This document shows, in pieces, positions 1 through 64,000 of a stretch of 64,000 bases of DNA (position 1 is its first letter; each line of letters starts with the position of its first letter). The position numbers and the translations under genes are program-made. The notes below the pieces were generated by a model that was given only the letters and a program-made list of their open reading frames with translations, had not been told where the DNA came from and ran no database searches. Source of the stretch: an uncultured Candidatus Peribacteria bacterium (GTDB lineage Bacteria > Patescibacteriota > Gracilibacteria > UBA4473); the NCBI GenBank assembly GCA_964578905.1, contig CAZOER010000002.1:4840-68839 (forward strand), in the 5' to 3' direction.

Positions 1-101
1 TGTTGTGTGACTTGAATACACATGGATGAAGTCGGCTCAAAATCTGCCGCAAAGGCTGGCGTAATGAGAAAGGCGAGACCGAGTAAAAGATATTTTTTCA
101 T
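1..101 (-). CDS. 5' end of a secreted-protein gene that runs off the left edge of the window (partial)
   Basis: Hand translation of the minus strand from the ATG at 101 gives MKKYLLLGLAFLITPAFAADFEPTSSMCIQVTQ, a classic signal peptide. The frame stays open to the window edge. It is too short to appear in the ORF track. Confidence 0.4.
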   Translation of the reverse strand, partial: MKKYLLLGLAFLITPAFAADFEPTSSMCIQVTQ

Positions 102-141
102 TTTATTTTTATTCAAAAGGGAGTGTAACACAGAAGGTATG

Positions 142-1305
142 TTACTTACAATTTCGTTTCAAGACACGACACATTCGCTCTCGAAGAGTTTCTCTTGATT
201 TTGTAGCGGTCGTTGTTCGAGTCGAAGAACTTCCATAATCAGGATAACGTGGTTGAGTACTTGTTGTTCGATTAGAACTTGAATTAGAGCTGGTTCCAAG
301 TCTTCGGAGTTTAAGTTTCCATGATTGAAGTTCTCGTTCCAGTTCGGCGATTTTCTTTTGAATCTGTGCTCGTGTTTTTATGTTTGAATCAGAAGTGGAA
401 GATGACGTCGTTGTAGTCGTACTTGTTGTATCTTCAGTCGAAGTATCAGTCGTTGTCGTTGTTGTGCTTGATCCAGGAACAGAAACCGTTGTCAGGGCAC
501 TATCGCGAACCAAACCTCGTTTTCGGAGTCGTTCGATTCGTGCTTTTTGTACAGCAGAGTAGGCTTTTTGAGTAGTAAAGATTTCATTAATTCCTGTACC
601 AAACTTTTTGTTTTCTCCACCAACATATTTATAGAAATATCCTTTCGCTTCGTATTTTGTTTCTGGTGTGAGCCCTGTTATTTTTCCGCTCGTAATATCG
701 AGACCGGCTTTGAGTTCTACAAGTGTGTCAGCACTGCCATATTTTTTCAACACAACGATAACACCAGTTGCATCACTTTTCGCTAAGTTCGGTCGAGACC
801 ATGAGAATGTTGCGTAGGTGTCGTAACGAGTAACGCGAAGTTTTCCGAATTCAATACCAACGCTTGATGAATTATCAGCAACGACAGGATCATTCGGCTC
901 AATTATTTCACTTTCAGTCTCCCCATTGGAGAGATATTTCCATTTCAAAACTTTAGAACCATTTGTCAGAATTCGTGATCGACCATCGACGACATAGGTA
1001 TATATTCGGAAGTAGTACCATGTGTTGTCTTCAAATGCTGCTGCTCGAAGAGAGAGGTTATTGAGTTTTTTATTCAAAAAGAGCTTTCCAGGATCTACGT
1101 TTCGGACTTTATTTTCATATTCACTATATTGGATAGCGTATCCATCAGTATCATACAGAAGAGAATCAGCAAGGTGATCCCATTGAAGGAATACCTTATT
1201 GTCCGTGGTATAGAGCGCACTTACATTTGTAATGTCACTCGCCTGCACTGAATGCATACCAAAAAAGAAACTCGCAACGAGACCGAGGAAAAATAATTTT
1301 TTCAT
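142..1305 (-). CDS. Secreted protein with two fibronectin-III-like beta domains, a poly-Thr/Ser linker and a basic coiled-coil tail
   Basis: 387-aa ORF with signal peptide MKKLFFLGLVASFFFGMHSVQA. Two FN3-like segments (...VFLQWDH...YYFRIYTY; ...ATFSWSRP...TPETKYEAKGYFYKY). Contains the tract SSTTTTTTDTSTEDTTSTTTTTSSSTS. No family identified. Confidence 0.75.
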   Translation of the reverse strand: MKKLFFLGLVASFFFGMHSVQASDITNVSALYTTDNKVFLQWDHLADSLLYDTDGYAIQYSEYENKVRNVDPGKLFLNKKLNNLSLRAAAFEDNTWYYFRIYTYVVDGRSRILTNGSKVLKWKYLSNGETESEIIEPNDPVVADNSSSVGIEFGKLRVTRYDTYATFSWSRPNLAKSDATGVIVVLKKYGSADTLVELKAGLDITSGKITGLTPETKYEAKGYFYKYVGGENKKFGTGINEIFTTQKAYSAVQKARIERLRKRGLVRDSALTTVSVPGSSTTTTTTDTSTEDTTSTTTTTSSSTSDSNIKTRAQIQKKIAELERELQSWKLKLRRLGTSSNSSSNRTTSTQPRYPDYGSSSTRTTTATKSRETLRERMCRVLKRNCK

Positions 1306-1442
1306 GGTGTTTGTTTTTGTTTAGAAATAAAAATAACGACGATCAGATACTAGTACGAATACAGAAAGATTTTCTTTCACAAATCTGAACGTCGAAAAGA
1401 ACACACAGATTCTAAGTTTCTCGCCTTCTTCGTCAAGGACAT

Positions 1443-2090
1443 TTATTCCACGGTTTCTAATTCAAGAAGGGGCTTGAGTTCATTTTCAATCCATCGGCTT
1501 TTCCAAAAAGGCCAGATAACAAATTCAGCTTTTCCGGTGATGTTTTTCTTTGGAATAAAAGGCGTGTGTGTCCCGTCGCAACCTCCTGACCAAAAGCACT
1601 GACGAGCATCTAAACTTTCAGCTCTGTTGTCTCCCATGAGGAGATAGTGTCCTTCTGGAACCGTAAATTCAGTTCGTCCAAAGGTTTGTGTTCTGCCTTG
1701 ATTACGAGGAGAGAGGTAGCTTTCCTCAAGTTGGTAATCTTCTACAAACTCATTATTCAAATAGGTTTTTCCATTTTTGATTTCAATCGTATCTCCCGGA
1801 ACTCCGAGAATTCTCTTGATGTAAAAAATCTTTTTGTGAGGAGGATGAAATACCACGACTTCACCCCGCAAAGGTTCTCGAAGGAAGTTGTATGAAACTT
1901 CATTTACAAAAATGAATTCTCCTTTGCCATACTGACACTCTTCTTGCAGTACATTCAGCGTTGGGCACATGGAAGGCCCTGACACACGGAAGAATTGGAA
2001 AATATAGAATCGGATAAAGAGAACGATTCCAATAAGGATAAGCGCTTCGATAATAAAACTGGTCCAGCTCTGGTCTTTGTCTTTGATCAT
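1443..2090 (-). CDS. lepB: Signal peptidase I
   Basis: N-terminal TM segment followed by the SPase I boxes SGPSMCPTL, RGEVVVF, YIKRILGVPGD and GDNRAESLDAR. Confidence 0.9.
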   Translation of the reverse strand: MIKDKDQSWTSFIIEALILIGIVLFIRFYIFQFFRVSGPSMCPTLNVLQEECQYGKGEFIFVNEVSYNFLREPLRGEVVVFHPPHKKIFYIKRILGVPGDTIEIKNGKTYLNNEFVEDYQLEESYLSPRNQGRTQTFGRTEFTVPEGHYLLMGDNRAESLDARQCFWSGGCDGTHTPFIPKKNITGKAEFVIWPFWKSRWIENELKPLLELETVE

Positions 2091-2148
2091 GTGATAAAAT
2101 TTCTTGCAGAGTGTAAAACAAAAAGTTTTCTGCTACAATCTTTTCCAG

Positions 2149-2925
2149 ATGGCGAATTACAAACTTTTTAACGCAAAGCGATTAGGATTCGGTTCGCTCC
2201 TCGAAGATAACGAGGCAGTGGAGGCGGTTTTTCGAAAAGAGTTTTCTTCAACGTTTGCGAAGATGATGTTTTATTTTCTCCTCTGGGGAGGCGTTGCTGG
2301 CGGGATTTGGTATATCTTCAGATTCTATGGCATGTGGGAATGGGTGGAGTTAATCTTCATTCTTTTTGCTTTCTATAAATCAATCTGTGTTTTCTTCACG
2401 TGGTATTTCAATGCCATTTTGATGACGACTGATAATCTTGTCTTTGTAGAAAGGAAAGGACTGCTTAATAAAAAATCATCCAGAATTGATTATTGGAATC
2501 TTGATGAAATTCAGGTGGTGCGGATTGGGATTCGGTCGTTTATGGGAAATTACGGAGACTTGTTCTTTATGAAGTACAACGGGGGAATCCTCTACGAAGC
2601 GCACCGTATGCATGCTCCACAGAGAGTCGCACGAATTATTGAGAACTATCGAGAACAGCAAGTCGATGCCAAGAACTTCACGGAAGAATCATCGCTCAAA
2701 GAACTGATCTCCGGACTCGTGCAAACCCATGTCAGAGACAAAGGACAGCCAGAACGAGACGAGAGGGTTTCCAAACGTCCCGCGAGTGGAGCGTCATTAA
2801 ATGTCGAACCGAAAGGAAAGAAAGGAAGAGACTCTATTATCAAAAAAGTGTTTCATCCTGATGAAATGGCAATCGAAGTCGAGAAGGAACTCGACGATGA
2901 TGGCGGGATTGAGATTGATTTGTGA
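2149..2925 (+). CDS. Membrane protein, two TM helices followed by a bacterial PH-like (YdbS/YdbT-type) domain and an acidic/basic tail
   Basis: The ORF opens at TTG 2104, but the first ATG is at 2149 (MANYKLFN). It has two hydrophobic helices followed by ...MTTDNLVFVERKG...IDYWNLDEI..., which resembles membrane-anchored bPH domains. The family call is tentative. Confidence 0.65.
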   Translation: MANYKLFNAKRLGFGSLLEDNEAVEAVFRKEFSSTFAKMMFYFLLWGGVAGGIWYIFRFYGMWEWVELIFILFAFYKSICVFFTWYFNAILMTTDNLVFVERKGLLNKKSSRIDYWNLDEIQVVRIGIRSFMGNYGDLFFMKYNGGILYEAHRMHAPQRVARIIENYREQQVDAKNFTEESSLKELISGLVQTHVRDKGQPERDERVSKRPASGASLNVEPKGKKGRDSIIKKVFHPDEMAIEVEKELDDDGGIEIDL

Positions 2926-2933
2926 TTTTAGGG

Positions 2934-2962
2934 AGATACGTATCCTTTTGGGATACGTATCT
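2934..2962. terminator. Bidirectional hairpin between convergent genes (12-bp perfect stem)
   Basis: AGATACGTATCC (2934-2945), loop TTTTG, GGATACGTATCT (2951-2962). It lies between the stop of the 2149-2925 gene and the stop of nrdB. The T-runs are poor, so it may be an operator rather than a terminator. Confidence 0.5.
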
Positions 2963-2973
2963 TATTCGAATAC

Positions 2974-4002
2974 CTAGAAATCCCAAGTTCCTTTTAACGA
3001 CGTTGACTGTGTATAGTTCGTCACCGTTGATTCGAAGAAGTTTGTTTTCTCAGCGTTATTGTCCGCCATCGCTTCCAGATGCTTGTACGGATTGGTGGTC
3101 ACCTCAGGATAGAGTGGATCCATTTTTAAAATTGCGAGTCGATCATTCGCGAGGTATTTGGTGTATGCCTCTGTAGAAGCTTTGGAAATCCCTGGGATTC
3201 CATTTCCGATGATGTGATGCGTCCATGCAATTTCTTGATCCACGGCTTCGGTGAACATCTCTCGGATAACGTCTTCATCGACCATCTCTGGGAATTCTTT
3301 TTTCAATTCCTTAATGATGTTCGCAAAGAGTACCACATGCGTGAGCTCATCTCGCCGGATGTAATTAATCATCCGTCCTGTGGCGATCATCTTACTGTTG
3401 TAGACAAGGGTGTCGAAGAACGCGAATCCGTTGTAGAAGTACAACCCCTCAAGCAAGAAGTTTCCGATCAACGCTCTGAAGAAATTCTTGTCATTGGGTT
3501 CGTCGATGAATTTCTGATAAATCTCCCCGATGTATTTATTTCGTTCGAGCAAGGTCTTGTCGTCTCTCCAGAAATAATAAATCGATTCTCGTTCCTTCGC
3601 ATCAACAACCGTTTCCAAGATTGTCGTGTAAGACTGTGAGTGGATTGCTTCCTGAAATGACTGAATAGAAAGAATAAGATTTACCTCAGGAGAAGTGATG
3701 TAATCGGCGAAATTTGGCAAGTTCACCGTTTGCAAACTGTCGAGAAACGTGAGGAAAGAGAGCATGCCTCGGTAGGCGGTTTTCTCTTCCTCTTTCAAGT
3801 TTTTGTACATAATGGCATCGTCGTTGAGTCCGCTGATTTTTTCCGGCACCCAGAAGTTTCCGATCATGACCTGATACATTTTTTTTGCCCAGTTGTATTT
3901 CACGGCATTGAGGTTAAAGAGTCCCGTTGGGTTCCCTTTGATGATCGTTCGATTCTCGATCGAGTCATCGCCGGTTGCGTTAAAGATTTTGTTTTTTTTC
4001 AT
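2974..4002 (-). CDS. nrdB: Ribonucleotide reductase class I beta (R2) subunit
   Basis: Ferritin-like R2 sequence (FWVPEKI..., EAIHSQSY, RDELTH) with the C-terminal tail ...LKGTWDF. ATG at 4002 (MKKNKIF); the ORF track extends to TTG 4038. Confidence 0.9.
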   Translation of the reverse strand: MKKNKIFNATGDDSIENRTIIKGNPTGLFNLNAVKYNWAKKMYQVMIGNFWVPEKISGLNDDAIMYKNLKEEEKTAYRGMLSFLTFLDSLQTVNLPNFADYITSPEVNLILSIQSFQEAIHSQSYTTILETVVDAKERESIYYFWRDDKTLLERNKYIGEIYQKFIDEPNDKNFFRALIGNFLLEGLYFYNGFAFFDTLVYNSKMIATGRMINYIRRDELTHVVLFANIIKELKKEFPEMVDEDVIREMFTEAVDQEIAWTHHIIGNGIPGISKASTEAYTKYLANDRLAILKMDPLYPEVTTNPYKHLEAMADNNAEKTNFFESTVTNYTQSTSLKGTWDF

Positions 4003-4025
4003 TGTGTAAAAAGTTAAAAGTAAAT

Positions 4026-6638
4026 TTATCCGCTGCAACTGTCGCAGGCGGCTTGTGCATCACCCGACATCGAGCGGAGATAGTAAACGGTTTTGACACC
4101 AGATTTCCACGCTTTCATGTACCAATTGTACAGATCAGCGGGAGAGGTGCGTTCAGGATTCATCATCCACTCAAAGGAGATGGATTGATCGACCCATTTG
4201 TAAATGACGGACACCATGTCGATGACATCGTTCATGTCGAGGTTTGGATATTCTTTATAGAGCCAGAAGTTTTCCTGATTCAGGTTTGGTGCGACGGTTA
4301 CGGTTGGCGCAATCACATTCGTTTCCACAAAGAATTTCTTGTACACGGGCAAAAGTCCTGCCGTTGTTCCTACGACCCCTGAAGTCGAAGTATTGGGAGC
4401 AGGGGAGAGGTGGTACGCGAATCGCACACCCTTGTTTTTTATTCTTCCAATGAGGGCACTCCAATCAAGATCGGTTTTTGCATTGGATTTGTACCATGCC
4501 TCGTCCCGTCCAAAGAGCACTCCTTTTTCCCATTCACTTCCTTTGAAGAGTTCGTATTGTCCGCGCTCTTCAGCGAGTTGTGAGGAATTGTCTAGTGTCG
4601 CGTACGCGTACTTTTCAAATAACTTATCCACATCTTCTCGGGCTTCAGCACTATCATACGAAAACCCATTGCACGCCAAGTATTCCGCGAGTCCCATAAA
4701 TCCCAGTCCGACAGACCGGTACTTCTTGGAGGTGAGTTCAGACTCCTTGATCGGGTAGAAGTTTAACGTAATCACATTATCCAGCACGCGCATAGCGACG
4801 GGGAAGACTTTTTTAATATCTTCATCAGTGTGAACCTTTGCCATATTAATGGACGCCAGATTACACACGACCGTTTCTCCTGGTGTGTACTTAATGTTTA
4901 CCGTCCCGTCCTCAAAGGTTTCCTCTTGAAACTTTGCCTCAGACGTATTTTGACAAATCTCAGTACAGAGTTGCGTGGAGTAAATATTCCCGGCGTGTTT
5001 GTTTGGGTTCAACTGATTCACGGTGTCTCGATAAAACACATACGGCATTCCCGTTTCCACGGCGGTTTTCAAAAGTTCTTTCATCAGGTCCTTCGCTTGC
5101 ACGACTTCCTTCATGCCAAGTTTGTCGTTCTTCTCACACTCGACGTAGAACGCTTCAAATTCTTCACTAAACAAATCCTCCATGCGCTGACCCGTCACTT
5201 TTCGCACTTCATGTGGATCAAAGAGCGTCCACACTCCATCTTCTTCTACACGCTTCATGAAGATGTCAGGAACAGAAACGGCCGGGAACACATCAAAGGC
5301 TTTTGACCGGATGTCTCCACTTTCGGTTTGTAGATTTAAAAAGTCATGAATATCTCGATGCCAAACATCAAGAGTGGGGGAGATGGCCCCCAGTCTCGCC
5401 CCGAGTTGATTCACAGCACACGCGGTATCATTAATCACTCGCGTCCACGGGATCACTCCTCCTGAGGAATTCTTCACGCCTCGTATCTCCGCCCCACGTG
5501 AACGAATGTGTCCAAGGTAGACCCCGACACCGCCTCCAAATTTGGAGATCTGCGCCATGTTTTCGATGTTGTGGTAAATAGACCGCAAATCATCATCAAC
5601 GTTCAATTTGAAGCAACTGGAGAGTTGATGGAAATTCGTTCGTGCGTTGAGCAATGTAGGCGTTGGCAAACTGAGTTGTTGCTTTGAGGTCACTTCATAG
5701 ATTTCTTTTGCGACCTGCATTCGATTCTTGTCGTCTTCTGGTATGGCCAGGAAGAGTGCTACTGCCAAGTACATCTCTTGTGGAAGTTCGTGAATAACCT
5801 TATTCGGATTCAACAAATACCGCTTGGCGAATGCCAAATGCGTCGAGTAGATGTAGGTGAAGTCGCGATCTTTATCGAGCCATGAGCCCGCTTCGAGAAT
5901 ATCAGCATCGCGGTAGACTTCTCCAAACTTTGTAGAGTAGAGGCCTTTCTTCACATAGTCATCGAAGTGCGTCTTCCATGATTGGGCGCTGTAAATATCT
6001 TTATAATCCATCTTTCGATTCTGCGTCGCTTCTTTATAGAACTCCATCGCGTAGAGTCGACCCGCCACGTTCTGCCAATCAATGTTCTGCACGGTAATCA
6101 TGTCGAGCGTCGCTTTTCGTAAGTTTTTCAACACCTGTGAGGTTTCGATTCCATCAATGAGTGTGATCTTAAACACATCAAACACTTCATTGAACGGGCA
6201 TGATTTCTCAAATCCCTTCGCGGCAATGTTCCATGTTTTTTCGAGTTTCTTTTTATCAAACTTTTCTTTCTTCCCGTTCGCCTTCGTCACGGTGAGAAGG
6301 TCTTTGTCGAGCTTCTCTAATTCCTTAATCCGCTGTTCTGCTCGTTTTTGAGCGTGCTGTGATCGGTAGAGGATGTAGGTGCGGGCAACAATAAAGTTCC
6401 CAGACTGCACCAATGCTTCTTCAACAATGTCCTGCACATCTTCCACGCAGGGTGTTTTCTCTTGCTCGAAGAATCGAAGTTCTATTTCCATGTTTACCTC
6501 ACGAGCCACTGTTTCCGCGAACGCGGGGAGGGAGAGTCCATGATCGGGTGTGGCTTCAACGGCTTTTGCAATCGCAATCTGAATTGTTTCTGGATCGAAA
6601 TCGACGAGTTGTCCGGTACGTTTGTATATTTGTTTCAT
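4026..6638 (-). CDS. nrdA: Ribonucleotide reductase class Ia alpha (R1) subunit with N-terminal ATP-cone
   Basis: ATP-cone-like start MKQIYKRTGQLVDFDPETIQIAIAKAV. Conserved catalytic core (NLCTEI-like LCTEICQ, SPAPNTSTS). C-terminal Cys pair ...ACDSCSG. An alternative upstream ATG at 6713 is disfavoured because a perfect hairpin lies between the two ATGs. Confidence 0.9.
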   Translation of the reverse strand: MKQIYKRTGQLVDFDPETIQIAIAKAVEATPDHGLSLPAFAETVAREVNMEIELRFFEQEKTPCVEDVQDIVEEALVQSGNFIVARTYILYRSQHAQKRAEQRIKELEKLDKDLLTVTKANGKKEKFDKKKLEKTWNIAAKGFEKSCPFNEVFDVFKITLIDGIETSQVLKNLRKATLDMITVQNIDWQNVAGRLYAMEFYKEATQNRKMDYKDIYSAQSWKTHFDDYVKKGLYSTKFGEVYRDADILEAGSWLDKDRDFTYIYSTHLAFAKRYLLNPNKVIHELPQEMYLAVALFLAIPEDDKNRMQVAKEIYEVTSKQQLSLPTPTLLNARTNFHQLSSCFKLNVDDDLRSIYHNIENMAQISKFGGGVGVYLGHIRSRGAEIRGVKNSSGGVIPWTRVINDTACAVNQLGARLGAISPTLDVWHRDIHDFLNLQTESGDIRSKAFDVFPAVSVPDIFMKRVEEDGVWTLFDPHEVRKVTGQRMEDLFSEEFEAFYVECEKNDKLGMKEVVQAKDLMKELLKTAVETGMPYVFYRDTVNQLNPNKHAGNIYSTQLCTEICQNTSEAKFQEETFEDGTVNIKYTPGETVVCNLASINMAKVHTDEDIKKVFPVAMRVLDNVITLNFYPIKESELTSKKYRSVGLGFMGLAEYLACNGFSYDSAEAREDVDKLFEKYAYATLDNSSQLAEERGQYELFKGSEWEKGVLFGRDEAWYKSNAKTDLDWSALIGRIKNKGVRFAYHLSPAPNTSTSGVVGTTAGLLPVYKKFFVETNVIAPTVTVAPNLNQENFWLYKEYPNLDMNDVIDMVSVIYKWVDQSISFEWMMNPERTSPADLYNWYMKAWKSGVKTVYYLRSMSGDAQAACDSCSG

Positions 6639-6648
6639 TTTAGGATTT

Positions 6649-6692
6649 GAGTTCGAACTTAAAGAAGTTTCTTGTGAGTAAAGTTCGAACTC
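6649..6692 (-). promoter_or_regulatory. Perfect 12-bp inverted repeat in the nrdA leader, built from two GTTCGAAC palindromes
   Basis: GAGTTCGAACTT (6649-6660) and AAGTTCGAACTC (6681-6692) with a 20-nt loop. The repeat ends 10 nt upstream of the ATG at 6638 on the mRNA strand. Confidence 0.55.
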
Positions 6693-6780
6693 AGACTTCA
6701 CTCTTGAACACATTTATTGTTCAATCACTCGGGGGTTAAAGAATCGCCGCTTCTGAAAGGAAGTGACGTTTTAGATTTTC

Positions 6781-6796
6781 ACACAAGATGTTGTGT
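6781..6796 (-). promoter_or_regulatory. NrdR box 1 (16-bp palindrome)
   Basis: ACACAAGATGTTGTGT matches my recollection of the NrdR-box consensus acaCaAnAtnTtGtgt. It lies upstream of nrdAB. Confidence 0.65.
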
Positions 6797-6812
6797 GGAG
6801 GCGTATGTTAAT

Positions 6813-6828
6813 ATACAAGATGTAGGGC
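6813..6828 (-). promoter_or_regulatory. NrdR box 2 (degenerate)
   Basis: ATACAAGATGTAGGGC shares the ACAAGATGT half with box 1. The centre-to-centre distance is 32 bp, the typical tandem NrdR-box spacing. A TTGACC -35-like hexamer on the minus strand abuts it (6829-6834). Confidence 0.5.
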
Positions 6829-6885
6829 GGTCAAGAATTTTGTTCAAAAAAGACTTGAGGAAAAAAGAGAACATTATTTTATATC

Positions 6886-6930
6886 AAACCCGGGTTCTGT
6901 TCGGTGAAATGATTTGTAGAACCCGGGTTT
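6886..6930 (+). promoter_or_regulatory. Two copies of the palindrome AACCCGGGTT (13-bp perfect inverted repeat) immediately upstream of uppP
   Basis: AAACCCGGGTTCT (6886-6898) and AGAACCCGGGTTT (6918-6930) with a 19-nt loop and palindrome centres 33 bp apart. The repeat ends 10 nt before the ATG at 6941. Confidence 0.5.
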
Positions 6931-6940
6931 AAAAGATAGG

Positions 6941-7723
6941 ATGCCGAGGATGGATTTTCTCAATGCAATCTTTCTCGGAGTGATTCAGGGAATAACAGAG
7001 TTCCTTCCGATTTCTTCCAGTGGACATCTCTTCTTGGCGGAAGAATTTTTGGGACTTGTTCCCGATCTTCACTTTGAAATCAGTTTGCACGTCGCGAGCT
7101 TACTGGCGGTGCTTGTTGTCTTCAGGAAAGACATTTGGGACATCCTGAGAGGAGTAGGGAAGACGTGCTCGATTTGCGAAGGCGATAGAGATCAAGGAAT
7201 CTTTGGATGGAAACTTTTCGTCGCATCACTCGCAACGGTGCCTGTAGCATTGTTACTCGAATCACAATTTGAATTCTTCAGAACAACAGAGGCCGTAGCG
7301 ATGACACTGATTATTACAGGATTTCTTATCATGGGATCGGAGGTTTTTCGTTCCAAACAAGAACGACATTTCTCGTGGTGGATCGCAATTCTTCTCGGAC
7401 TGTTTCAAGGAATAGCGGTGCTACCAGGGATATCACGAGCGGGGATTACGATTTCAATTTTGATATTCCTCGGGGTGAACCGGAAACACGTTGCAAAGAT
7501 TTCATTTCTTTTGGCGGTACCAACGATTCTTGCAGCGCTCATCTTTTCCGTAGGACAAGAGGGCTTTGCGATTACCCCTTTTCAGTTCGTGGGATGCATC
7601 GCGTCACTCATTGCGGCAATCTTTGCCATGCGATGGATGATGAGACTGGTGCGTCGACATTGGATTTGGTTTGCACCGTACTGCATCATCGCGGGACTCG
7701 GGATTCTTTATTTCCTTGTATAG
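6941..7723 (+). CDS. uppP: Undecaprenyl-diphosphate phosphatase
   Basis: The N-terminus ...FLGVIQGITEFLPISSSGHL is the BacA/UppP signature, and the protein is polytopic. An alternative ATG lies at 6950. Confidence 0.9.
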   Translation: MPRMDFLNAIFLGVIQGITEFLPISSSGHLFLAEEFLGLVPDLHFEISLHVASLLAVLVVFRKDIWDILRGVGKTCSICEGDRDQGIFGWKLFVASLATVPVALLLESQFEFFRTTEAVAMTLIITGFLIMGSEVFRSKQERHFSWWIAILLGLFQGIAVLPGISRAGITISILIFLGVNRKHVAKISFLLAVPTILAALIFSVGQEGFAITPFQFVGCIASLIAAIFAMRWMMRLVRRHWIWFAPYCIIAGLGILYFLV

Positions 7724-7779
7724 AGAAACTCACGCAACTCTGTAAATTTAGATTATTTTTAAATATGGGATATTCGTTT

Positions 7780-7814
7780 CCCCTCTCTTTTAAAAGAGAG
7801 GGGTTAGGGGTGAG
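7780..7814 (+). repeat. G/C hairpin plus TTAGGGGTGAG tail motif (copy 1)
   Basis: 24-bp perfect palindrome CCCCTCTCTTTT/AAAAGAGAGGGG (7780-7803) followed by TTAGGGGTGAG. In one frame it reads PLSFKREGLGVS. It lies directly upstream of the DUF559 gene. Confidence 0.7.
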
Positions 7815-7882
7815 TTGAAATCTTAAAAAGATATGAATTTAGTATCTTGAAGATTGAGAATTCTCCTTCTAGGCTAAAAACG

Positions 7883-8245
7883 ATGGATAATGTTATTAAA
7901 GAAGCTGTTCGTGAACTAAGAAAGAACCAAACAAAAGCAGAGAAATTATTTTGGAATGAGGTAAGAAACAGGAAGCTTGAGGGATTTAAGTTTTTGAGAC
8001 AGCATCCTTTTCTTTTTGAGTATGAAGGAGGTAAGAGGTTTTTTATTGCGGATTTCTATTGTGCAGAAAAAAAGATGATAGTAGGAATTGATGGATATGT
8101 TCACAAATTTCAAAAGGATCAAGATATGCTGAGAACAAATTTATTAAATGAAATGGGACTTCGTGTAATTCGATTTCAAAACCATGAAATTTTGACTAAC
8201 ATACCCACGGTATTAGAAAAACTTAAGCAAATACTTACATCATGA
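7883..8245 (+). CDS. DUF559 (Vsr-like endonuclease fold) domain protein
   Basis: LRKNQTKAEKLFWNEVRNRKLEGFKFLRQHPF...ADFYCAEKKMIVGIDGYVH matches the DUF559 pattern. ATG at 7883; the ORF track starts at TTG 7847. Its stop overlaps the maf start (ATGA at 8242-8245). Confidence 0.8.
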   Translation: MDNVIKEAVRELRKNQTKAEKLFWNEVRNRKLEGFKFLRQHPFLFEYEGGKRFFIADFYCAEKKMIVGIDGYVHKFQKDQDMLRTNLLNEMGLRVIRFQNHEILTNIPTVLEKLKQILTS

Positions 8246-8850
8246 AAATTATTCTCGCATCAGGATCACCAACACGGAAAGACATGCTCACAAAAATGGG
8301 TATGCAATTTACCGTCGTAAAACCTGATTGCGAGGAAAAGGTGGAAAACTCTCAGACTATGGAATCGCAGGTAAAGCGCTTGGCGAAAGAGAAAACAGCG
8401 AGCGTTTACAATAAATTCTCTCAAGAAAAAGACGTTCTCATTCTCGGATTCGACTCACTTGTTGAAGTCGATAATCAGATACTTGGAAAACCGAAAACAA
8501 AGAAAGAGGCGTTTGAAATGTTCCAGAAATTTGTGGGGAAAAAGGTTGGAACGTTTACCGGCATGACGGTGGCAGGAAACGTGAATGGAAAATACGTTGA
8601 AAAAACGATTGTTGAAAAATCATGGCTGGTATTTCGTTCAGATATTACCAATTGCCAAATCCGATTATTCCTCGACTTTGATCAATGGCAGGGAAAAGCC
8701 GGTGGTATCACTATTGAAGGAATCGGCGCATTTTTGCTTGCTGACATCGAAGGGGACTACCAAAACGTACTGGGCATTCCCGTTATCAAGATGGGGGAAG
8801 TGATTCGAGAACTCACGGGGAAATCACCGCTTAAAGTTTTTACAAAATAA
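8242..8850 (+). CDS. maf: Maf-like nucleoside-triphosphate pyrophosphatase
   Basis: MKIILASGSPTRKDML... plus ...GKAGGITIEG.G..L...IEGDY.NV.G.P is the Maf family pattern. Confidence 0.85.
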   Translation: MKIILASGSPTRKDMLTKMGMQFTVVKPDCEEKVENSQTMESQVKRLAKEKTASVYNKFSQEKDVLILGFDSLVEVDNQILGKPKTKKEAFEMFQKFVGKKVGTFTGMTVAGNVNGKYVEKTIVEKSWLVFRSDITNCQIRLFLDFDQWQGKAGGITIEGIGAFLLADIEGDYQNVLGIPVIKMGEVIRELTGKSPLKVFTK

Positions 8851-8852
8851 TT

Positions 8853-8882
8853 CCTCCCCTGGTAGGGGAGGCTAGGTGGGGT
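8853..8882 (+). repeat. G/C hairpin plus CTAGGTGGGGT tail motif (copy 2)
   Basis: CCTCCCC (8853-8859), loop TGGTA, GGGGAGG (8865-8871), then CTAGGTGGGGT. Same architecture as copy 1. Confidence 0.6.
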
Positions 8883-8892
8883 ATTGTTATTT

Positions 8893-8925
8893 CCACCCCC
8901 TCTAACTCCCCCTTACTAGGGGGAG
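8893..8925 (-). repeat. G/C hairpin plus tail motif (copy 3, inverted orientation)
   Basis: The minus strand reads CTCCCCC-TAGTAA-GGGGGAG followed by TTAGAGGGGGTGG. Copies 2 and 3 face each other downstream of maf. Confidence 0.55.
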
Positions 8926-8989
8926 AAAAAGAAGAAATTCAGTTGATTTTTTCCTTCGAAGTTCTACTTTGAAACTAGATATCAACCCC

Positions 8990-9289
8990 ATGACATTTCA
9001 GAAAGCCGAAGATTTTTTATTTATTGCGACACAGAAGTATAATTTGCATAGACAAGCCAAAGCTTCTCTGGTGTGTGAGCGGGTTCGGAAGATCTTTAAT
9101 ACCAAGTACGAGAACTTAGCGGATCAGTGGCAGCCGATGAAATTTGAAGATGGTGTGCTCTTTATTCAAACAGAAAGTTCCTCAGCGAGTTCGGATTTAT
9201 TCCTCCGGACGCATGAGATGATTGAACTTTTCTCGGAGCACGAATTTCCTCAGAAGATCGAGGACATTCGGATTGTGAGAAAGGGTTAA
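8990..9289 (+). CDS. DUF721/DciA-like protein (tentative)
   Basis: ...ADQWQPMKFEDGVLFIQTESSSASSDLFLRTHEMIELF... resembles the DUF721 pattern (P..f.dGvL.i.v.ss.wa.eL). ATG at 8990. Confidence 0.5.
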   Translation: MTFQKAEDFLFIATQKYNLHRQAKASLVCERVRKIFNTKYENLADQWQPMKFEDGVLFIQTESSSASSDLFLRTHEMIELFSEHEFPQKIEDIRIVRKG

Positions 9290-9317
9290 TCCCTTTCTAT
9301 TTCATAATCCTAAAAAG

Positions 9318-9587
9318 ATGATAATGGAAAGATCAGAATCGGAATGGTCGTTAGATACAATCCTTTCAACGATGGATCTTTATCCGAAGTTAAAAGAATT
9401 AAAAAGTATCGTTGAAAACGATTCCACTGTGGAAGAATCACTCAGGAAATTGCTTGAAGATTTTGAATATAGTCCCAATGATTTGTTTAATCGATTAGTA
9501 ATAGCAGTAGAGGAAAAGGAAGATATACTCGTTCTAATCGCTAAGATAGAGGCAGAAGCCATTAAAAAACCAGATTCAGAAGAATAG
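9318..9587 (+). CDS. Small acidic hypothetical protein
   Basis: 89-aa ORF in an otherwise empty interval with coding-like composition. No motif recognised. Confidence 0.45.
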   Translation: MIMERSESEWSLDTILSTMDLYPKLKELKSIVENDSTVEESLRKLLEDFEYSPNDLFNRLVIAVEEKEDILVLIAKIEAEAIKKPDSEE

Positions 9588-9595
9588 GATTTACA

Positions 9596-10237
9596 TTACT
9601 TCTTCACGCCTTTCTTTGGGCACACATCGTTTAAGAAACACGCCGAGCACTTCGGCTTGGGGGCTTTGCAGTAATCGCGTCCAAATTGCACGAGCATGTG
9701 AGAGAGATCGCCCCAGTGTTCTTTGGGAATAAGCTTCATGAGATCTTTTTCGACCTTCACTGGATCGGTCTGTTTCGTGAGTCCAGTTCTTCTCGAAATC
9801 CGTCCGATGTGGGTATCGACGACGAAGCCGATGTTTTTTTGAAAGAGATTCCAGAGAATCACATTCGCGGTTTTTCTTCCTACCCCTGGTAATTTTGTGA
9901 GTTCCTCCATGGTGTCAGGAACAGTGCTTCCGTGTTCGAGTAACATTGATTGGGCACATCCAGATAAGCTCTTGGCTTTGCTTCGGAAGAATCCGGTGGA
10001 TTTAATAACCTGCTCTAGTTCCTCAATAGGACGGGCGACGTAACTCTCAAGATCGGGGAATTCTGTGAACAATGTTTCAGTCACGATGTTCACCCGCTTG
10101 TCGGTACACTGTGCTGAAAGAATCACCGCAAAGAGCAGTGTCCATGGGCGTTTTGTATCCCAATGCAAATGACAAATTTCTCCCTCATAGTGTGATGAAA
10201 CTCGTTCGACAAATGTTTGAGGGGAAATTGTTTTCAT
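9596..10237 (-). CDS. nth: Endonuclease III
   Basis: HhH-GPD motif LPGVGRKTANVIL and the C-terminal 4Fe-4S cluster C.APKPKCSACFLNDVCP. ATG at 10237 (MKTISPQ); the ORF track extends to 10387. Confidence 0.9.
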   Translation of the reverse strand: MKTISPQTFVERVSSHYEGEICHLHWDTKRPWTLLFAVILSAQCTDKRVNIVTETLFTEFPDLESYVARPIEELEQVIKSTGFFRSKAKSLSGCAQSMLLEHGSTVPDTMEELTKLPGVGRKTANVILWNLFQKNIGFVVDTHIGRISRRTGLTKQTDPVKVEKDLMKLIPKEHWGDLSHMLVQFGRDYCKAPKPKCSACFLNDVCPKKGVKK

Positions 10238-10268
10238 GTCGAGCTCTTTGTACGGTAAAATCAGGAAA

Positions 10269-11597
10269 ATGAAAATAAAAAAACACTTCCTCTTGGTGCT
10301 TTGCCTCATTCCAAGCATTGCATTCGCGAGTATTGGAAGCGATTTGAACACGATGCTCAATCGGTTTTTTGGGGGAGACGCACCCACGCAAACTATTGAA
10401 CAAATAGAAGATGTTGAGGTGATTGAAATTCCAGAAGAACCGACAGAGGAAAACTTTCAAGCACTCAAAAAGAAGATAGAAAAGGAAACGAAAGCATTAG
10501 AACTTCTCGAAAAACAAACCTTGCAGTCACAGCAAGCACTTTGGAATGCGCAATCTGAGAAGTATACCTCGCAAGGACAACTTCTCCTTCTCGATCAGGA
10601 ATTGAGCCTGCTCAAAGCAAAGATTGCAAAGTTTATTAAACAAGAAACAACGTGGAGAGAGGAACTGGAAAAGATCACGCGAGAGCAGGAAGAACTCAAA
10701 GCACTTCTGCGCGTGAAAAAGGAAGAGCTTGATACCTTTCTCAAAAAAAACTACATCCGAAATGAAAACTTCGGAAAAGGAGAGACGGTCTCGGTGCTCA
10801 AGTGGTTGTTCTCCAAAAAATCAGTTGGAGATATCCTGCAAGAAAATCGGCAGTTCCAATCATTTAAAGATCAAAAAAGAGGAGCCCTGATGGAACTCAA
10901 TCACTTGAAGCAAAAGCTTCGGGATAAAGAACGGCAAGCATTAATTCTGTTTTACCAAGCGAAAACCCTGAAGGAACAGATTGAGGCAGAGAAAAGGGGA
11001 TTGGTGGGCTTTGCAGAGAATAAAGCACGCATGATTGCACGGTCAGAATTTACAGAGGGAAAGACGGCGAAAGAGATTGAAAATTATCAACGACAAAAAA
11101 TGGAATCAACAACGTTTATTGGGAAGCTTCAATCAGCGTTGGAAAATGTTCAGCAGAAATTGGGATATTTGCCGGAAGATGAAGGCTTTCGTTTTCCGTT
11201 AAAAATAGACTTAGAGATTGCGGCATCGTTTCAGGATCCGGAATATGAAAAGGCACTTGGAAGAACGCACAAGGGGATTGATTTTGTAGCGCCCCATGGA
11301 ACGGATATATTTGCTCCCAGAAAGGGGACCGTGTCCAAGGTGAGTTTTGATACGAATGAATATGGGTATGCCTATCTCGTTCTCGACCATGGAGAAGAAC
11401 TTTTCTCCGTCTATGGGCATGTGTCAGATATTCTCGTTAATGAAGGGCAGGAGGTTGCTCAGGGCGATCTCATTGCCAAAACGGGAGGTGGACAAGGGGA
11501 AAAAGGATCGGGATATTTCACCTCGGGAGCACATCTCCATTTAGAAGTATACGAAGAGGGGGAACACCGAGATCCGATGGAGTTGCTGAAGAAATAA
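10269..11597 (+). CDS. Coiled-coil M23 family metallopeptidase (EnvC-like)
   Basis: Signal peptide MKIKKHFLLVLCLIPSIAFA, a long coiled coil, then the M23 motifs HKGIDFVAPHGT and SGAHLHLEV. ATG at 10269. Confidence 0.85.
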   Translation: MKIKKHFLLVLCLIPSIAFASIGSDLNTMLNRFFGGDAPTQTIEQIEDVEVIEIPEEPTEENFQALKKKIEKETKALELLEKQTLQSQQALWNAQSEKYTSQGQLLLLDQELSLLKAKIAKFIKQETTWREELEKITREQEELKALLRVKKEELDTFLKKNYIRNENFGKGETVSVLKWLFSKKSVGDILQENRQFQSFKDQKRGALMELNHLKQKLRDKERQALILFYQAKTLKEQIEAEKRGLVGFAENKARMIARSEFTEGKTAKEIENYQRQKMESTTFIGKLQSALENVQQKLGYLPEDEGFRFPLKIDLEIAASFQDPEYEKALGRTHKGIDFVAPHGTDIFAPRKGTVSKVSFDTNEYGYAYLVLDHGEELFSVYGHVSDILVNEGQEVAQGDLIAKTGGGQGEKGSGYFTSGAHLHLEVYEEGEHRDPMELLKK

Positions 11598-11611
11598 AAA
11601 TAAAGAACTCC

Positions 11612-11640
11612 TGTCATTCCGACCGAAGCGGAGGAATCCC
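11612..11640. repeat. Member of the small TGTCA...hairpin repeat family
   Basis: TGTCATTCCGACCGAAGCGGAGGAATCCC forms an imperfect ATTCC/GGAAT hairpin, in the same style as the elements at 20103, 23488, 28589, 32516 and 40821. Confidence 0.5.
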
Positions 11641-11821
11641 TTCTTTTATTGTGATTTGATATCGAGAAGAATGTTCTTTTTGTAACCAAAAAGAACCAAA
11701 AACTTTTGGGGACAAGAAAACTCGCTTTCATTGGCATAGCACAAAGTTGCCGAGTCCCGTTGGCGCTCAAACACTTCTCGTCCCCAAACCCCCAAGGGAT
11801 AGCAACTTTTAAACATTTACT

Positions 11822-13462
11822 CTAATTCACCGCATCGAGATAACATTTCTCACAAAACACTTTTTCAGGTCTCTCGGGAGAGAATGGTGTTTGAATATCT
11901 GCTGAACAGTTATCACATTTCCGATCCCAGAGTTTCCGAGGGAGTCGAAGCTTGATCCGATCTTCATGACGACATTGTGGACAAAGATCAGGAAGTTCGA
12001 GATTCATCTTTTTATAAAACTTCAGTTCGGGTTTTAGAATTGAGTAGTTTCTCTTGCAACGCGTACAAGCGATCGATTCTTTGCAAAGATCATTCGTTGC
12101 TTCTTGAGTCGTTGGCAATGAAGAAATTGTAGGAGATGCAAAATCATTCTTCTCAGGGTCAGCCCATTTCCAGCCTCGTGCCAATACCTCTTCCTTCGTC
12201 AAAGGAAGCACGTCCTGAGCGGTGGAGTGATTGTATGGGAAAGGGGACATAGTGACCGGAAAGAACTCTCCCCATTCACCAGTTTTCTTCATATGTTCGA
12301 TAATCTTCTCACGAAGCGCTTTATATTCGGTTTCAGAATATTGCTTATTAAAAATACAATACTGTGCCTGTCTCATGCTGGCACACCCAAAGCAATCTTT
12401 GCTTCCGTACGATTCATAAGAGTACTCAACGTTGGCACAACCTTCTCCTGCAAATTTTGAAAATTTAATATTAAAGGCGCCGATTCCCACAGCCTCACAT
12501 TCATAAATTAATTCATTGCTTCCCGCGCATCCAAAGTAACTTACATCCATACAGCTTTGAGCTCCTCGCATTTGATCACAGTACTTCATATCTTCACAAT
12601 TTTTACAATCCCAACAGTCGTGTGTGTTTTTGCAATTAAACAAATTGTCACCAGAAAAGTTCTCACATCGGAGGAAAGAACAATACTCTCTCGGCTCAGA
12701 GAGATAAATTTTTTGAAGTTGCTTCAATACCTCTTCCTGCTTTTTCTCATCCTTGAGAAGAGCTTCAAATGCTTCTTTCTTCACGGGTTTATTAAGCACG
12801 TGATAGCTCTTTTTTCGCAGTCCAACACACGCAAACACATTGTCACATCCCAAACAATCGTAGGAATGGTGAGCATCATTACAGTTGTTCAGCTTCTGTG
12901 AGTAAGTGATGTTGTAACAATCGGAACAATCAACGCATTGATATGCCAGTTCCGTTTTGAAAATATTGAAACAATCTACGCCATCACGACAGTGATCAAG
13001 ATTTTGGCAGTACAGACAATCTTCATTAAATCCGGCAGAGAAAATAAGATAACAATTTTTATTGTTGGCGGCTGCATTGGTGTATTTGGAATTTTCAGAA
13101 GTACCTTGTTGGAGTCTGGCAATTTTGGGAACACGCTCCCAGAGTTCTTCAAATTGTTCAAAGAAAGGGCGGTCAAAATCAAAATCTACCGCATAATTCT
13201 TTGCATCCCACGTATCTCCCCACCAGTGTTCGTTATCATAGACAGGGAATTTTGTCTTTTTTGCATGAACAGAAATAATCTCTTTACCAGAAGAATTACA
13301 AATCCTCTTTGAAAGATTCCGTTCATTCCGAAATGCTAACCGTCTTCGCATTCTCTCCTCAGGACAAAGTGTGGGAGTAGGAACGCCCATGTTCTCATAA
13401 AACTTCAAATCATCCTCAGTGATTTCAAAAGGCTGATTGGTTATGGGGCAGGTCTTTTTCAT
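11822..13462 (-). CDS. Cysteine-rich (about 38 Cys) zinc-ribbon repeat protein of unknown function
   Basis: 546-aa ORF. The N- and C-terminal segments share a C..[NC]....LKFY..M....P.LCP..R...R..R pattern. The central part has many C-x2-C / D-C units. Confidence 0.8.
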   Translation of the reverse strand: MKKTCPITNQPFEITEDDLKFYENMGVPTPTLCPEERMRRRLAFRNERNLSKRICNSSGKEIISVHAKKTKFPVYDNEHWWGDTWDAKNYAVDFDFDRPFFEQFEELWERVPKIARLQQGTSENSKYTNAAANNKNCYLIFSAGFNEDCLYCQNLDHCRDGVDCFNIFKTELAYQCVDCSDCYNITYSQKLNNCNDAHHSYDCLGCDNVFACVGLRKKSYHVLNKPVKKEAFEALLKDEKKQEEVLKQLQKIYLSEPREYCSFLRCENFSGDNLFNCKNTHDCWDCKNCEDMKYCDQMRGAQSCMDVSYFGCAGSNELIYECEAVGIGAFNIKFSKFAGEGCANVEYSYESYGSKDCFGCASMRQAQYCIFNKQYSETEYKALREKIIEHMKKTGEWGEFFPVTMSPFPYNHSTAQDVLPLTKEEVLARGWKWADPEKNDFASPTISSLPTTQEATNDLCKESIACTRCKRNYSILKPELKFYKKMNLELPDLCPQCRHEDRIKLRLPRKLWDRKCDNCSADIQTPFSPERPEKVFCEKCYLDAVN

Positions 13463-13465
13463 TTT

Positions 13466-14518
13466 TTAAAGATTTCTGAAATCTCTTGCGAGGTATGAAT
13501 CCCACATGGCAGAGGTAGCAGACATCACGATGTCAGCGCCCCCGTCGAGTCGGTCTTGCAGATCTTGAGCATTCATCATGCCTCCCACTCCACAAATCAC
13601 AAAGTCCGCATTTTTTTCTTTTCGTATCTTCGCCAACTCTTCGGTAAAGGCTTGTCCCGCATCTCGAATCGCTTCTCCGCAAAGTCCCGCTCGGAGCCTG
13701 TTTGCTCCTGGCAAGGCTTGCTCACCCTCAGGCGTTCTCACATCCATTGCAATTGTGTTGATTCCCGCAAACCCGTCTACATACGGAAGATTCGCATCCA
13801 CCACTGCTCGAAGTTCATCCGGTGCCAACATTCCCATCTTGATTAAGAAAGGCGTGTCCCCGATAACTTCTCGAATCGCTTTAGAAATTTTGCTCGACGT
13901 TTCGGGATCTTTGTACAGACTTCCTTCACCAGTGCAGACATTTGGACACGAGTAGTTCGCTTCAATAATCTTTGCCCCGGCTTCCTTGGCCATTCGTGCA
14001 CAATCAGCGTAGTCCTGAATCAAATCTCGTCCTTCGCCTGGTGTTCCCATGATCGATACGATCATCACTTGGCCTTCTTTAAGAGAATTATTTGCTCGCT
14101 CGATATCCGCCATCCAGACACTCGGGGGCTGAGAGGGGACCCCGAAGGAGTTCGTAATCGTAATGTCTTCCACACTCGTAGGGTCGGTTGGTCGCGTTGT
14201 AATGTCTCCTCCGATGTCAGATACATTCAATTGTCGTGGTGCATCCACAAACACGCAGTTCGGATTTGGATGACATTCTCGTTCAATCGTTCGTACAGTC
14301 TTGTACACAGGAATATCAAAGCCAAGTTTTCCGTACAGATCTATCCATTTCGAATCTAGTAACGGTCCTGCAGGAACTCCAAGAGGGGAGTTTATTTCAA
14401 AGTTCCAGAGTTTGAATTTCTTCGTTGGTATTTTGATATCAGGAAAAGGTCCCTCAAAAGACGGCCCGTTGTCATAATTCCATTGGTATGATTTATCGGT
14501 TCGGTAGATTTCTTGCAT
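13466..14518 (-). CDS. Dihydroorotate dehydrogenase family (class 1-like / dihydropyrimidine dehydrogenase-like) flavoprotein
   Basis: TIM-barrel DHOD motifs ...NSFGVPSQ..., ...IEANYSCPNV..., ...GVGGMMNAQD.... ATG at 14518; the ORF track starts at TTG 14554. Only 3 nt separate it from the downstream Cys-rich gene. Confidence 0.75.
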   Translation of the reverse strand: MQEIYRTDKSYQWNYDNGPSFEGPFPDIKIPTKKFKLWNFEINSPLGVPAGPLLDSKWIDLYGKLGFDIPVYKTVRTIERECHPNPNCVFVDAPRQLNVSDIGGDITTRPTDPTSVEDITITNSFGVPSQPPSVWMADIERANNSLKEGQVMIVSIMGTPGEGRDLIQDYADCARMAKEAGAKIIEANYSCPNVCTGEGSLYKDPETSSKISKAIREVIGDTPFLIKMGMLAPDELRAVVDANLPYVDGFAGINTIAMDVRTPEGEQALPGANRLRAGLCGEAIRDAGQAFTEELAKIRKEKNADFVICGVGGMMNAQDLQDRLDGGADIVMSATSAMWDSYLARDFRNL

Positions 14519-14567
14519 CGGGGAGATTCTAGATGATTGAACGGCGGAATTCAAAGTTTGTTACTCC

Positions 14568-14598
14568 AAAAAAAAACTCCGCCGGAGCGGAGCTTTTT
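14568..14598 (-). terminator. Rho-independent terminator of the 14619-15290 gene
   Basis: CTCCGC-CGGA-GCGGAG stem-loop flanked by an A-run on the plus strand, which is a T9 run on the minus strand. Confidence 0.75.
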
Positions 14599-14618
14599 CA
14601 TTTCGTTATAAGGGTGAA

Positions 14619-15290
14619 TTACTCAGCCTCTGTGCTGAAGAATCCTTCGAGTTCATCGCTTACGAATGGGTGAATCAAGTTTCGTTGATAACTCCCTTTT
14701 CGTTGTGAATAAAGTTTTTGTGTTCCAGATTTTGCGTTTGCTGGAGAGTAGAAGGCTCGTTGTACGTTTCGGATTTTTCGAATTGATTCGAAATCCTTCT
14801 TCCAGTATGTGTTGTAGTATTTGTTCGTATCAATTTTGTGTGTTGATCCGAAAATCACATTTGATTCCATAGCTTCTTTTCCAGCGTCTCCTCCATCAAC
14901 GTAGTAATCGATAGCTCGAGATTTGAAAACAGCTTTTCGGTTTGGACGGAAGTAGTTTCGGTCTTCCACGGGTTTTAGATTTGTATAATCTGTCATTGCT
15001 CCTGTTCGTTTCATTCTTGTAGAAACTTCAGAAGTGTTTGTTGCTTTTCGAGAATTGAGGTGCATTCGTTGTTGATACGGAACTGTTTTTTGATCAACGT
15101 TTCGTTCGTTGTGTTTCTTATTAAGGAAAGACCATCGCATTTGAAGAGCGTCATTAAGTTTCTTTTGTAGAGATAATCGGTGTGAGTAACTCCCTGTATC
15201 TTCTCGAACAGGTTCTTTATAAGCTTCAGCACTTGAGGTGAAGAGAATCCCCAGTCCAAGGGCAAGTGAAACGATAAGCATTTTTTTCAT
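14619..15290 (-). CDS. Secreted hypothetical protein
   Basis: 223-aa ORF with signal peptide MKKMLIVSLALGLGILFTSSAEA. No motif recognised. Confidence 0.7.
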   Translation of the reverse strand: MKKMLIVSLALGLGILFTSSAEAYKEPVREDTGSYSHRLSLQKKLNDALQMRWSFLNKKHNERNVDQKTVPYQQRMHLNSRKATNTSEVSTRMKRTGAMTDYTNLKPVEDRNYFRPNRKAVFKSRAIDYYVDGGDAGKEAMESNVIFGSTHKIDTNKYYNTYWKKDFESIRKIRNVQRAFYSPANAKSGTQKLYSQRKGSYQRNLIHPFVSDELEGFFSTEAE

Positions 15291-15484
15291 TTTTTCAGTG
15301 GGTTAGAGACAATAAAATGATTGTTTACGGCGAGAAGTGTAACAAGTTTCAAATTGAGTGCAAAACTTTTTAAAACTTTTTTTCACGCCCAATAAAGTAT
15401 AGAACAATAAAAAAACTTTGTGCAATTTTTCTTACACGTAATTACTTATAGAAAATAAAATGCTTTTTTTGCAAATAAAAAAAC

Positions 15485-15513
15485 TTGCAGGTTCGAACTT
15501 TTCTTCCTAGAGT
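15485..15513 (+). promoter_or_regulatory. Putative promoter TTGCAG-17-TAGAGT
   Basis: Hexamers at 15485-15490 and 15508-15513. The spacer contains GTTCGAACTT (15491-15500), identical to the nrdA leader palindrome. It lies 30 nt upstream of the ATG at 15543. Confidence 0.4.
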
Positions 15514-15542
15514 ACCCCGCGATTTCTAACCCACTATTTCAC

Positions 15543-15824
15543 ATGAAAAATCCATTGAAAGTTACGGATTGGCCAGTATCAAAAATCATCTTGGTCATCT
15601 GGATTGTTTTCTCAATCATCTTCGTCGCTAATAGCGCTCGAAACTACCTACAGCAAGAAGTGTACCAACTTGGAGCACAACACGGAATGCAAAACGCTGT
15701 TGCTCAAACAATTGCACTTGGATTGCAATGTCAGCCAGTTGCTCTTAATCTAGGAGATCAACAAGTAAACTTGATCAACCCAGCATGTGAACAACAAGCT
15801 GCTGCACCAGCTGCTACAGAGTAA
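15543..15824 (+). CDS. Small membrane-anchored protein
   Basis: 93 aa, one N-terminal TM helix (IILVIWIVFSIIFVA), two Cys and an Ala/Gln-rich tail. A strong terminator follows. Confidence 0.6.
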   Translation: MKNPLKVTDWPVSKIILVIWIVFSIIFVANSARNYLQQEVYQLGAQHGMQNAVAQTIALGLQCQPVALNLGDQQVNLINPACEQQAAAPAATE

Positions 15825-15840
15825 GCATTAAAAAAGAATA

Positions 15841-15872
15841 AAAAAAGAAGCTCCCCTCGGGGAGCTTTTTTA
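15841..15872. terminator. Bidirectional rho-independent terminator
   Basis: AAAAAAGAAGCTCCCCTCGGGGAGCTTTTTT lies between the convergent genes 15543-15824 (+) and 15893-16651 (-). Confidence 0.8.
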
Positions 15873-15892
15873 TTGCATTAAATTATCCGTGT

Positions 15893-16651
15893 CTAAATAT
15901 CAAAGTCGTGAGCACCTTGAGAATCTTTCTCTCCGTAGTCTGCTCCGAACTTCGTATCAACATTGAGGAAGTCTTTGCCATAGTTCTGGTACATCCAGAG
16001 GTAGAGAACTTCACCGATTCTATTTCCCAGTGCTAGAGCTGCCAAGAGAACAGGGAACACAAGAAGAAACGCAGAGGCGGTACTTTGTGAACTCGCAAGA
16101 GATCCTGAAATCAGGAAGAATAAAATGAGTCCAAAAATCATCCCATACACATTTACAATAAGGTATTTCGATTGATGGAGTGCTTCGAGGACGAAGAAAC
16201 TAAAGAAGGTTCCGAGCGTTAAATGAAAGACTCCCGTTATCGCGCCACCCATTTGTCCAAAGAGTTGATTTGAAAAGGCATACGCAGGAAGCATGAGAAT
16301 CAGAATTACAAGATTCCCGAAAAAGACCTGTGTGAGAGCGGTTGATCGTCGTGAGTATTTTTCATCGACCATTGTTGCCAACAATACGTAGGAGACATTA
16401 GAGGCCAACGTCGCCAAGAATACGGCCAATGTAATAATACTTAAGAAGAGGGGATGCGCTTCCGTTTGAACACTGATCCCAAATTCGTTTTTCACAACAT
16501 CACTTGGAGAAAGCGTTTCGCCAACAATGCTCCAACTGAGAAAAAGGACAATCCCTAAAACAATTGTTCCAATGAATCCTGATCCAAACCCGACCAAGAA
16601 TCGAGAAAAAATAGAAGGAAACGTGATATCCGCCTGATTAAGGTTTTTCAT
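15893..16651 (-). CDS. Polytopic membrane protein (about 6 TM), unknown function
   Basis: 252-aa ORF with hydrophobic segments throughout. Confidence 0.7.
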   Translation of the reverse strand: MKNLNQADITFPSIFSRFLVGFGSGFIGTIVLGIVLFLSWSIVGETLSPSDVVKNEFGISVQTEAHPLFLSIITLAVFLATLASNVSYVLLATMVDEKYSRRSTALTQVFFGNLVILILMLPAYAFSNQLFGQMGGAITGVFHLTLGTFFSFFVLEALHQSKYLIVNVYGMIFGLILFFLISGSLASSQSTASAFLLVFPVLLAALALGNRIGEVLYLWMYQNYGKDFLNVDTKFGADYGEKDSQGAHDFDI

Positions 16652-16710
16652 GTGTGTGTTTTTATTTCCGATTTATTGTAGAGGAAGGGGAGGGGGGAGT
16701 TCAAGTTTTT

Positions 16711-17370
16711 CTATGGCTTTCGACAATTTTCTTTTCGCCATTCCTCAATATTCTTGTGATGTCCGGAAAGAAGAACTTCAGGAACCTCCATTCCTCGAAA
16801 CTCAGCAGGGCGTGTGTAGTGCGGATATTCTAATTTTCGATCAAGACTTTTTGAAAAGCTTTCCTCGGCAGCACTTTCATCACTGCCCAAAACTCCAGGA
16901 AGGAGTCGAGCAACCCCGTCAATAATTATCTGTGCAGGAAGTTCGCCGCCAGTGAGCACAAAGTTTCCAAGAGAAATCTCTCGATCAATCAGTGCTTCAC
17001 GGACTCGTTGATCAATCCCTTCATAATGTCCACAGAGGAGAATAAGACGTTCTCCTTTCTCACTGAGTTCCTCAGCTATTTCTTGCTTGAAGGTCTCTCC
17101 CTGAGGCGTCATAAATATCACAGGTGCTTTGTCATCTTCCAATTGTTTTACATGCTCAATCGCATCAAATAAGGGTTGGCACATCATCACCATTCCTGCT
17201 CCACCACCGAAGGGAACGTCATCAACTTTATGATGTTTGTTCTCAGAAAAATCACGAATATCAAACAATCGAACTTCAATTTTTCCTTCCTCAATTGCGC
17301 GTCCGATGATGGACGTTTTTAAAAAGCTTTCGAAACTTTCTGGGAAAAGGGTCAGGATATCGAATTTCAT
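16711..17370 (-). CDS. trmD: tRNA (guanine37-N1)-methyltransferase
   Basis: MKFDILTLFPESFESFL...DDVPFGGGAGMVM...LLCGHYEGIDQRV is the TrmD signature. ATG at 17370. Confidence 0.9.
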   Translation of the reverse strand: MKFDILTLFPESFESFLKTSIIGRAIEEGKIEVRLFDIRDFSENKHHKVDDVPFGGGAGMVMMCQPLFDAIEHVKQLEDDKAPVIFMTPQGETFKQEIAEELSEKGERLILLCGHYEGIDQRVREALIDREISLGNFVLTGGELPAQIIIDGVARLLPGVLGSDESAAEESFSKSLDRKLEYPHYTRPAEFRGMEVPEVLLSGHHKNIEEWRKENCRKP

Positions 17371-17426
17371 ATTTTTGAGAAAATCTGTAATAATCTTCGA
17401 GCAAAACTTAACTTTACTACACAAGA

Positions 17427-18410
17427 ATGCAAGACAAAATTCAATCGGCTCTCGGCTCTACAGTGGATAAAATCGAATTTCCCCAAGCTCTTTCCTATCA
17501 CTCAGGAAAAGTACGGGAAAGTTTTACACTTCCTAATGAGCAACGAGCTATCGTAGTGTCAGACCGGATTTCAGCGTTTGATTTTATTCTTGGAACGATT
17601 CCTTTTAAAGGACAAGTATTGAACAGAATTGCCGCGTGGTGGTTTGAGAAACTTGATGGGGTTGTGAATCATCACTTTATTTCAACACCAGATCCAAATA
17701 TTTCCCTCGTGAAGAATGCAAAAGTTCTCCCCGTAGAAATTATCGTTCGAGGATATCTCACCGGAACAACAAAAACGTCATCATGGTATTCCTACCAAAA
17801 TCTAAACAGAATGATTTGCGGAATTGAAATGCCAGAAGGTATGAAGAAAAATCAAAAGTTTGAAGCTCCTATTATTACACCGACTACAAAACCAACTGAA
17901 CCTGGAGCTCATGATGCTCCTATCACAAAGGAAGAGATTGTCGCACAGGGACTCGTAACAGCCCAAATGTATGAACAAGTAGAAGAGTATGCGATGAAAA
18001 TGTTTACCCTCGGTCAAAAGGTAGCAGCGGAGCGAGGACTCATACTTGTCGACACGAAATATGAAATGGGAATTGATAGTGAAGGAAATCTCATGGTGAT
18101 TGATGAAGTGCACACACCAGACAGTTCTCGATACTGGATTGCTAATTCGTATGAGGAGCGATTTAATAATGACGAAGAACCAGACATGCTCGATAAAGAG
18201 TTTGTTCGACGAATGATTGTCGGAGCAGGATATGATGTAAATGACCTCGAAAAAAACCCTGCAGATTTTATGACGGATGAGCTACGAATGGCAGCAGCAG
18301 AGAAATATATTCAGCTTTTTGAAAAAGTAACGGGCGAAGCTTTTGAATTCCCAGAGGAACTTAATGCAAAAGTAAGAATTGAAGAATCTCTTCAAAGTCT
18401 CTTGAAATAG
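17427..18410 (+). CDS. purC: Phosphoribosylaminoimidazole-succinocarboxamide (SAICAR) synthase, long form
   Basis: SGKVRESF...VVSDRISAFD...LILVDTKYEMG...IDEVHTPDSSRYW are SAICAR synthetase motifs. Confidence 0.85.
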   Translation: MQDKIQSALGSTVDKIEFPQALSYHSGKVRESFTLPNEQRAIVVSDRISAFDFILGTIPFKGQVLNRIAAWWFEKLDGVVNHHFISTPDPNISLVKNAKVLPVEIIVRGYLTGTTKTSSWYSYQNLNRMICGIEMPEGMKKNQKFEAPIITPTTKPTEPGAHDAPITKEEIVAQGLVTAQMYEQVEEYAMKMFTLGQKVAAERGLILVDTKYEMGIDSEGNLMVIDEVHTPDSSRYWIANSYEERFNNDEEPDMLDKEFVRRMIVGAGYDVNDLEKNPADFMTDELRMAAAEKYIQLFEKVTGEAFEFPEELNAKVRIEESLQSLLK

Positions 18411-18476
18411 AGGTTTCTCTTGCTTAGTACAATAAAACATTTTTGTTATTCCGCCACTGTTTTTTAGATAAATGGT

Positions 18477-18506
18477 TTGATTTGTATAAAGGAAACGTAA
18501 TAGAAT
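18477..18506 (+). promoter_or_regulatory. Putative promoter TTGATT-18-TAGAAT upstream of the pilin gene
   Basis: Hexamers at 18477-18482 and 18501-18506. A second -35-like module, CCCTTGAAGTTTACCTTT at 18510, resembles the promoter module of the giant-gene locus. Confidence 0.35.
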
Positions 18507-18551
18507 AGCCCTTGAAGTTTACCTTTCTTCTAATTCTTAAACCTTTTCAAA

Positions 18552-19130
18552 ATGAAAAAAAGAAATTTCGGTTTTACGCTCATTGAGCTCCTCGTGGTGA
18601 TAGTGATCATCGGTATATTGGCGACGATTTCTACTGCTACTTTTAAATCTTACTTCGGAAAAGCACGTGATGCTGAACGGCAATCAGGTGTGCAAAATAT
18701 CGCCTTGATGATCAAGGTGGATGGAGCGGACGATTGGAAGAATACAAAGTATGTTTACGCTTTGCCAGCAGATCTTTCAGCGCTTATGGCGGCAAACGAC
18801 TTCAGGGTTCCAGCAGGAAAGAACAATATTTGTTACTTCATTGGAATGGCTGATGGAACAGAGTCAGGAGTTGGTGATGACAATGAATTTGTTATTGCGA
18901 CTTGGGGAGAATCAACAAGTACAGTAGAAACAGGAACACCGGGACTGTTACTTGATGGAACACAAGGAGCGATAGACGCATTGGAAGCCGCAACATTTGA
19001 TTCAGCAGATTTCACTTGTGCAGCAGACATGACAGATGTTATGGCAGCATTTGTAGCAGGAGTTGATGGTACGGAATCAGATCACTATATTGATGACAAT
19101 GGGGATATTATTGCTGACATGACGCCGTAA
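18552..19130 (+). CDS. Type IV pilin-like protein (prepilin N-terminal cleavage/methylation domain)
   Basis: MKKRNFG/FTLIELLVVIVIIGILATI is the canonical class III signal peptide. The C-terminal domain is variable and acidic. Confidence 0.85.
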   Translation: MKKRNFGFTLIELLVVIVIIGILATISTATFKSYFGKARDAERQSGVQNIALMIKVDGADDWKNTKYVYALPADLSALMAANDFRVPAGKNNICYFIGMADGTESGVGDDNEFVIATWGESTSTVETGTPGLLLDGTQGAIDALEAATFDSADFTCAADMTDVMAAFVAGVDGTESDHYIDDNGDIIADMTP

Positions 19131-19172
19131 TAGAATTTGAGGATTGAAATAGAAGGTTACTTCTGAAATTAA

Positions 19173-19200
19173 GGCCCCCGGCATTAGCTGGGGGTTTTTG
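19173..19200 (+). terminator. Rho-independent terminator of the pilin gene
   Basis: CCCCCGGC-ATTA-GCTGGGGG followed by TTTTT. Confidence 0.75.
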
Positions 19201-19205
19201 TATTA

Positions 19206-19234
19206 TTGGATACGTATCCACTTTTAAGTATAAT
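19206..19234 (+). promoter_or_regulatory. Promoter TTGGAT-17-TATAAT overlapped by the palindrome GGATACGTATCC
   Basis: Hexamers at 19206-19211 and 19229-19234, with the 12-bp perfect palindrome at 19208-19219. The in-frame ATG at 19245 is 10 nt from the -10. Confidence 0.55.
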
Positions 19235-19244
19235 GCCACGTGCG

Positions 19245-20105
19245 ATGTCAAAGAATTGGATTTACTGGCGAGTCGGACACATCTTTATAGATGTTATTGG
19301 AGTATACGGTGCATTTCTATTGGCGTATTTTATTCGTGTAGGATGGATCTTTTCGACAGACCTTCCCATTGCACTCTTTGCAGCTTTATCAGGAGGGGCG
19401 ACAATTGTTTGGATAGGATTTCTTATCTTTTCAAAGTACTACCGGATACCGCCTCGATCAGGAGGACGAAAATGTTTTGATTTCTTTTTATCGATTTTCG
19501 GTGGTGCACTCGCCGTCGGAATGTTAATCGTGACATACTTCTTTCCACGGGAGATTCTTTTCTCTCGACTCATTGGAGTCTACATCTTCTTCTTTGGAAT
19601 TATCTGGTTGGCGATTACGCAATGGATATTTCGATCTTTTCTCGCATGGGCAAAGAAGAAAGAGCAGAATATTTATCGTACGCTTATCGTGGGAGCCAAT
19701 CGGGTATCCGAGAAACTCATTCACGCTATCGAAACAAACCTCTACGCGCCCTACAAGATTGTCGGAGTGATTGATCCGTATGGAATGGCAAAGCACATTA
19801 AAGGAGCAGAAATACTTGGGAAGCTCGACAAACTAGAATCGGTGTGTGAGGAGCAGGGGATTACCGCGCTCATTCAATGTGATGGATTCGAACACACGTT
19901 AAATCTCATCAGCTTCTGTGACGAAAATAATATTAAGTTTCAATTCGATCCAGCGCTTCGAGGAATCTTTGAAGACAACCTTCGGATTCGAGAAGTGGCA
20001 GGCGTCACCATGATTTCTTTTGTGCAACGAGATTTCTCAGGACGCAAAAAAGTTACCTTTCGATTGATAGACTGGATACTTCAGCAAGTCTTTGACGTGG
20101 ACTGA
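19245..20105 (+). CDS. N-terminal (TM + CoA-binding-like) portion of a WcaJ/polyprenyl-phosphate sugar transferase, lacking the catalytic domain (possible gene remnant)
   Basis: Four or five TM helices, then RTLIVGANRVSEKLI...YKIVGVID...ILGKLDKL...ITALIQCD, which is typical of the CoA_binding_3 region. The ORF ends at ...RKKVTFRLIDWILQQVFDVD*, where the transferase domain normally begins. The stop abuts a repeat element. Confidence 0.55.
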   Translation: MSKNWIYWRVGHIFIDVIGVYGAFLLAYFIRVGWIFSTDLPIALFAALSGGATIVWIGFLIFSKYYRIPPRSGGRKCFDFFLSIFGGALAVGMLIVTYFFPREILFSRLIGVYIFFFGIIWLAITQWIFRSFLAWAKKKEQNIYRTLIVGANRVSEKLIHAIETNLYAPYKIVGVIDPYGMAKHIKGAEILGKLDKLESVCEEQGITALIQCDGFEHTLNLISFCDENNIKFQFDPALRGIFEDNLRIREVAGVTMISFVQRDFSGRKKVTFRLIDWILQQVFDVD

Positions 20106-20126
20106 TCCCCGACAAGCGAGGATGAC
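20103..20126. repeat. Small hairpin repeat family member at the truncation point
   Basis: TGATCCCCGACAAGCGAGGATGAC, an imperfect TCC..G/CG.GGA hairpin with a TGA...TGAC frame. Confidence 0.5.
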
Positions 20127-20145
20127 GTTAATAGGAAAAGATATT

Positions 20146-22105
<1,960 letters not shown>

Positions 22106-22156
22106 AAGAAAATAAGTGATTTCGTGTGGGAAAGTTTCGAATAAATGCAAACGATT

Positions 22157-22184
22157 TTGACCCTTTTTTAAGAACCCCTATAAT
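22157..22184 (+). promoter_or_regulatory. ybaB promoter TTGACC-16-TATAAT
   Basis: Hexamers at 22157-22162 and 22179-22184, divergent from the gyrB promoter. Confidence 0.6.
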
Positions 22185-22206
22185 CCCCTCACTTAACTTT
22201 TTAAAA

Positions 22207-22506
22207 ATGGGAATGTTCGGACAAATGGGCGACATGTACAAGCTTCAAAAAGAAGCAAAGAAGATCAAAAAGGAACTGGCACAAATACACGTTTCTGCCG
22301 AAGCGAGTGGTGTGAAAATCGTAGTGAACGGAGAACAACAACTTCTTTCTATTGAATTTATCGACGAATCAATTGTGCAAGACACAAAGAAACTCGAAAA
22401 AGCGATTGTAGAAGCCATGAATCGAGCGATGAAGAAAGCACAAGAAGTAGCAGCAGAAAAAATGAAACCTCTCATGGGAGGACTTGGAATGGGAGGACAA
22501 CAATAA
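22207..22506 (+). CDS. ybaB: Nucleoid-associated protein YbaB/EbfC
   Basis: MGMFGQMGDMYKLQKEAKKIKKEL...VKIVVNGEQQLLSIEFIDESI...AMNRAMKKAQE is the YbaB pattern. ATG at 22207. Confidence 0.85.
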   Translation: MGMFGQMGDMYKLQKEAKKIKKELAQIHVSAEASGVKIVVNGEQQLLSIEFIDESIVQDTKKLEKAIVEAMNRAMKKAQEVAAEKMKPLMGGLGMGGQQ

Positions 22507-22509
22507 ACT

Positions 22510-23478
22510 ATGAAAAAATTTATCCTTCTCGTATTGGTATTTATAGGACTCTATTTTGCTGGGCGAATGTTGCTCGTGTGGAGTAGACCCAATTCAGACA
22601 GCACGGATCGTGTATCCATTGAGATTGTAAAAGGCTCAACGCTTTCAGCAATTTCAGAAAAACTAGAAGAAAAGGAACTCATCCGCGATGCATTTGTGTT
22701 TCGGTTTTATTCTCGATTAAATCGACTTACGACAAAGTATCAGGCAGGGGAGTTTGTGATTCAAAAAAATCTCACCTTCAAAGAAATAGCAGACGTACTG
22801 CAACACGGGAAGAGCTCAGAGATTAGAATCACCATTCCAGAAGGTTCAACGATTGCGCAGATTGATGATATTTTGGCAAAGAAAAGTCTGCTCGAAGCAG
22901 GGGATTTAATAGAGTGTGCGAATTTTTGTAATTTTACGTTTGAAATAGATTCGCTTGAGGGACACTTGTTTCCGTCGACTTATTTTGTGAATCCAAAGAC
23001 ATTTACAACGAAGCTCTTTGTTTCCCGTTTATACAATACCTTTCAGCAACAAATATCACCAATCCGGCAAGGTATTGCTCAGTCTGGACGGACGCTCAAT
23101 GAAATCGTCATCATGGCTTCCATGATCGAACGAGAGACAAGGCTTGAATCAGAGATGGCACCAGTCGCAGGAGTGCTCTGGAAACGTCTTGATGAGCGTA
23201 TTCACCTTGGAGTGGATGCTACGACCCGATACGAGTTAAATGAGTGGAAACGACCGCTCTACACGGAAGACTTTGAAAAAACAACGCCCTACAACACACG
23301 AAGAAATTACGGATTGCCACCGACAGCGATTTCCAATCCTGGACTCCCAGCGATCAAAGCAGCCGTTTTCCCAGAGGAAACACCTTATTACTACTACCTT
23401 CATGATAGGAAGGGGCAGATTCATTTCGCAGAAGACTTAGACGGTCACGTGCGAAACAAACAGATATATTTGAATTAA
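22510..23478 (+). CDS. mltG: Endolytic murein transglycosylase (YceG-like)
   Basis: N-terminal TM anchor and YceG motifs (...IPEGSTI.QI..., ...IVIMASMIERET..., ...YNTR...GLPP.AI.NPG). Confidence 0.85.
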   Translation: MKKFILLVLVFIGLYFAGRMLLVWSRPNSDSTDRVSIEIVKGSTLSAISEKLEEKELIRDAFVFRFYSRLNRLTTKYQAGEFVIQKNLTFKEIADVLQHGKSSEIRITIPEGSTIAQIDDILAKKSLLEAGDLIECANFCNFTFEIDSLEGHLFPSTYFVNPKTFTTKLFVSRLYNTFQQQISPIRQGIAQSGRTLNEIVIMASMIERETRLESEMAPVAGVLWKRLDERIHLGVDATTRYELNEWKRPLYTEDFEKTTPYNTRRNYGLPPTAISNPGLPAIKAAVFPEETPYYYYLHDRKGQIHFAEDLDGHVRNKQIYLN

Positions 23479-23487
23479 ATTCTATTT

Positions 23488-23644
23488 TGTCACCCTGAAC
23501 TTGTTTCAGGGTCAAGCGTCCCGAAGTTATTACCTGTTTGAGCGTAGCGAGTGCAGAAACTTAAAGTCTGACTCTGAAATAAATTCAGAGTGACAATAAA
23601 GGAAGAGGATTATTAAATTCAGGATCAAGCCCGGAATGACAAAA
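23488..23644. repeat. Composite multi-hairpin repeat element (copy related to 40821-41020)
   Basis: Contains hairpin ACCCTGAA-CTTGT-TTCAGGGT (23492-23512), hairpin ACTCTGAA-ATAAA-TTCAGAGT (23571-23591), then GTGACAATAAAGGAAGAGGATTATTAAATTC...CCGGAATGACAAAA. Module order matches the 40.8-kb copy. Confidence 0.7.
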
Positions 23645-23690
23645 GAGGGGCATTGCCAAAACAGCCATTTTCTGCAATCCTGTCGATGCA

Positions 23691-24530
23691 ATGAAGACTC
23701 TTCTTGTTGGAAATTTCGGAGCAAAAAATATTGGTGATGAACTTATCCTTGCATCAGCGATTGATCGCTACCCAGAAGTAATTGTATCAACGGCTGATGG
23801 AGAGTATTCACAGTGCTTTTTGGAAAAAGAATTCCAGGCAGTCAAACCGTTCCCAACGGGAATAAAGAGTGTCATTCGTTTTGTCTTTAATAGAAATAAA
23901 ACACTGTGGTCGTATCGAAAAAATATTGATCATATTGTGCTCCCGGGTGGGGGACTCTTTGCGATTCGAAACAAAGCGTGGTGGATATGGGGACTGACGA
24001 TTCTTGGTTTACGAAAAATGTTTCCTACGGCGAGAATCGAATTGCAATCACAAGGAATTGATCGTCCAAAGAATTGGTTTCAATCATTTTTCTTGCGAGA
24101 AGTATTAAAAAATGTGCATTCGATTTCTGTTCGAGATCAAGCAAGTGCGGATGTCCTTCGTTCTTTCAATACAGAAGCTCCAGTGGTGGGAGATGCAGTA
24201 GAGATGTGGTTAGAGAACCATATTGTCCATGAAAAAGAAAGCACAAAAACGATCCTTAACGCACGAGCACCGTGGACAGAAAAATGGCCCAAGGCAGATC
24301 TTTTTATTGCAATGGAAGAAGGGGATCGCCAATTTGCTCCAGAAGGAATGACAGCGATTCACCCTTCGACAATGAAGGAGGCGCTGGCAATCTTTGCATC
24401 GACGAAAAAAGCGATTGGGCAGAGACTTCATTTTCTCATTCTTGCTCATGCTTGTGGCGCGGAAGTCAAAACTCTTGGAAAGCCCTACGCAGAGAAAGTA
24501 GAAGCGTGGTGTAAGGAGAAGGGGATTTAG
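23691..24530 (+). CDS. Polysaccharide pyruvyl transferase family protein (tentative)
   Basis: The N-terminus MKTLLVGNFGAKNIGDELIL matches the G.yG..N.GD motif of PS_pyruv_trans proteins. The rest is not diagnostic. Confidence 0.6.
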   Translation: MKTLLVGNFGAKNIGDELILASAIDRYPEVIVSTADGEYSQCFLEKEFQAVKPFPTGIKSVIRFVFNRNKTLWSYRKNIDHIVLPGGGLFAIRNKAWWIWGLTILGLRKMFPTARIELQSQGIDRPKNWFQSFFLREVLKNVHSISVRDQASADVLRSFNTEAPVVGDAVEMWLENHIVHEKESTKTILNARAPWTEKWPKADLFIAMEEGDRQFAPEGMTAIHPSTMKEALAIFASTKKAIGQRLHFLILAHACGAEVKTLGKPYAEKVEAWCKEKGI

Positions 24531-24701
24531 GCGGACAATGGGGAACTCTTCCATTCTCCCTCGCTTCGCTCAGTCCGAGGTCGAGAACGCCACAATATTC
24601 GTTTTACTCCTTTGTGGACGTGAACCCACTTCTTAAAGGATTAAATCCTAATATCGTTCTTATTGAAAAAAAGCTCGAGACAAGCTCAAACTTTCTTTCA
24701 A

Positions 24702-24777
24702 TGGGGCGGACGATGGGGATTGAACCCACGACCATCGGTACCACAAACCGATGCTCTACCACTGAGCTACGTCCGCC
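24702..24777 (-). tRNA. tRNA-His (anticodon GTG) with encoded G-1 and encoded CCA
   Basis: Hand-folded cloverleaf: G(-1)-GCGGACG-TA-GCTC-AGTGGTA-GAGC-A-TCGGT-TTGTGGT-ACCGA-TGGTC-GTGGG-TTCAATC-CCCAT-CGTCCGC-C-CCA. Confidence 0.85.
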
Positions 24778-24838
24778 GTAGCGAGAGGGACAGTACTTTT
24801 TTTCTGGAAAAAATCAAATTTTCTGCAACAATCCGAGC

Positions 24839-25981
24839 GTGAAAAAACTTAAAATCGGAATAGACGCACGGATGTTCTCAGATTCTTTTACGGGAATCGG
24901 ACGATATAATTTTGAATTAACGAAACGATTCTTTTCTCACGAAGATATCGAGTGGGTGATCTTTATGAATGAGCCAGAATATTCGAAATATAATTTCCCT
25001 TCTCACGTGAAAAAGGTTCTTGTGAAGGCGCCTCATTATTCTTTCGCAGAGCAGGTGAAATTTTTGAAGATATTAAATAAAGAAAAATGTGACCTCGTTC
25101 ACTTTACGCATTTCAATGCCCCATTGTTGTATCGAGGGAAATTTATAACAACGATTCATGACACGACTATTTCCTTTTACCCAGGGAAGAAAATGAACTC
25201 TTGGTGGAGAAAGCTGGCGTATAATTTCGTTATTAAACACGCGATTGGAAAAGCGAAACAAATCATCACGGTTTCAGAAAACACGAAGAAGGATGTCGAA
25301 AAACTTTTCAGCACTCCGTCTTCAAAAACACAAACAGTATGGAATGGAATCGGGGAAGAGTTTCACGTGGTGTCTGATATTGAAAAACAAACAGTGAAAC
25401 AAAAATTAGAAATAGAATCACCGTTCATGCTCTACACGGGGAACTGGCGTGAGCACAAGAACCTCGTACGGTTGCTTCAGGCTTTCAAACTGATTCTCGA
25501 GAAATCATCAAAACCGGATGGACCCGCTTCTTTAAAAGATCTGCAATTGGTGATTACAGGGAAACCAGACCCATACTATCCAGAGGTGACAGAAACAATC
25601 GATCAGTTGGGATTGAAGGATTCGGTTAAACTGGTTGGACTGGTTGGACAAGAGGATTTGATTCGTCTCTATGGAGCGGCAGAAATATATGTATTCCCAA
25701 GTTTATACGAAGGGTTTGGACTTCCTCCGCTCGAAGCAATGCAGTGCGAAACACCAGTGGTGGCATCTCGTATTTCAGCAATTCCAGAAGTGTGCGGTGA
25801 TGCGGTTCAATACTTCAATCCTCAGGATATTGAAGACATGTCCACTCAAATTTTAAAACTCCTTTTACACGACGATGTGAAGGCAGACCTTATTGGGAAA
25901 GGAAAAAAGCAAATCGAAAAATTCTCATGGGACAGGGCGGCAAACGAAACTTTGAAAATCTATCAGAGCGTTTTAGAATGA
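24839..25981 (+). CDS. Glycosyltransferase family 4 (GT-B, group 1)
   Basis: ...VFPSLYEGFGLPPLEAMQCETPVVAS... is the GT4 E-x7-E region. GTG start at 24839. Confidence 0.85.
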   Translation: MKKLKIGIDARMFSDSFTGIGRYNFELTKRFFSHEDIEWVIFMNEPEYSKYNFPSHVKKVLVKAPHYSFAEQVKFLKILNKEKCDLVHFTHFNAPLLYRGKFITTIHDTTISFYPGKKMNSWWRKLAYNFVIKHAIGKAKQIITVSENTKKDVEKLFSTPSSKTQTVWNGIGEEFHVVSDIEKQTVKQKLEIESPFMLYTGNWREHKNLVRLLQAFKLILEKSSKPDGPASLKDLQLVITGKPDPYYPEVTETIDQLGLKDSVKLVGLVGQEDLIRLYGAAEIYVFPSLYEGFGLPPLEAMQCETPVVASRISAIPEVCGDAVQYFNPQDIEDMSTQILKLLLHDDVKADLIGKGKKQIEKFSWDRAANETLKIYQSVLE

Positions 25982-25985
25982 ATCC

Positions 25986-26843
25986 GTGCGTAAATTCTGT
26001 TTGTTTCTCGCGTTTCTAAGCCTTTCTTTCTCGATTGGAGGGATTGCTTTTGCGAAACTCGATCCAAAATTCCGAAAAGAATTTCCAGAATTCGTTGAGA
26101 ATCTTTGTGCTTCAACCGTTGAGTATGATCTCGGAGAACTTGATTCCACAAAACGAGCAGAAGAGAGAGAAGGAGAATTCCGGAAACACAAAAATGAATA
26201 CGATAACACGGTTAACTGTCTTTTTAATCGGGCTATTGTTAAAAGAATTACCAGTACAAATAGGGAAGTGGAGGAGTTTTTTGGAAGAAAAATTACGCAT
26301 CCAGATTTTGAATTTAAGGAGTTCGAAGAAGAAGAAAAATTTTGCAATAAGAACCTTCTTCGAAAAACAATTCAAAAACAACAACGAATCCGTGAGAAGA
26401 ATAAGAATCTTGCTACTGGAAAGTTTGAACCAGTAACAATGTGTATGGCAGATGAATTTGAAGGAGGAAAAGATGTATATTCCTCTTGTCGAATATCGGA
26501 GATGATGCTTTCAGAGCTCTGTGGATATCAGAATTACCTCTTGGCAAAAAGAGAAGACGATCACACTCTTTTGGGAGATACAAAAGGAAGAACACTAATG
26601 GAGATTGAAGCAGAATCAAATGAGATAAAAGATTATCTTGATATTGAACAGATTCGATCAAGAAAAGCGATGCACAATGCGATTTTGTTTTATCAGCAAT
26701 TTGAACAGAACTATCGACGACATGCGTGGCTCATTGGTATTCAAGAAGGACTGAGAGATGTTGGAAAACGGTTGTCATTTTTTCACGATAAAATTTTTAA
26801 CACATTTCCTACTAAATTTATTGATCACGAGAAACTTCAATGA
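25986..26843 (+). CDS. Secreted Cys-containing hypothetical protein (first of three coupled genes)
   Basis: GTG start 4 nt after the GT4 stop. Signal peptide MRKFCLFLAFLSLSFSIGGIAFA. No motif recognised. Confidence 0.7.
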   Translation: MRKFCLFLAFLSLSFSIGGIAFAKLDPKFRKEFPEFVENLCASTVEYDLGELDSTKRAEEREGEFRKHKNEYDNTVNCLFNRAIVKRITSTNREVEEFFGRKITHPDFEFKEFEEEEKFCNKNLLRKTIQKQQRIREKNKNLATGKFEPVTMCMADEFEGGKDVYSSCRISEMMLSELCGYQNYLLAKREDDHTLLGDTKGRTLMEIEAESNEIKDYLDIEQIRSRKAMHNAILFYQQFEQNYRRHAWLIGIQEGLRDVGKRLSFFHDKIFNTFPTKFIDHEKLQ

Positions 26844-27988
26844 TAAAGAGAATATTTGTAATTGCATTAATTTTTGTGTCTACCACAGTGATGGCAGAAA
26901 CGAAACCATACCCAGATCGTTGGGAGCAATTTGAAACACTTGAAGATTTAAAAGATGTCTATTGGGATATTTACAACGATACAAATTACGAAGATGAAGC
27001 AGAAGTTTTAGAACGACTTAAATGGCATGAGTTTGCTTTTACAGAAGAAGAAATGGATCAGTATCGAAAACTGAATGCGCCAGAAGTGAGTGCAGAGAAG
27101 AGTTATAAATTATCGGATCAATTAAAAACCTCAGATATTCTTCAGCAATATGCAGCCTATGAAAAAAAACTCCTCCGTTTGGAGAACGATATAGATTTGC
27201 GAAATTGGACGGAAACAGTGTTTGTGAACGACTCACTTGAAGATTCTCCATTTGATATAATGGAAGATTTGCATGCGATCGAAGAGGTGCTCTTTGGGAA
27301 AAAATTTGAAGAACAAAAATTCGAGTCACCTTTATTTATCAAATATGACGAGGAACAAAAAATACTTCTTCCCGATAGTGAGGACTGGCAGGATGGACGA
27401 GAAGAAGCACTTCAAAGTATGCTGAAAAATAGAAAATACAAAGACAGAGATATTTCGCTTACTGGAATGTTTGCAGGACTCAAAAAGCCAATGGACGATT
27501 TATTATCGCACTCCCTTGTTCGCGGACAGCCTGGAAAAAAATGGATGGAACAAGGAACTCCAAAAACGACATCAGGTGATACATATGGAGCAGATGTTAT
27601 AGGATATGATCCGCCATCTGACGATGCTGCAGCACCAGAATCAGAAACAGTTTTGATAGCACGCCCTTGGGATGAGCAATCGGGAACGGCAAAGCAAGAG
27701 CTCACAGCAATGTCGGAGTTGGCTCGGTACAGTAATAGAAATATGGGACAACTTATTTCAAATGTAGTTCAAAAAACAGAAGGGAAAAATATAAATGCTG
27801 AGGAGCTGTTAAAAAGTCAGCTTGTCGATTGGCAGAATGGTATGGAGTTTCGAGAGAAAAAAAGATATCACGAAACCATAAAAACAAGATTGAGTTTCTG
27901 GAATCAGAATATCGAAGCAATGCTTGAAGGATTTATTTCGATTCGGAGGATTTTGGATGCGTTCTTAAAAGAAAAGATAGAATCATGA
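26840..27988 (+). CDS. Secreted acidic hypothetical protein (second of three)
   Basis: ATGA overlap with the upstream gene. Signal peptide MIKRIFVIALIFVSTTVMA. Confidence 0.7.
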   Translation: MIKRIFVIALIFVSTTVMAETKPYPDRWEQFETLEDLKDVYWDIYNDTNYEDEAEVLERLKWHEFAFTEEEMDQYRKLNAPEVSAEKSYKLSDQLKTSDILQQYAAYEKKLLRLENDIDLRNWTETVFVNDSLEDSPFDIMEDLHAIEEVLFGKKFEEQKFESPLFIKYDEEQKILLPDSEDWQDGREEALQSMLKNRKYKDRDISLTGMFAGLKKPMDDLLSHSLVRGQPGKKWMEQGTPKTTSGDTYGADVIGYDPPSDDAAAPESETVLIARPWDEQSGTAKQELTAMSELARYSNRNMGQLISNVVQKTEGKNINAEELLKSQLVDWQNGMEFREKKRYHETIKTRLSFWNQNIEAMLEGFISIRRILDAFLKEKIES

Positions 27989-28542
27989 AAAAACAAATAC
28001 TGATTCCCATAATAATTGTCTCTTGCTTTCTTGGAGCAGGGATGGGCAGTATTACAGATACCTCAACATTGCAGGCAAACTTTTTTATGAACTTGTGGAA
28101 ACAGATTGTCGATACGCCAGAAAATGAAAGTGACAATGTTTTTAGTACAACACTAGAGGGATATCGACTTCCAAAGGAAACAAAAGAAGCGTTCTTAAGC
28201 CTTCATGAGAGCGGACAAAGAGATTTTAGAACGCTCATTGGAGCAGAAGGGGATGAGGTCTTTGTTCCTGGAATTATTCTTACGTCAGACAAAGATACCT
28301 ATGATCAAATAACAGAACTAAAACGAAGCTTGAGTATGATAAAGATTGGTGTTGATTCAATGCAGGATGATGACACAGCACCTTTTATCAGAACCATCGA
28401 AACAGACGAAGAGTGGGATGAAGTAAAGAGTGAAGAATTGGGTGAAGAAAAAACAACAGACCTTCAAAGAGAGATGGAGACAATCATTCGTATGGGATTA
28501 CAGATTTGTAAGCGACAACGGAGTGATCTTAAGTGCGAATGA
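27985..28542 (+). CDS. Putative lipoprotein (third of three)
   Basis: ATGA overlap with the upstream gene. MKKQILIPIIIVSC has a lipobox-like IVSC. The mature part is acidic. Confidence 0.65.
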   Translation: MKKQILIPIIIVSCFLGAGMGSITDTSTLQANFFMNLWKQIVDTPENESDNVFSTTLEGYRLPKETKEAFLSLHESGQRDFRTLIGAEGDEVFVPGIILTSDKDTYDQITELKRSLSMIKIGVDSMQDDDTAPFIRTIETDEEWDEVKSEELGEEKTTDLQREMETIIRMGLQICKRQRSDLKCE

Positions 28543-28608
28543 ATCTCAGAAAGCTTGCGAAGTGAGATTTCTGGGGATATGAATTCGCATCCCCGCGAAG
28601 GCGGGGAT
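28543..28608. repeat. Hairpin repeat cluster between convergent genes
   Basis: ATCTCA...TGAGAT (28543-28568) and ATCCCCGC-GAAG-GCGGGGAT (28589-28608). One frame reads the ...HPREGGDP... type peptide typical of such palindromic repeats. Confidence 0.6.
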
Positions 28609-28654
28609 CCCCTAAATTAAAAATGGATTCCCCAATTAAATTGGAGAATGAGGG

Positions 28655-31306
28655 TTAAAGAGATTTTCCGTGGCATTTCTTGAACTTCTGTCCTGATCCA
28701 CAGGGACATTCATCGTTTCGTCCAACGTTCGCATATTTATTCCCCAATTTCTCAGCCGTAACAGATCGCCCTGCGTCAGAAGCAATTACTTTCACACCTT
28801 CTTGCTGACTACTCCCTTCAGGCTCTCTTGCGTTGCGGAGCGTTTCGTGAATTTGATCGTCGTTGGTAACCGCATCGGAATAGTCGGCGGTTTCCATCTC
28901 AATGTTTTCTTGGAATTGAATTCGGAAAAGATTGGTCACACACGTGCTTCTAATGTTTGAAAGAAGACGTCGGAACATCTCAAACGCCTCTCGTTTGTAT
29001 TCCATGACAGGGTCTTTTTGTGCGTATCCAGAAAGGGCCACTTGATCACGAAGGCTTGTCATGGCATTAATATGTTCGAGCCAGAGTTCATCGATAGATC
29101 GGAGTACGACGTACTTGGTAATTTTATCGACTTGATCATCAGGTAATGATGATTTTTTGGTATCCCATGCTGAGAGAAGATAATTTCCTATATTCTCAAT
29201 GAGCTCATCTTGATGCGTAAAGGCTTCCAACTCAGTAAGCTCAAGAGGGGATTTCTCTGATAAATGAATAGAGTGCACCGTTTCGAGAATCTCAGGCACA
29301 TTCCACGTTTTATCCGCTTGAGGTGTTGGAGCATGAACCGCTACGAGTTGTGTAGCTAATTCCTGAATCATCGTCTCGACATCATCAAGCACGGCTTCGG
29401 ATCCCAAGAGTTTTCGTCGTTCAGTATATATTTTTTCACGATGGACGTTCATCACATCATCGTATTGCACGACGTGTTTTCGAGCATCAAAGTGAAATCC
29501 TTCAATCTTCTTTTGTGCATTTTCCACACTTCGTGAAATCATTTTGTTTTGCACTGGTTCTGCTTCGGGCATCTTCAACCGTTCCATAACACCTGCCATT
29601 TTCTCGCCTCCGAATCGACGCATGAGGTCGTCTCTCATTGAGATATAAAACTGTGACATTCCAGCATCTCCCTGACGTCCAGATCGTCCTCGGAGCTGAT
29701 TATCAATTCGTCGTGATTCATGACGTTCCGTTCCCAAAATCGCTAACCCCCCAAGTTCTACAACTTCCCGAGTGAGTTTAATATCCGTACCTCGTCCAGC
29801 CATGTTGGTCGCAATAGTCACGGCTCCCTTTTGTCCAGACTTGGCCACGATTTCCGCTTCTCGCTCATGCTGTTTCGCATTCAAGACTTCGTGAGGGATG
29901 CCTCGTTTCTTCAATACATCAGACAATAATTCAGACTTATCGATGTTGATCGTTCCGATAAGAACGGGCTGTCCTTTCTTATGTAATATTTCAACTTCAT
30001 TCAACAATGCTGTGAATTTTCCGTTTTCGTTTTTGAAAATTTTATCGGGCAAATCGAGTCGCACGCAAGGCTTGTTTGTGGGAATCACAATTGTGTCGAG
30101 CTTATAAATCTTCGCAAACTCCTCAGCTTCAGTTTCGGCAGTTCCCGTCATTCCCGCTAATTTCTCATATAAACGGAAGTAATTCTGAAATGTAATGGTT
30201 GCGAGTGTTTTTGATTCTCGTTGAATAGGAACGTTTTCCTTGGCTTCCAGTGCTTGGTGCAGTCCATCGGAATATCGTCTTCCTGGCATCAATCGTCCGG
30301 TGAACTCATCCACGATAAGAACCTGATCATCTCTGACCACATAATCTTTATCTCGTTCAAAGATAATGTTGGCCTTCAAAGAGTTCTCAATGTGATGCAC
30401 TTCTTCGAATCCCGATTCGGTAAAAATGTTCTTTACCCCCAAAATACCTTCCATCTTGGCAATTCCTTTCTCACTCAGCGTTACCGCTTTTAACTTCACA
30501 TCAATATTAAAATCCTCATTTTCCACCAGTTGGGGAATGATTTGTGAGTATCGGAGATATTTCTCAGTCGATTCTTCTGCCGCAGCAGAGATAATGAGCG
30601 GTGTTCTTGCCTCATCAATCAAAATAGAATCCACCTCATCCACAATCGTATAGTGGAGTTCTCGTTGCACGAGATCATTTGGATCTTGCGCCATGTTGTC
30701 TCGCAAGTAATCGAATCCAAACTCGTTATTTGTTCCGTAGGTAATATCAGAATTGTATGACTCGCGCCGTTCTTCATTGCTCTTCCCATGAACAATAACT
30801 CCCACAGACAATCCACAGAACTCATATAAAGGGGTCATCCATTCAGCATCTCGTTGTGCAAGGTAATCATTCACCGTAATCACGTGTACGCCCTTTCCCG
30901 TCAATGCATTCAAAATTACAGGAAGGGTACAAACAAGCGTTTTTCCTTCTCCTGTTTTCATTTCGGCAGCTTTTCCTTGATGGAGAACAACCCCTCCCAC
31001 CAACTGTACATCGTAGTGCACCATGTTCCATTCTTGGTCTTTTCCACGCACTTCAAATGATTTGCCACAGAGTCGTCGAGCGACATCTTTTACCGCTGCA
31101 AAAATATCAACTAATAAATCATCTCGCTTTTCAGGATTGACGCTGAGCATTTCCTTCCAATCAAGAAACTGCTTTTTGAGTTCTTCATCAGAAAGTTTCA
31201 CAAAGTCTTCCCCTTTCTTATTAATTTTTGCTACGACAGGCGCTAAGTTTTGAAGTTGTTTCTGGTTGTAATTCCCAAAGAGGGTATCGAATATCTTCTG
31301 AATCAT
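28655..31306 (-). CDS. secA: Preprotein translocase ATPase SecA
   Basis: Full-length SecA motifs (MKTGEGKTL, DEVDSILIDEARTPLIIS, TNMAGRGTDI) and the C-terminal zinc motif CPCGSGQKFKKCHG. ATG at 31306. Confidence 0.95.
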   Translation of the reverse strand: MIQKIFDTLFGNYNQKQLQNLAPVVAKINKKGEDFVKLSDEELKKQFLDWKEMLSVNPEKRDDLLVDIFAAVKDVARRLCGKSFEVRGKDQEWNMVHYDVQLVGGVVLHQGKAAEMKTGEGKTLVCTLPVILNALTGKGVHVITVNDYLAQRDAEWMTPLYEFCGLSVGVIVHGKSNEERRESYNSDITYGTNNEFGFDYLRDNMAQDPNDLVQRELHYTIVDEVDSILIDEARTPLIISAAAEESTEKYLRYSQIIPQLVENEDFNIDVKLKAVTLSEKGIAKMEGILGVKNIFTESGFEEVHHIENSLKANIIFERDKDYVVRDDQVLIVDEFTGRLMPGRRYSDGLHQALEAKENVPIQRESKTLATITFQNYFRLYEKLAGMTGTAETEAEEFAKIYKLDTIVIPTNKPCVRLDLPDKIFKNENGKFTALLNEVEILHKKGQPVLIGTINIDKSELLSDVLKKRGIPHEVLNAKQHEREAEIVAKSGQKGAVTIATNMAGRGTDIKLTREVVELGGLAILGTERHESRRIDNQLRGRSGRQGDAGMSQFYISMRDDLMRRFGGEKMAGVMERLKMPEAEPVQNKMISRSVENAQKKIEGFHFDARKHVVQYDDVMNVHREKIYTERRKLLGSEAVLDDVETMIQELATQLVAVHAPTPQADKTWNVPEILETVHSIHLSEKSPLELTELEAFTHQDELIENIGNYLLSAWDTKKSSLPDDQVDKITKYVVLRSIDELWLEHINAMTSLRDQVALSGYAQKDPVMEYKREAFEMFRRLLSNIRSTCVTNLFRIQFQENIEMETADYSDAVTNDDQIHETLRNAREPEGSSQQEGVKVIASDAGRSVTAEKLGNKYANVGRNDECPCGSGQKFKKCHGKSL

Positions 31307-31315
31307 TTCGCGCGA

Positions 31316-31344
31316 ATTGTATTCAAACAAAGAGCAAATAGCAA
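31316..31344 (-). promoter_or_regulatory. secA promoter TTGCTA-17-TACAAT, 9 nt from the ATG
   Basis: The minus strand reads TTGCTAtttgctctttgtttgaaTACAATtcgcgcgaaATG. Confidence 0.6.
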
Positions 31345-31376
31345 ACTCTTCCAACACGAATTACTCCTGTTTTCTG

Positions 31377-31406
31377 CTTGTTTTAAAAACCTTCTTGTGG
31401 TACAAT
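31377..31406 (+). promoter_or_regulatory. pilT promoter with extended -10 (TGGTACAAT), 6 nt from the ATG
   Basis: TTGTTT (31377-31382), 18-nt spacer, TG at 31398-31399, TACAAT at 31401-31406, ATG at 31413. Confidence 0.6.
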
Positions 31407-31412
31407 GAACGG

Positions 31413-32492
31413 ATGGATTTTGAAAAGATTATAGCAACGGCGGAAGAACAAAAAGCTTCAGATGTGCATTTCTCACCTGGATTGCCCATATTTTTACGTA
31501 TAAATGGACAGATGATCCCAACAGAGGGAGAAAAACTTACAGCAGAAGATATTTCTGCACTCGTGAGTTCTTTTCTCACGGAAGATCAAGCAGAGGTTTT
31601 GAAGAAACGAAAACAAGTAGATTTCTTGGCGACAATGAGCACAGGGCTTCGTTTGCGAGGAAACGTATTCCATCAAGAATTTGGAATGGCAGCATCTTTC
31701 CGAATTGTACCGCGTCAAATTCGAGATTTTACAACGATTGGATTTCCAAAATTTGTACACGATCGAATTATGAGCATGCATAAAGGACTCGTCCTTATTG
31801 TAGGAGCAACAGGAACAGGGAAATCAACAACCTTGGCATCAATGCTTCAAGAACGAATTATGAACAAAACGGAACATTGTATTACGGTTGAAGATCCAAT
31901 CGAATATATTATTCCTTCAGGGAAGGGAGTTATTCAGCAACGAGAAGTTGGACGTGATGTGTTGAACTTTAAAGACGGAATCGAGGCGGGGCTTCGAGAG
32001 GATCCAGATGTATTGATGGTAGGGGAGATGCGGAACTTGGAAACAATTTCTGCGGCGCTCACTATGGCTGAGACAGGACACGTCGTGTTCTCAACATTGC
32101 ACACGAATGATTGTCCAGAAACAGTGACTCGTATTGTGGATATTTTTCCAGCAGATCAACAGGATCAAGTTCGATCTCAATTATCGGCAACATTGAAAAT
32201 GATTATCGCTCAAAAGCTTGTGCCGACAGCAGACGGAAAAAGTCTCGTCTTGGCATATGAAATTTTGACAACAAACTACGCGATTCAAAATTACATTCGA
32301 CAAAATAAAATCTTCCAGATTCCAAACGTTCTTCAGACAGATTCTTCAGGATACATGGTGCAATATGAACAATCGCTTGCAGGGCTCGTGATTTCAGGAA
32401 AGATTACTCAGGAAATTGCATACGAATACGCTCAAGATAAAGATCAACTGAAGGCGATCTTAGTTTCAAACGGAGTGAAGCAAGCGGCGTAA
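31413..32492 (+). CDS. pilT: Type IV pilus retraction ATPase PilT
   Basis: MDFEKII...ASDVHFSPGLPIFLRINGQM..., Walker A GATGTGKST, ...TVEDPIEY..., ...VGEMRNLET..., ...GHVVFSTLHTND.... Confidence 0.9.
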   Translation: MDFEKIIATAEEQKASDVHFSPGLPIFLRINGQMIPTEGEKLTAEDISALVSSFLTEDQAEVLKKRKQVDFLATMSTGLRLRGNVFHQEFGMAASFRIVPRQIRDFTTIGFPKFVHDRIMSMHKGLVLIVGATGTGKSTTLASMLQERIMNKTEHCITVEDPIEYIIPSGKGVIQQREVGRDVLNFKDGIEAGLREDPDVLMVGEMRNLETISAALTMAETGHVVFSTLHTNDCPETVTRIVDIFPADQQDQVRSQLSATLKMIIAQKLVPTADGKSLVLAYEILTTNYAIQNYIRQNKIFQIPNVLQTDSSGYMVQYEQSLAGLVISGKITQEIAYEYAQDKDQLKAILVSNGVKQAA

Positions 32493-32498
32493 GAAATT

Positions 32499-32617
32499 CT
32501 AAAAAAAATATAAATTCCCCGACTTGTTCGGGGATCTTTATGTTTTAGTATTTGTTTTAAGGACTTAATTGAAGACTATTTATAATAATTCGAAGATCCC
32601 TGAATGAATCAGGGAAT
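32499..32617. repeat. Short copy of the bounded intergenic cassette (left end, hairpin, 32-nt right end)
   Basis: The left end CTAAAAAAAATATAAATTCCCC matches 40788-40809. Hairpin TCCCCGA-CTTGT-TCGGGGA (32516-32534) may also terminate pilT. The right end TAATTCGAAGATCCCTGAATGAATCAGGGAAT (32586-32617) is identical to 41029-41060. Confidence 0.7.
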
Positions 32618-32640
32618 ATTAGATTATAGATTTTTTAACG

Positions 32641-32669
32641 TTGCTCATTCCTCGTTCTTCGTTAATAAT
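32641..32669 (+). promoter_or_regulatory. dnaE promoter TTGCTC-17-AATAAT, 7 nt from the ATG
   Basis: Hexamers at 32641-32646 and 32664-32669, followed by TACGGAG and the ATG at 32677. Confidence 0.45.
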
Positions 32670-32676
32670 TACGGAG

Positions 32677-35600
32677 ATGGCAAAACCCTTTGTGAATCTC
32701 CACACACACTCCTTTTACTCGTTGTTAGAGGGAAGTTCGAGTCCGAAATCAATCTTGGAAAAAGCGAAGAATTTTGGGTGTCCGGCGGTAGCATTAACTG
32801 ATTCAGGAGCGGGATACGGACTCATTGATTTCTATGAACAAGCAGAAAACGTAAAAGATATTCAGCCAATTTTGGGAGTGGAAATATATGTCGCTGCCGA
32901 TTCTCGATTTGAACAACGAGCAGGGATTGATGGGCGAGAAGGACACTTGGTTGTGCTCGCGAAAAACGAAAAAGGATATCAGAATTTATTGAAACTCATT
33001 TCCCATGCGTACCTTGAGGGGTTTTATTACAAACCACGAGTGGATTTTGAATTATTAGAAAAATATAGAGAAGGACTTATTGTTCTCACAGGTTCTGTTT
33101 CGGGGGTGATTGGGAAAGCATTCCATCATTTTGGAGAAGAAAAGGCCGAAGCCTTGTTTCAAAAAGTAGTCGATGTGTTCGGCATTGAAAATGTATGCTG
33201 TGAATTGGTAGCACGAAACTACGATTACCAAAAAGATCTCAATCTTTTTCAGCAGAAAATGGCAGAGAAATATAAGGTAAAAATGGTCATCACGTCCGAT
33301 GCCCGATTTATGGACGAAGAAGATGAAGATGCAGCCGACACACTCTTCTGTATTGGAAAGAACTTGCAAGCATCAGATCCGGCTCGAAAGAAATTTGCAG
33401 AAGGAAACTTCTTCAAGTCCTTTGAGCAGATGGAACTGGAACTCAGTTATATTGATGGAGAAGTTCTGGAAGAAGCACGAAAAAATACATTATCAATTGC
33501 GGACGAAGTAGATTTTAAACTCGATTTTGGAAAGAATCTGCTCCCACATTTCACCGTAGAAAGAGGGGAGACAGAAGCTTCGCAACTCAGGAAGGATTGT
33601 GAAAACAATCTTGAGCGACGATATGGAAAAAACATTTCCCCTGAAATCCTTGATAGACTTGATTACGAACTTGGGATTATTGGAAAGATGCATTTCGATG
33701 CGTACTTTTTGATCGTGGCAGACTTCATCAGCTTTGCAAAAACCAATGGAATTGCCGTGGGGCCAGGACGAGGATCAGCAGCGGGATCAATCGTGGCATA
33801 CTTACTCGACATCACGAATATTGATCCGATTAAATACGAACTGCTCTTTGAACGATTCCTCAATCCAGAACGAATCTCAATGCCCGATATTGATATCGAT
33901 TTTTCGGATGAAAGACGAGAGGAGGTGATGCAATACGTGGTTGAAAAGTACGGTGTCGAAAAAGTATCGAAGGTGTGTACATTTGGAACAATGTCAGCGA
34001 AAGCAGCGCTCAAAGATGTAGGACGAGCACAGGGAGTGCCGTTTGCAGAAATGAATGCGCTGACCAAGTTATTGCCAAATCGTCCTGGGTTTACCTTGGC
34101 AGATGCGGCAAAGAACAAAGACTTCATGGCATTTGTCGATGCGAAACCGAATCTTGGAAAAGTATTCACCCTCGCGAAGAAACTTGAAGGATGTGTCAGG
34201 CATGTGTCTGTGCATGCGTGTGCGGTGATTATCGGACATGAGGACCTTACGAATGCGACTCCGATTCAATGGGCACCAGGAGCAGATGAACTCAAAATTA
34301 CCCAATTCCCATACCAGCAATTAGAGCACTTGGGATTGTTGAAGATGGACTTTTTGGGACTAAAGAACCTGTCTGTGCTCGAAAAGGCGATTGCGAATAT
34401 TAAAATTACAACGGAAGAAGAAATCGATCTTTTGCAAATTCCAATTGATGATGAGAAGACATTTCAAATGATGGCGGATGGGGAAACAACGGGAGTTTTC
34501 CAATTCGAATCAGCAGGAATGCGTCGGTATTTAAAAGAACTCAAACCAACAGAATTCGAAGATTTGGTAGCGATGAATGCGCTCTATCGTCCAGGACCGA
34601 TGGAATATATTCCCGTTTATATTGAGGGAAAACACAACCCAGACAAAGTGAAATATGAACACGAAGTGCTCGAACCGATTCTCAAAAAAACATACGGAAT
34701 TGCCGTCTATCAAGAGCAAGTATTGAAAATTGCACAGGTGTTTGCGGGGTTCTCTTTGGGAGAAGCGGATATTCTGCGAAAAGCGATTGGAAAGAAGATT
34801 GCCTCTATCTTGGCGAAGCAACGAGAAAAGTTTATTTCAGGAGCGGTTGAGAAAGGATTTGCGAAAAAACTCGCGACAAAAATATTTGATGAGATTGTGG
34901 TACCGTTCTCCGGATATGGATTTAACCGATCTCATGCGGTGTGCTATGCACGTATTGCGTATGAAACAGCCTATTTGCGAGCGAACTATCCGGTGGAGTT
35001 TATGGCGGCAATGATGACCACAGACCGACACAATACTGATCGAATTGTGCTTGAAATGAATGAGTGTTCGGCAATGGGTATTGAAGTGCTCCCTCCATCA
35101 ATCAATCAGTCGGGAGCGCATTTCACCGTTATTGATGACAAAGTGGCAGGACAGTTAGAGATTGTAGAAGAAGCGGAAGATACTGCGCCAGTTCATTCTA
35201 AAAAAATACGATTCGGACTCACGGCTATTAAAGGAGTCGGAGAAGAAACCGTGAATAAAATTATCTTTGAACGAAAAGAGAATGGACGATTTGAATCGCT
35301 TCAAGATTTTGCAAAACGAGTTCCTGTGAAGCTTATGAATAAGAAAACGCTTGAAGCGCTTGCGTTCTCAGGGGCGCTTGATGAGTTTGGAAACAGGAAA
35401 GCGATTGTTGATTCCCTTGATGATTTAGCACAGTTCTCGAAAGAATTTCAATTGAAATCCGAAAGTGGACAAGTGGGACTCTTCGGAGGAATCGATGACA
35501 GTGCCATTGAGTTTGTCATTAAAAATACGGTTGCCACTAAAGAAGACATCTTGGCGTGGGAACGAGAAAGTTTAGGTCTCTTTGTTTCCGATCATCCATT

Positions 35601-36192
35601 AAAAGGATTGCAGTCGTATTTCTCAAAATACGGGATTCTCATCGGAACCATGACCGAGGCGGAGGACATGGGACAGAAGCGAACAGTGCATGGGATCGTG
35701 ACCGAAGTTCGACGGATTGTGACGCGCAATGGGAAAAACATGGCTATTATCGCCCTTGAAGACACCTCTGGAAAAGTTGAATTGGCAGTCTTCCCACAAA
35801 CCTATGAAAAGATTCCGCCACGAGCATTTGAAGTGGATGCATTCTTGCGGGTACGGGGAAAAATAGAAGAACGGAATGGGAATCTTAATATGATCGTTGA
35901 TGAAATAAAAATAGGGGACTTGTCAGAGATTGGGAAATGGCGGGCACAACAAGAAGAAAAAGAGGAGAATGAAGAAAAGAAGGAGGAAAAGAAAAAGAAA
36001 AAAATATGTATTGAAATTCCGAAAGGGACTTTGAAAGAAAAAGTCGATGAACTAAAGGTATTTCTCAAAAAAAACGAAACGGAAGAGGGCGTCGAAGTAG
36101 AGATTAAAATTGCAGGAAAGAAGGTGCTTCTTCCTTTTGACGTATGTGACGATGGAACACTCGAGAAGGAGTGTAAAGGGCTTCTAAAGTAA
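32677..36192 (+). CDS. dnaE: DNA polymerase III alpha subunit
   Basis: PHP domain FVNLHTHSFYSLLEG, polymerase core (...MPDIDIDF..., ...GLLKMDFLGL...) and an OB fold, followed by a Lys/Glu-rich C-terminal extension. ATG at 32677. Confidence 0.95.
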   Translation: MAKPFVNLHTHSFYSLLEGSSSPKSILEKAKNFGCPAVALTDSGAGYGLIDFYEQAENVKDIQPILGVEIYVAADSRFEQRAGIDGREGHLVVLAKNEKGYQNLLKLISHAYLEGFYYKPRVDFELLEKYREGLIVLTGSVSGVIGKAFHHFGEEKAEALFQKVVDVFGIENVCCELVARNYDYQKDLNLFQQKMAEKYKVKMVITSDARFMDEEDEDAADTLFCIGKNLQASDPARKKFAEGNFFKSFEQMELELSYIDGEVLEEARKNTLSIADEVDFKLDFGKNLLPHFTVERGETEASQLRKDCENNLERRYGKNISPEILDRLDYELGIIGKMHFDAYFLIVADFISFAKTNGIAVGPGRGSAAGSIVAYLLDITNIDPIKYELLFERFLNPERISMPDIDIDFSDERREEVMQYVVEKYGVEKVSKVCTFGTMSAKAALKDVGRAQGVPFAEMNALTKLLPNRPGFTLADAAKNKDFMAFVDAKPNLGKVFTLAKKLEGCVRHVSVHACAVIIGHEDLTNATPIQWAPGADELKITQFPYQQLEHLGLLKMDFLGLKNLSVLEKAIANIKITTEEEIDLLQIPIDDEKTFQMMADGETTGVFQFESAGMRRYLKELKPTEFEDLVAMNALYRPGPMEYIPVYIEGKHNPDKVKYEHEVLEPILKKTYGIAVYQEQVLKIAQVFAGFSLGEADILRKAIGKKIASILAKQREKFISGAVEKGFAKKLATKIFDEIVVPFSGYGFNRSHAVCYARIAYETAYLRANYPVEFMAAMMTTDRHNTDRIVLEMNECSAMGIEVLPPSINQSGAHFTVIDDKVAGQLEIVEEAEDTAPVHSKKIRFGLTAIKGVGEETVNKIIFERKENGRFESLQDFAKRVPVKLMNKKTLEALAFSGALDEFGNRKAIVDSLDDLAQFSKEFQLKSESGQVGLFGGIDDSAIEFVIKNTVATKEDILAWERESLGLFVSDHPLKGLQSYFSKYGILIGTMTEAEDMGQKRTVHGIVTEVRRIVTRNGKNMAIIALEDTSGKVELAVFPQTYEKIPPRAFEVDAFLRVRGKIEERNGNLNMIVDEIKIGDLSEIGKWRAQQEEKEENEEKKEEKKKKKICIEIPKGTLKEKVDELKVFLKKNETEEGVEVEIKIAGKKVLLPFDVCDDGTLEKECKGLLK

Positions 36193-36246
36193 AACTTTGA
36201 CACTCTTATGGGGCAATGTATGATGAATGCCCTTAACCCAATACAC

Positions 36247-36822
36247 ATGAAAAAGTTTTTTATAGTTTTTGTTTGTGGTCTTCTTTTGTTACCACTTCTT
36301 GCCTTTGCTGACGACGATGAAGGCGAAGAGGGAACGGCAGGACCACCACCACCATCTTTTGAAGAAGGTGGGAAAAGACCACCGAAACCAATGTTATTTC
36401 GTCACGAAGATAATCGAGAGAAACAGGACGCGTCACACATTAAACGACTAGAACACCAATTAAAACAGATACACGAACAGATTGAACGGTTGAAAGAAAA
36501 AGCAGAAGAAATTAAGAAAAAAATGGAGGAAGGAAAAAACTCAGGAAAAGCTGACTGGAAGATGGATGATGATCGTTACGAAACAGAAGAAGTAAAAGAA
36601 ATGCGAAGAGGCAAGGCTATGGGAAAAAAGAAAGCTTCAAAAGTAAGACGACGATGGCAACAGAATAGAGATGAGGAGGGATATATGGGAAATAAAAAAG
36701 AAATGAGAAAAAGACAAAGAAAACTCGATGCGAATATTTTTTCTTCAGATCTCGAAAAATCAAAACAAAGAAACGCTGAGGCAAAGAAAAAAATGAAACG
36801 GTTTTGGAATTTATTTCGATAG
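36247..36822 (+). CDS. Secreted, highly charged (Lys/Glu/Arg-rich) hypothetical protein
   Basis: Signal peptide MKKFFIVFVCGLLLLPLLAFA from the ATG at 36247. Low-complexity charged helix-forming sequence. Confidence 0.65.
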   Translation: MKKFFIVFVCGLLLLPLLAFADDDEGEEGTAGPPPPSFEEGGKRPPKPMLFRHEDNREKQDASHIKRLEHQLKQIHEQIERLKEKAEEIKKKMEEGKNSGKADWKMDDDRYETEEVKEMRRGKAMGKKKASKVRRRWQQNRDEEGYMGNKKEMRKRQRKLDANIFSSDLEKSKQRNAEAKKKMKRFWNLFR

Positions 36823-36845
36823 AATTTTTTTACGAAATATAAAAA

Positions 36846-36873
36846 GCTCCCCGCAATGCGGGGGGCTTTTTTT
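36846..36873 (+). terminator. Rho-independent terminator
   Basis: GCTCCCCGC-AAT-GCGGGGGGC followed by T7. Confidence 0.8.
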
Positions 36874-36902
36874 AATAAGAAAAACTCTTATACTCATCGT
36901 CG

Positions 36903-37841
36903 ATGAAGGCACTCATTCTTGCTGGAGGATTTGCGACACGGCTTTGGCCGTTGACCGAGAAGCGTGCGAAACCGTTACTCCTGCTCAATGGGAAAACAAT
37001 TCTTTCTCATATTCTTGAAAAGATTCCAGAAGAAACCGAAACGTTCCTTCTGACGAACTCTGCTTTTGAGAAGGATTTTGAAAAAGAACTGGCAATGCGA
37101 AAACGAAAAAACGTGCATATTTTTTGTGAAGATGCACATTCTGATGGTGAGAAATTGGGAGCGTTGAGAGCTATCTCTGTTGCGATAAAGGAATGTAAAA
37201 TTAATGAAGGCGTACTTATTTTTGCGGGAGATAATGTTTTGCCAGAGCTCGATATCGTTAATCTTCAGTGTGGGAAAGATGAAGCAAAAATAGCGGTTCG
37301 CCAGGTGGTGGATAAACACGAAGCGAAAAAGTTTGGAGTTATTGAGTTGGCTGGAGAAAAAATAGTTGGATTTGAAGAAAAACCGAGTCGCCCGAAATCG
37401 ACACTTGTTTCAACAGGATTTATGGCCTTTGGAAAAGATGTTTTACCAATACTGCATGACTTTGCACAAAAAGCTCCAGATGCACTCGGAGGAATCTTTC
37501 CAGAACTTCTCGATCAAGGAAAAATAGTGCTCGCGACCGAAGTAGCGGGGGATTGGTTTGATGTTGGAAGCTTTGAAACCTATCTTGCGGCCCATAAGAC
37601 ATTGCAAAAAGAAGCCCTTCGGACGGGGAAAAATGTAGAAAACTGGAATAATAAGTGCTCAGGGAAAGTGTATCTTGGAGACAATACCGTCGTGAAAAAT
37701 TGCCGATTATCAGATGTAATTGTGTACCCAGGGACTCATTTGGAAAATTGTCATATCTCGCAGTGTGTAATCGATGAAAATTGTGATTTACAGAGCTTAG
37801 ATTTGAACCAAAAATTAGTAAGAAGAAAAACAAAGGTCTAG
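36903..37841 (+). CDS. Sugar-phosphate nucleotidyltransferase (NTP_transferase fold with C-terminal beta-helix-like part)
   Basis: MKALILAGGFATRLWPLTEKRAKPLLLLNGKTIL is the G-x-G-T-R-L signature. Substrate not determinable. Confidence 0.8.
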   Translation: MKALILAGGFATRLWPLTEKRAKPLLLLNGKTILSHILEKIPEETETFLLTNSAFEKDFEKELAMRKRKNVHIFCEDAHSDGEKLGALRAISVAIKECKINEGVLIFAGDNVLPELDIVNLQCGKDEAKIAVRQVVDKHEAKKFGVIELAGEKIVGFEEKPSRPKSTLVSTGFMAFGKDVLPILHDFAQKAPDALGGIFPELLDQGKIVLATEVAGDWFDVGSFETYLAAHKTLQKEALRTGKNVENWNNKCSGKVYLGDNTVVKNCRLSDVIVYPGTHLENCHISQCVIDENCDLQSLDLNQKLVRRKTKV

Positions 37842-37864
37842 GTGTAAAAATGCGCCTTAAACCC

Positions 37865-37893
37865 TTGAATTTTCCTTTTATCTATGGTATAAT
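37865..37893 (+). promoter_or_regulatory. Promoter of the first gene of the giant locus: TTGAAT-17-TATAAT with extended -10 TG
   Basis: AAACCCTTGAATTTTCCTTTTATCTATGGTATAATTA is 33/37 identical to the module at 41089-41125. Confidence 0.65.
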
Positions 37894-37917
37894 TACCTGA
37901 TTTTGAATTCAAATTTC

Positions 37918-38421
37918 ATGACCAATACACCACAACGATCGTTAGAAATAGATCCAGGAGAGCAAATCTTTTCTTGGATAGCTTTTAATTATCATCCTCA
38001 TAAACGAGGATGGATTTGGTATGCAGTCTTCTGCACGCTCTTCTTTGGAAGTGCTCTTTGGGCACTTGTGAAAGGGGATTGGGTGATGGCCTTCACGCTC
38101 TTCGTTGCGGTTGGTGTGTACTTTTTTATTCACCGAAAAGGAGATGAAGAGCACGAAGTGCAAGTCTTTAAAAATGGTATTCGCATTGATCAGCGATTTA
38201 TTCAAAAAGAAAAAATAGAAGGATATTGGACGGTCTATGATCAGACAGTGAGTGTTCTCAATCTGCAATTAGCAGGAAAAGGAGATCGAAAAATCTCATT
38301 GCAAATGGGGGAACATAATCCCGATTTTTTTCGATCGGAATTTAAATCAATGGAACTGGAAGAGCTTTTGGATAAAAAAGAAAGCTTGATGGATCTTTGG
38401 ATTCGAGCACTAAAACTCTAA
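37918..38421 (+). CDS. Small two-TM membrane protein with a PH-like soluble domain (locus gene A)
   Basis: The ORF is open from TTG 37903; the first ATG is at 37918. Two TM helices (WIWYAVFCTLFFGSALWALV; VMAFTLFVAVGVYFFI). The start codon is uncertain. Confidence 0.65.
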   Translation: MTNTPQRSLEIDPGEQIFSWIAFNYHPHKRGWIWYAVFCTLFFGSALWALVKGDWVMAFTLFVAVGVYFFIHRKGDEEHEVQVFKNGIRIDQRFIQKEKIEGYWTVYDQTVSVLNLQLAGKGDRKISLQMGEHNPDFFRSEFKSMELEELLDKKESLMDLWIRALKL

Positions 38422-38428
38422 GTACTTC

Positions 38429-40765
38429 ATGAAACAAAATACTTCTTTCTCGTCATTGCCCACAGGTGCACACTTGCATTTTGCGGAAGCTGGTGAAGTG
38501 AAGTTTGTTTTTGTGAATTTGGATAAGAACGAAACAATGGAACGGGCGGAAGTTGGATTTCAAGATGTTCAAAAAGAATTTACACTCCAACGAACAAAAC
38601 TAGAACAACAGAATCTAAGTGAAGGAATTGTTTCTCGTCGAGTGTTGGAACTTTCTGATGAAATGAGAGCAAAGGCAACAGAAATTGCTGAGCAAAAAGT
38701 AGAAATGGAATTTCGAAGACTTGATAAGTTGTATGAACAAAAACTCGTGGAAGTCTATGGATCAAGAGCGAAATCAACGGATGCCAATGCTATCAAGACA
38801 TGGCTTCAGCAACAAGTGATAGGTATAAACTCGGATGTAAATATACGTCCTCCAGAAAAAATAAAAAAAATAGAAGCGTTGATGGAACCTTTTATTCGGG
38901 AAGCTGAAAAAATTGAAAATAATGACAATTGGATTCAAAAGGGATGGAAAGCCTTAGGAAAAGGATTAGGGGCAGCAAAAGATGCTACGATTGGAAGTGA
39001 TATTGATTGGAAAACTCGAGGAAATAACGCTCTGGGACTTGGAATTACGTCAATGTATGTCGTCGGAATTTTTGCAGGAGCAAAAAGAGGTGCCATGTGG
39101 TGGACTGGAGGTATTGCAGCAGCGTCAGCATCACTTCTTCCCGAGGGAACACGATGGACGTTATTTGCAGCAGATAAAGCACTTGAAGGTGTCGGAACGG
39201 GAGTGAATTGGACATTTACCCATATTAAAAATGGACTTGTCGGACTGGCGCGTACGGATGTGCATCAAATGTGGAGCGGTCAAACAGAAATAAATGAAAA
39301 AAGAACAGAAGTAATGGAGGGGATGTATGGAAAAAATATAATGAAACCGCAACTTCGACGAACATTAGAAAATGGAGAGAAAGGAGAATTTCTTGTGACG
39401 GATAGTTTACATGCCAAAATTCAGAATCCTGCAAAGGTTGAAACATTGACGGATGATGAATACAAGGAACGAAGTGAAGGAGCAGCGCAATTTTGTGTAG
39501 AAATGATGGATCCATCACTTCTTTTGACACAGGAAGATGTTACGCCTGCACAAATGGAGAAGTTGAAAAATCTGGATCGTTACTCTGAATGGGATTCTGA
39601 AACACGAGAACTTATTAAACGAACGTTTGCGACAAAAGAAGCGGTTATAATGTGGAATTATTTCATGTTGTCAGCGGACAAAGAAAAAGAACTGGTCCCT
39701 TTTGCAAACGCATTTGGAAAAGGATTAGAAAGAAAACAGATCATTGAATATGGAATGACTGAAAAACAGATAAAGGCGGAATTGCAGAGAAAATTAAATG
39801 AAATGTATCCTAATATTACGATTGATCTTATGGAGAAAACTCCAGAAGGAATTGCTTCTTTTATGAAGGAAGGGGGAATTGAAGATTTGTTAATAGCGGT
39901 AAGTATATTTATGGCAGGGGTGTATGGAGTTGTTGCAATTGGGGCTGGAGCCAAGGCGATTCGAGAAAAATGGAATGATAGAAACAACGAAACAAAAGAA
40001 TCAAGGTACTTGAACAAAAGAACGAAAGCGAAAAAGAATCTTCAGAATATTCTTAATAGACCGAATGTTGGAAAAAAAGAATGGAAAGATGCTTTGAAGT
40101 ATCTATTTCGAATGGGAGTGATTCATGAAGGGGAGCAAAAAGAATTGGGTAAACTCAAAAAAACAGGGACAATTTCTGAACCTGGATGGACAGGGATTAT
40201 TGCTAAGATGAAAGCAAATCAATTTGGAACGGAAGCAAATGTTGGAAGTAATGAAATCAGTGTTACCAAGCAATTGCAGGAAAAATTTTGGGCATGTGTT
40301 GGAAATAACAATCTTACAAAAAAGAAGCGAGCTGAAATTGGAGAGATTAATGCAGAAAATAAAATAGAAAGACAAAAAGCAGTAGGAAGGCTTAAAGAAT
40401 TTAAAAAAGTACGTGAGGAGTATCAAGCCTTCTTAAAAGAGAATCAAGCGTATAGTCGAGAGCATTCATTATGGCAAATCCATATCGGTATTGCGAATAA
40501 GGGACGAAAAACAAAAGAAGTTTGGAAGCGGTTTAATGAATGGAGAAAAGTAAAAGGAAAACAATCAAAACAAATTGATTCTTCTATTTTCAAAAAATAC
40601 GCTGAAAATAGAACTATTTATGCTGATTTGAAAATATTAGGAATCCATCAAAATCAAGTTGATTTACTAAAATCTATTTCCAAGAAAAAAGGAGCTCGAA
40701 AAATAGCGATTTATACAAAAGTAGATGAAATGTTGGGGATTCCTTTAAAAGGAACTTCGAGTTAA
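38429..40765 (+). CDS. 778-aa coiled-coil protein with two Gly/Ala-rich hydrophobic segments (locus gene B)
   Basis: No signal peptide. Hydrophobic blocks ALGLGITSMYVVGIFAGAKRGAMWWTGGIAAASASLL and LLIAVSIFMAGVYGVVAIGAGA. Lys-rich C-terminal third. No family recognised. Confidence 0.75.
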   Translation: MKQNTSFSSLPTGAHLHFAEAGEVKFVFVNLDKNETMERAEVGFQDVQKEFTLQRTKLEQQNLSEGIVSRRVLELSDEMRAKATEIAEQKVEMEFRRLDKLYEQKLVEVYGSRAKSTDANAIKTWLQQQVIGINSDVNIRPPEKIKKIEALMEPFIREAEKIENNDNWIQKGWKALGKGLGAAKDATIGSDIDWKTRGNNALGLGITSMYVVGIFAGAKRGAMWWTGGIAAASASLLPEGTRWTLFAADKALEGVGTGVNWTFTHIKNGLVGLARTDVHQMWSGQTEINEKRTEVMEGMYGKNIMKPQLRRTLENGEKGEFLVTDSLHAKIQNPAKVETLTDDEYKERSEGAAQFCVEMMDPSLLLTQEDVTPAQMEKLKNLDRYSEWDSETRELIKRTFATKEAVIMWNYFMLSADKEKELVPFANAFGKGLERKQIIEYGMTEKQIKAELQRKLNEMYPNITIDLMEKTPEGIASFMKEGGIEDLLIAVSIFMAGVYGVVAIGAGAKAIREKWNDRNNETKESRYLNKRTKAKKNLQNILNRPNVGKKEWKDALKYLFRMGVIHEGEQKELGKLKKTGTISEPGWTGIIAKMKANQFGTEANVGSNEISVTKQLQEKFWACVGNNNLTKKKRAEIGEINAENKIERQKAVGRLKEFKKVREEYQAFLKENQAYSREHSLWQIHIGIANKGRKTKEVWKRFNEWRKVKGKQSKQIDSSIFKKYAENRTIYADLKILGIHQNQVDLLKSISKKKGARKIAIYTKVDEMLGIPLKGTSS

Positions 40766-40787
40766 GTATTAAATAAGAAGAATTAAT

Positions 40788-41060
40788 CTTAAAAAAATAT
40801 AAATTTCCCGGTTGGTTTTTTGTCACCCCGAATTTATTTCGGGGTCAACCCATGAAAATATATCAATATAGAAGAAAAACACGAAATAAGGATGTATGAG
40901 TCAAAGTTTGTTCGATAATTATTCGTTTGATCCTGAAACAAGTTCAGGATGACAAAGTAGGAATGGAATTATTAAATTCTGAAGCAAGTTGCTTCGTGAT
41001 CTGTAATATCAGCATGACAAAATTAGAGTAATTCGAAGATCCCTGAATGAATCAGGGAAT
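40788..41060. repeat. Long copy of the bounded intergenic multi-hairpin cassette, inside the giant locus
   Basis: Left end CTTAAAAAAATATAAATTTCCC. Hairpins ACCCCGAA-TTTAT-TTCGGGGT (40825-40845), ATCCTGAA-ACAAG-TTCAGGAT (40930-40950) and TCCCTGA-ATGAA-TCAGGGA (40040 is not used; 41040-41058). The right-end 32 nt is identical to 32586-32617. Confidence 0.7.
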
Positions 41061-41094
41061 CGTCTATTTTATATGCTTTAAGCCTTTTAAACCC

Positions 41095-41123
41095 TTGATT
41101 TTTCCTTTTATTCATGGTACAAT
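41095..41123 (+). promoter_or_regulatory. Promoter of locus gene C: TTGATT-17-TACAAT with extended -10 TG
   Basis: AAACCCTTGATTTTTCCTTTTATTCATGGTACAATTA is a near-duplicate of the 37859-37895 module. Confidence 0.65.
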
Positions 41124-41143
41124 TAGGAGATTGATAAACATTT

Positions 41144-43333
41144 ATGAAATTTTTACGAAAACTCATTTCACCAAAAGTATGTATTGCACTGGCTATCGCG
41201 CTTGTGATAGGGCAGTTTATCAGTCCGGAAGTTGCTATGGCGGTGACAGAAAGTAATGAGAATGAAACACTAAAGGCCTTTGCCCAGTTGTTTTCAGTTT
41301 TTGTGAATATCTTTACGTTCATTTCCCTTGTCTTTCTCAATTATGGAGGAGATTTAGTTGGAACAGAGTTTTTGACAGGTCCAGATCCAATGGGAGCAAT
41401 CCGTCCAATGTGGGTGATTATACGAAATATAACGAATGTACTCTTTGTATTAATTTTGCTCTTTTTAGCCTTTTCAAATCTATTCTCTTCTCTTGGAGGA
41501 GAGGGAGGAAATTGGACCATTAAAGAGAAACTTCCAAAGGTTATTTTGGCACTGATTGCGATTAACTTTTCATTGCTCGGATTTCGAGTGGTTATTGATG
41601 CGGTTCATGTAGGAACGATTACGATCTTTTCGATTCCCGATAGCACACTTCAAGCAAAAGGGAGCGACAACCTTCAGGATATGCTCATTCAAAGAGTTGA
41701 AGTAGATGTAGATAAAGATGTAGTAAAATATGTGCCTTTTTATGAGGTTATGAATGATCTCATGTGTGGTACTGACAAAGGAAATGAGTGGCACAGTGAA
41801 GGAAGAAAATTCAAAATAAATGAAGAAGGGCTTCCAGAAATAGATGCATCTGGGGAATATAAGGCATTAAATGAAAGTTTGTCAGATGACTGTTTCTTTG
41901 GAATAGATCCAACAGATATGAGAGTCGGAAGCCCAAAGAGTAGATCAGCACATAACTTATTTTTGGCTTTTGGGATTCAATTTCAAAAATTACAAAATCT
42001 ACCATCATTGGCAGCACGTCTTAACGATTGGTCAGATGTATTTACGAGTGTGCTCTTCGTGAGCATCTTATCGTTAGCACAGGTTGTAGCATTAGCAGCG
42101 GTGTTTATTGCTTTGCTTTTGCGAATTGTTGTGTTGTGGGTAGCCATGGTGTTCTCACCAGCATTAATCGCAGCTGCGATTATGGGATTTGGTGGTGGAA
42201 AAGAAGGAACTATTGGAACACAAGTAATTACGAATCTTATTATGCCACTCAAGATTGCAGCGGCATTCTCAGTGTGTTTCTTGATGATGGATACAATGAT
42301 GAATGTAGGCGAATCGGGAGTGGGAAACCTTATTAGAACAGGAGCCTCAATTTCAACGTTTGGAGCAACAGGATATGGACTATTATGGTCTATTGCGACT
42401 ATTGTTGTATTCTGGAAGGCAGCCTTCTGGGCCCTTGAGGGATCAGCAGGAGAAGATATTGCCAATACTATTAAAGGAGGTGCAGAAACGACAGGGAAGT
42501 TCCTTGCAAAAGCAGGAACAGTGGATCGAGAATTCTTCCCAATGCCAGGTATGGATGGAGAAAACAAAGTGGCACTTTCTACGCTCTACAAAGCCGGTAC
42601 AAGTGGTGTGGTAACTGCGCACAATAAAGCCATGGAAAAAGATTCACGAAGTTTTACAGATCATGTAGGGCTTACTGATCCGGCAAAAACAGGCAATGTA
42701 GAAAAAATAAGAGATGCTATAGGAAACATGGGAACAGCAGGACAAGTAATGGCATCAGAATTCGTAGATTTCATTAAAGAGCATCCTATCGAGGGACTTG
42801 ATAAGAAGAATGCAACAGATACGTATGGAAGGTTTGGTAATGCTTTAAAAACACAGATTGAGAACCATGGAGGAGGAGAAGCTGGATTTATTGCTGGAAT
42901 GACAAAGGATATACAGGGACAAAAAGAATACTTAGAAACACTTAGATCAAAAGGAGTATTGAGTACTATTACAAAAGAAGAGATTGAGGATTTGGATGGT
43001 AAAGGATCAGGGAAATCTTCTACAACAGCAGCTGTTGCAGATCAAAATAAACCATTTGTGACGACAACGATAGTCAATGGTGTAAAAGAGTCAAAAGTTG
43101 TGTACTACAATGTTGATAGGTTGAAAGGGAATGGAGACGATGTTAAGGGTGATGTGGAAGCCATAAAAGCACTTCTCTCAGGAGCTGGTATTACAACAGA
43201 TGAATTGAAAGATATTGAGGGTGCAGAATTGGTGAAATTCTCAAGTAAAATAGAAAACATTGATGGATGGGGAAGTGTTGATAAAGCTGATATTGAAAAG
43301 GCTTTGAAAGAAATTCAAACACCGCCTCAATAA
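41144..43333 (+). CDS. 729-aa polytopic membrane protein with signal peptide and about 300-aa soluble C-terminal domain (locus gene C)
   Basis: Signal-like MKFLRKLISPKVCIALAIALVIGQFISPEVAMA, then about 7 hydrophobic helices in two clusters (nt about 41260-41640 and 42030-42440). No family recognised. Confidence 0.8.
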   Translation: MKFLRKLISPKVCIALAIALVIGQFISPEVAMAVTESNENETLKAFAQLFSVFVNIFTFISLVFLNYGGDLVGTEFLTGPDPMGAIRPMWVIIRNITNVLFVLILLFLAFSNLFSSLGGEGGNWTIKEKLPKVILALIAINFSLLGFRVVIDAVHVGTITIFSIPDSTLQAKGSDNLQDMLIQRVEVDVDKDVVKYVPFYEVMNDLMCGTDKGNEWHSEGRKFKINEEGLPEIDASGEYKALNESLSDDCFFGIDPTDMRVGSPKSRSAHNLFLAFGIQFQKLQNLPSLAARLNDWSDVFTSVLFVSILSLAQVVALAAVFIALLLRIVVLWVAMVFSPALIAAAIMGFGGGKEGTIGTQVITNLIMPLKIAAAFSVCFLMMDTMMNVGESGVGNLIRTGASISTFGATGYGLLWSIATIVVFWKAAFWALEGSAGEDIANTIKGGAETTGKFLAKAGTVDREFFPMPGMDGENKVALSTLYKAGTSGVVTAHNKAMEKDSRSFTDHVGLTDPAKTGNVEKIRDAIGNMGTAGQVMASEFVDFIKEHPIEGLDKKNATDTYGRFGNALKTQIENHGGGEAGFIAGMTKDIQGQKEYLETLRSKGVLSTITKEEIEDLDGKGSGKSSTTAAVADQNKPFVTTTIVNGVKESKVVYYNVDRLKGNGDDVKGDVEAIKALLSGAGITTDELKDIEGAELVKFSSKIENIDGWGSVDKADIEKALKEIQTPPQ

Positions 43334-43414
43334 GCCTTAAGAGAAGAGAAAAAACAGAAAGGTTGTAATAAAACAATTTGACATTTTAGGCTAGGAAAAC
43401 TATGATGCTCAGAC

Positions 43415-43443
43415 TAGCTTTAGTGCCTTATTTATGGTATAAT
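43415..43443 (+). promoter_or_regulatory. Promoter of locus gene D: weak -35 TAGCTT, extended -10 TGGTATAAT, 11 nt from the ATG
   Basis: TTTATGGTATAATT at 43431-43444; ATG at 43455. Confidence 0.55.
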
Positions 43444-43454
43444 TCTCTGATTAA

Positions 43455-46400
43455 ATGAAGTTTTTACATAACCAATTGCGAGACTTTGAAAACCGTTGGG
43501 AAAACGGACTCGTTTTTGTGGAAGGTGATGATGTAGAAGGAGCTCCCAATGCAGAAGATACGGAGGAAGAAGAAAAGAAAACAAAACTGGAGGAGTCTCG
43601 TCTTCAACGAGTCTTGAAAGGAAGATTTTTGCACCTATCAGTAAATGATCTGGATAAGGTTGCAAAGGATGTTGAGAAATTAGATGACAACAGTAAAAGT
43701 AAAAAAATATTTGAAAAGAAATTTAGAGAGCTAACAGAATATTACATAACGCTTGTAACAACAGATCCAGACAAACTCCCACCGCGGATTTTGTCACGTA
43801 TTTATCAAACTCCAAAATTGAGATCGTTCCTTACTGCAAAAATGAAAGAAACGTTGCAGAAACTTGCGGGGAGCCATCTTCGTACACTTGAAGAAATTGT
43901 ATCAAGAAAAACGTCAACGTGGACCGGAGAAGAAGGCGTTCGTGTTTGTACTTTGTATCAATCTCTTAAGAAAGAAAAAAGTAAAAGTACAGTTCAAGCA
44001 AAGCTTTTTGAAGAGACGAAAGAAAAACTGAAGCAAAAAAGAAAACAGGTTCTTGATAAATTCAAAGTAGAGACTGTTGAGGGAAAGGTGAAGAGTGTTG
44101 TCGAGAAGGGGACGTCAGGACATCCACCAACAAAAGAAGAAAAACTGTTTTTATTGGAAACGGCAAAATTGTTTCCTGATAAAAATGAGTGGCCAGCAGA
44201 TGAAAAAGAATGGAATCACTGGACTGAGATAAAAGATACAACGCTTAAAAATCTCCTTGAAGACATTATCCTTGCTGATAAATCACAAGAGAAGGTAACA
44301 CCAGGGAACTATCTTTTGTGGGAAGTGCTTCAGGAAGTTGATTTTTCAACAACAGAAAATAAAAAGATTCTCAGAAGTTTAAAACTCAAACAATCGGATG
44401 TTAAAAAAGCGATTGGGAGACTCTCTACTCGATGGAATGCGGTTCAGTTTATTGCATTTATAAAAGCACAAAATGTACTGACCCCAGAACATTTGAAAGT
44501 CTTACAAGAAATCTTGGATGATGCTGATGGCTTCTTTGAAACAGGAGGAGTTCGTGCTTACCCTGCAATGTCTCTCAAGGATCACGAGAAACTAGTAGCC
44601 GCTATAAAAGAACGAGTGAGTCTTGAAGAAAAGAGAAAACGGATCGAAGAACAAAGTTGTGAGGATGTGCGAGAGAAAGAAAGCGCAGATCCATCACTGA
44701 CGAAGAAACAAAAAACGTACAAAGAGAATGATGAAAAAGAAAAAGAAACAAAGACGGGTGTTCAAGCACTCTTAACAGAAGATCGTTTAACGGAATTACT
44801 TTCACAAATAGAAACAAAGGCCGCAGCAATTCAGACGAAGCTTGATGAAGCACAAACAGAACTTGCAGAAGATAATCTAAAGAAAGAGCGAAAGGAAAAG
44901 CTTGAAAATAACATTCAGCAATTCGAAGCAGAACTCTTTGTATTAAAGGGGGAAGGAGAAAAAAAAGGAATAGATAGCGAAATTACAGAGTTTATTGAGT
45001 ATATAAAACGAGAGGATAAAGAAGAGAAATACGTAGAAGTCTCTGCAGAAAAATTAAAATGGATATTCAGAAAATTTGATAGAGTTGGAAGAAGTGTTAC
45101 TCAAAAAATTTCTTTTATTGATGAGTGGCAAAAAGCCTATGAAGGATTTGAAATAGCGAAAAAAGATCTTGAAGGAAGTCGAAAGGCTTTGCTTGATGAA
45201 ACGAAAATAACAGAAAGTACGAATAGTGAGATTGAAGCACTTGAGAAAAAAGAAGAACAACTCCGACAAAAACAGGCTGAACTAATGAAAGAAACATCAG
45301 TTGAGGAGAGTTTAAATAACATCTACCGAGATCCAATTGGAGAAGGAAAAGAAATTCAAGAGGAATATTATAAGAAACTAGAGAAGAGAGTGAAGGATCA
45401 CACGCTTACAGCGGCAGATTTAGATGTAATGTGGTCAGAAAGTGGAAAATACAAAACAGGGAAATTTAAGAAATACGAAGAATTTAGAAAAACATTTAGT
45501 GACAAAATAAAAACTTATCTCGGTGATCCGCTAACACTGGAAGGGGATAATGTGGAATCATGGATAGCGAATTTAAATGAGAAATTATCCGATGTAGAAT
45601 TGTTGAAATACTTCAAGGAGGATCTTGATGTTTTTAAATCAGCAGATTCTTTTGGAGAAGGACTTCTTGATACGTCAGTTCTTCTACAAGGTGCAAAAAT
45701 GCACTTTAGAAAAAAGATTAGAAAACATATTGAAGATGCGATTGAGAATCTTCGAGGAGAAGCGGCTCGAGAAGAATTTTCAAAATATTGGGATGGAATA
45801 GCAAAAAAAGCTGAAAGCAATAAAGACATGGTTGAACGTTCTGCTCAACAGCAAGCTCACATTAATAGACAGAAAGAAATTAGTCGAAACGCTGAAACAG
45901 AAAAAGGGAAAATTGACGATACTCTGAGCGATGAAGACGTCAAAAGACTTAATACAGCTGCTGGAGAAAGAGAAAGAAAAGCTATTGAAAAAGCTCATGA
46001 AGTCGAAGTAGAAAGATATCGAAGAGGGGAACTTGTTGATTATCCAACAGGAAGAAAAGTTATTGATGCAAATGGGGATGAAGTTGATGAAGTGGAAAAA
46101 ATCTACATTCCTGGACAAGATGACCTCAATCAACTGGCTGCGAAAACACAGGAAAGTACCAAGGAAATCGAAAAGACTTCAATTGGTATAGCTCGAGAAC
46201 TCGAAGCACTTGGAGAGGGTTTTAGTAAATGGGATGCGAGTACGGAAGAAGAACGAGAACATCTGCATTTTTCAGAAGAAGGACTTCAGGAAAAACTAAA
46301 AGGACTCTTGGGTCAGTGGAAAGGATCAAGAAAGCAATTACGAGAGGGTATTGATACTCAAAAGGAAACCTGTTTACAACACGGTGAACTTCCTCCTCAA

Positions 46401-48929
46401 AGAGACAATTTTAATACAAACTTTGTAGAAAAATATTACAAAAACGTAGATACTGTTTTTCACAGAGCTGATCGATTTTTCTCTGAACTGACTGCAGAAG
46501 TCGAATCAGAAGGTGGGTTTGCGAGAGATAAAGATTATTTCTCAATGATTTCGCTTGAATTACGGTCATTATATGGATTGTGTGATTTAAAAGGAGGGGT
46601 GTTATCAAGAGAAACAGACCGACAAAAGAAAAACTTCAAGGCACAAGCCAAAGTAATAACAAGACTGAAGGAAGAAGGACTCTGGGAAAAAGAAGATTTG
46701 GATGAAAATCTTGAGAGTTTTAAAAATAAATTTCGAACACTTCGAGGTGAATATCATGAAAAATTCGCACGATATACAAGGAATGTAAATTCTATTAGTC
46801 GTGTTATTGAGGGAGATATTCGGGGCATGAAAGACAAGGAGTTCATGGAACGATATAAAATTGATAAAGAAGCGGCACAAAAAATAGTACAAGGACATCA
46901 GGCACAAAAAGAAAACTTCGATGATCTTTGGAATGAAATGATAGGAGGAGGGGATAAAAAAGATTTCTTTAATCAAGATAACCCTGATTTCGAATCAGAT
47001 TGGACTGCACAATACAAAGAAGCCGTTCTCAATGAAGATGGAGAACTTATGAATACAGCGCTTGGGCGATTTAAGGACATTGAAGCTATTACGAGCAATG
47101 TTGATAATGCTGAAATAGGTTCAGAAAAATTAGTCGATTGGTTAAAGAATTACAATGAAACGAAGGGGCGAGAAAAAGGTGTCTTCGGTCGATTTAGATT
47201 TCATGCAGAGGAATTCTCTCTCTATGATTTGTATCGAACGATTAAAGAATCACTTGATGCTGCAGAAAAACACTGGAAACGAAATTCTGATAAACATGTA
47301 GCGAACCTGGGAACAACCTTCTGGGGAGATGATAACCGATGGGGACGAGAGTTTGCTCGTATGGCAGAAGAATCAGAAAGTGCTCGATTTAAAGAATTTG
47401 AAACACAGTATCACGATCAACCAGGATGGGTGATCCTGAAAGCGATGCGAAAATCAAAGAATCCAGATATGGTTCGAGGATGTATTAATCTTTTGTCTGA
47501 AAAAGGATTCTTGCGTTGGGACGATCCAATTTTATGGGAAGTGCTTAATCGTTTATCACGAAACACATATTTCAACATTCCAGGGGACAACGACCTAACA
47601 CCGCATGAAAAATTAGAACGAGTAAAACTTGCGTGTGAAACTATCTGGACACCAGAGGTGTTCCGTCAATGGGAAACTGGTCTTGAAGGAAATCTCAAGA
47701 AAGCCAAAGAACAATATGATGGAGAGTTTGCAAAATATGAAAACGATAGTAACGCTCGTACGGATATTATGGCAGGAATGCTTCAACGGTGGAGTCAAGG
47801 AGAGGTTGACGATGTTGACCCAGCTCGATATGAACATTTCCTTTTTGCATCATTCCGTGATGGAAAGATGAATGGACAACCCGATCAACGATGGTACTTC
47901 CTTCTTATGGGAGTGGCCACACGAAATCCTCGAACGGGACAAGCTTTGATTTCAGAAGATGTGTTGATGCGAGTAAATAAAGAATTTTTGCAGAGATTCC
48001 CATTTGTTGACTTTTTGGCGGACAAAGAATCTCCAAAATTGAATGGACGAATTGTTCCGGAAGGAACACCAGGAGCCCGTGGAGGAGGTGGGGAACGAGC
48101 ACTTTGGTGTGAGGAAGACTATAAAAATTGGGCACGAATGCTCGGAACGGGAGATGGAACATTTAATCCCAAAAGTCCACCAGCAAGTGGAAAAACAGAA
48201 GCGTTCTTCTATCAAGTTATTAATGAATCGCTCACCTGTAAGCAACGTGTTCAACGTATGGGACGATTTGCGCAAGCACCCGATCATGATGATGGAGTGA
48301 ACTATCAATTTGTATGGGACCAGAACCGTGTTATGGAGAACTTGAATCTTGAATCAACAGGACGAGGTCAGTTTTCAGAGGACTTCTGGAGAAGTTGGTT
48401 GTCAGGGTTTGATAAATTTATTCGAAATAAAAAAGCGATGATTACCCATGGAGACATGGTCTGGGGAGGGCAAGATTTCTGGGATAAAGATCGAAAACGA
48501 CACCTTCTTGAGATTGGAAAGAGTCTCAAAGTAGCGCTTACGGTAACGCAAACATTGCAAGGAAATAAGAGTACTCAACGAGGACCGACGACCTTTGATC
48601 AAGACGAATGGGAGAAAAAAAGTGATTATTCGATTAATGGAGAAGAGAGTAGAAATAATGTTAATGATCTGTTCCGATATATGATGCAGGAAGAGGGAAC
48701 TGATGAATACGAAGAAATTCTTGATGCGAAGCTTCGAGATGAATTCGGAAAAGATGAAAAACAACGACAAGGGCATGAACGATGGAGAGACGTGAATAGT
48801 AAAGTAACGAATTTATTGGATTCTGATGGTGGTGATACCTACTTTAGAAACGAAGACTTGATTGAAAACGCGCTTAATACCTACTGTACAAGTTCCGCAA
48901 GTAGATGTTCAGTGGATTGTATTTTGTAA
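43455..48929 (+). CDS. 1824-aa Lys/Glu-rich coiled-coil protein without signal peptide or TM segment (locus gene D)
   Basis: Uninterrupted ORF. The N-terminal part (more than 1100 aa) is dominated by charged heptad-like sequence. The C-terminal part (about 600 aa) is more globular, with Trp/Cys/Gly-containing stretches. No family recognised. Confidence 0.85.
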   Translation: MKFLHNQLRDFENRWENGLVFVEGDDVEGAPNAEDTEEEEKKTKLEESRLQRVLKGRFLHLSVNDLDKVAKDVEKLDDNSKSKKIFEKKFRELTEYYITLVTTDPDKLPPRILSRIYQTPKLRSFLTAKMKETLQKLAGSHLRTLEEIVSRKTSTWTGEEGVRVCTLYQSLKKEKSKSTVQAKLFEETKEKLKQKRKQVLDKFKVETVEGKVKSVVEKGTSGHPPTKEEKLFLLETAKLFPDKNEWPADEKEWNHWTEIKDTTLKNLLEDIILADKSQEKVTPGNYLLWEVLQEVDFSTTENKKILRSLKLKQSDVKKAIGRLSTRWNAVQFIAFIKAQNVLTPEHLKVLQEILDDADGFFETGGVRAYPAMSLKDHEKLVAAIKERVSLEEKRKRIEEQSCEDVREKESADPSLTKKQKTYKENDEKEKETKTGVQALLTEDRLTELLSQIETKAAAIQTKLDEAQTELAEDNLKKERKEKLENNIQQFEAELFVLKGEGEKKGIDSEITEFIEYIKREDKEEKYVEVSAEKLKWIFRKFDRVGRSVTQKISFIDEWQKAYEGFEIAKKDLEGSRKALLDETKITESTNSEIEALEKKEEQLRQKQAELMKETSVEESLNNIYRDPIGEGKEIQEEYYKKLEKRVKDHTLTAADLDVMWSESGKYKTGKFKKYEEFRKTFSDKIKTYLGDPLTLEGDNVESWIANLNEKLSDVELLKYFKEDLDVFKSADSFGEGLLDTSVLLQGAKMHFRKKIRKHIEDAIENLRGEAAREEFSKYWDGIAKKAESNKDMVERSAQQQAHINRQKEISRNAETEKGKIDDTLSDEDVKRLNTAAGERERKAIEKAHEVEVERYRRGELVDYPTGRKVIDANGDEVDEVEKIYIPGQDDLNQLAAKTQESTKEIEKTSIGIARELEALGEGFSKWDASTEEEREHLHFSEEGLQEKLKGLLGQWKGSRKQLREGIDTQKETCLQHGELPPQRDNFNTNFVEKYYKNVDTVFHRADRFFSELTAEVESEGGFARDKDYFSMISLELRSLYGLCDLKGGVLSRETDRQKKNFKAQAKVITRLKEEGLWEKEDLDENLESFKNKFRTLRGEYHEKFARYTRNVNSISRVIEGDIRGMKDKEFMERYKIDKEAAQKIVQGHQAQKENFDDLWNEMIGGGDKKDFFNQDNPDFESDWTAQYKEAVLNEDGELMNTALGRFKDIEAITSNVDNAEIGSEKLVDWLKNYNETKGREKGVFGRFRFHAEEFSLYDLYRTIKESLDAAEKHWKRNSDKHVANLGTTFWGDDNRWGREFARMAEESESARFKEFETQYHDQPGWVILKAMRKSKNPDMVRGCINLLSEKGFLRWDDPILWEVLNRLSRNTYFNIPGDNDLTPHEKLERVKLACETIWTPEVFRQWETGLEGNLKKAKEQYDGEFAKYENDSNARTDIMAGMLQRWSQGEVDDVDPARYEHFLFASFRDGKMNGQPDQRWYFLLMGVATRNPRTGQALISEDVLMRVNKEFLQRFPFVDFLADKESPKLNGRIVPEGTPGARGGGGERALWCEEDYKNWARMLGTGDGTFNPKSPPASGKTEAFFYQVINESLTCKQRVQRMGRFAQAPDHDDGVNYQFVWDQNRVMENLNLESTGRGQFSEDFWRSWLSGFDKFIRNKKAMITHGDMVWGGQDFWDKDRKRHLLEIGKSLKVALTVTQTLQGNKSTQRGPTTFDQDEWEKKSDYSINGEESRNNVNDLFRYMMQEEGTDEYEEILDAKLRDEFGKDEKQRQGHERWRDVNSKVTNLLDSDGGDTYFRNEDLIENALNTYCTSSASRCSVDCIL

Positions 48930-48998
48930 TTTTTGACGAAACTTGATTGCAAGTTTATTTCTTTACTATTTTCTCTTGAAAAAGAAAGGGGATTTTTC

Positions 48999-49027
48999 TT
49001 GAATTCCTTGCCTTAAATCTGCACAAT
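48999..49027 (+). promoter_or_regulatory. Putative promoter of locus gene E: TTGAAT-17-CACAAT
   Basis: Hexamers at 48999-49004 and 49022-49027, about 30 nt upstream of the ATG at 49058. Confidence 0.45.
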
Positions 49028-49057
49028 AAGGCGGAAAACAAAACCCCATTTTTCCCC

Positions 49058-52000
49058 ATGTTTTTCTTTGTAAAAACAAAAATAAAAACACAGAAAATTT
49101 TTCACGTATCTTGTGGAAGTTTTTTATGTTGGAAAAAGCGCTTAGCAGTGCTTCTTATTGGAACTTTGTTGATGCCGAGTTTCGCGTCTCCAGCGCATGC
49201 ACTTTTTGGGTATTGGGAATCTTCCCTAACGGTTCCAGATGTGGGAAGGGAGAAATTAGTATCGATATTAGTCGAAGAAAGTTTGCTCGAGAACATTAAA
49301 TTGAAAAACAAAATTGAGAACTATGCAGCAAGTGTTCAATCAAATATAAACGGAGAGGTGGTTCTGGTTCCCGTTCCCACAGAAGCTTCACCACTCGATA
49401 TTTATGAAGGAAATGCGCACTTGTACTTTTCAGGAAATGATTCAGATGGACGCTCTCAATTAGTGGGAACAATCTTTATTGGAGATGTCCCATTGCCTGT
49501 TGTCGAGAAGAGTGGAAATCTCTGGCCAACGATTTTTCCGTACGTGGACTTCGAAGATCCTGTTTACCAGTGGGATTATGAGAAAGAACGATTTGTGTTT
49601 CGTGGAGGAGGGAGTCATCAGGCTGAAGTATGGCATGGGGTGATTCGTTCCGATCCTCGTCACGATGAAGGATGGGATGCGAAGAAATTAAAAGATTTTC
49701 GAGAAAAAGAACTGATCACATTCTTTCAAACAAATGAGCAGGTAAATAGTGGAAGTATTACGTATGACAAGAATATTTTCTCAGCGGATCTTGTTACAGA
49801 CCAAGCAAACGGATTGGATGCAACGGCAATGGGACACTATGAAAATTGGGTGAACAACATCGAAGATATTGTGTACATGCGGTACACCAAGCACTGGGCA
49901 GCGGAAGTAATGGGGAACATTGAGGCAGACGATATTATCGATACGACTGTTTTTCCTGATAGTATGAAACCTCCGACAGAATCTGAGGATGCGGGTACTT
50001 TGATGGGGAACGTTCCTGATATTCACACAAAATTGATTATTGAAAAGGGAGTAAAGCGATATATTGAGACATGGAAAGAAAAACTTTCAATTGATAATGC
50101 AGAGATCGAAAAAACAGGACGTTGGGATCCTGCTGACATAGAAAGCACGATTGTGCTTATTTCTGAAAAAGATGAGCGAGCGGCGGTAAATCTCAAAGCA
50201 TTTAATGACATTCTTGATGCGACATTAAACACAGCCATTGTGGCGGAGAATGTACCAAAGGACATCAAAGTGAAAACAACAGAGAATGTTCCAATTTCTT
50301 ATGTTATTCCACAGATTCCTCCATTGGAGGATATCGCAATGACGCAGGACCGAGACAAAGATATGTATTGGAATGGAGTGTCTCGCGCGACGATGGCTAT
50401 CGAAGATTGTTCGATTCTGAGGGGGAGTCTAAGAACAGATCAGTATCCACATGCGCAAATGGTGGAAGCCAATCGGGCATACAACCCAGGAACATCTGAT
50501 GAAGATTATCCAACAGAAGCCGCGCCCGATTATCTTTGTGAAAATATACGAATTCCAGTGACATCAAATCCTAATTGGGGAGCGTATCATGCGTGGTGGG
50601 ACGAAGATTCTGATGACGATGGGACGCTGAATTATATTGATCTCGGAGAAGATTTATATGAATCCTGTTGCGCACTTAATTCAGAGTTCCTTCAAGATTC
50701 GTTTGAATATGTAAATGATTATTGTGAAATAGGATCGGAGTGGGTGATTCGTGATTACAAGGGATTAGGGGATCAAACTCCATATGCACCAGAAGCGACC
50801 GATGCTCCAACATTAACCAATCAATATCGGGATCATGTCGGGACAACAGAACCAGTTTTTGATATTACCGCAACAAAAGAAAGTCTTACGGGAACGCCTG
50901 GGGCGGAAGGATGTTCGACAATCTTGGATGTCGATGGAGACCATTCTATGGACTCTCTCGTATATCATATCGAACCGCAAAACAGCACCATATTGGCTCA
51001 GATGGAAGACATGGGAAGTATTGCCATGCCAGTCGATAAACCACGAGGGTTTTCTTTTTATGACGAGCAATGGGATTTTCATCGTATTAATTATTTCAAT
51101 GCATTTAGCCTCATTGGACGACACAGTGAGGTAACAGACGAAGCGGCTCGAAGAGAACTTCTAAAGCAAGAAATTCTTAATGGACTTCAGGATAAAATAG
51201 AGGAACTGAACGATATTATTCGAAATAATGCAACAGAGAATATCGATCTGATTGATACAACACTGTTTGATATACACACAGGAGATTTGGACGATATCGT
51301 GGATTCCATTATTTGGATTGATAAAACAATCGAATCAAAAAACAGACTTATGTTTGAGATCGCATTCTCTCCAGCAAAAGACGCCCAAGAGTTTCTTTTT
51401 AATGATGATTTTCACGATGGGTATGAGTTCGCTCAGATTACAGCTGAGAAAGCCGTATCGGGAAGTACAGGAGAAGAGGGGATTAGTATGGGATTTGAAC
51501 AGGGATCCGCTCCTGACAGTGAGCAATTTCAAGATGCAAAACTCGAAGCATCAGAATTCTCTTTCGATGATGGAGCCGATACAGAAGATATTCACAAACA
51601 AGACGAAGAGCATTTTGATTTTAGTGGACAAGAGTCCAGTCAGTCTGCTTGTAAGGGAAAAAATATCCTGAGCTGGTTTCCGTGTTTTATTAATTGGTTA
51701 TCAGAATTGCCGAACATTATTACGCAGAACTTTACGGTTCTCCCAGATCCACCAAAAAATGGAAACGAGGATTCAGATGAACCAGCAAAGCCAACCGTAC
51801 TGCCACCTTCAGGCGGAGGCGATAGTGCCAGTTCTTCTAGTTTTCAAAATACCGTAAGCCAGATAAAGACTTCTGTTCCCGAAATTCATATTGGAGCAGG
51901 AAACACCGATCCAGTTATCCTTGAAGCCGATTTAAAAAACAAAGCCGGAGGAGCCGTGCAATCGAGCTCAAGTGCAGAAGTGTCCATAAAGTTTAGTAAT

Positions 52001-55000
52001 TCTAATGGAGAAAAATTCTTTGATGTTTTCCCGAGCAAAAGTGTAGAACCTGTTGCAGGAAAAGCGGTGTTCACCCTCTTTCCAGAAGACACCGACGTTG
52101 GGGGATCGTTTGATATTAGTATGGAAGTTGATGGAGCGGTGCTTCAAAAAATACCCGTCACGGTTTCAAAATATTCATTAACCGCAGTGGCGGAAAAAAA
52201 CTACGTGGTGGTCGATAATAAAGAAGGCGTTTTAATTGAAGCAAAGGTTGAAGATCCCGATGGTATGGTTTCTTCAGAAAAAGACGGGAGTATTTTGGTC
52301 TTTGAATCAGACTGGGGAACATTTGAACAGAACGGACACGCATCTGTTCGTAATGGACGAGCAGAGATTGTTTTCTTCCCAGGGATTAGATCAGGAGAAG
52401 CGACCATTCGTGTTCAAGATTCAAAAAAGAACCTTCCACCTGCAGAAGAATCTGTAAATATTATTGCGGGAGAAATTCAGTCTATTGAGATCGAAACAAA
52501 GACAGAAACCCTTATTGCGGGGGCTGATTTCCTGCCGGTTGTAGCACAACTTCAGGATAAATTTGGAAATGATATTACGAGAGGATCAGGAGAATTTATA
52601 TGGGAAACAACGAATTTGGAAATACAAGGAATTGAAAAAGCGAAGAAGTTTAAAACTACGATTGAAAATGGAAAAAAGAAACTCCTCATCCGACCCAAAC
52701 ACAAACTGCCAGCGGCGGAATTGCGAGTGAAAGTAAAACTTCCTTTCGAAGAAGTCGTGCAAGTGAAAATTTTTACTATTCCACAAAAGGTCGTCTTCAG
52801 TATCGAAACATCTGAAGAAAGTGTTACGGCAGGGTCAGCAAATCCAATCAGAGTGCTCGTTATGGCAGAAACAGAAGAAGGCGAACGTATTGAACAAAAT
52901 CTGTCAGTAAACGTATTGGGGGAACCTGCGGGAATGGGACAGTTCCTCAATACGATTGAAATGGAAGATGGACTCGGTGAATTCAAATTTTATGCCGGCA
53001 CAAAAGCAGGGGAGACAAGCCTCTCGTTTTCAAGTCCTGGATTTGAAACAAGTGAAGAAGTTTTCACAATAAATCCTGATACGGCGGTGAAGATACTGAC
53101 TTCAATTGATACAGAAACAATGGATGTCGACGATCCTCACGCAGAGATAAATCTTGATATCAGTGTTGTTGATAGGTTTGGAAATGTGGATACAACCTTT
53201 GTAGATAAGGTGCATTTGTTACCAAATGAACCAGACCTTTTCCTTTCAACGAATAGGGAGACACTGATTGATTTGGACATGATTGATACCTCTGGAGGAA
53301 TTCAATATGTTATAGATGAAGAAGCAGATGCATCAAGAGCCTCCGGAACTTCGCCAGACACAAGTCTTCTTCAGACAACAGATGGATGGTCCGTTCCAAT
53401 GAAAAAAGGAAAGGCAACGGTTGAAATGACCCCCGGATCTACAAGTACGGGGAAAGTTCTTATGAGTATCGAGTCAGCGGGGCTTGTTCCAGATACCGTT
53501 GAGTTTGTCGTGACAGATTATCTAACCGCAGATGAAATTGATGACCTGACGCCAAAGTCTCGCTTCACACTCCTTACGGGATTTGATGGAGGAGATATGC
53601 TCGCGGGGAAGGGAATTGGAAATCGATTCCTGCTTTCTGGAAAATCTCAAGCGGTGGGAACTTTGATTGCGCCTCCAAATCCAAAGAAGCGACTCGGATA
53701 CATTTCTCCGGCAGGGGACGTATCGCTTCAGCTCAAAGCAGAAGTACGCATGAATGAGTACTTTACCGTAGAAATAAAAGACAGTGTTCGACCGATTGCC
53801 CAACTTCATGTGCGATTTGAAGAAGAACCTGAGTTCTTTGTGAAACGAGAAAAGGGAACCTCTCCTGGAATTTACTTCCTTCCAACAGAAGGACTCGTGG
53901 AATCGCTTGTACGAGAAGGGGATACGATTCTCTGGGATGATGCCCCAGTGTTCACCATTACCCCACAAGGTGGTCTCCAGATCGTTCAAGGGGGATATGA
54001 GTTTATTTCAGAAGGATCATTTCTAGAGTGGAACGTTGAAAAAGAAGACCAACCAATCGGAACACTTGCGATTGTTCCCACCGAAGAAACATTTACTCTT
54101 TTTGATACCCAGGACCGAATTCCAACTGAAGCTGAAGGAATTTTTGTGCATCAAGAAGTTTCGGATATTCATATAAAAGAAAGCTTCACAGGAAAGACAA
54201 CAAATGACGAGAGAGGACTGGTCTTTGTTGATTCGAATAAAGAAGAATCCTCAAACAAGAAACTCGGGGCACCGTATTTATCTGCAGAGAATGTGCAGGA
54301 GGATAAAGAAATTGTGTGGACGAATTCATGGAAACCAGCTTCTCGGTATGCTGCGGGAAACATTGTTGGAGAATCTGTGCAATGGAATTCAAGTGATGCG
54401 TTTATATTGCTTGGAGATCCGACGACGAGTGTTGCATCAGAAAATGATCGTTCCACGCTCGGGATTACCGAAGATGTTGGAAAACCTATTTGGAAGAGTC
54501 CATTAGGAACAATCGAACAAATTATCGTCGCAGATATTAATGCCGATGATGTGCCAGACATTCTTAACCGAGTAGGGAAGAGGCTTTTTGCGCTCTATCA
54601 AGAAAACAGTGAGATCGATAATTTCCGGGACACCGGACCGATTCTCCGTTTTGAAGATGGTGTACAAAAGGTGTTTGCCGTTGATAACGATCACGATAAC
54701 TTTAGTGACATTATCCAATTAAACGATGAAGGAATTCTTATTTTACATAGAAATACAAACGGAACCTTTGCTCGAGCAGGTGTCATTATTAATGGATTCG
54801 ATGGCGTTATTAATGAAATCTTTGAAGGGAATATTGATGATGATGAATATAAAAACGATCTTGTATTCTCTGATGCAGAAAAAACACTTTGGTTTGCGCC
54901 AGGGACAGCCGATGTAGGTGTGTATGGTCCTGCGACAGCCATTGAGAGATTTGCTCCAAGTCTGGAAGCAACGGAAGAAGTTTATATTGCTTCAGCAGAA

Positions 55001-58000
55001 CAGGACTGGGAAAAGCGAAAGTATTTCGATACCGATAAATTTCCAAATCTTGAGAGAGTCTTCGTTTCGTATGAAGGGGTAAAGGATGATATCACCGATC
55101 AAACTCCAGAAGATGCTATTCGTATTGAGGGAAGTGATGACTTGCTTCCAGAAAATGCCTTTGAGAGAGGTATTGGAGAAGGGGGAATGCACTTTAATTT
55201 TGGAAGCGTTCCAGTGTCAGAAGAAACACTTGAGGGCATGACATCGTCACTACAAGGAACGATGGATGAACAATTGGCACAGATGGCCGAACAAGTGCTT
55301 GGAGACTCGGGCGGAGCTTTCAAAAAAACATTCCTAGAGATACCATTTCAAATGCGAGTAAATGGAACCTGGACACTGCTACCTGAGGGAAGTTCTCAAT
55401 TACAACTTGGCCAGGCGGTTCATGCTGGATTTGAATTCACGCCAATTACAGATCTCGAGTCTTTTGAATTTCTCCTTCCAAAGATGAATGGGATGACATT
55501 TGAAAAAGAGTCTTTTTCTTGTGAAGAATGTGATGGGGAAGTTCAGTTTAGAGAAGACATTCCTGATGACGTGGAGGTCTGGGGATACTGGGAACAACCA
55601 CTGGAAAGTGGTGAGAAAATAGAACTCACATGGGATCTGACAGTAGAAGACATGGGACCACTTTCTTTTCAAGTTCTTGATTACAAGAGTAATGACACGA
55701 TTGATGATATCTTGATTGGATGGGAAGAAGACGGAGAGAAAAAAATTATTAAATACCAGTCGCATCCTCAGAACAATAATAATACTGCCTTTAAGCACTC
55801 TCAGGATATTGTGGATGTGACAATGCCATCCGACCCAGATGCACCTTCACAAGACGCATTAAAGGATAAATATACACAAGATGATGATGCGAATGGACTC
55901 CCTGATATTTGGGAAACCTTTGGGACCCTAGCTTTAACAAGCGTAGCAGGCGCAATGACTTGTAGAGGAAACTGTGGACTGCCGATTCCATCGATTGTCA
56001 TTCCACCATTTGCTCCCGGAAGTCAGACGCTTTATGTACCACCGTTTGCGATTAAACTTCCGAAATGGCCAATGCCGTTGCCGATGTTTTCATTATTGAT
56101 GAATCCATCAGGAGTACCGACGCCTGTCTTTTATACCCCCAAAGGGGGAGAGGTAATTGCGTCAGGACTGATCTCTTTGTTTCGAATATATCTTATTCCA
56201 ACAACGAATGCCTCACTTGGGATTAGTTTTTGTCCGTTTCCTTATAACGTAGGAGATAAGACGCAGTTCCCAATCGGAAACTGTTTCACAATCGTTATCC
56301 CATCAATCTTTGGGGGGGCCTTCTGTAGTTCTGATGATAGCGAAGCAGGTGATACAGAAGATTCAATTCGGAATATGATGCAGGATTACAATCCTGCAGA
56401 CTACAAACCAAAGTTTGAATTCAATAAACCAAATAAAACAATTCACACAGCCGAAGTGATAAGTGATTGGATTCGTCGACAAAAAGCAGAATGGAATAAT
56501 ATTAAACTTCCAACGCCGAAACTCTCAAAACCAAAATTACCAAAGACACTTGTTCGAGAAAAAGTGAAAACAGTAGAACCATTGTTTGCGGAAAACACGA
56601 AGGTTCTTGGGCGAAAACTATGGAAAGACATTGATCAAAAATCATGGGTGACGCTCAAGCCGGAACTCCATACGTTTCCATACCCAGTCTTTCCCAAGAC
56701 TGATGAAAACGGTGATAACGCAGAATTAGAAAAATACCATATCCAATGGCAAGCTTGGAAAAAGGCTCCAAAGAAATACCAAGAAGATAAGAAAAAACTG
56801 AAAGCCTTTTATAACGAAAATTGTAAGGGAGAAAAAGCGCAGACAAAAGAGTGTGAAAAATTATCGAAAAATATTGTTTCATTTGATGCATTTATTGGTT
56901 CTGTCTCACAGAACGAACAAGCGATTGCGAAGAACTGGGAAGCGATTGAATCCTACAAAGAAGTGCCGAAAGTCCTCAGCGAACTCTTTAAAGACGAAGA
57001 GGGAGAAGAAGGAGATATGACAAGACTTGGAAAGCAGTTCAAAAAATACGGCGATGAAATTGAAATCTATACGAAGGAGTGGCTTGATGCGAATAGAAAA
57101 GCGATCGCCAAATGGAAGAAATTTATTAAAGAACTCAAAGAGTTCTTTAAATCGATTGAAATGATATTTGAAATCTTTGGAGAATTCAAAAATGATTGTC
57201 CGACATGTTCTATAGAACGAGGATCAAGTACAACAGTTTTAATTAACCTCTTATTGGGAGCCCTCAAAATACCGGTTATTCCAGCGCCGCGATTGCCGGA
57301 TATTCTTCTTGATTTCTCACGTATTGATTTCACGGTTCAATTACCCGTTCCAGAAATAGAACTTCAACCGGTCGAGCTCGCATATCCTGATTTGCCACCA
57401 CCACCAACGATTAGAGTGAGTATGGGCTTTGATGTTCCTGCGTTACCCGTGATCCCCGTCTTGCCAAAGATGCCAGAGATCAAGATCAATGTTTCAATTC
57501 CAGAACTTACGATCCCTGTTCTTCCAGTGCTTCTCGATCCTCCAGGGATTCCAAATCCAATTGTGAAATTGAAAGCGATTGTGAAAATATTTAACATATT
57601 CTTAAAATTATTCTGTTTGATTGTGAGAAACTTCATTCCCGTTCCAGAACATTATTTGGCGGGACATGTTCAGCAAGTTACAAACAGAACACGGATGATC
57701 GGTCTTGATTTCACGCTCCCTTCGCTTTCTCTGAATTTACCACAGCTTCCAGAAATTGAAGATATTGAAATTGCTCTTGAAGCCCATCTTTCTTTACCAA
57801 CCGTGGCGCTTGAAGTTCTGAATGCAACGGTAGGGGTTTTCGCAGAACTTGATCAGTGCGTGGTTGATTCATTGAGTAAGGTATTAAAAGGAGCCCCAGA
57901 GGGAGCAATCTGTGAAGCAGGAGGAGGTGGGGGCGTTGCCTTTGAACCAAAAACACTTGTCGAGAATAAAGTGAAATATAATATTGTTGCCAATGTGGAA

Positions 58001-60370
58001 CCGAGTTATTTTGAAAAAACGCATACACCACAACCAACATTTGCAGAGGCCTTTACAAAAGCATTCGCTTCATCTGATCGAATTCTAAAAATGGCATTCA
58101 CATCAAAGAGAAATGTGTTCTCATCAATTGCACCAAAGCGAATGGCACGTTGGTTAACTTCAGTTGTTGATGTGGGATCTATTCCAACAGAGGCGCCTTC
58201 CGACTTTGATGTAACCGCTTTTCAAGAAAAACAAAACAATTCATTTCAACGACCGCCTACTGTTTATTACTTTGATCCGGTTACCGAAACCGCAGAAAGC
58301 ATTACGAGTTTCCCAGGGGAGCAAATAACGGCGCACACGTTTGCCGATATAGGGAAAGATTACAATGATGAGATCTTGTATGCGATTGATGATGAGCTCT
58401 ATTTGAAATATCGAATAGTACCGACCAGCGACGCTGACGATCTCGAAAAGAAGTACGAACAGAAGCACGGAGGGGATTATGAAGATCGATTTGGGAAATT
58501 CACCAAATGGGACTTCGAGACATTTCGAGAGAAATTCGCTCCGGCGAAAGAAGTTCTCGATTCAGTAGAAACAACGGGAACGACATTTGAATTCAAACAA
58601 ATATTTAATGGAACATCGTACTTCGAATGGGTTGTGAGCGACCGTCCTGATTTTGTTTTTGAAATGGCAGAAGACTCGTCTGATAGAATGTCTCAACAAT
58701 GGGAACGGAACGCATTCTTGGTTCGTCCGCAAGAAACGAAATACGAGATTCGACCGATGACGAGTAAAATTAAAGATATAAAAGGATCGCCAATTTTATA
58801 CGCATCTCCTTCAGAAAAGATCCAACGGTTTAAACAAAAAGATTGTGATGATGGTGCAATAGAAAAGCCATTCTTCGCAACAGAATCTCTTTTGGTGGGA
58901 ATTGATAAATACTCTCGATTTGAAATTCAAGTACCACCGCTTCCAGGAATGCCTGAACAAATTGAAGAGAAAGTCCTTCGAAAAGGGGAGGAAACCATCG
59001 TTGAATACGGGGCTGTTTGTCTCACGCGAGGAGATGTAGAACGTGTTGCCATGACCGAAATTCAACGTGTTCATCCGAGAGAAAACACATATCTCCCTTC
59101 TGGTTCACGAATGGAATTGGGCAATAATGACCGAGTAAAATTGGAATACTTTGATGGAACGAAGGTGACCGTTTATGAAAATGAAAAATACACACTGCGT
59201 ATTTTTGAGACAGAAGACGAACTTATTCGAGCCTTTGAGTCGTTGCAAAAAAAGAATCAATATGGAGCGTTCCAAGGGTTCACGAAGACTGGTGAGAGTT
59301 TCTTCTTTACAAAGTATCTTCACGACCCACAGGGAGCATCTGACACTACTCCGCCAGAGATTTATATTGCTGGAGGAACAAATATTTCTGCGAAAGTATT
59401 TACGCCTGTTTCCGTTGATGCTTCTCGATCACGAGACACCGATAGTGGGATTGGAAACGTGTGGTGGGATCTTTATCCAGGATATGATACGGACAAAGAT
59501 GGAGACACCACAAATGATAAAGATTTCCCGACAGACGAAACCGTGACTCCACGTGAGGTGCTCAAGGTGTCACTTCCTTTGTATGAATCTGAGGGGACCG
59601 CATCTGTCATTTTGCATGTTGAGGACGAAGAAGGAAACCACTCACAAGAAACACTCACAATTACCGTCACGGCATCTCAACCACAAATTGAGGAAGCGAC
59701 GATGAGAGGGAGAAGTATTTTGGGGAGTGTCCGCGATAGTGTGGAAGGAATTCCAATTTTCGTTGAACGAAATCGAAGGGGACAATGGGAACCCATTCGT
59801 CAGGAATCAATTCCAACTGATCGAGGTGGGGATTTTTCTATGATAAGTATGGGGACATCCGGCGGTATTGAAATAGAAGATTTTGCAAACAAAGAGGCCT
59901 TTGAAATTTTGGAAAATGGGCGTCCAATTCTTCTCAATGACATGTTTGATATCATTGTGCGAAGGGCGACAGCGAGCCGTCCGACGAGTATCTTTCTGCG
60001 AGATGAACAGGAAACGACCATAACTTCGATTGCCTTTGAAATTCCAGGGAAAGAAAATGTTGTGCTCGATGAAGACGAACTCTCATTCACATCAGAATCA
60101 TCTGTGCACGTTCTCGATAGAAATACGAAAGACACTATCCTCTTTGAAAAAACAAAAGAGGGGAATGTTCTCATTTCTTCTCAATCAGCTCCATTGGCAT
60201 TGATTGATAAAAGAGGGGATTTCTATGGTTCTCTCGATCTTCAATTAAAGCGAGCAAAGAATGAAAACGATCCGGTTGTATTTGAAATCCTTGGTCTCAA
60301 AGATACGGTTGTGGGTGAGTTTGTAATTCTTCTCGGAGAGGATTCAAACATGCATGTAACGCGACAATAA
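49058..60370 (+). CDS. 3770-aa giant surface/membrane protein with Ig-like array, FG-GAP/VCBS-like repeats, two hydrophobic Pro-rich blocks and a PKD-like domain (locus gene E)
   Basis: Uninterrupted 11.3-kb ORF with N-terminal signal-like KKRLAVLLIGTLLMPSFASPAHA. Big_1-like units span about nt 51850-53520. DINADDVPDIL / VDNDHDNFSDII repeats lie at about 54500-54920. Hydrophobic blocks lie at about 55920-56340 and 57225-57900. A PKD-like segment (VDASRSRDTDSGIGNVWWDL) lies at about 59350-59670. Confidence 0.9.
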   Translation: MFFFVKTKIKTQKIFHVSCGSFLCWKKRLAVLLIGTLLMPSFASPAHALFGYWESSLTVPDVGREKLVSILVEESLLENIKLKNKIENYAASVQSNINGEVVLVPVPTEASPLDIYEGNAHLYFSGNDSDGRSQLVGTIFIGDVPLPVVEKSGNLWPTIFPYVDFEDPVYQWDYEKERFVFRGGGSHQAEVWHGVIRSDPRHDEGWDAKKLKDFREKELITFFQTNEQVNSGSITYDKNIFSADLVTDQANGLDATAMGHYENWVNNIEDIVYMRYTKHWAAEVMGNIEADDIIDTTVFPDSMKPPTESEDAGTLMGNVPDIHTKLIIEKGVKRYIETWKEKLSIDNAEIEKTGRWDPADIESTIVLISEKDERAAVNLKAFNDILDATLNTAIVAENVPKDIKVKTTENVPISYVIPQIPPLEDIAMTQDRDKDMYWNGVSRATMAIEDCSILRGSLRTDQYPHAQMVEANRAYNPGTSDEDYPTEAAPDYLCENIRIPVTSNPNWGAYHAWWDEDSDDDGTLNYIDLGEDLYESCCALNSEFLQDSFEYVNDYCEIGSEWVIRDYKGLGDQTPYAPEATDAPTLTNQYRDHVGTTEPVFDITATKESLTGTPGAEGCSTILDVDGDHSMDSLVYHIEPQNSTILAQMEDMGSIAMPVDKPRGFSFYDEQWDFHRINYFNAFSLIGRHSEVTDEAARRELLKQEILNGLQDKIEELNDIIRNNATENIDLIDTTLFDIHTGDLDDIVDSIIWIDKTIESKNRLMFEIAFSPAKDAQEFLFNDDFHDGYEFAQITAEKAVSGSTGEEGISMGFEQGSAPDSEQFQDAKLEASEFSFDDGADTEDIHKQDEEHFDFSGQESSQSACKGKNILSWFPCFINWLSELPNIITQNFTVLPDPPKNGNEDSDEPAKPTVLPPSGGGDSASSSSFQNTVSQIKTSVPEIHIGAGNTDPVILEADLKNKAGGAVQSSSSAEVSIKFSNSNGEKFFDVFPSKSVEPVAGKAVFTLFPEDTDVGGSFDISMEVDGAVLQKIPVTVSKYSLTAVAEKNYVVVDNKEGVLIEAKVEDPDGMVSSEKDGSILVFESDWGTFEQNGHASVRNGRAEIVFFPGIRSGEATIRVQDSKKNLPPAEESVNIIAGEIQSIEIETKTETLIAGADFLPVVAQLQDKFGNDITRGSGEFIWETTNLEIQGIEKAKKFKTTIENGKKKLLIRPKHKLPAAELRVKVKLPFEEVVQVKIFTIPQKVVFSIETSEESVTAGSANPIRVLVMAETEEGERIEQNLSVNVLGEPAGMGQFLNTIEMEDGLGEFKFYAGTKAGETSLSFSSPGFETSEEVFTINPDTAVKILTSIDTETMDVDDPHAEINLDISVVDRFGNVDTTFVDKVHLLPNEPDLFLSTNRETLIDLDMIDTSGGIQYVIDEEADASRASGTSPDTSLLQTTDGWSVPMKKGKATVEMTPGSTSTGKVLMSIESAGLVPDTVEFVVTDYLTADEIDDLTPKSRFTLLTGFDGGDMLAGKGIGNRFLLSGKSQAVGTLIAPPNPKKRLGYISPAGDVSLQLKAEVRMNEYFTVEIKDSVRPIAQLHVRFEEEPEFFVKREKGTSPGIYFLPTEGLVESLVREGDTILWDDAPVFTITPQGGLQIVQGGYEFISEGSFLEWNVEKEDQPIGTLAIVPTEETFTLFDTQDRIPTEAEGIFVHQEVSDIHIKESFTGKTTNDERGLVFVDSNKEESSNKKLGAPYLSAENVQEDKEIVWTNSWKPASRYAAGNIVGESVQWNSSDAFILLGDPTTSVASENDRSTLGITEDVGKPIWKSPLGTIEQIIVADINADDVPDILNRVGKRLFALYQENSEIDNFRDTGPILRFEDGVQKVFAVDNDHDNFSDIIQLNDEGILILHRNTNGTFARAGVIINGFDGVINEIFEGNIDDDEYKNDLVFSDAEKTLWFAPGTADVGVYGPATAIERFAPSLEATEEVYIASAEQDWEKRKYFDTDKFPNLERVFVSYEGVKDDITDQTPEDAIRIEGSDDLLPENAFERGIGEGGMHFNFGSVPVSEETLEGMTSSLQGTMDEQLAQMAEQVLGDSGGAFKKTFLEIPFQMRVNGTWTLLPEGSSQLQLGQAVHAGFEFTPITDLESFEFLLPKMNGMTFEKESFSCEECDGEVQFREDIPDDVEVWGYWEQPLESGEKIELTWDLTVEDMGPLSFQVLDYKSNDTIDDILIGWEEDGEKKIIKYQSHPQNNNNTAFKHSQDIVDVTMPSDPDAPSQDALKDKYTQDDDANGLPDIWETFGTLALTSVAGAMTCRGNCGLPIPSIVIPPFAPGSQTLYVPPFAIKLPKWPMPLPMFSLLMNPSGVPTPVFYTPKGGEVIASGLISLFRIYLIPTTNASLGISFCPFPYNVGDKTQFPIGNCFTIVIPSIFGGAFCSSDDSEAGDTEDSIRNMMQDYNPADYKPKFEFNKPNKTIHTAEVISDWIRRQKAEWNNIKLPTPKLSKPKLPKTLVREKVKTVEPLFAENTKVLGRKLWKDIDQKSWVTLKPELHTFPYPVFPKTDENGDNAELEKYHIQWQAWKKAPKKYQEDKKKLKAFYNENCKGEKAQTKECEKLSKNIVSFDAFIGSVSQNEQAIAKNWEAIESYKEVPKVLSELFKDEEGEEGDMTRLGKQFKKYGDEIEIYTKEWLDANRKAIAKWKKFIKELKEFFKSIEMIFEIFGEFKNDCPTCSIERGSSTTVLINLLLGALKIPVIPAPRLPDILLDFSRIDFTVQLPVPEIELQPVELAYPDLPPPPTIRVSMGFDVPALPVIPVLPKMPEIKINVSIPELTIPVLPVLLDPPGIPNPIVKLKAIVKIFNIFLKLFCLIVRNFIPVPEHYLAGHVQQVTNRTRMIGLDFTLPSLSLNLPQLPEIEDIEIALEAHLSLPTVALEVLNATVGVFAELDQCVVDSLSKVLKGAPEGAICEAGGGGGVAFEPKTLVENKVKYNIVANVEPSYFEKTHTPQPTFAEAFTKAFASSDRILKMAFTSKRNVFSSIAPKRMARWLTSVVDVGSIPTEAPSDFDVTAFQEKQNNSFQRPPTVYYFDPVTETAESITSFPGEQITAHTFADIGKDYNDEILYAIDDELYLKYRIVPTSDADDLEKKYEQKHGGDYEDRFGKFTKWDFETFREKFAPAKEVLDSVETTGTTFEFKQIFNGTSYFEWVVSDRPDFVFEMAEDSSDRMSQQWERNAFLVRPQETKYEIRPMTSKIKDIKGSPILYASPSEKIQRFKQKDCDDGAIEKPFFATESLLVGIDKYSRFEIQVPPLPGMPEQIEEKVLRKGEETIVEYGAVCLTRGDVERVAMTEIQRVHPRENTYLPSGSRMELGNNDRVKLEYFDGTKVTVYENEKYTLRIFETEDELIRAFESLQKKNQYGAFQGFTKTGESFFFTKYLHDPQGASDTTPPEIYIAGGTNISAKVFTPVSVDASRSRDTDSGIGNVWWDLYPGYDTDKDGDTTNDKDFPTDETVTPREVLKVSLPLYESEGTASVILHVEDEEGNHSQETLTITVTASQPQIEEATMRGRSILGSVRDSVEGIPIFVERNRRGQWEPIRQESIPTDRGGDFSMISMGTSGGIEIEDFANKEAFEILENGRPILLNDMFDIIVRRATASRPTSIFLRDEQETTITSIAFEIPGKENVVLDEDELSFTSESSVHVLDRNTKDTILFEKTKEGNVLISSQSAPLALIDKRGDFYGSLDLQLKRAKNENDPVVFEILGLKDTVVGEFVILLGEDSNMHVTRQ

Positions 60371-60427
60371 AAAGAGTATTAGTCGGTTGACTTTATTCAA
60401 TAAACCACGAAAATCTCCTCGCAAAAA

Positions 60428-61288
60428 ATGAAAATTAGAAAAGCAATTCTTCCCGTAGCTGGACTCGGTGTCCGCTTTCTCCCCGCGACGAAAGCACAGC
60501 CGAAGGAGATGTTGCCTATTTTTGATACTCCATCGATTCAGTTCATTGTAGAGGAAGCTGTGAAGGCAGGGATCGAAGAATTCATTGTCGTGATTGGAGG
60601 AAGTAAGCATTCAATCGAAGATCATTTTGCGCCTAATAAAGAACTCGAACTTATTCTTGCGCAACGCGGAAAAATTGCTGAACTCGAAGCGGTTCGCAAT
60701 ATCTCTAAGATGGCACATTTCTCTTATGTTCGACAAGAAGAGCCACTCGGAGATGGGCACGCTATCCTCTGTGCAGATGATTTTATTGATAAAGGAGAAA
60801 GTGTGGTCGTGCTATTCGGAGATGACATTGTTGATAACGAAGGAGGGAAGAATGCCGTTCAGCAGATTCTCGACGTATACAAAGAAACGAAAGCTCCCGT
60901 CGTGCTTCTTGAAAAAATCGATAAATCACAATCCGGTAAATACGGAATTGTTGAGCTCGATAATAATAAAATCACAAGCCTTGTTGAAAAACCAAGTCCT
61001 AAAGATGCGCGGTCAGACCTCGGAGTTGTTGGAAAATTCATCCTCACCCCACCACTTCTCAAAACGCTCAGAACGACCATGCCAGACAAGGGAGGGGAGA
61101 TGCGGTTGTCCAATGCTATTCGAGATTATATTGTCCAAGGAGGGGATGTGAGAGGGCAAATTTTAGAGGGAAAGCGATTTGATACGGGAGACAAGATTGG
61201 ATTCTTGAAGGCGACCATGCATTACGCGCTCAAGAAGGAGAATGGATTGGTAAAGAAAGCTTTGCAAGAGTTCTTGGAGGCAGAGTAG
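60428..61288 (+). CDS. galU: UTP--glucose-1-phosphate uridylyltransferase
   Basis: KAILPVAGLGVRFLPATKAQPKEMLPI...EPLGDGHAI...VEKP is the GalU signature. Confidence 0.9.
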   Translation: MKIRKAILPVAGLGVRFLPATKAQPKEMLPIFDTPSIQFIVEEAVKAGIEEFIVVIGGSKHSIEDHFAPNKELELILAQRGKIAELEAVRNISKMAHFSYVRQEEPLGDGHAILCADDFIDKGESVVVLFGDDIVDNEGGKNAVQQILDVYKETKAPVVLLEKIDKSQSGKYGIVELDNNKITSLVEKPSPKDARSDLGVVGKFILTPPLLKTLRTTMPDKGGEMRLSNAIRDYIVQGGDVRGQILEGKRFDTGDKIGFLKATMHYALKKENGLVKKALQEFLEAE

Positions 61289-61325
61289 TATTCGTTTACA
61301 ATAACGAAAACATAACTCAATTCTT

Positions 61326-61874
61326 ATGGACTCCATATTTCTTACAGGCCTCATCGGTTCGCTTATTCTTGTATCTGGAGCCGCATGGCCAGAAGGAAAG
61401 GATGTTACTCATCCAGTAAAATCACTCAAGAACTGGCTCTTTGCCATTGGGGGATTAACGATGCTTCTCTATGCTATTTTTGGATATCTAGCAGGTGGTG
61501 GTCCTATCTTTTTCGTAATGTTGGAAATCCTCGTGGTTATTGCGAGTTTATTTATGATGCTCAACATACCGGACAAAATCGATACACCAATAATTTCACT
61601 TATTGGAATAGGTCTTATTATTTGGTCACTCACTCTTTTTGAAGGATACAACACGGTCTTTTTTATTCTTGGACTTTCTGGAATCGGACTCGGGTATGCA
61701 TTCACAATGGGAACCTTACGGAGAAGTATTGCCTTAACATTAGGAAGCATTCTCATTGCCCTCTTCAGTTATATTGAAGCGAGCTGGATATTCTTCTGGT
61801 TAAACGTCTTCTTTGCGATTTTCTCAGCGTATTACGTTTACAAGGGGTTGGTTCAGAAACGAATGCACGCATAA
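61326..61874 (+). CDS. Polytopic membrane protein (about 6 TM), unknown function
   Basis: 182-aa hydrophobic ORF. Confidence 0.7.
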   Translation: MDSIFLTGLIGSLILVSGAAWPEGKDVTHPVKSLKNWLFAIGGLTMLLYAIFGYLAGGGPIFFVMLEILVVIASLFMMLNIPDKIDTPIISLIGIGLIIWSLTLFEGYNTVFFILGLSGIGLGYAFTMGTLRRSIALTLGSILIALFSYIEASWIFFWLNVFFAIFSAYYVYKGLVQKRMHA

Positions 61875-61890
61875 TATTCAAGTCTATCAC

Positions 61891-61919
61891 TTGATTTTCG
61901 GCGTTATTTATGGTATAAT
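61891..61919 (+). promoter_or_regulatory. Promoter TTGATT-17-TATAAT with extended -10 TG, 6 nt from the ATG (leaderless configuration)
   Basis: TTGATTttcggcgttatttaTGgTATAATtaggagATG, with the ATG at 61926. Confidence 0.65.
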
Positions 61920-61925
61920 TAGGAG

Positions 61926-62516
61926 ATGGACCAAGAATTACACATCTCCGAACTTCTGAAACAGGCCACTGAACTCAAACAAAATGGAAACAGTGCGAAA
62001 GCGATTAACGTGCTTCACAGCGTTTTGATAGACGATCATAACTGCATACAAGCGTATGAAGAATTGGGGGATAATTACATTTCACTCAGACAATTAGAGA
62101 AAGCAGAAAAGGCACTCGATCAAGCGATTAAGATTGATCCCAAGGCTTCCAATGCTCGGTACTTGAGAGGATTCTTGTACTCACTGCAAGAGAAGTGGAA
62201 TCGGTCTGTCGAAGAACTCGAACAAGCAAATGATATCGCACCAAATCATCCAGAGATTCTGAGATGTCTTGGTTGGTCATTGTATAATGAGAACAGGGGA
62301 CAGAAGGGGATTGCGATTCTCGAACGATCAGAAACGCTTCGTCCGTCAGATCCGAATATTCTCTGCGATCTTGGGGTTTGTTATATGAATAACAAGGATT
62401 TCACACGAGCACGAGAATCATTTCAAAAAGTTATCGATATGAATCCACACTCAAATCAAGCACGAGAATGTTTGAACTTCTTGAATATGTTGGAAGAAAA
62501 ACAAGTTCAAGTCTAA
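61926..62516 (+). CDS. Tetratricopeptide repeat protein
   Basis: Several 34-aa TPR-like units (...AKAINVLHSVLIDDHNCIQAYEELGDNY...; ...KALDQAIKIDPKASNARYLRG...). Confidence 0.8.
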   Translation: MDQELHISELLKQATELKQNGNSAKAINVLHSVLIDDHNCIQAYEELGDNYISLRQLEKAEKALDQAIKIDPKASNARYLRGFLYSLQEKWNRSVEELEQANDIAPNHPEILRCLGWSLYNENRGQKGIAILERSETLRPSDPNILCDLGVCYMNNKDFTRARESFQKVIDMNPHSNQARECLNFLNMLEEKQVQV

Positions 62517-62566
62517 AAAAAATCGGGGGGCAAATCGCTTATCCAAGCCATCGGACGTTTTTTTTC

Positions 62567-62595
62567 TTGCCACACAAAAAGTGAATGAGTAGCAT
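62567..62595 (+). promoter_or_regulatory. trxA promoter TTGCCA-17-TAGCAT
   Basis: Hexamers at 62567-62572 and 62590-62595. The leader is 21 nt with no SD. Confidence 0.5.
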
Positions 62596-62616
62596 TCAGT
62601 CACTTAATAAAAAAAC

Positions 62617-62934
62617 ATGACTCAAATGGTTACTGATTCCGATTTTCAAGCAGAAGTTCTCGACAGCGCAGACGTAGTTCTCGTAGATTTCTTCGCAACA
62701 TGGTGTGGCCCATGCCAAGCACTCGCTCCAGTCCTCGACGAATTGTCAGGAGAAATGCCTACCGGTTCTAAGGTTGTAAAAGTTGATGTTGATAAAGCAC
62801 CAGAGTCTTCAGCGAAATACGGTGTGATGTCTATCCCAACACTTAAAGTATTTAAGGGCGGGGAAATGGTTGAAGAAACTTCAGGACTTCAAAACAAAGA
62901 AGCTCTTCTCGCGATGGTAGGGAAGCACGTTTAA
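62617..62934 (+). CDS. trxA: Thioredoxin
   Basis: VLVDFFATWCGPCQALAP has the WCGPC active site. The protein is 105 aa. Confidence 0.95.
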   Translation: MTQMVTDSDFQAEVLDSADVVLVDFFATWCGPCQALAPVLDELSGEMPTGSKVVKVDVDKAPESSAKYGVMSIPTLKVFKGGEMVEETSGLQNKEALLAMVGKHV

Positions 62935-63001
62935 TGTTGACACCATTAAGGTTTTAAGCTAAAGATACTTCGTCTTTTGTACAGAAAGTTTTAAAATTAG
63001 G

Positions 63002-63033
63002 CTTCTGTGCGAAAGCATAGAAGTTTGTTCTTT
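63002..63033 (+). terminator. Rho-independent terminator of trxA
   Basis: CTTCTGTGC-GAAA-GCATAGAAG (one G-U pair) followed by TTTGTTCTTT. Confidence 0.6.
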
Positions 63034-63095
63034 AAAATTTTTCTGGAAAAAAACACGGGTAATAAACGAGTTATTATTAATCAATCTTATGTATT

Positions 63096-63482
63096 ATGAA
63101 GTCATTAAAATTTTTTAAGGGATTATTTTATTTGTGTTTAGTCTTTTGGATTGGAAAATTTATTGCAGAAACAATTCTTTGGGTAGGCGTTTTCCTGCCA
63201 TTTCCATTACCATTAACGCTTCTTTTGTTAGGAGCAATGATTATGGGGGCTTTCTATAATCGGAAAGGGGTTACTCCCTTTGGATGGTTTTTATTTTTTA
63301 TTCCTATTATTTTATTGGGAGGGAATAACTACCAAGAATGGTGGATATTTACTACTGATGGAATGAACAATTTTTTCTGGAATTTATTATTGCTTGCTAC
63401 TTTTATTTGGGCTTATTCTGCCATAGCAACAAAAATTCAGAATATTGAATGGAAACAGAAGAAAAAAGAAAACATGAGTTAA
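63096..63482 (+). CDS. Small polytopic membrane protein
   Basis: 128-aa ORF with four hydrophobic helices. Confidence 0.65.
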   Translation: MKSLKFFKGLFYLCLVFWIGKFIAETILWVGVFLPFPLPLTLLLLGAMIMGAFYNRKGVTPFGWFLFFIPIILLGGNNYQEWWIFTTDGMNNFFWNLLLLATFIWAYSAIATKIQNIEWKQKKKENMS

Positions 63483-63491
63483 CAAACTTCT

Positions 63492-63535
63492 AAAAAGTCA
63501 CAATCGCACTCAACTGAGCAGCATTGTGACTTTTT
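63492..63535. terminator. Bidirectional terminator hairpin
   Basis: AAAAAGTCACAAT...ATTGTGACTTTTT has an 8-bp GTCACAAT/ATTGTGAC stem, an 18-nt loop, and A5 and T5 flanks. It lies between convergent genes. Confidence 0.65.
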
Positions 63536-63553
63536 AATATCAAATAAAAGTTC

Positions 63554-63985
63554 TTACTGTTTTTTCTTCCGTCGCACTCCAAAGATCAACCAGAAGGGGA
63601 TTCCCACTAAGAGCATCGCCAATCCATCAATCATTCGTTCTTGTTTTTGTCGAACGAATCGAACACTTTCAAGTTCTGTTTTATCTATTACACATTGATC
63701 GTATTCTTCTCCTTCAAGTTTCTTTGGTCCATCCATTGGTTTCTCAGATCGTGCCATGTGATCGTATTGGCACATCTCTTGAGCAGAGAAGTATGAATTC
63801 GTTGTGAATTCAAATACGTATACTTTCAAAACAGTGTTAAGAACAAAGATGGCTCCAATAGCCGTGAGAGCGATTCCCATAATCACACCTCCTACATTAA
63901 CGAGATCACGAAGCCGAAATTTACTATCTGCCATTTTAGAAATTGTAAAAATAAAGATAAGGAAGAGAAGTCCTAAAAGAATCAT
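63554..63985 (-). CDS. Membrane protein, unknown function
   Basis: 143-aa ORF with TM helices at both ends and a charged central segment containing two Cys. Confidence 0.65.
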   Translation of the reverse strand: MILLGLLFLIFIFTISKMADSKFRLRDLVNVGGVIMGIALTAIGAIFVLNTVLKVYVFEFTTNSYFSAQEMCQYDHMARSEKPMDGPKKLEGEEYDQCVIDKTELESVRFVRQKQERMIDGLAMLLVGIPFWLIFGVRRKKKQ

Positions 63986-64000
63986 AGAATAGGGAGGAAA

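Follow-up and report, generated by a model that had tools for sequence, protein, structure and literature searches.

A 64,000-nucleotide stretch of DNA from an uncultured Candidatus Peribacteria bacterium (the window) encodes on its + strand a protein of 3770 aa (positions 49058..60370), in which an earlier note on the sequence had seen two membrane-like blocks flanked by extracellular-type folds. The gene is complete, consisting of a single ATG-to-stop frame in the ORF list and its translation, and an identical 3770-aa product was found on 12 independently assembled contigs (ENA, Logan, JGI and NCBI assemblies, with different samples included). Comparison with one relative yielded a dN of 0.14 against a dS of about 1.2 (dN/dS about 0.12), indicating purifying selection. 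Among 86 homologues of the giant protein, 26 are near full-length; relatives at 55% identity span 99% of its length and about 25 further ones are collinear with it. A 3770-codon open frame, full-length conservation and the disparity between dN and dS are together far beyond chance, and on these grounds the ORF is borne out.

A profile search with the module composed of both hydrophobic blocks and the helices between them identified 569 cluster representatives, 344 of which were recovered at E ≤ 1e-30. Proteins of this family measure 3.4-6.4 kaa, and the module is nearly always present as one full-length match, typically located 55-70% along proteins of 3.5-6 kaa. All three parts, first hydrophobic block, long helices and second hydrophobic block, form one conserved unit in this order across the 569 representatives. 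The homologues are giants as well, and the closer ones can be followed collinearly from the N-terminus through the FG-GAP zone and both blocks to the C-terminus. Related loci carry the organism labels Ca. Peribacteria, Ca. Gracilibacteria or Patescibacteria, and members of the family also occur in UGA-recoded lineages. The comparison with giant ORFs of relatives, which the earlier note had proposed, identified the N-terminal domain and block 2 as the two most widely conserved pieces on the coverage map. No domain database covers this large, uncharacterised family of exported giants, of which the protein is a member.

Sequence and hydropathy both agree with the signal-like N-terminus previously read from the translation. 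The Sec-type signal peptide (aa 1-49, 49058..49204, + strand) runs from WKKR through LAVLLIGTLLMPSF to ASPAHA/LF, with a basic n-region, a hydrophobic core at aa 29-42 and a cleavage-like site (ASPAHA/LF) read by eye from the sequence; many of the 86 homologues examined also present a TM-grade hydrophobic N-terminus. The signal is of Sec type and not a prepilin G/FTLIE signal, and the nearest pilin gene (18552-19130) lies about 30 kb off, leaving the giant gene outside the pilus cluster; a type IV pilus adhesin or pilin-like giant was consequently rejected. Two distant relatives of the giant gene sit immediately after a pilin gene.

The N-terminal alpha/beta and helical domain that follows (aa ~65-480, 49250..50497, + strand), delineated by coverage map, alignment and AlphaFold2, is conserved family-wide. 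Its motifs include LIGDVPLPVV, PYVDF and PEIWHGVI, and its invariant residues in the family alignment include D164, W192, H193, R275, D321 and D372. The AlphaFold2 model of this domain, with pLDDT mostly above 85, matched only generic flavodoxin-like folds in Foldseek searches against the PDB (best E 0.085), and the domain has no Pfam match. We took the LIGD...P and WHG motifs of this head domain to be reminiscent of gingipain/C25, but a gingipain/caspase-like C25 assignment was discarded: 500-aa pieces gave no Pfam match to it at E ≤ 10, the top 50 Foldseek matches were generic flavodoxin-like folds (E ≥ 0.085) with no peptidase among them, and His193 is invariant but an invariant Cys is absent from the domain, so that there is no His-Cys dyad. 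The adjoining Cys-containing acidic and helical region (aa ~481-930, 50498..51847, + strand) is conserved mainly within the closer subfamily, as judged by phmmer segments, and its AlphaFold2 model is of mixed confidence, high at model residues 560-750 and low elsewhere. A hydrophobic stretch at aa 870-888 lies within it, reaching -9.3 on the Wimley-White scale in the window at aa 870.

Domain annotation, also proposed in the earlier note, left its Big_1, FG-GAP and PKD labels sub-threshold or undetected in the query. The whole giant protein returned nothing at E ≤ 0.1 against Pfam and NCBIfam, and 500-aa pieces returned nothing at threshold against Pfam, with FG-GAP_3 and PKD_4 alone showing up, both sub-threshold. 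Big_1 is absent from the query, whole and in 500-aa pieces, and self-BLAST of the giant protein detected no internal sequence repeats. Relatives, on the other hand, score for Glyco_hydro2_C5 and Invasin_D3, with Big_1 below the cut-off, and their Glyco_hydro2_C5, Big_1 and Invasin_D3 matches fall partly within and partly beside the stretches aligning with the variable region called Ig-like in the query (aa ~930-1490, 51845..53527, + strand), which probably consists of beta-sandwich domains. In the FG-GAP-like repeat zone (aa ~1750-1955, 54305..54922, + strand), conserved across the family on the coverage map, the query reaches E 0.013 for FG-GAP_3 (16.5 bits against a cut-off of 26.9, aa 1814-1836), and relatives reach 25.8, 27.2 and 36 bits in the stretches aligned to this zone. 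Since at least some of the relatives' Ig-like and FG-GAP_3 matches align with the query, both labels are plausible by homology: the Ig array would rest on the scores of relatives in partly aligned stretches and not on any Big_1 match in the query, and the FG-GAP/VCBS repeats on relatives above or near threshold.

The C-terminal region (aa 2990-3770, 58025..60367, + strand) was mapped with phmmer and by its PKD_4 score. The PKD-like domain reported there did not hold up: the stretch at aa 3433-3537 (59354-59668, + strand) is sub-threshold for PKD_4 in the query (E 0.01, 16.3 bits against a cut-off of 27), the family profile matched a collagenase PKD domain at E 0.3, and relatives lend the label no backing, pointing at best to a faint PKD resemblance. 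SLH domains were detected neither in the query, whole and in 500-aa pieces, nor in the precomputed Pfam lists of the close subfamily. The giant protein contains no LP.TG motif anywhere, ends in ...GEDSNMHVTRQ and lacks a C-terminal TM segment, and the close subfamily has no recognisable anchor of the SLH, LPXTG or C-terminal TM type. In the two SLH-bearing distant relatives that were scanned, SLH is located near the C-terminus (residues 4150-4192 of 4491 in P0043 and 3863-3909 of 4189 in P0030), and in P0030 it comes just after a stretch matching the C-terminal region of the query.

[quoted passage not shown] Block 1 (aa 2288-2428, 55919..56341, + strand), defined by composition, alignments and AlphaFold2, is an uncharged domain with many Pro, Gly and aromatic residues (18% Pro, 35% ILVFM and about 5% charged residues over aa 2301-2400); alignments show conserved Cys at 2302, 2306, 2392, 2409 and 2423, and AlphaFold2 predicts about 7 beta strands. 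The helical linker (aa ~2445-2713, 56390..57196, + strand) is Lys-rich, as previously noted (17-20% Lys over aa 2501-2700), and its long helices at aa 2555-2588, 2597-2633 and 2653-2713 were modelled by AlphaFold2 with pLDDT 80-89. Block 2 (aa 2714-2948, 57197..57901, + strand), supported by coverage map, alignment, AlphaFold2, hydropathy and profile search, contains 14-16% Pro and 40-46% ILVFM over aa 2701-2900, and comprises in order a CPTC motif, a beta hairpin, a [LIV]PxxP-rich extended stretch, a helix at aa 2834-2859, PVPE(W) and QxTNR. The helix at aa 2834-2859 bears charges and a conserved Cys2853; for block 2 AlphaFold2 gives, with moderate confidence, a hairpin followed by an extended, Pro-rich stretch and by helices, which the alignment shows to be charge-bearing. 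Eight cysteines are conserved across both blocks. On the Wimley-White octanol scale, both blocks contain 19-residue windows of -4 to -9.6 kcal/mol; they are strongly hydrophobic, so that "membrane-like" is a fair description of their composition.

No Pfam, NCBIfam, PDB or Foldseek match was obtained for the module, and the giant protein and its full-length family profile matched nothing significantly among PDB sequences. The mid-region AlphaFold2 model, built from a 17-sequence alignment, is of moderate confidence (mean pLDDT 63.5), and in Foldseek searches the module model had best matches of E 0.15 in the PDB (generic long helices) and E 0.12 in BFVD. The earlier note recognised no described adhesin architecture in the protein, and these results agree with it, no family, PDB sequence or fold having been matched by the N-terminal domain or the module.

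Directly upstream of the giant gene lies g1824 (43455..48929, + strand), encoding a charged, predicted helical 1824-aa protein without a signal peptide. In 11 examined loci from 9 distinct contigs of Peribacteria-type genomes, tblastn placed a g1824 homologue immediately before the giant gene, and 8 of these 11 loci also contain a homologue of g729. The g1824 product has no Pfam, NCBIfam or PDB match; a search for its homologues yielded at least three matches, with low-complexity words saturating the candidates. Comparison of both proteins rejected g1824 as a paralogue of the giant protein, and the name "SbcCD ATPase" given to it by JGI has no domain support and is probably a coiled-coil artefact. 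As weak evidence on transcription, a promoter-like site (11/12) lies at 43378-43406, upstream of g1824, and no terminator-like site was found between g1824 and the giant gene; counts in the promoter and terminator scan were at chance level.

The g729 gene (41144..43333, + strand) encodes a polytopic membrane protein, on the basis of its translation, Wimley-White windows of -9 to -15 and synteny, with about 6-8 hydrophobic helices, a Cys-containing loop and a charged C-terminal tail. Its family comprises 64 members, none of which has a domain match, and presents nearly invariant cysteines in the loop between hydrophobic segments. A VirB6/TrbL-like identity, an idea drawn from topology and one NCBI name ("type IV secretion system protein", borne by the homologue P0244), was rejected, as it has no Pfam, NCBIfam or PDB profile support; Pfam and NCBIfam searches also revealed no ATPase-family domain, and hence no VirB4- or VirD4-type ATPase, in any gene of the cluster. 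Further upstream, translation reveals a small two-TM protein, g172 (37903-38421, + strand), and a helical protein with hydrophobic segments, g778 (38429-40765, + strand). Similar sizes and order of these two genes are conserved in loci L003 and L004, with sequence matches to g172 in L003 and L023 and to g778 in L010 and L011. Gene order suggests that the cluster may be an operon partner of the giant gene.

We consider it most probable (about 0.6) that the giant protein is a Sec-exported, wholly extracellular attachment protein of Ca. Peribacteria (Peregrinibacteria, CPR/Patescibacteria) with novel conserved modules. This reading draws on the selection acting on the gene, the signal peptide, the collinear giant relatives, the lack of conserved internal TM segments and the adhesion-type domains of relatives; against adhesion stands the fact that the giant protein itself has no adhesion domain at Pfam threshold. 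The family would be built, in order, of a signal peptide, an alpha/beta head, variable Ig-like beta-sandwiches, FG-GAP-like repeats, a three-part module and a C-terminal region, to which some distant relatives add an SLH cell-wall anchor. The three parts of the module would be a Cys/Pro-rich hydrophobic beta domain, long helices and a Pro-rich hydrophobic domain, with both hydrophobic blocks folded outside the cell, not transmembrane, and probably stabilised by disulfides. In this orientation the C-terminal end would lie near the cell wall and the N-terminal head would be held off the cell, where it could bind a partner (host) cell or surface. In Peribacteria, where the SLH anchor is missing, retention and function would probably depend on the upstream cluster of g729, g172, g778 and the presumably cytoplasmic g1824.

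The conservation of the module admits a further, rather unlikely reading, that of a surface fibre whose block 1, helices and block 2 insert into or bridge the host membrane as a fusogen, a pore or translocon, or a lipid conduit, with hydrophobic Pro- and aromatic-rich surfaces that would stay buried until host contact. The hydrophobicity and scarcity of charge of block 1 are conserved family-wide (median best Wimley-White window -6.6, median 0 charged residues), as is the hydrophobic-helices-hydrophobic order in the 569 representatives. Predatory epibionts that feed on host cytoplasm occur in the clade (PMC8080830), fatty-acid synthesis is reported to be lacking in Peribacteria (PMC4736985), and synteny with a polytopic membrane protein and a huge cytoplasmic one hints at a machine that spans the envelope. 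These arguments are nonetheless of composition and context; searches of the PDB and BFVD with the moderate-confidence module model revealed no similarity to fusogen, pore-forming toxin or lipid-transfer folds, and the conserved Cys and modelled beta strands suit an ordinary folded domain equally well. Somewhat less likely still is that the module constitutes a new contact-triggered membrane device of epibiotic or predatory Peribacteria, Gracilibacteria and Absconditabacteria, which in Peribacteria would form, with g729 and g1824, an envelope-spanning host-interaction machine.

We give similarly little weight to the possibility that the blocks hold the giant protein on the producing cell in place of the SLH anchor of its relatives, either through peripheral or re-entrant insertion in that cell's membrane or through attachment to the extracellular loops of g729. 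The lack of SLH, LPXTG and C-terminal TM segments in the close subfamily is consistent with such docking, as are the synteny of g729 and the nearly invariant cysteines of its inter-segment loop. In addition, the window at 2844-2862 has a Wimley-White value of -9.6 in the query and of -8.6 and -10.1 in the two closest relatives, matching the weaker helices of g729 in hydrophobicity, and this stretch may associate with a membrane. Its strong hydrophobicity, however, is confined to these three closest sequences, and the module is equally conserved in SLH-bearing relatives without the g729 cluster, so it cannot be a mere substitute anchor.

The out-in-out topology put forward in the earlier note, in which blocks 1 and 2 span the membrane and the Lys-rich linker is cytoplasmic, appears improbable. 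It is in keeping with the membrane-like hydropathy of both blocks, and the linker of the query (18% Lys, net charge +10) is consistent with the positive-inside rule. Across the family, however, the medians of the linker are 8.2% Lys and a net charge of -8 (range -44 to +13); the Lys-richness and positive charge are, by this comparison, specific to the query lineage, and a conserved positive-inside cytoplasmic loop is not indicated. Using a TM-grade criterion of Kyte-Doolittle(19) ≥ 1.9 and at most one charge, TM-grade stretches in the 86 homologues were found at the N-terminus, save for four sporadic internal cases. Among 43 aligned relatives, the TM-like filter was passed by one at block 1, by none at the start of block 2 and by one at the block 2 helix. 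Most of the hydrophobic windows contain 3-6 prolines (median 4 in the best block 1 windows of the 43 relatives), block 1 is modelled as beta strands, and Cys are conserved in both blocks. As far as hydropathy and alignment can tell, conserved internal TM helices are absent from the family; the alternative of a non-membrane beta-rich module, which the earlier note had also raised, is supported by the beta-strand model at least for block 1. An assembly chimera or non-functional fused ORF, to which unusual length and mixed composition are the sole pointers found, is refuted for practical purposes by the identical product on 12 contigs from several assemblies and different samples, the many full-length collinear relatives and the low dN/dS.

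Giant repeat adhesins combine Ig-like and FG-GAP/VCBS domains, as in the Big_1 arrays of invasin and intimin and in proteins of the BapA/SiiE/LapA type. Like them, the giant protein is exported, acidic and several thousand residues long, and its relatives score for Ig-like families and FG-GAP_3. In contrast to them, it has no detectable tandem repeats, no Pfam family at threshold and no RTX/T1SS, autotransporter or LPXTG features, and a large share of its conserved sequence, comprising the N-terminal head, the block module and portions of the C-terminus, falls in modules for which no relatives are known. With SLH-anchored S-layer-associated proteins, distant family members have the SLH domain in common, and a polysaccharide pyruvyl transferase is encoded in the window as well, but the domain is undetected in the giant protein.

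Within the CPR, Ca. Peribacter riflensis encodes very large proteins of 1,219-3,861 aa without functional prediction, several of them predicted to be extracellular (Anantharaman et al. 2016, PMC4736985). A role in attachment was proposed for these proteins, in which strain variation is concentrated; they are treated there only as a gene class, and domain order, module, family spread and upstream cluster are not described (PMC4736985). They belong to the same bacterial class as the giant protein. The 3,861-aa protein of P. riflensis is, we presume, a possible orthologue of it. Vampirococcus lugosii (Absconditabacteria) encodes proteins of 1392-4163 aa that contain PKD, integrin, DUF11 and fibronectin-type domains; they were assigned to the membrane or surface, the membrane localisation by TMHMM, and proposed to act in host recognition and attachment (Moreira et al. 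2021, PMC8080830). V. lugosii represents a sister CPR lineage, and the giant-protein family does reach UGA-recoded lineages; the likeness is one of description. The internal blocks of the giant protein, by contrast, do not appear to be conserved TM helices.

Pro-rich hydrophobic blocks of giant surface proteins can thus pass as transmembrane in simple hydropathy methods, and such miscalls would distort inventories of the "membrane proteome". Attachment to other cells is the presumed way of life of CPR bacteria in this clade and an established one for some of them. The giant-protein family may bear on how they hold their hosts and draw resources from them, and it offers defined modules with which to address this, namely the N-terminal head and the hydrophobic block module, together with g729/g1824. 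With its fixed architecture and its fixed neighbouring membrane and cytoplasmic genes in Peribacteria, the family is a concrete candidate for a structure central to host contact in this clade.

The giant gene occupies positions 49058-60370 as a single ORF on the + strand, running from ATG to stop over 3770 codons, within what is otherwise ordinary chromosome (GyrB, YceG, SecA, DnaE, a PilT-like ATPase, glycosyltransferases and a type IV pilin). Its product opens with basic residues leading into a hydrophobic core (aa 29-42) and then an ASPAHA/LF site, a sequence and composition typical of a Sec signal peptide; both the ORF and its signal-like N-terminus are thus as the earlier note had read them. 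The first search returned 86 homologues, every one of them 2300-6400 aa long, and the titles of related loci in species-representative genomes read Candidatus Peribacteria, Candidatus Gracilibacteria or Patescibacteria group. A coverage map resolved five family-conserved pieces, at aa ~65-480, ~1750-1950, ~2300-2430 (block 1), ~2670-2910 (block 2) and ~3350-3700. The two hydrophobic blocks (aa 2288-2428 and 2714-2948) and the helical linker between them form a module in which the order block 1, linker (200-520 aa), block 2 is kept in 42 of the 42 relatives examined. Searched against 1.84 billion cluster representatives, a profile of this module retrieved 569 proteins at E ≤ 1e-3, of which 344 reach E ≤ 1e-30, with a match that is almost always single and full-length and typically lies 55-70% along proteins of 3.5-6 kaa. 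One family member (locus L007, 10001-22654) carries 100 in-frame TGA codons and a lone terminal TAG. Because the counterpart of these TGA codons in standard-code relatives is most often a conserved Gly (13 of the 27 informative columns, with Trp in 4 of 27), the alignment indicates that L007 uses genetic code 25; some family members are, on this codon evidence, from UGA-recoded lineages. The database protein P0069 is a UGA=Trp translation of the same gene and therefore contains about 100 wrong Trp residues.

Domain annotation of the protein itself is sparse. The whole 3770-aa sequence had no Pfam or NCBIfam match at E ≤ 0.1, and scanning in 500-aa pieces added just two sub-threshold matches, FG-GAP_3 at aa 1814-1836 (E 0.013) and PKD_4 at aa 3433-3537 (E 0.01), and no Big_1 match; the PKD-like domain proposed earlier was not sustained. 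Relatives score for Invasin_D3, Glyco_hydro2_C5 and FG-GAP_3, with Big_1 under its cut-off, and since their Ig-like and FG-GAP_3 matches fall partly within stretches aligning to aa ~930-1950, an adhesin-type middle of the giant protein is plausible by homology. The Ig array and FG-GAP-like repeats of the earlier note are thus plausible through the relatives, although the protein itself gave no Big_1 match and only a sub-threshold FG-GAP_3 one. PDB sequence searches with the giant protein and with the full-length family profile returned nothing significant.

An AlphaFold2 model of the N-terminal 886 aa (mean pLDDT 74, mostly >85 across aa ~65-480) consists of an alpha/beta domain followed by helices, and Foldseek comparison with the PDB produced only generic flavodoxin-like matches at E ≥ 0.085. 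Residues invariant in the alignment include D164, W192, H193, R275, D321 and D372, which could be a putative binding or catalytic site, with no fold or family match to identify it. A resemblance of the N-terminal motifs to those of gingipains (C25) was likewise not borne out by any fold or family match. A further strongly hydrophobic stretch, ILSWFPCFINWLSELPNII (aa 870-888, window 51665-51721; Wimley-White -9.3), lies outside both blocks, where the confidence of the N-terminal model is mostly low.

Sequence and profile checks found no SLH domain, LPXTG motif or C-terminal TM segment in the giant protein. Some distant relatives possess an SLH cell-wall-binding domain, located just past the region matching the query's C-terminus in P0030 and near the C-terminus in P0043, and from this position we infer a wall-proximal C-terminus and a distal conserved N-terminal head. 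Polysaccharide pyruvyl transferase-type enzymes produce the cell-wall polymer bound by SLH domains; a gene of this kind is present in the window (23691-24530), where the giant protein nonetheless lacks SLH. In two of the distant SLH-bearing relatives, L005 and L006, a canonical type IV pilin gene (GFTLIELLIV) stands immediately before the giant gene, which is trailed by four signal-peptide genes of similar sizes (~200, 220, 570 and 380 aa), the regions involved being 6525-9848 and 21283-25256 in L005 and 5162-5689 and 26048-30459 in L006; L005 alone also has PilB (T2SSE) and PilC (T2SSF) upstream. This arrangement hints that, in some lineages, the giant family is linked to type IV pili. The window's own type IV pilin gene (18552-19130; MKKRNFG/FTLIELLVV) and PilT-like T2SSE ATPase gene (31317-32492) are 30 kb and 17 kb from the giant gene, neither adjacent nor linked to it.

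In Peribacteria-type genomes a conserved gene set precedes the giant gene. Here it comprises four genes directly upstream (37903-48929), named by product length: g172, a small two-TM protein (~175 aa in the family); g778, a helical protein (~770 aa); g729, a polytopic membrane protein (700-870 aa); and g1824, a charged, predicted helical protein without signal peptide (1400-1900 aa). Pfam, NCBIfam and PDB searches gave no match for any of the four, those of the PDB including the g729 family profile and the g1824 protein itself. In 11 fetched loci (9 distinct contigs) the gene immediately before the giant gene is a g1824 homologue, 8 of these loci also have a g729 homologue, and this retained adjacency in other Peribacteria-type genomes suggests that g1824, g729 and the giant gene are one functional unit. 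A TrbL/VirB6 (type IV secretion) identity for g729 was rejected, as no such signal could be reproduced with Pfam, NCBIfam or PDB searches. NCBI names the g729 homologue P0244 (L013 contig) 'type IV secretion system protein' and JGI names the g1824 protein P0280 'SbcCD ATPase subunit'; neither name has a supporting Pfam or NCBIfam profile, and both annotations look unreliable. Two NTP_transferase (sugar-nucleotidyltransferase) paralogues (36903-37841 and 60428-61288) flank the five-gene cluster, and in L003 such a gene also stands ahead of the equivalent cluster. A strong and persistent positive GC skew (0.19-0.28) runs through 34000-50000, a region that takes in the cluster and the beginning of the giant gene and has its large genes all on the + strand.

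The three odd composition zones noticed earlier were recovered in 100-aa bins: 18% Pro, 35% ILVFM and ~5% charged residues in block 1 (aa 2301-2400), 17-20% Lys in the linker (aa 2501-2700), and 14-16% Pro with 40-46% ILVFM in block 2 (aa 2701-2900). On the Wimley-White octanol scale both blocks have 19-residue windows scoring -4 to -9.6 kcal/mol, which makes 'membrane-like' a fair term for their composition; the clear TM helices of g729 reach -9 to -15. Five lines of evidence nevertheless say no to transmembrane blocks. Across the 86 homologues, TM-grade stretches (Kyte-Doolittle(19) ≥1.9, at most one charge) sit at the N-terminus, with just four sporadic internal cases. At three candidate sites, scored across 43 aligned relatives, the TM-like filter was passed by 1 of 43 in block 1, which is conserved as uncharged and hydrophobic and has a median of 4 prolines in its best windows, by 0 of 43 at the start of block 2, and by 1 of 43 at the best helix candidate (aa 2834-2862), where strong hydrophobicity is confined to the query and the two relatives closest to it, the family median being -2.3 kcal/mol in sequences that contain lysines and often a proline inside the stretch. 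AlphaFold2 modelling of aa 2274-2964 (17-sequence alignment; mean pLDDT 63.5, moderate confidence) predicted seven beta strands in block 1, linker helices at aa 2555-2588, 2597-2633 and 2653-2713 (pLDDT 80-89), and in block 2 a short helix, a beta hairpin, a Pro-rich extended stretch and further helices that, according to the alignment, carry charged residues; a fold search with this model found no match in PDB or BFVD. Eight cysteines conserved in the blocks (2302, 2306, 2392, 2409, 2423, 2714, 2717 and 2853) suit extracellular domains stabilised by putative disulfides. Finally, only in the query's lineage is the linker Lys-rich with a net charge of +10 (family medians 8.2% Lys and net -8), which gives no indication of a conserved cytoplasmic loop. 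A non-membrane beta-rich module, the fallback offered in the earlier note, is the better reading, with a small probability kept for membrane association because model confidence is moderate.

We consider it probable (about 0.6) that this is a wholly extracellular giant surface protein, whose conserved N-terminal head would be displayed to bind a partner cell, whose hydrophobic blocks would be folded domains, probably stabilised by disulfides, inside the conserved module, and whose retention or function may in Peribacteria be supplied by the upstream cluster. It is unlikely that the module is instead a latent membrane-active device aimed at host membranes, and equally doubtful that the blocks dock the protein onto its own membrane or onto g729, a reading weakened by SLH-bearing relatives that lack the g729 cluster yet keep the module. 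The out-in-out polytopic topology, the surprise claimed by the earlier note, was not supported and is very improbable, given that no internal TM-grade stretch is conserved. An assembly chimera or dead ORF is excluded for practical purposes by the identical product on 12 contigs (ENA, Logan, JGI and NCBI assemblies; different samples), two relatives covering 99% of its length at 55% identity, some 25 further collinear giant homologues, and a dN of 0.14 with dS of ~1.2 relative to the closer relative L008 (78% aa identity, 1305 codons compared).

The protein belongs with the giant surface and attachment proteins of CPR bacteria. Large extracellular proteins of up to 3,861 aa, unassigned in function and proposed for attachment, were described in Ca. 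Peribacter riflensis (PMC4736985), giant proteins of the surface or membrane were reported from Vampirococcus (PMC8080830), and a huge-protein survey placed Peregrinibacteria among the enriched phyla, with no COG given to their huge proteins (PMC11573180). The novelty lies within this group, since our literature search turned up no account of the family's fixed architecture, block module, breadth or conserved gene cluster, in keeping with the earlier impression of an undescribed domain order. The family, with its putative role in cell contact, is a good, concrete target for understanding how CPR bacteria may engage their hosts.
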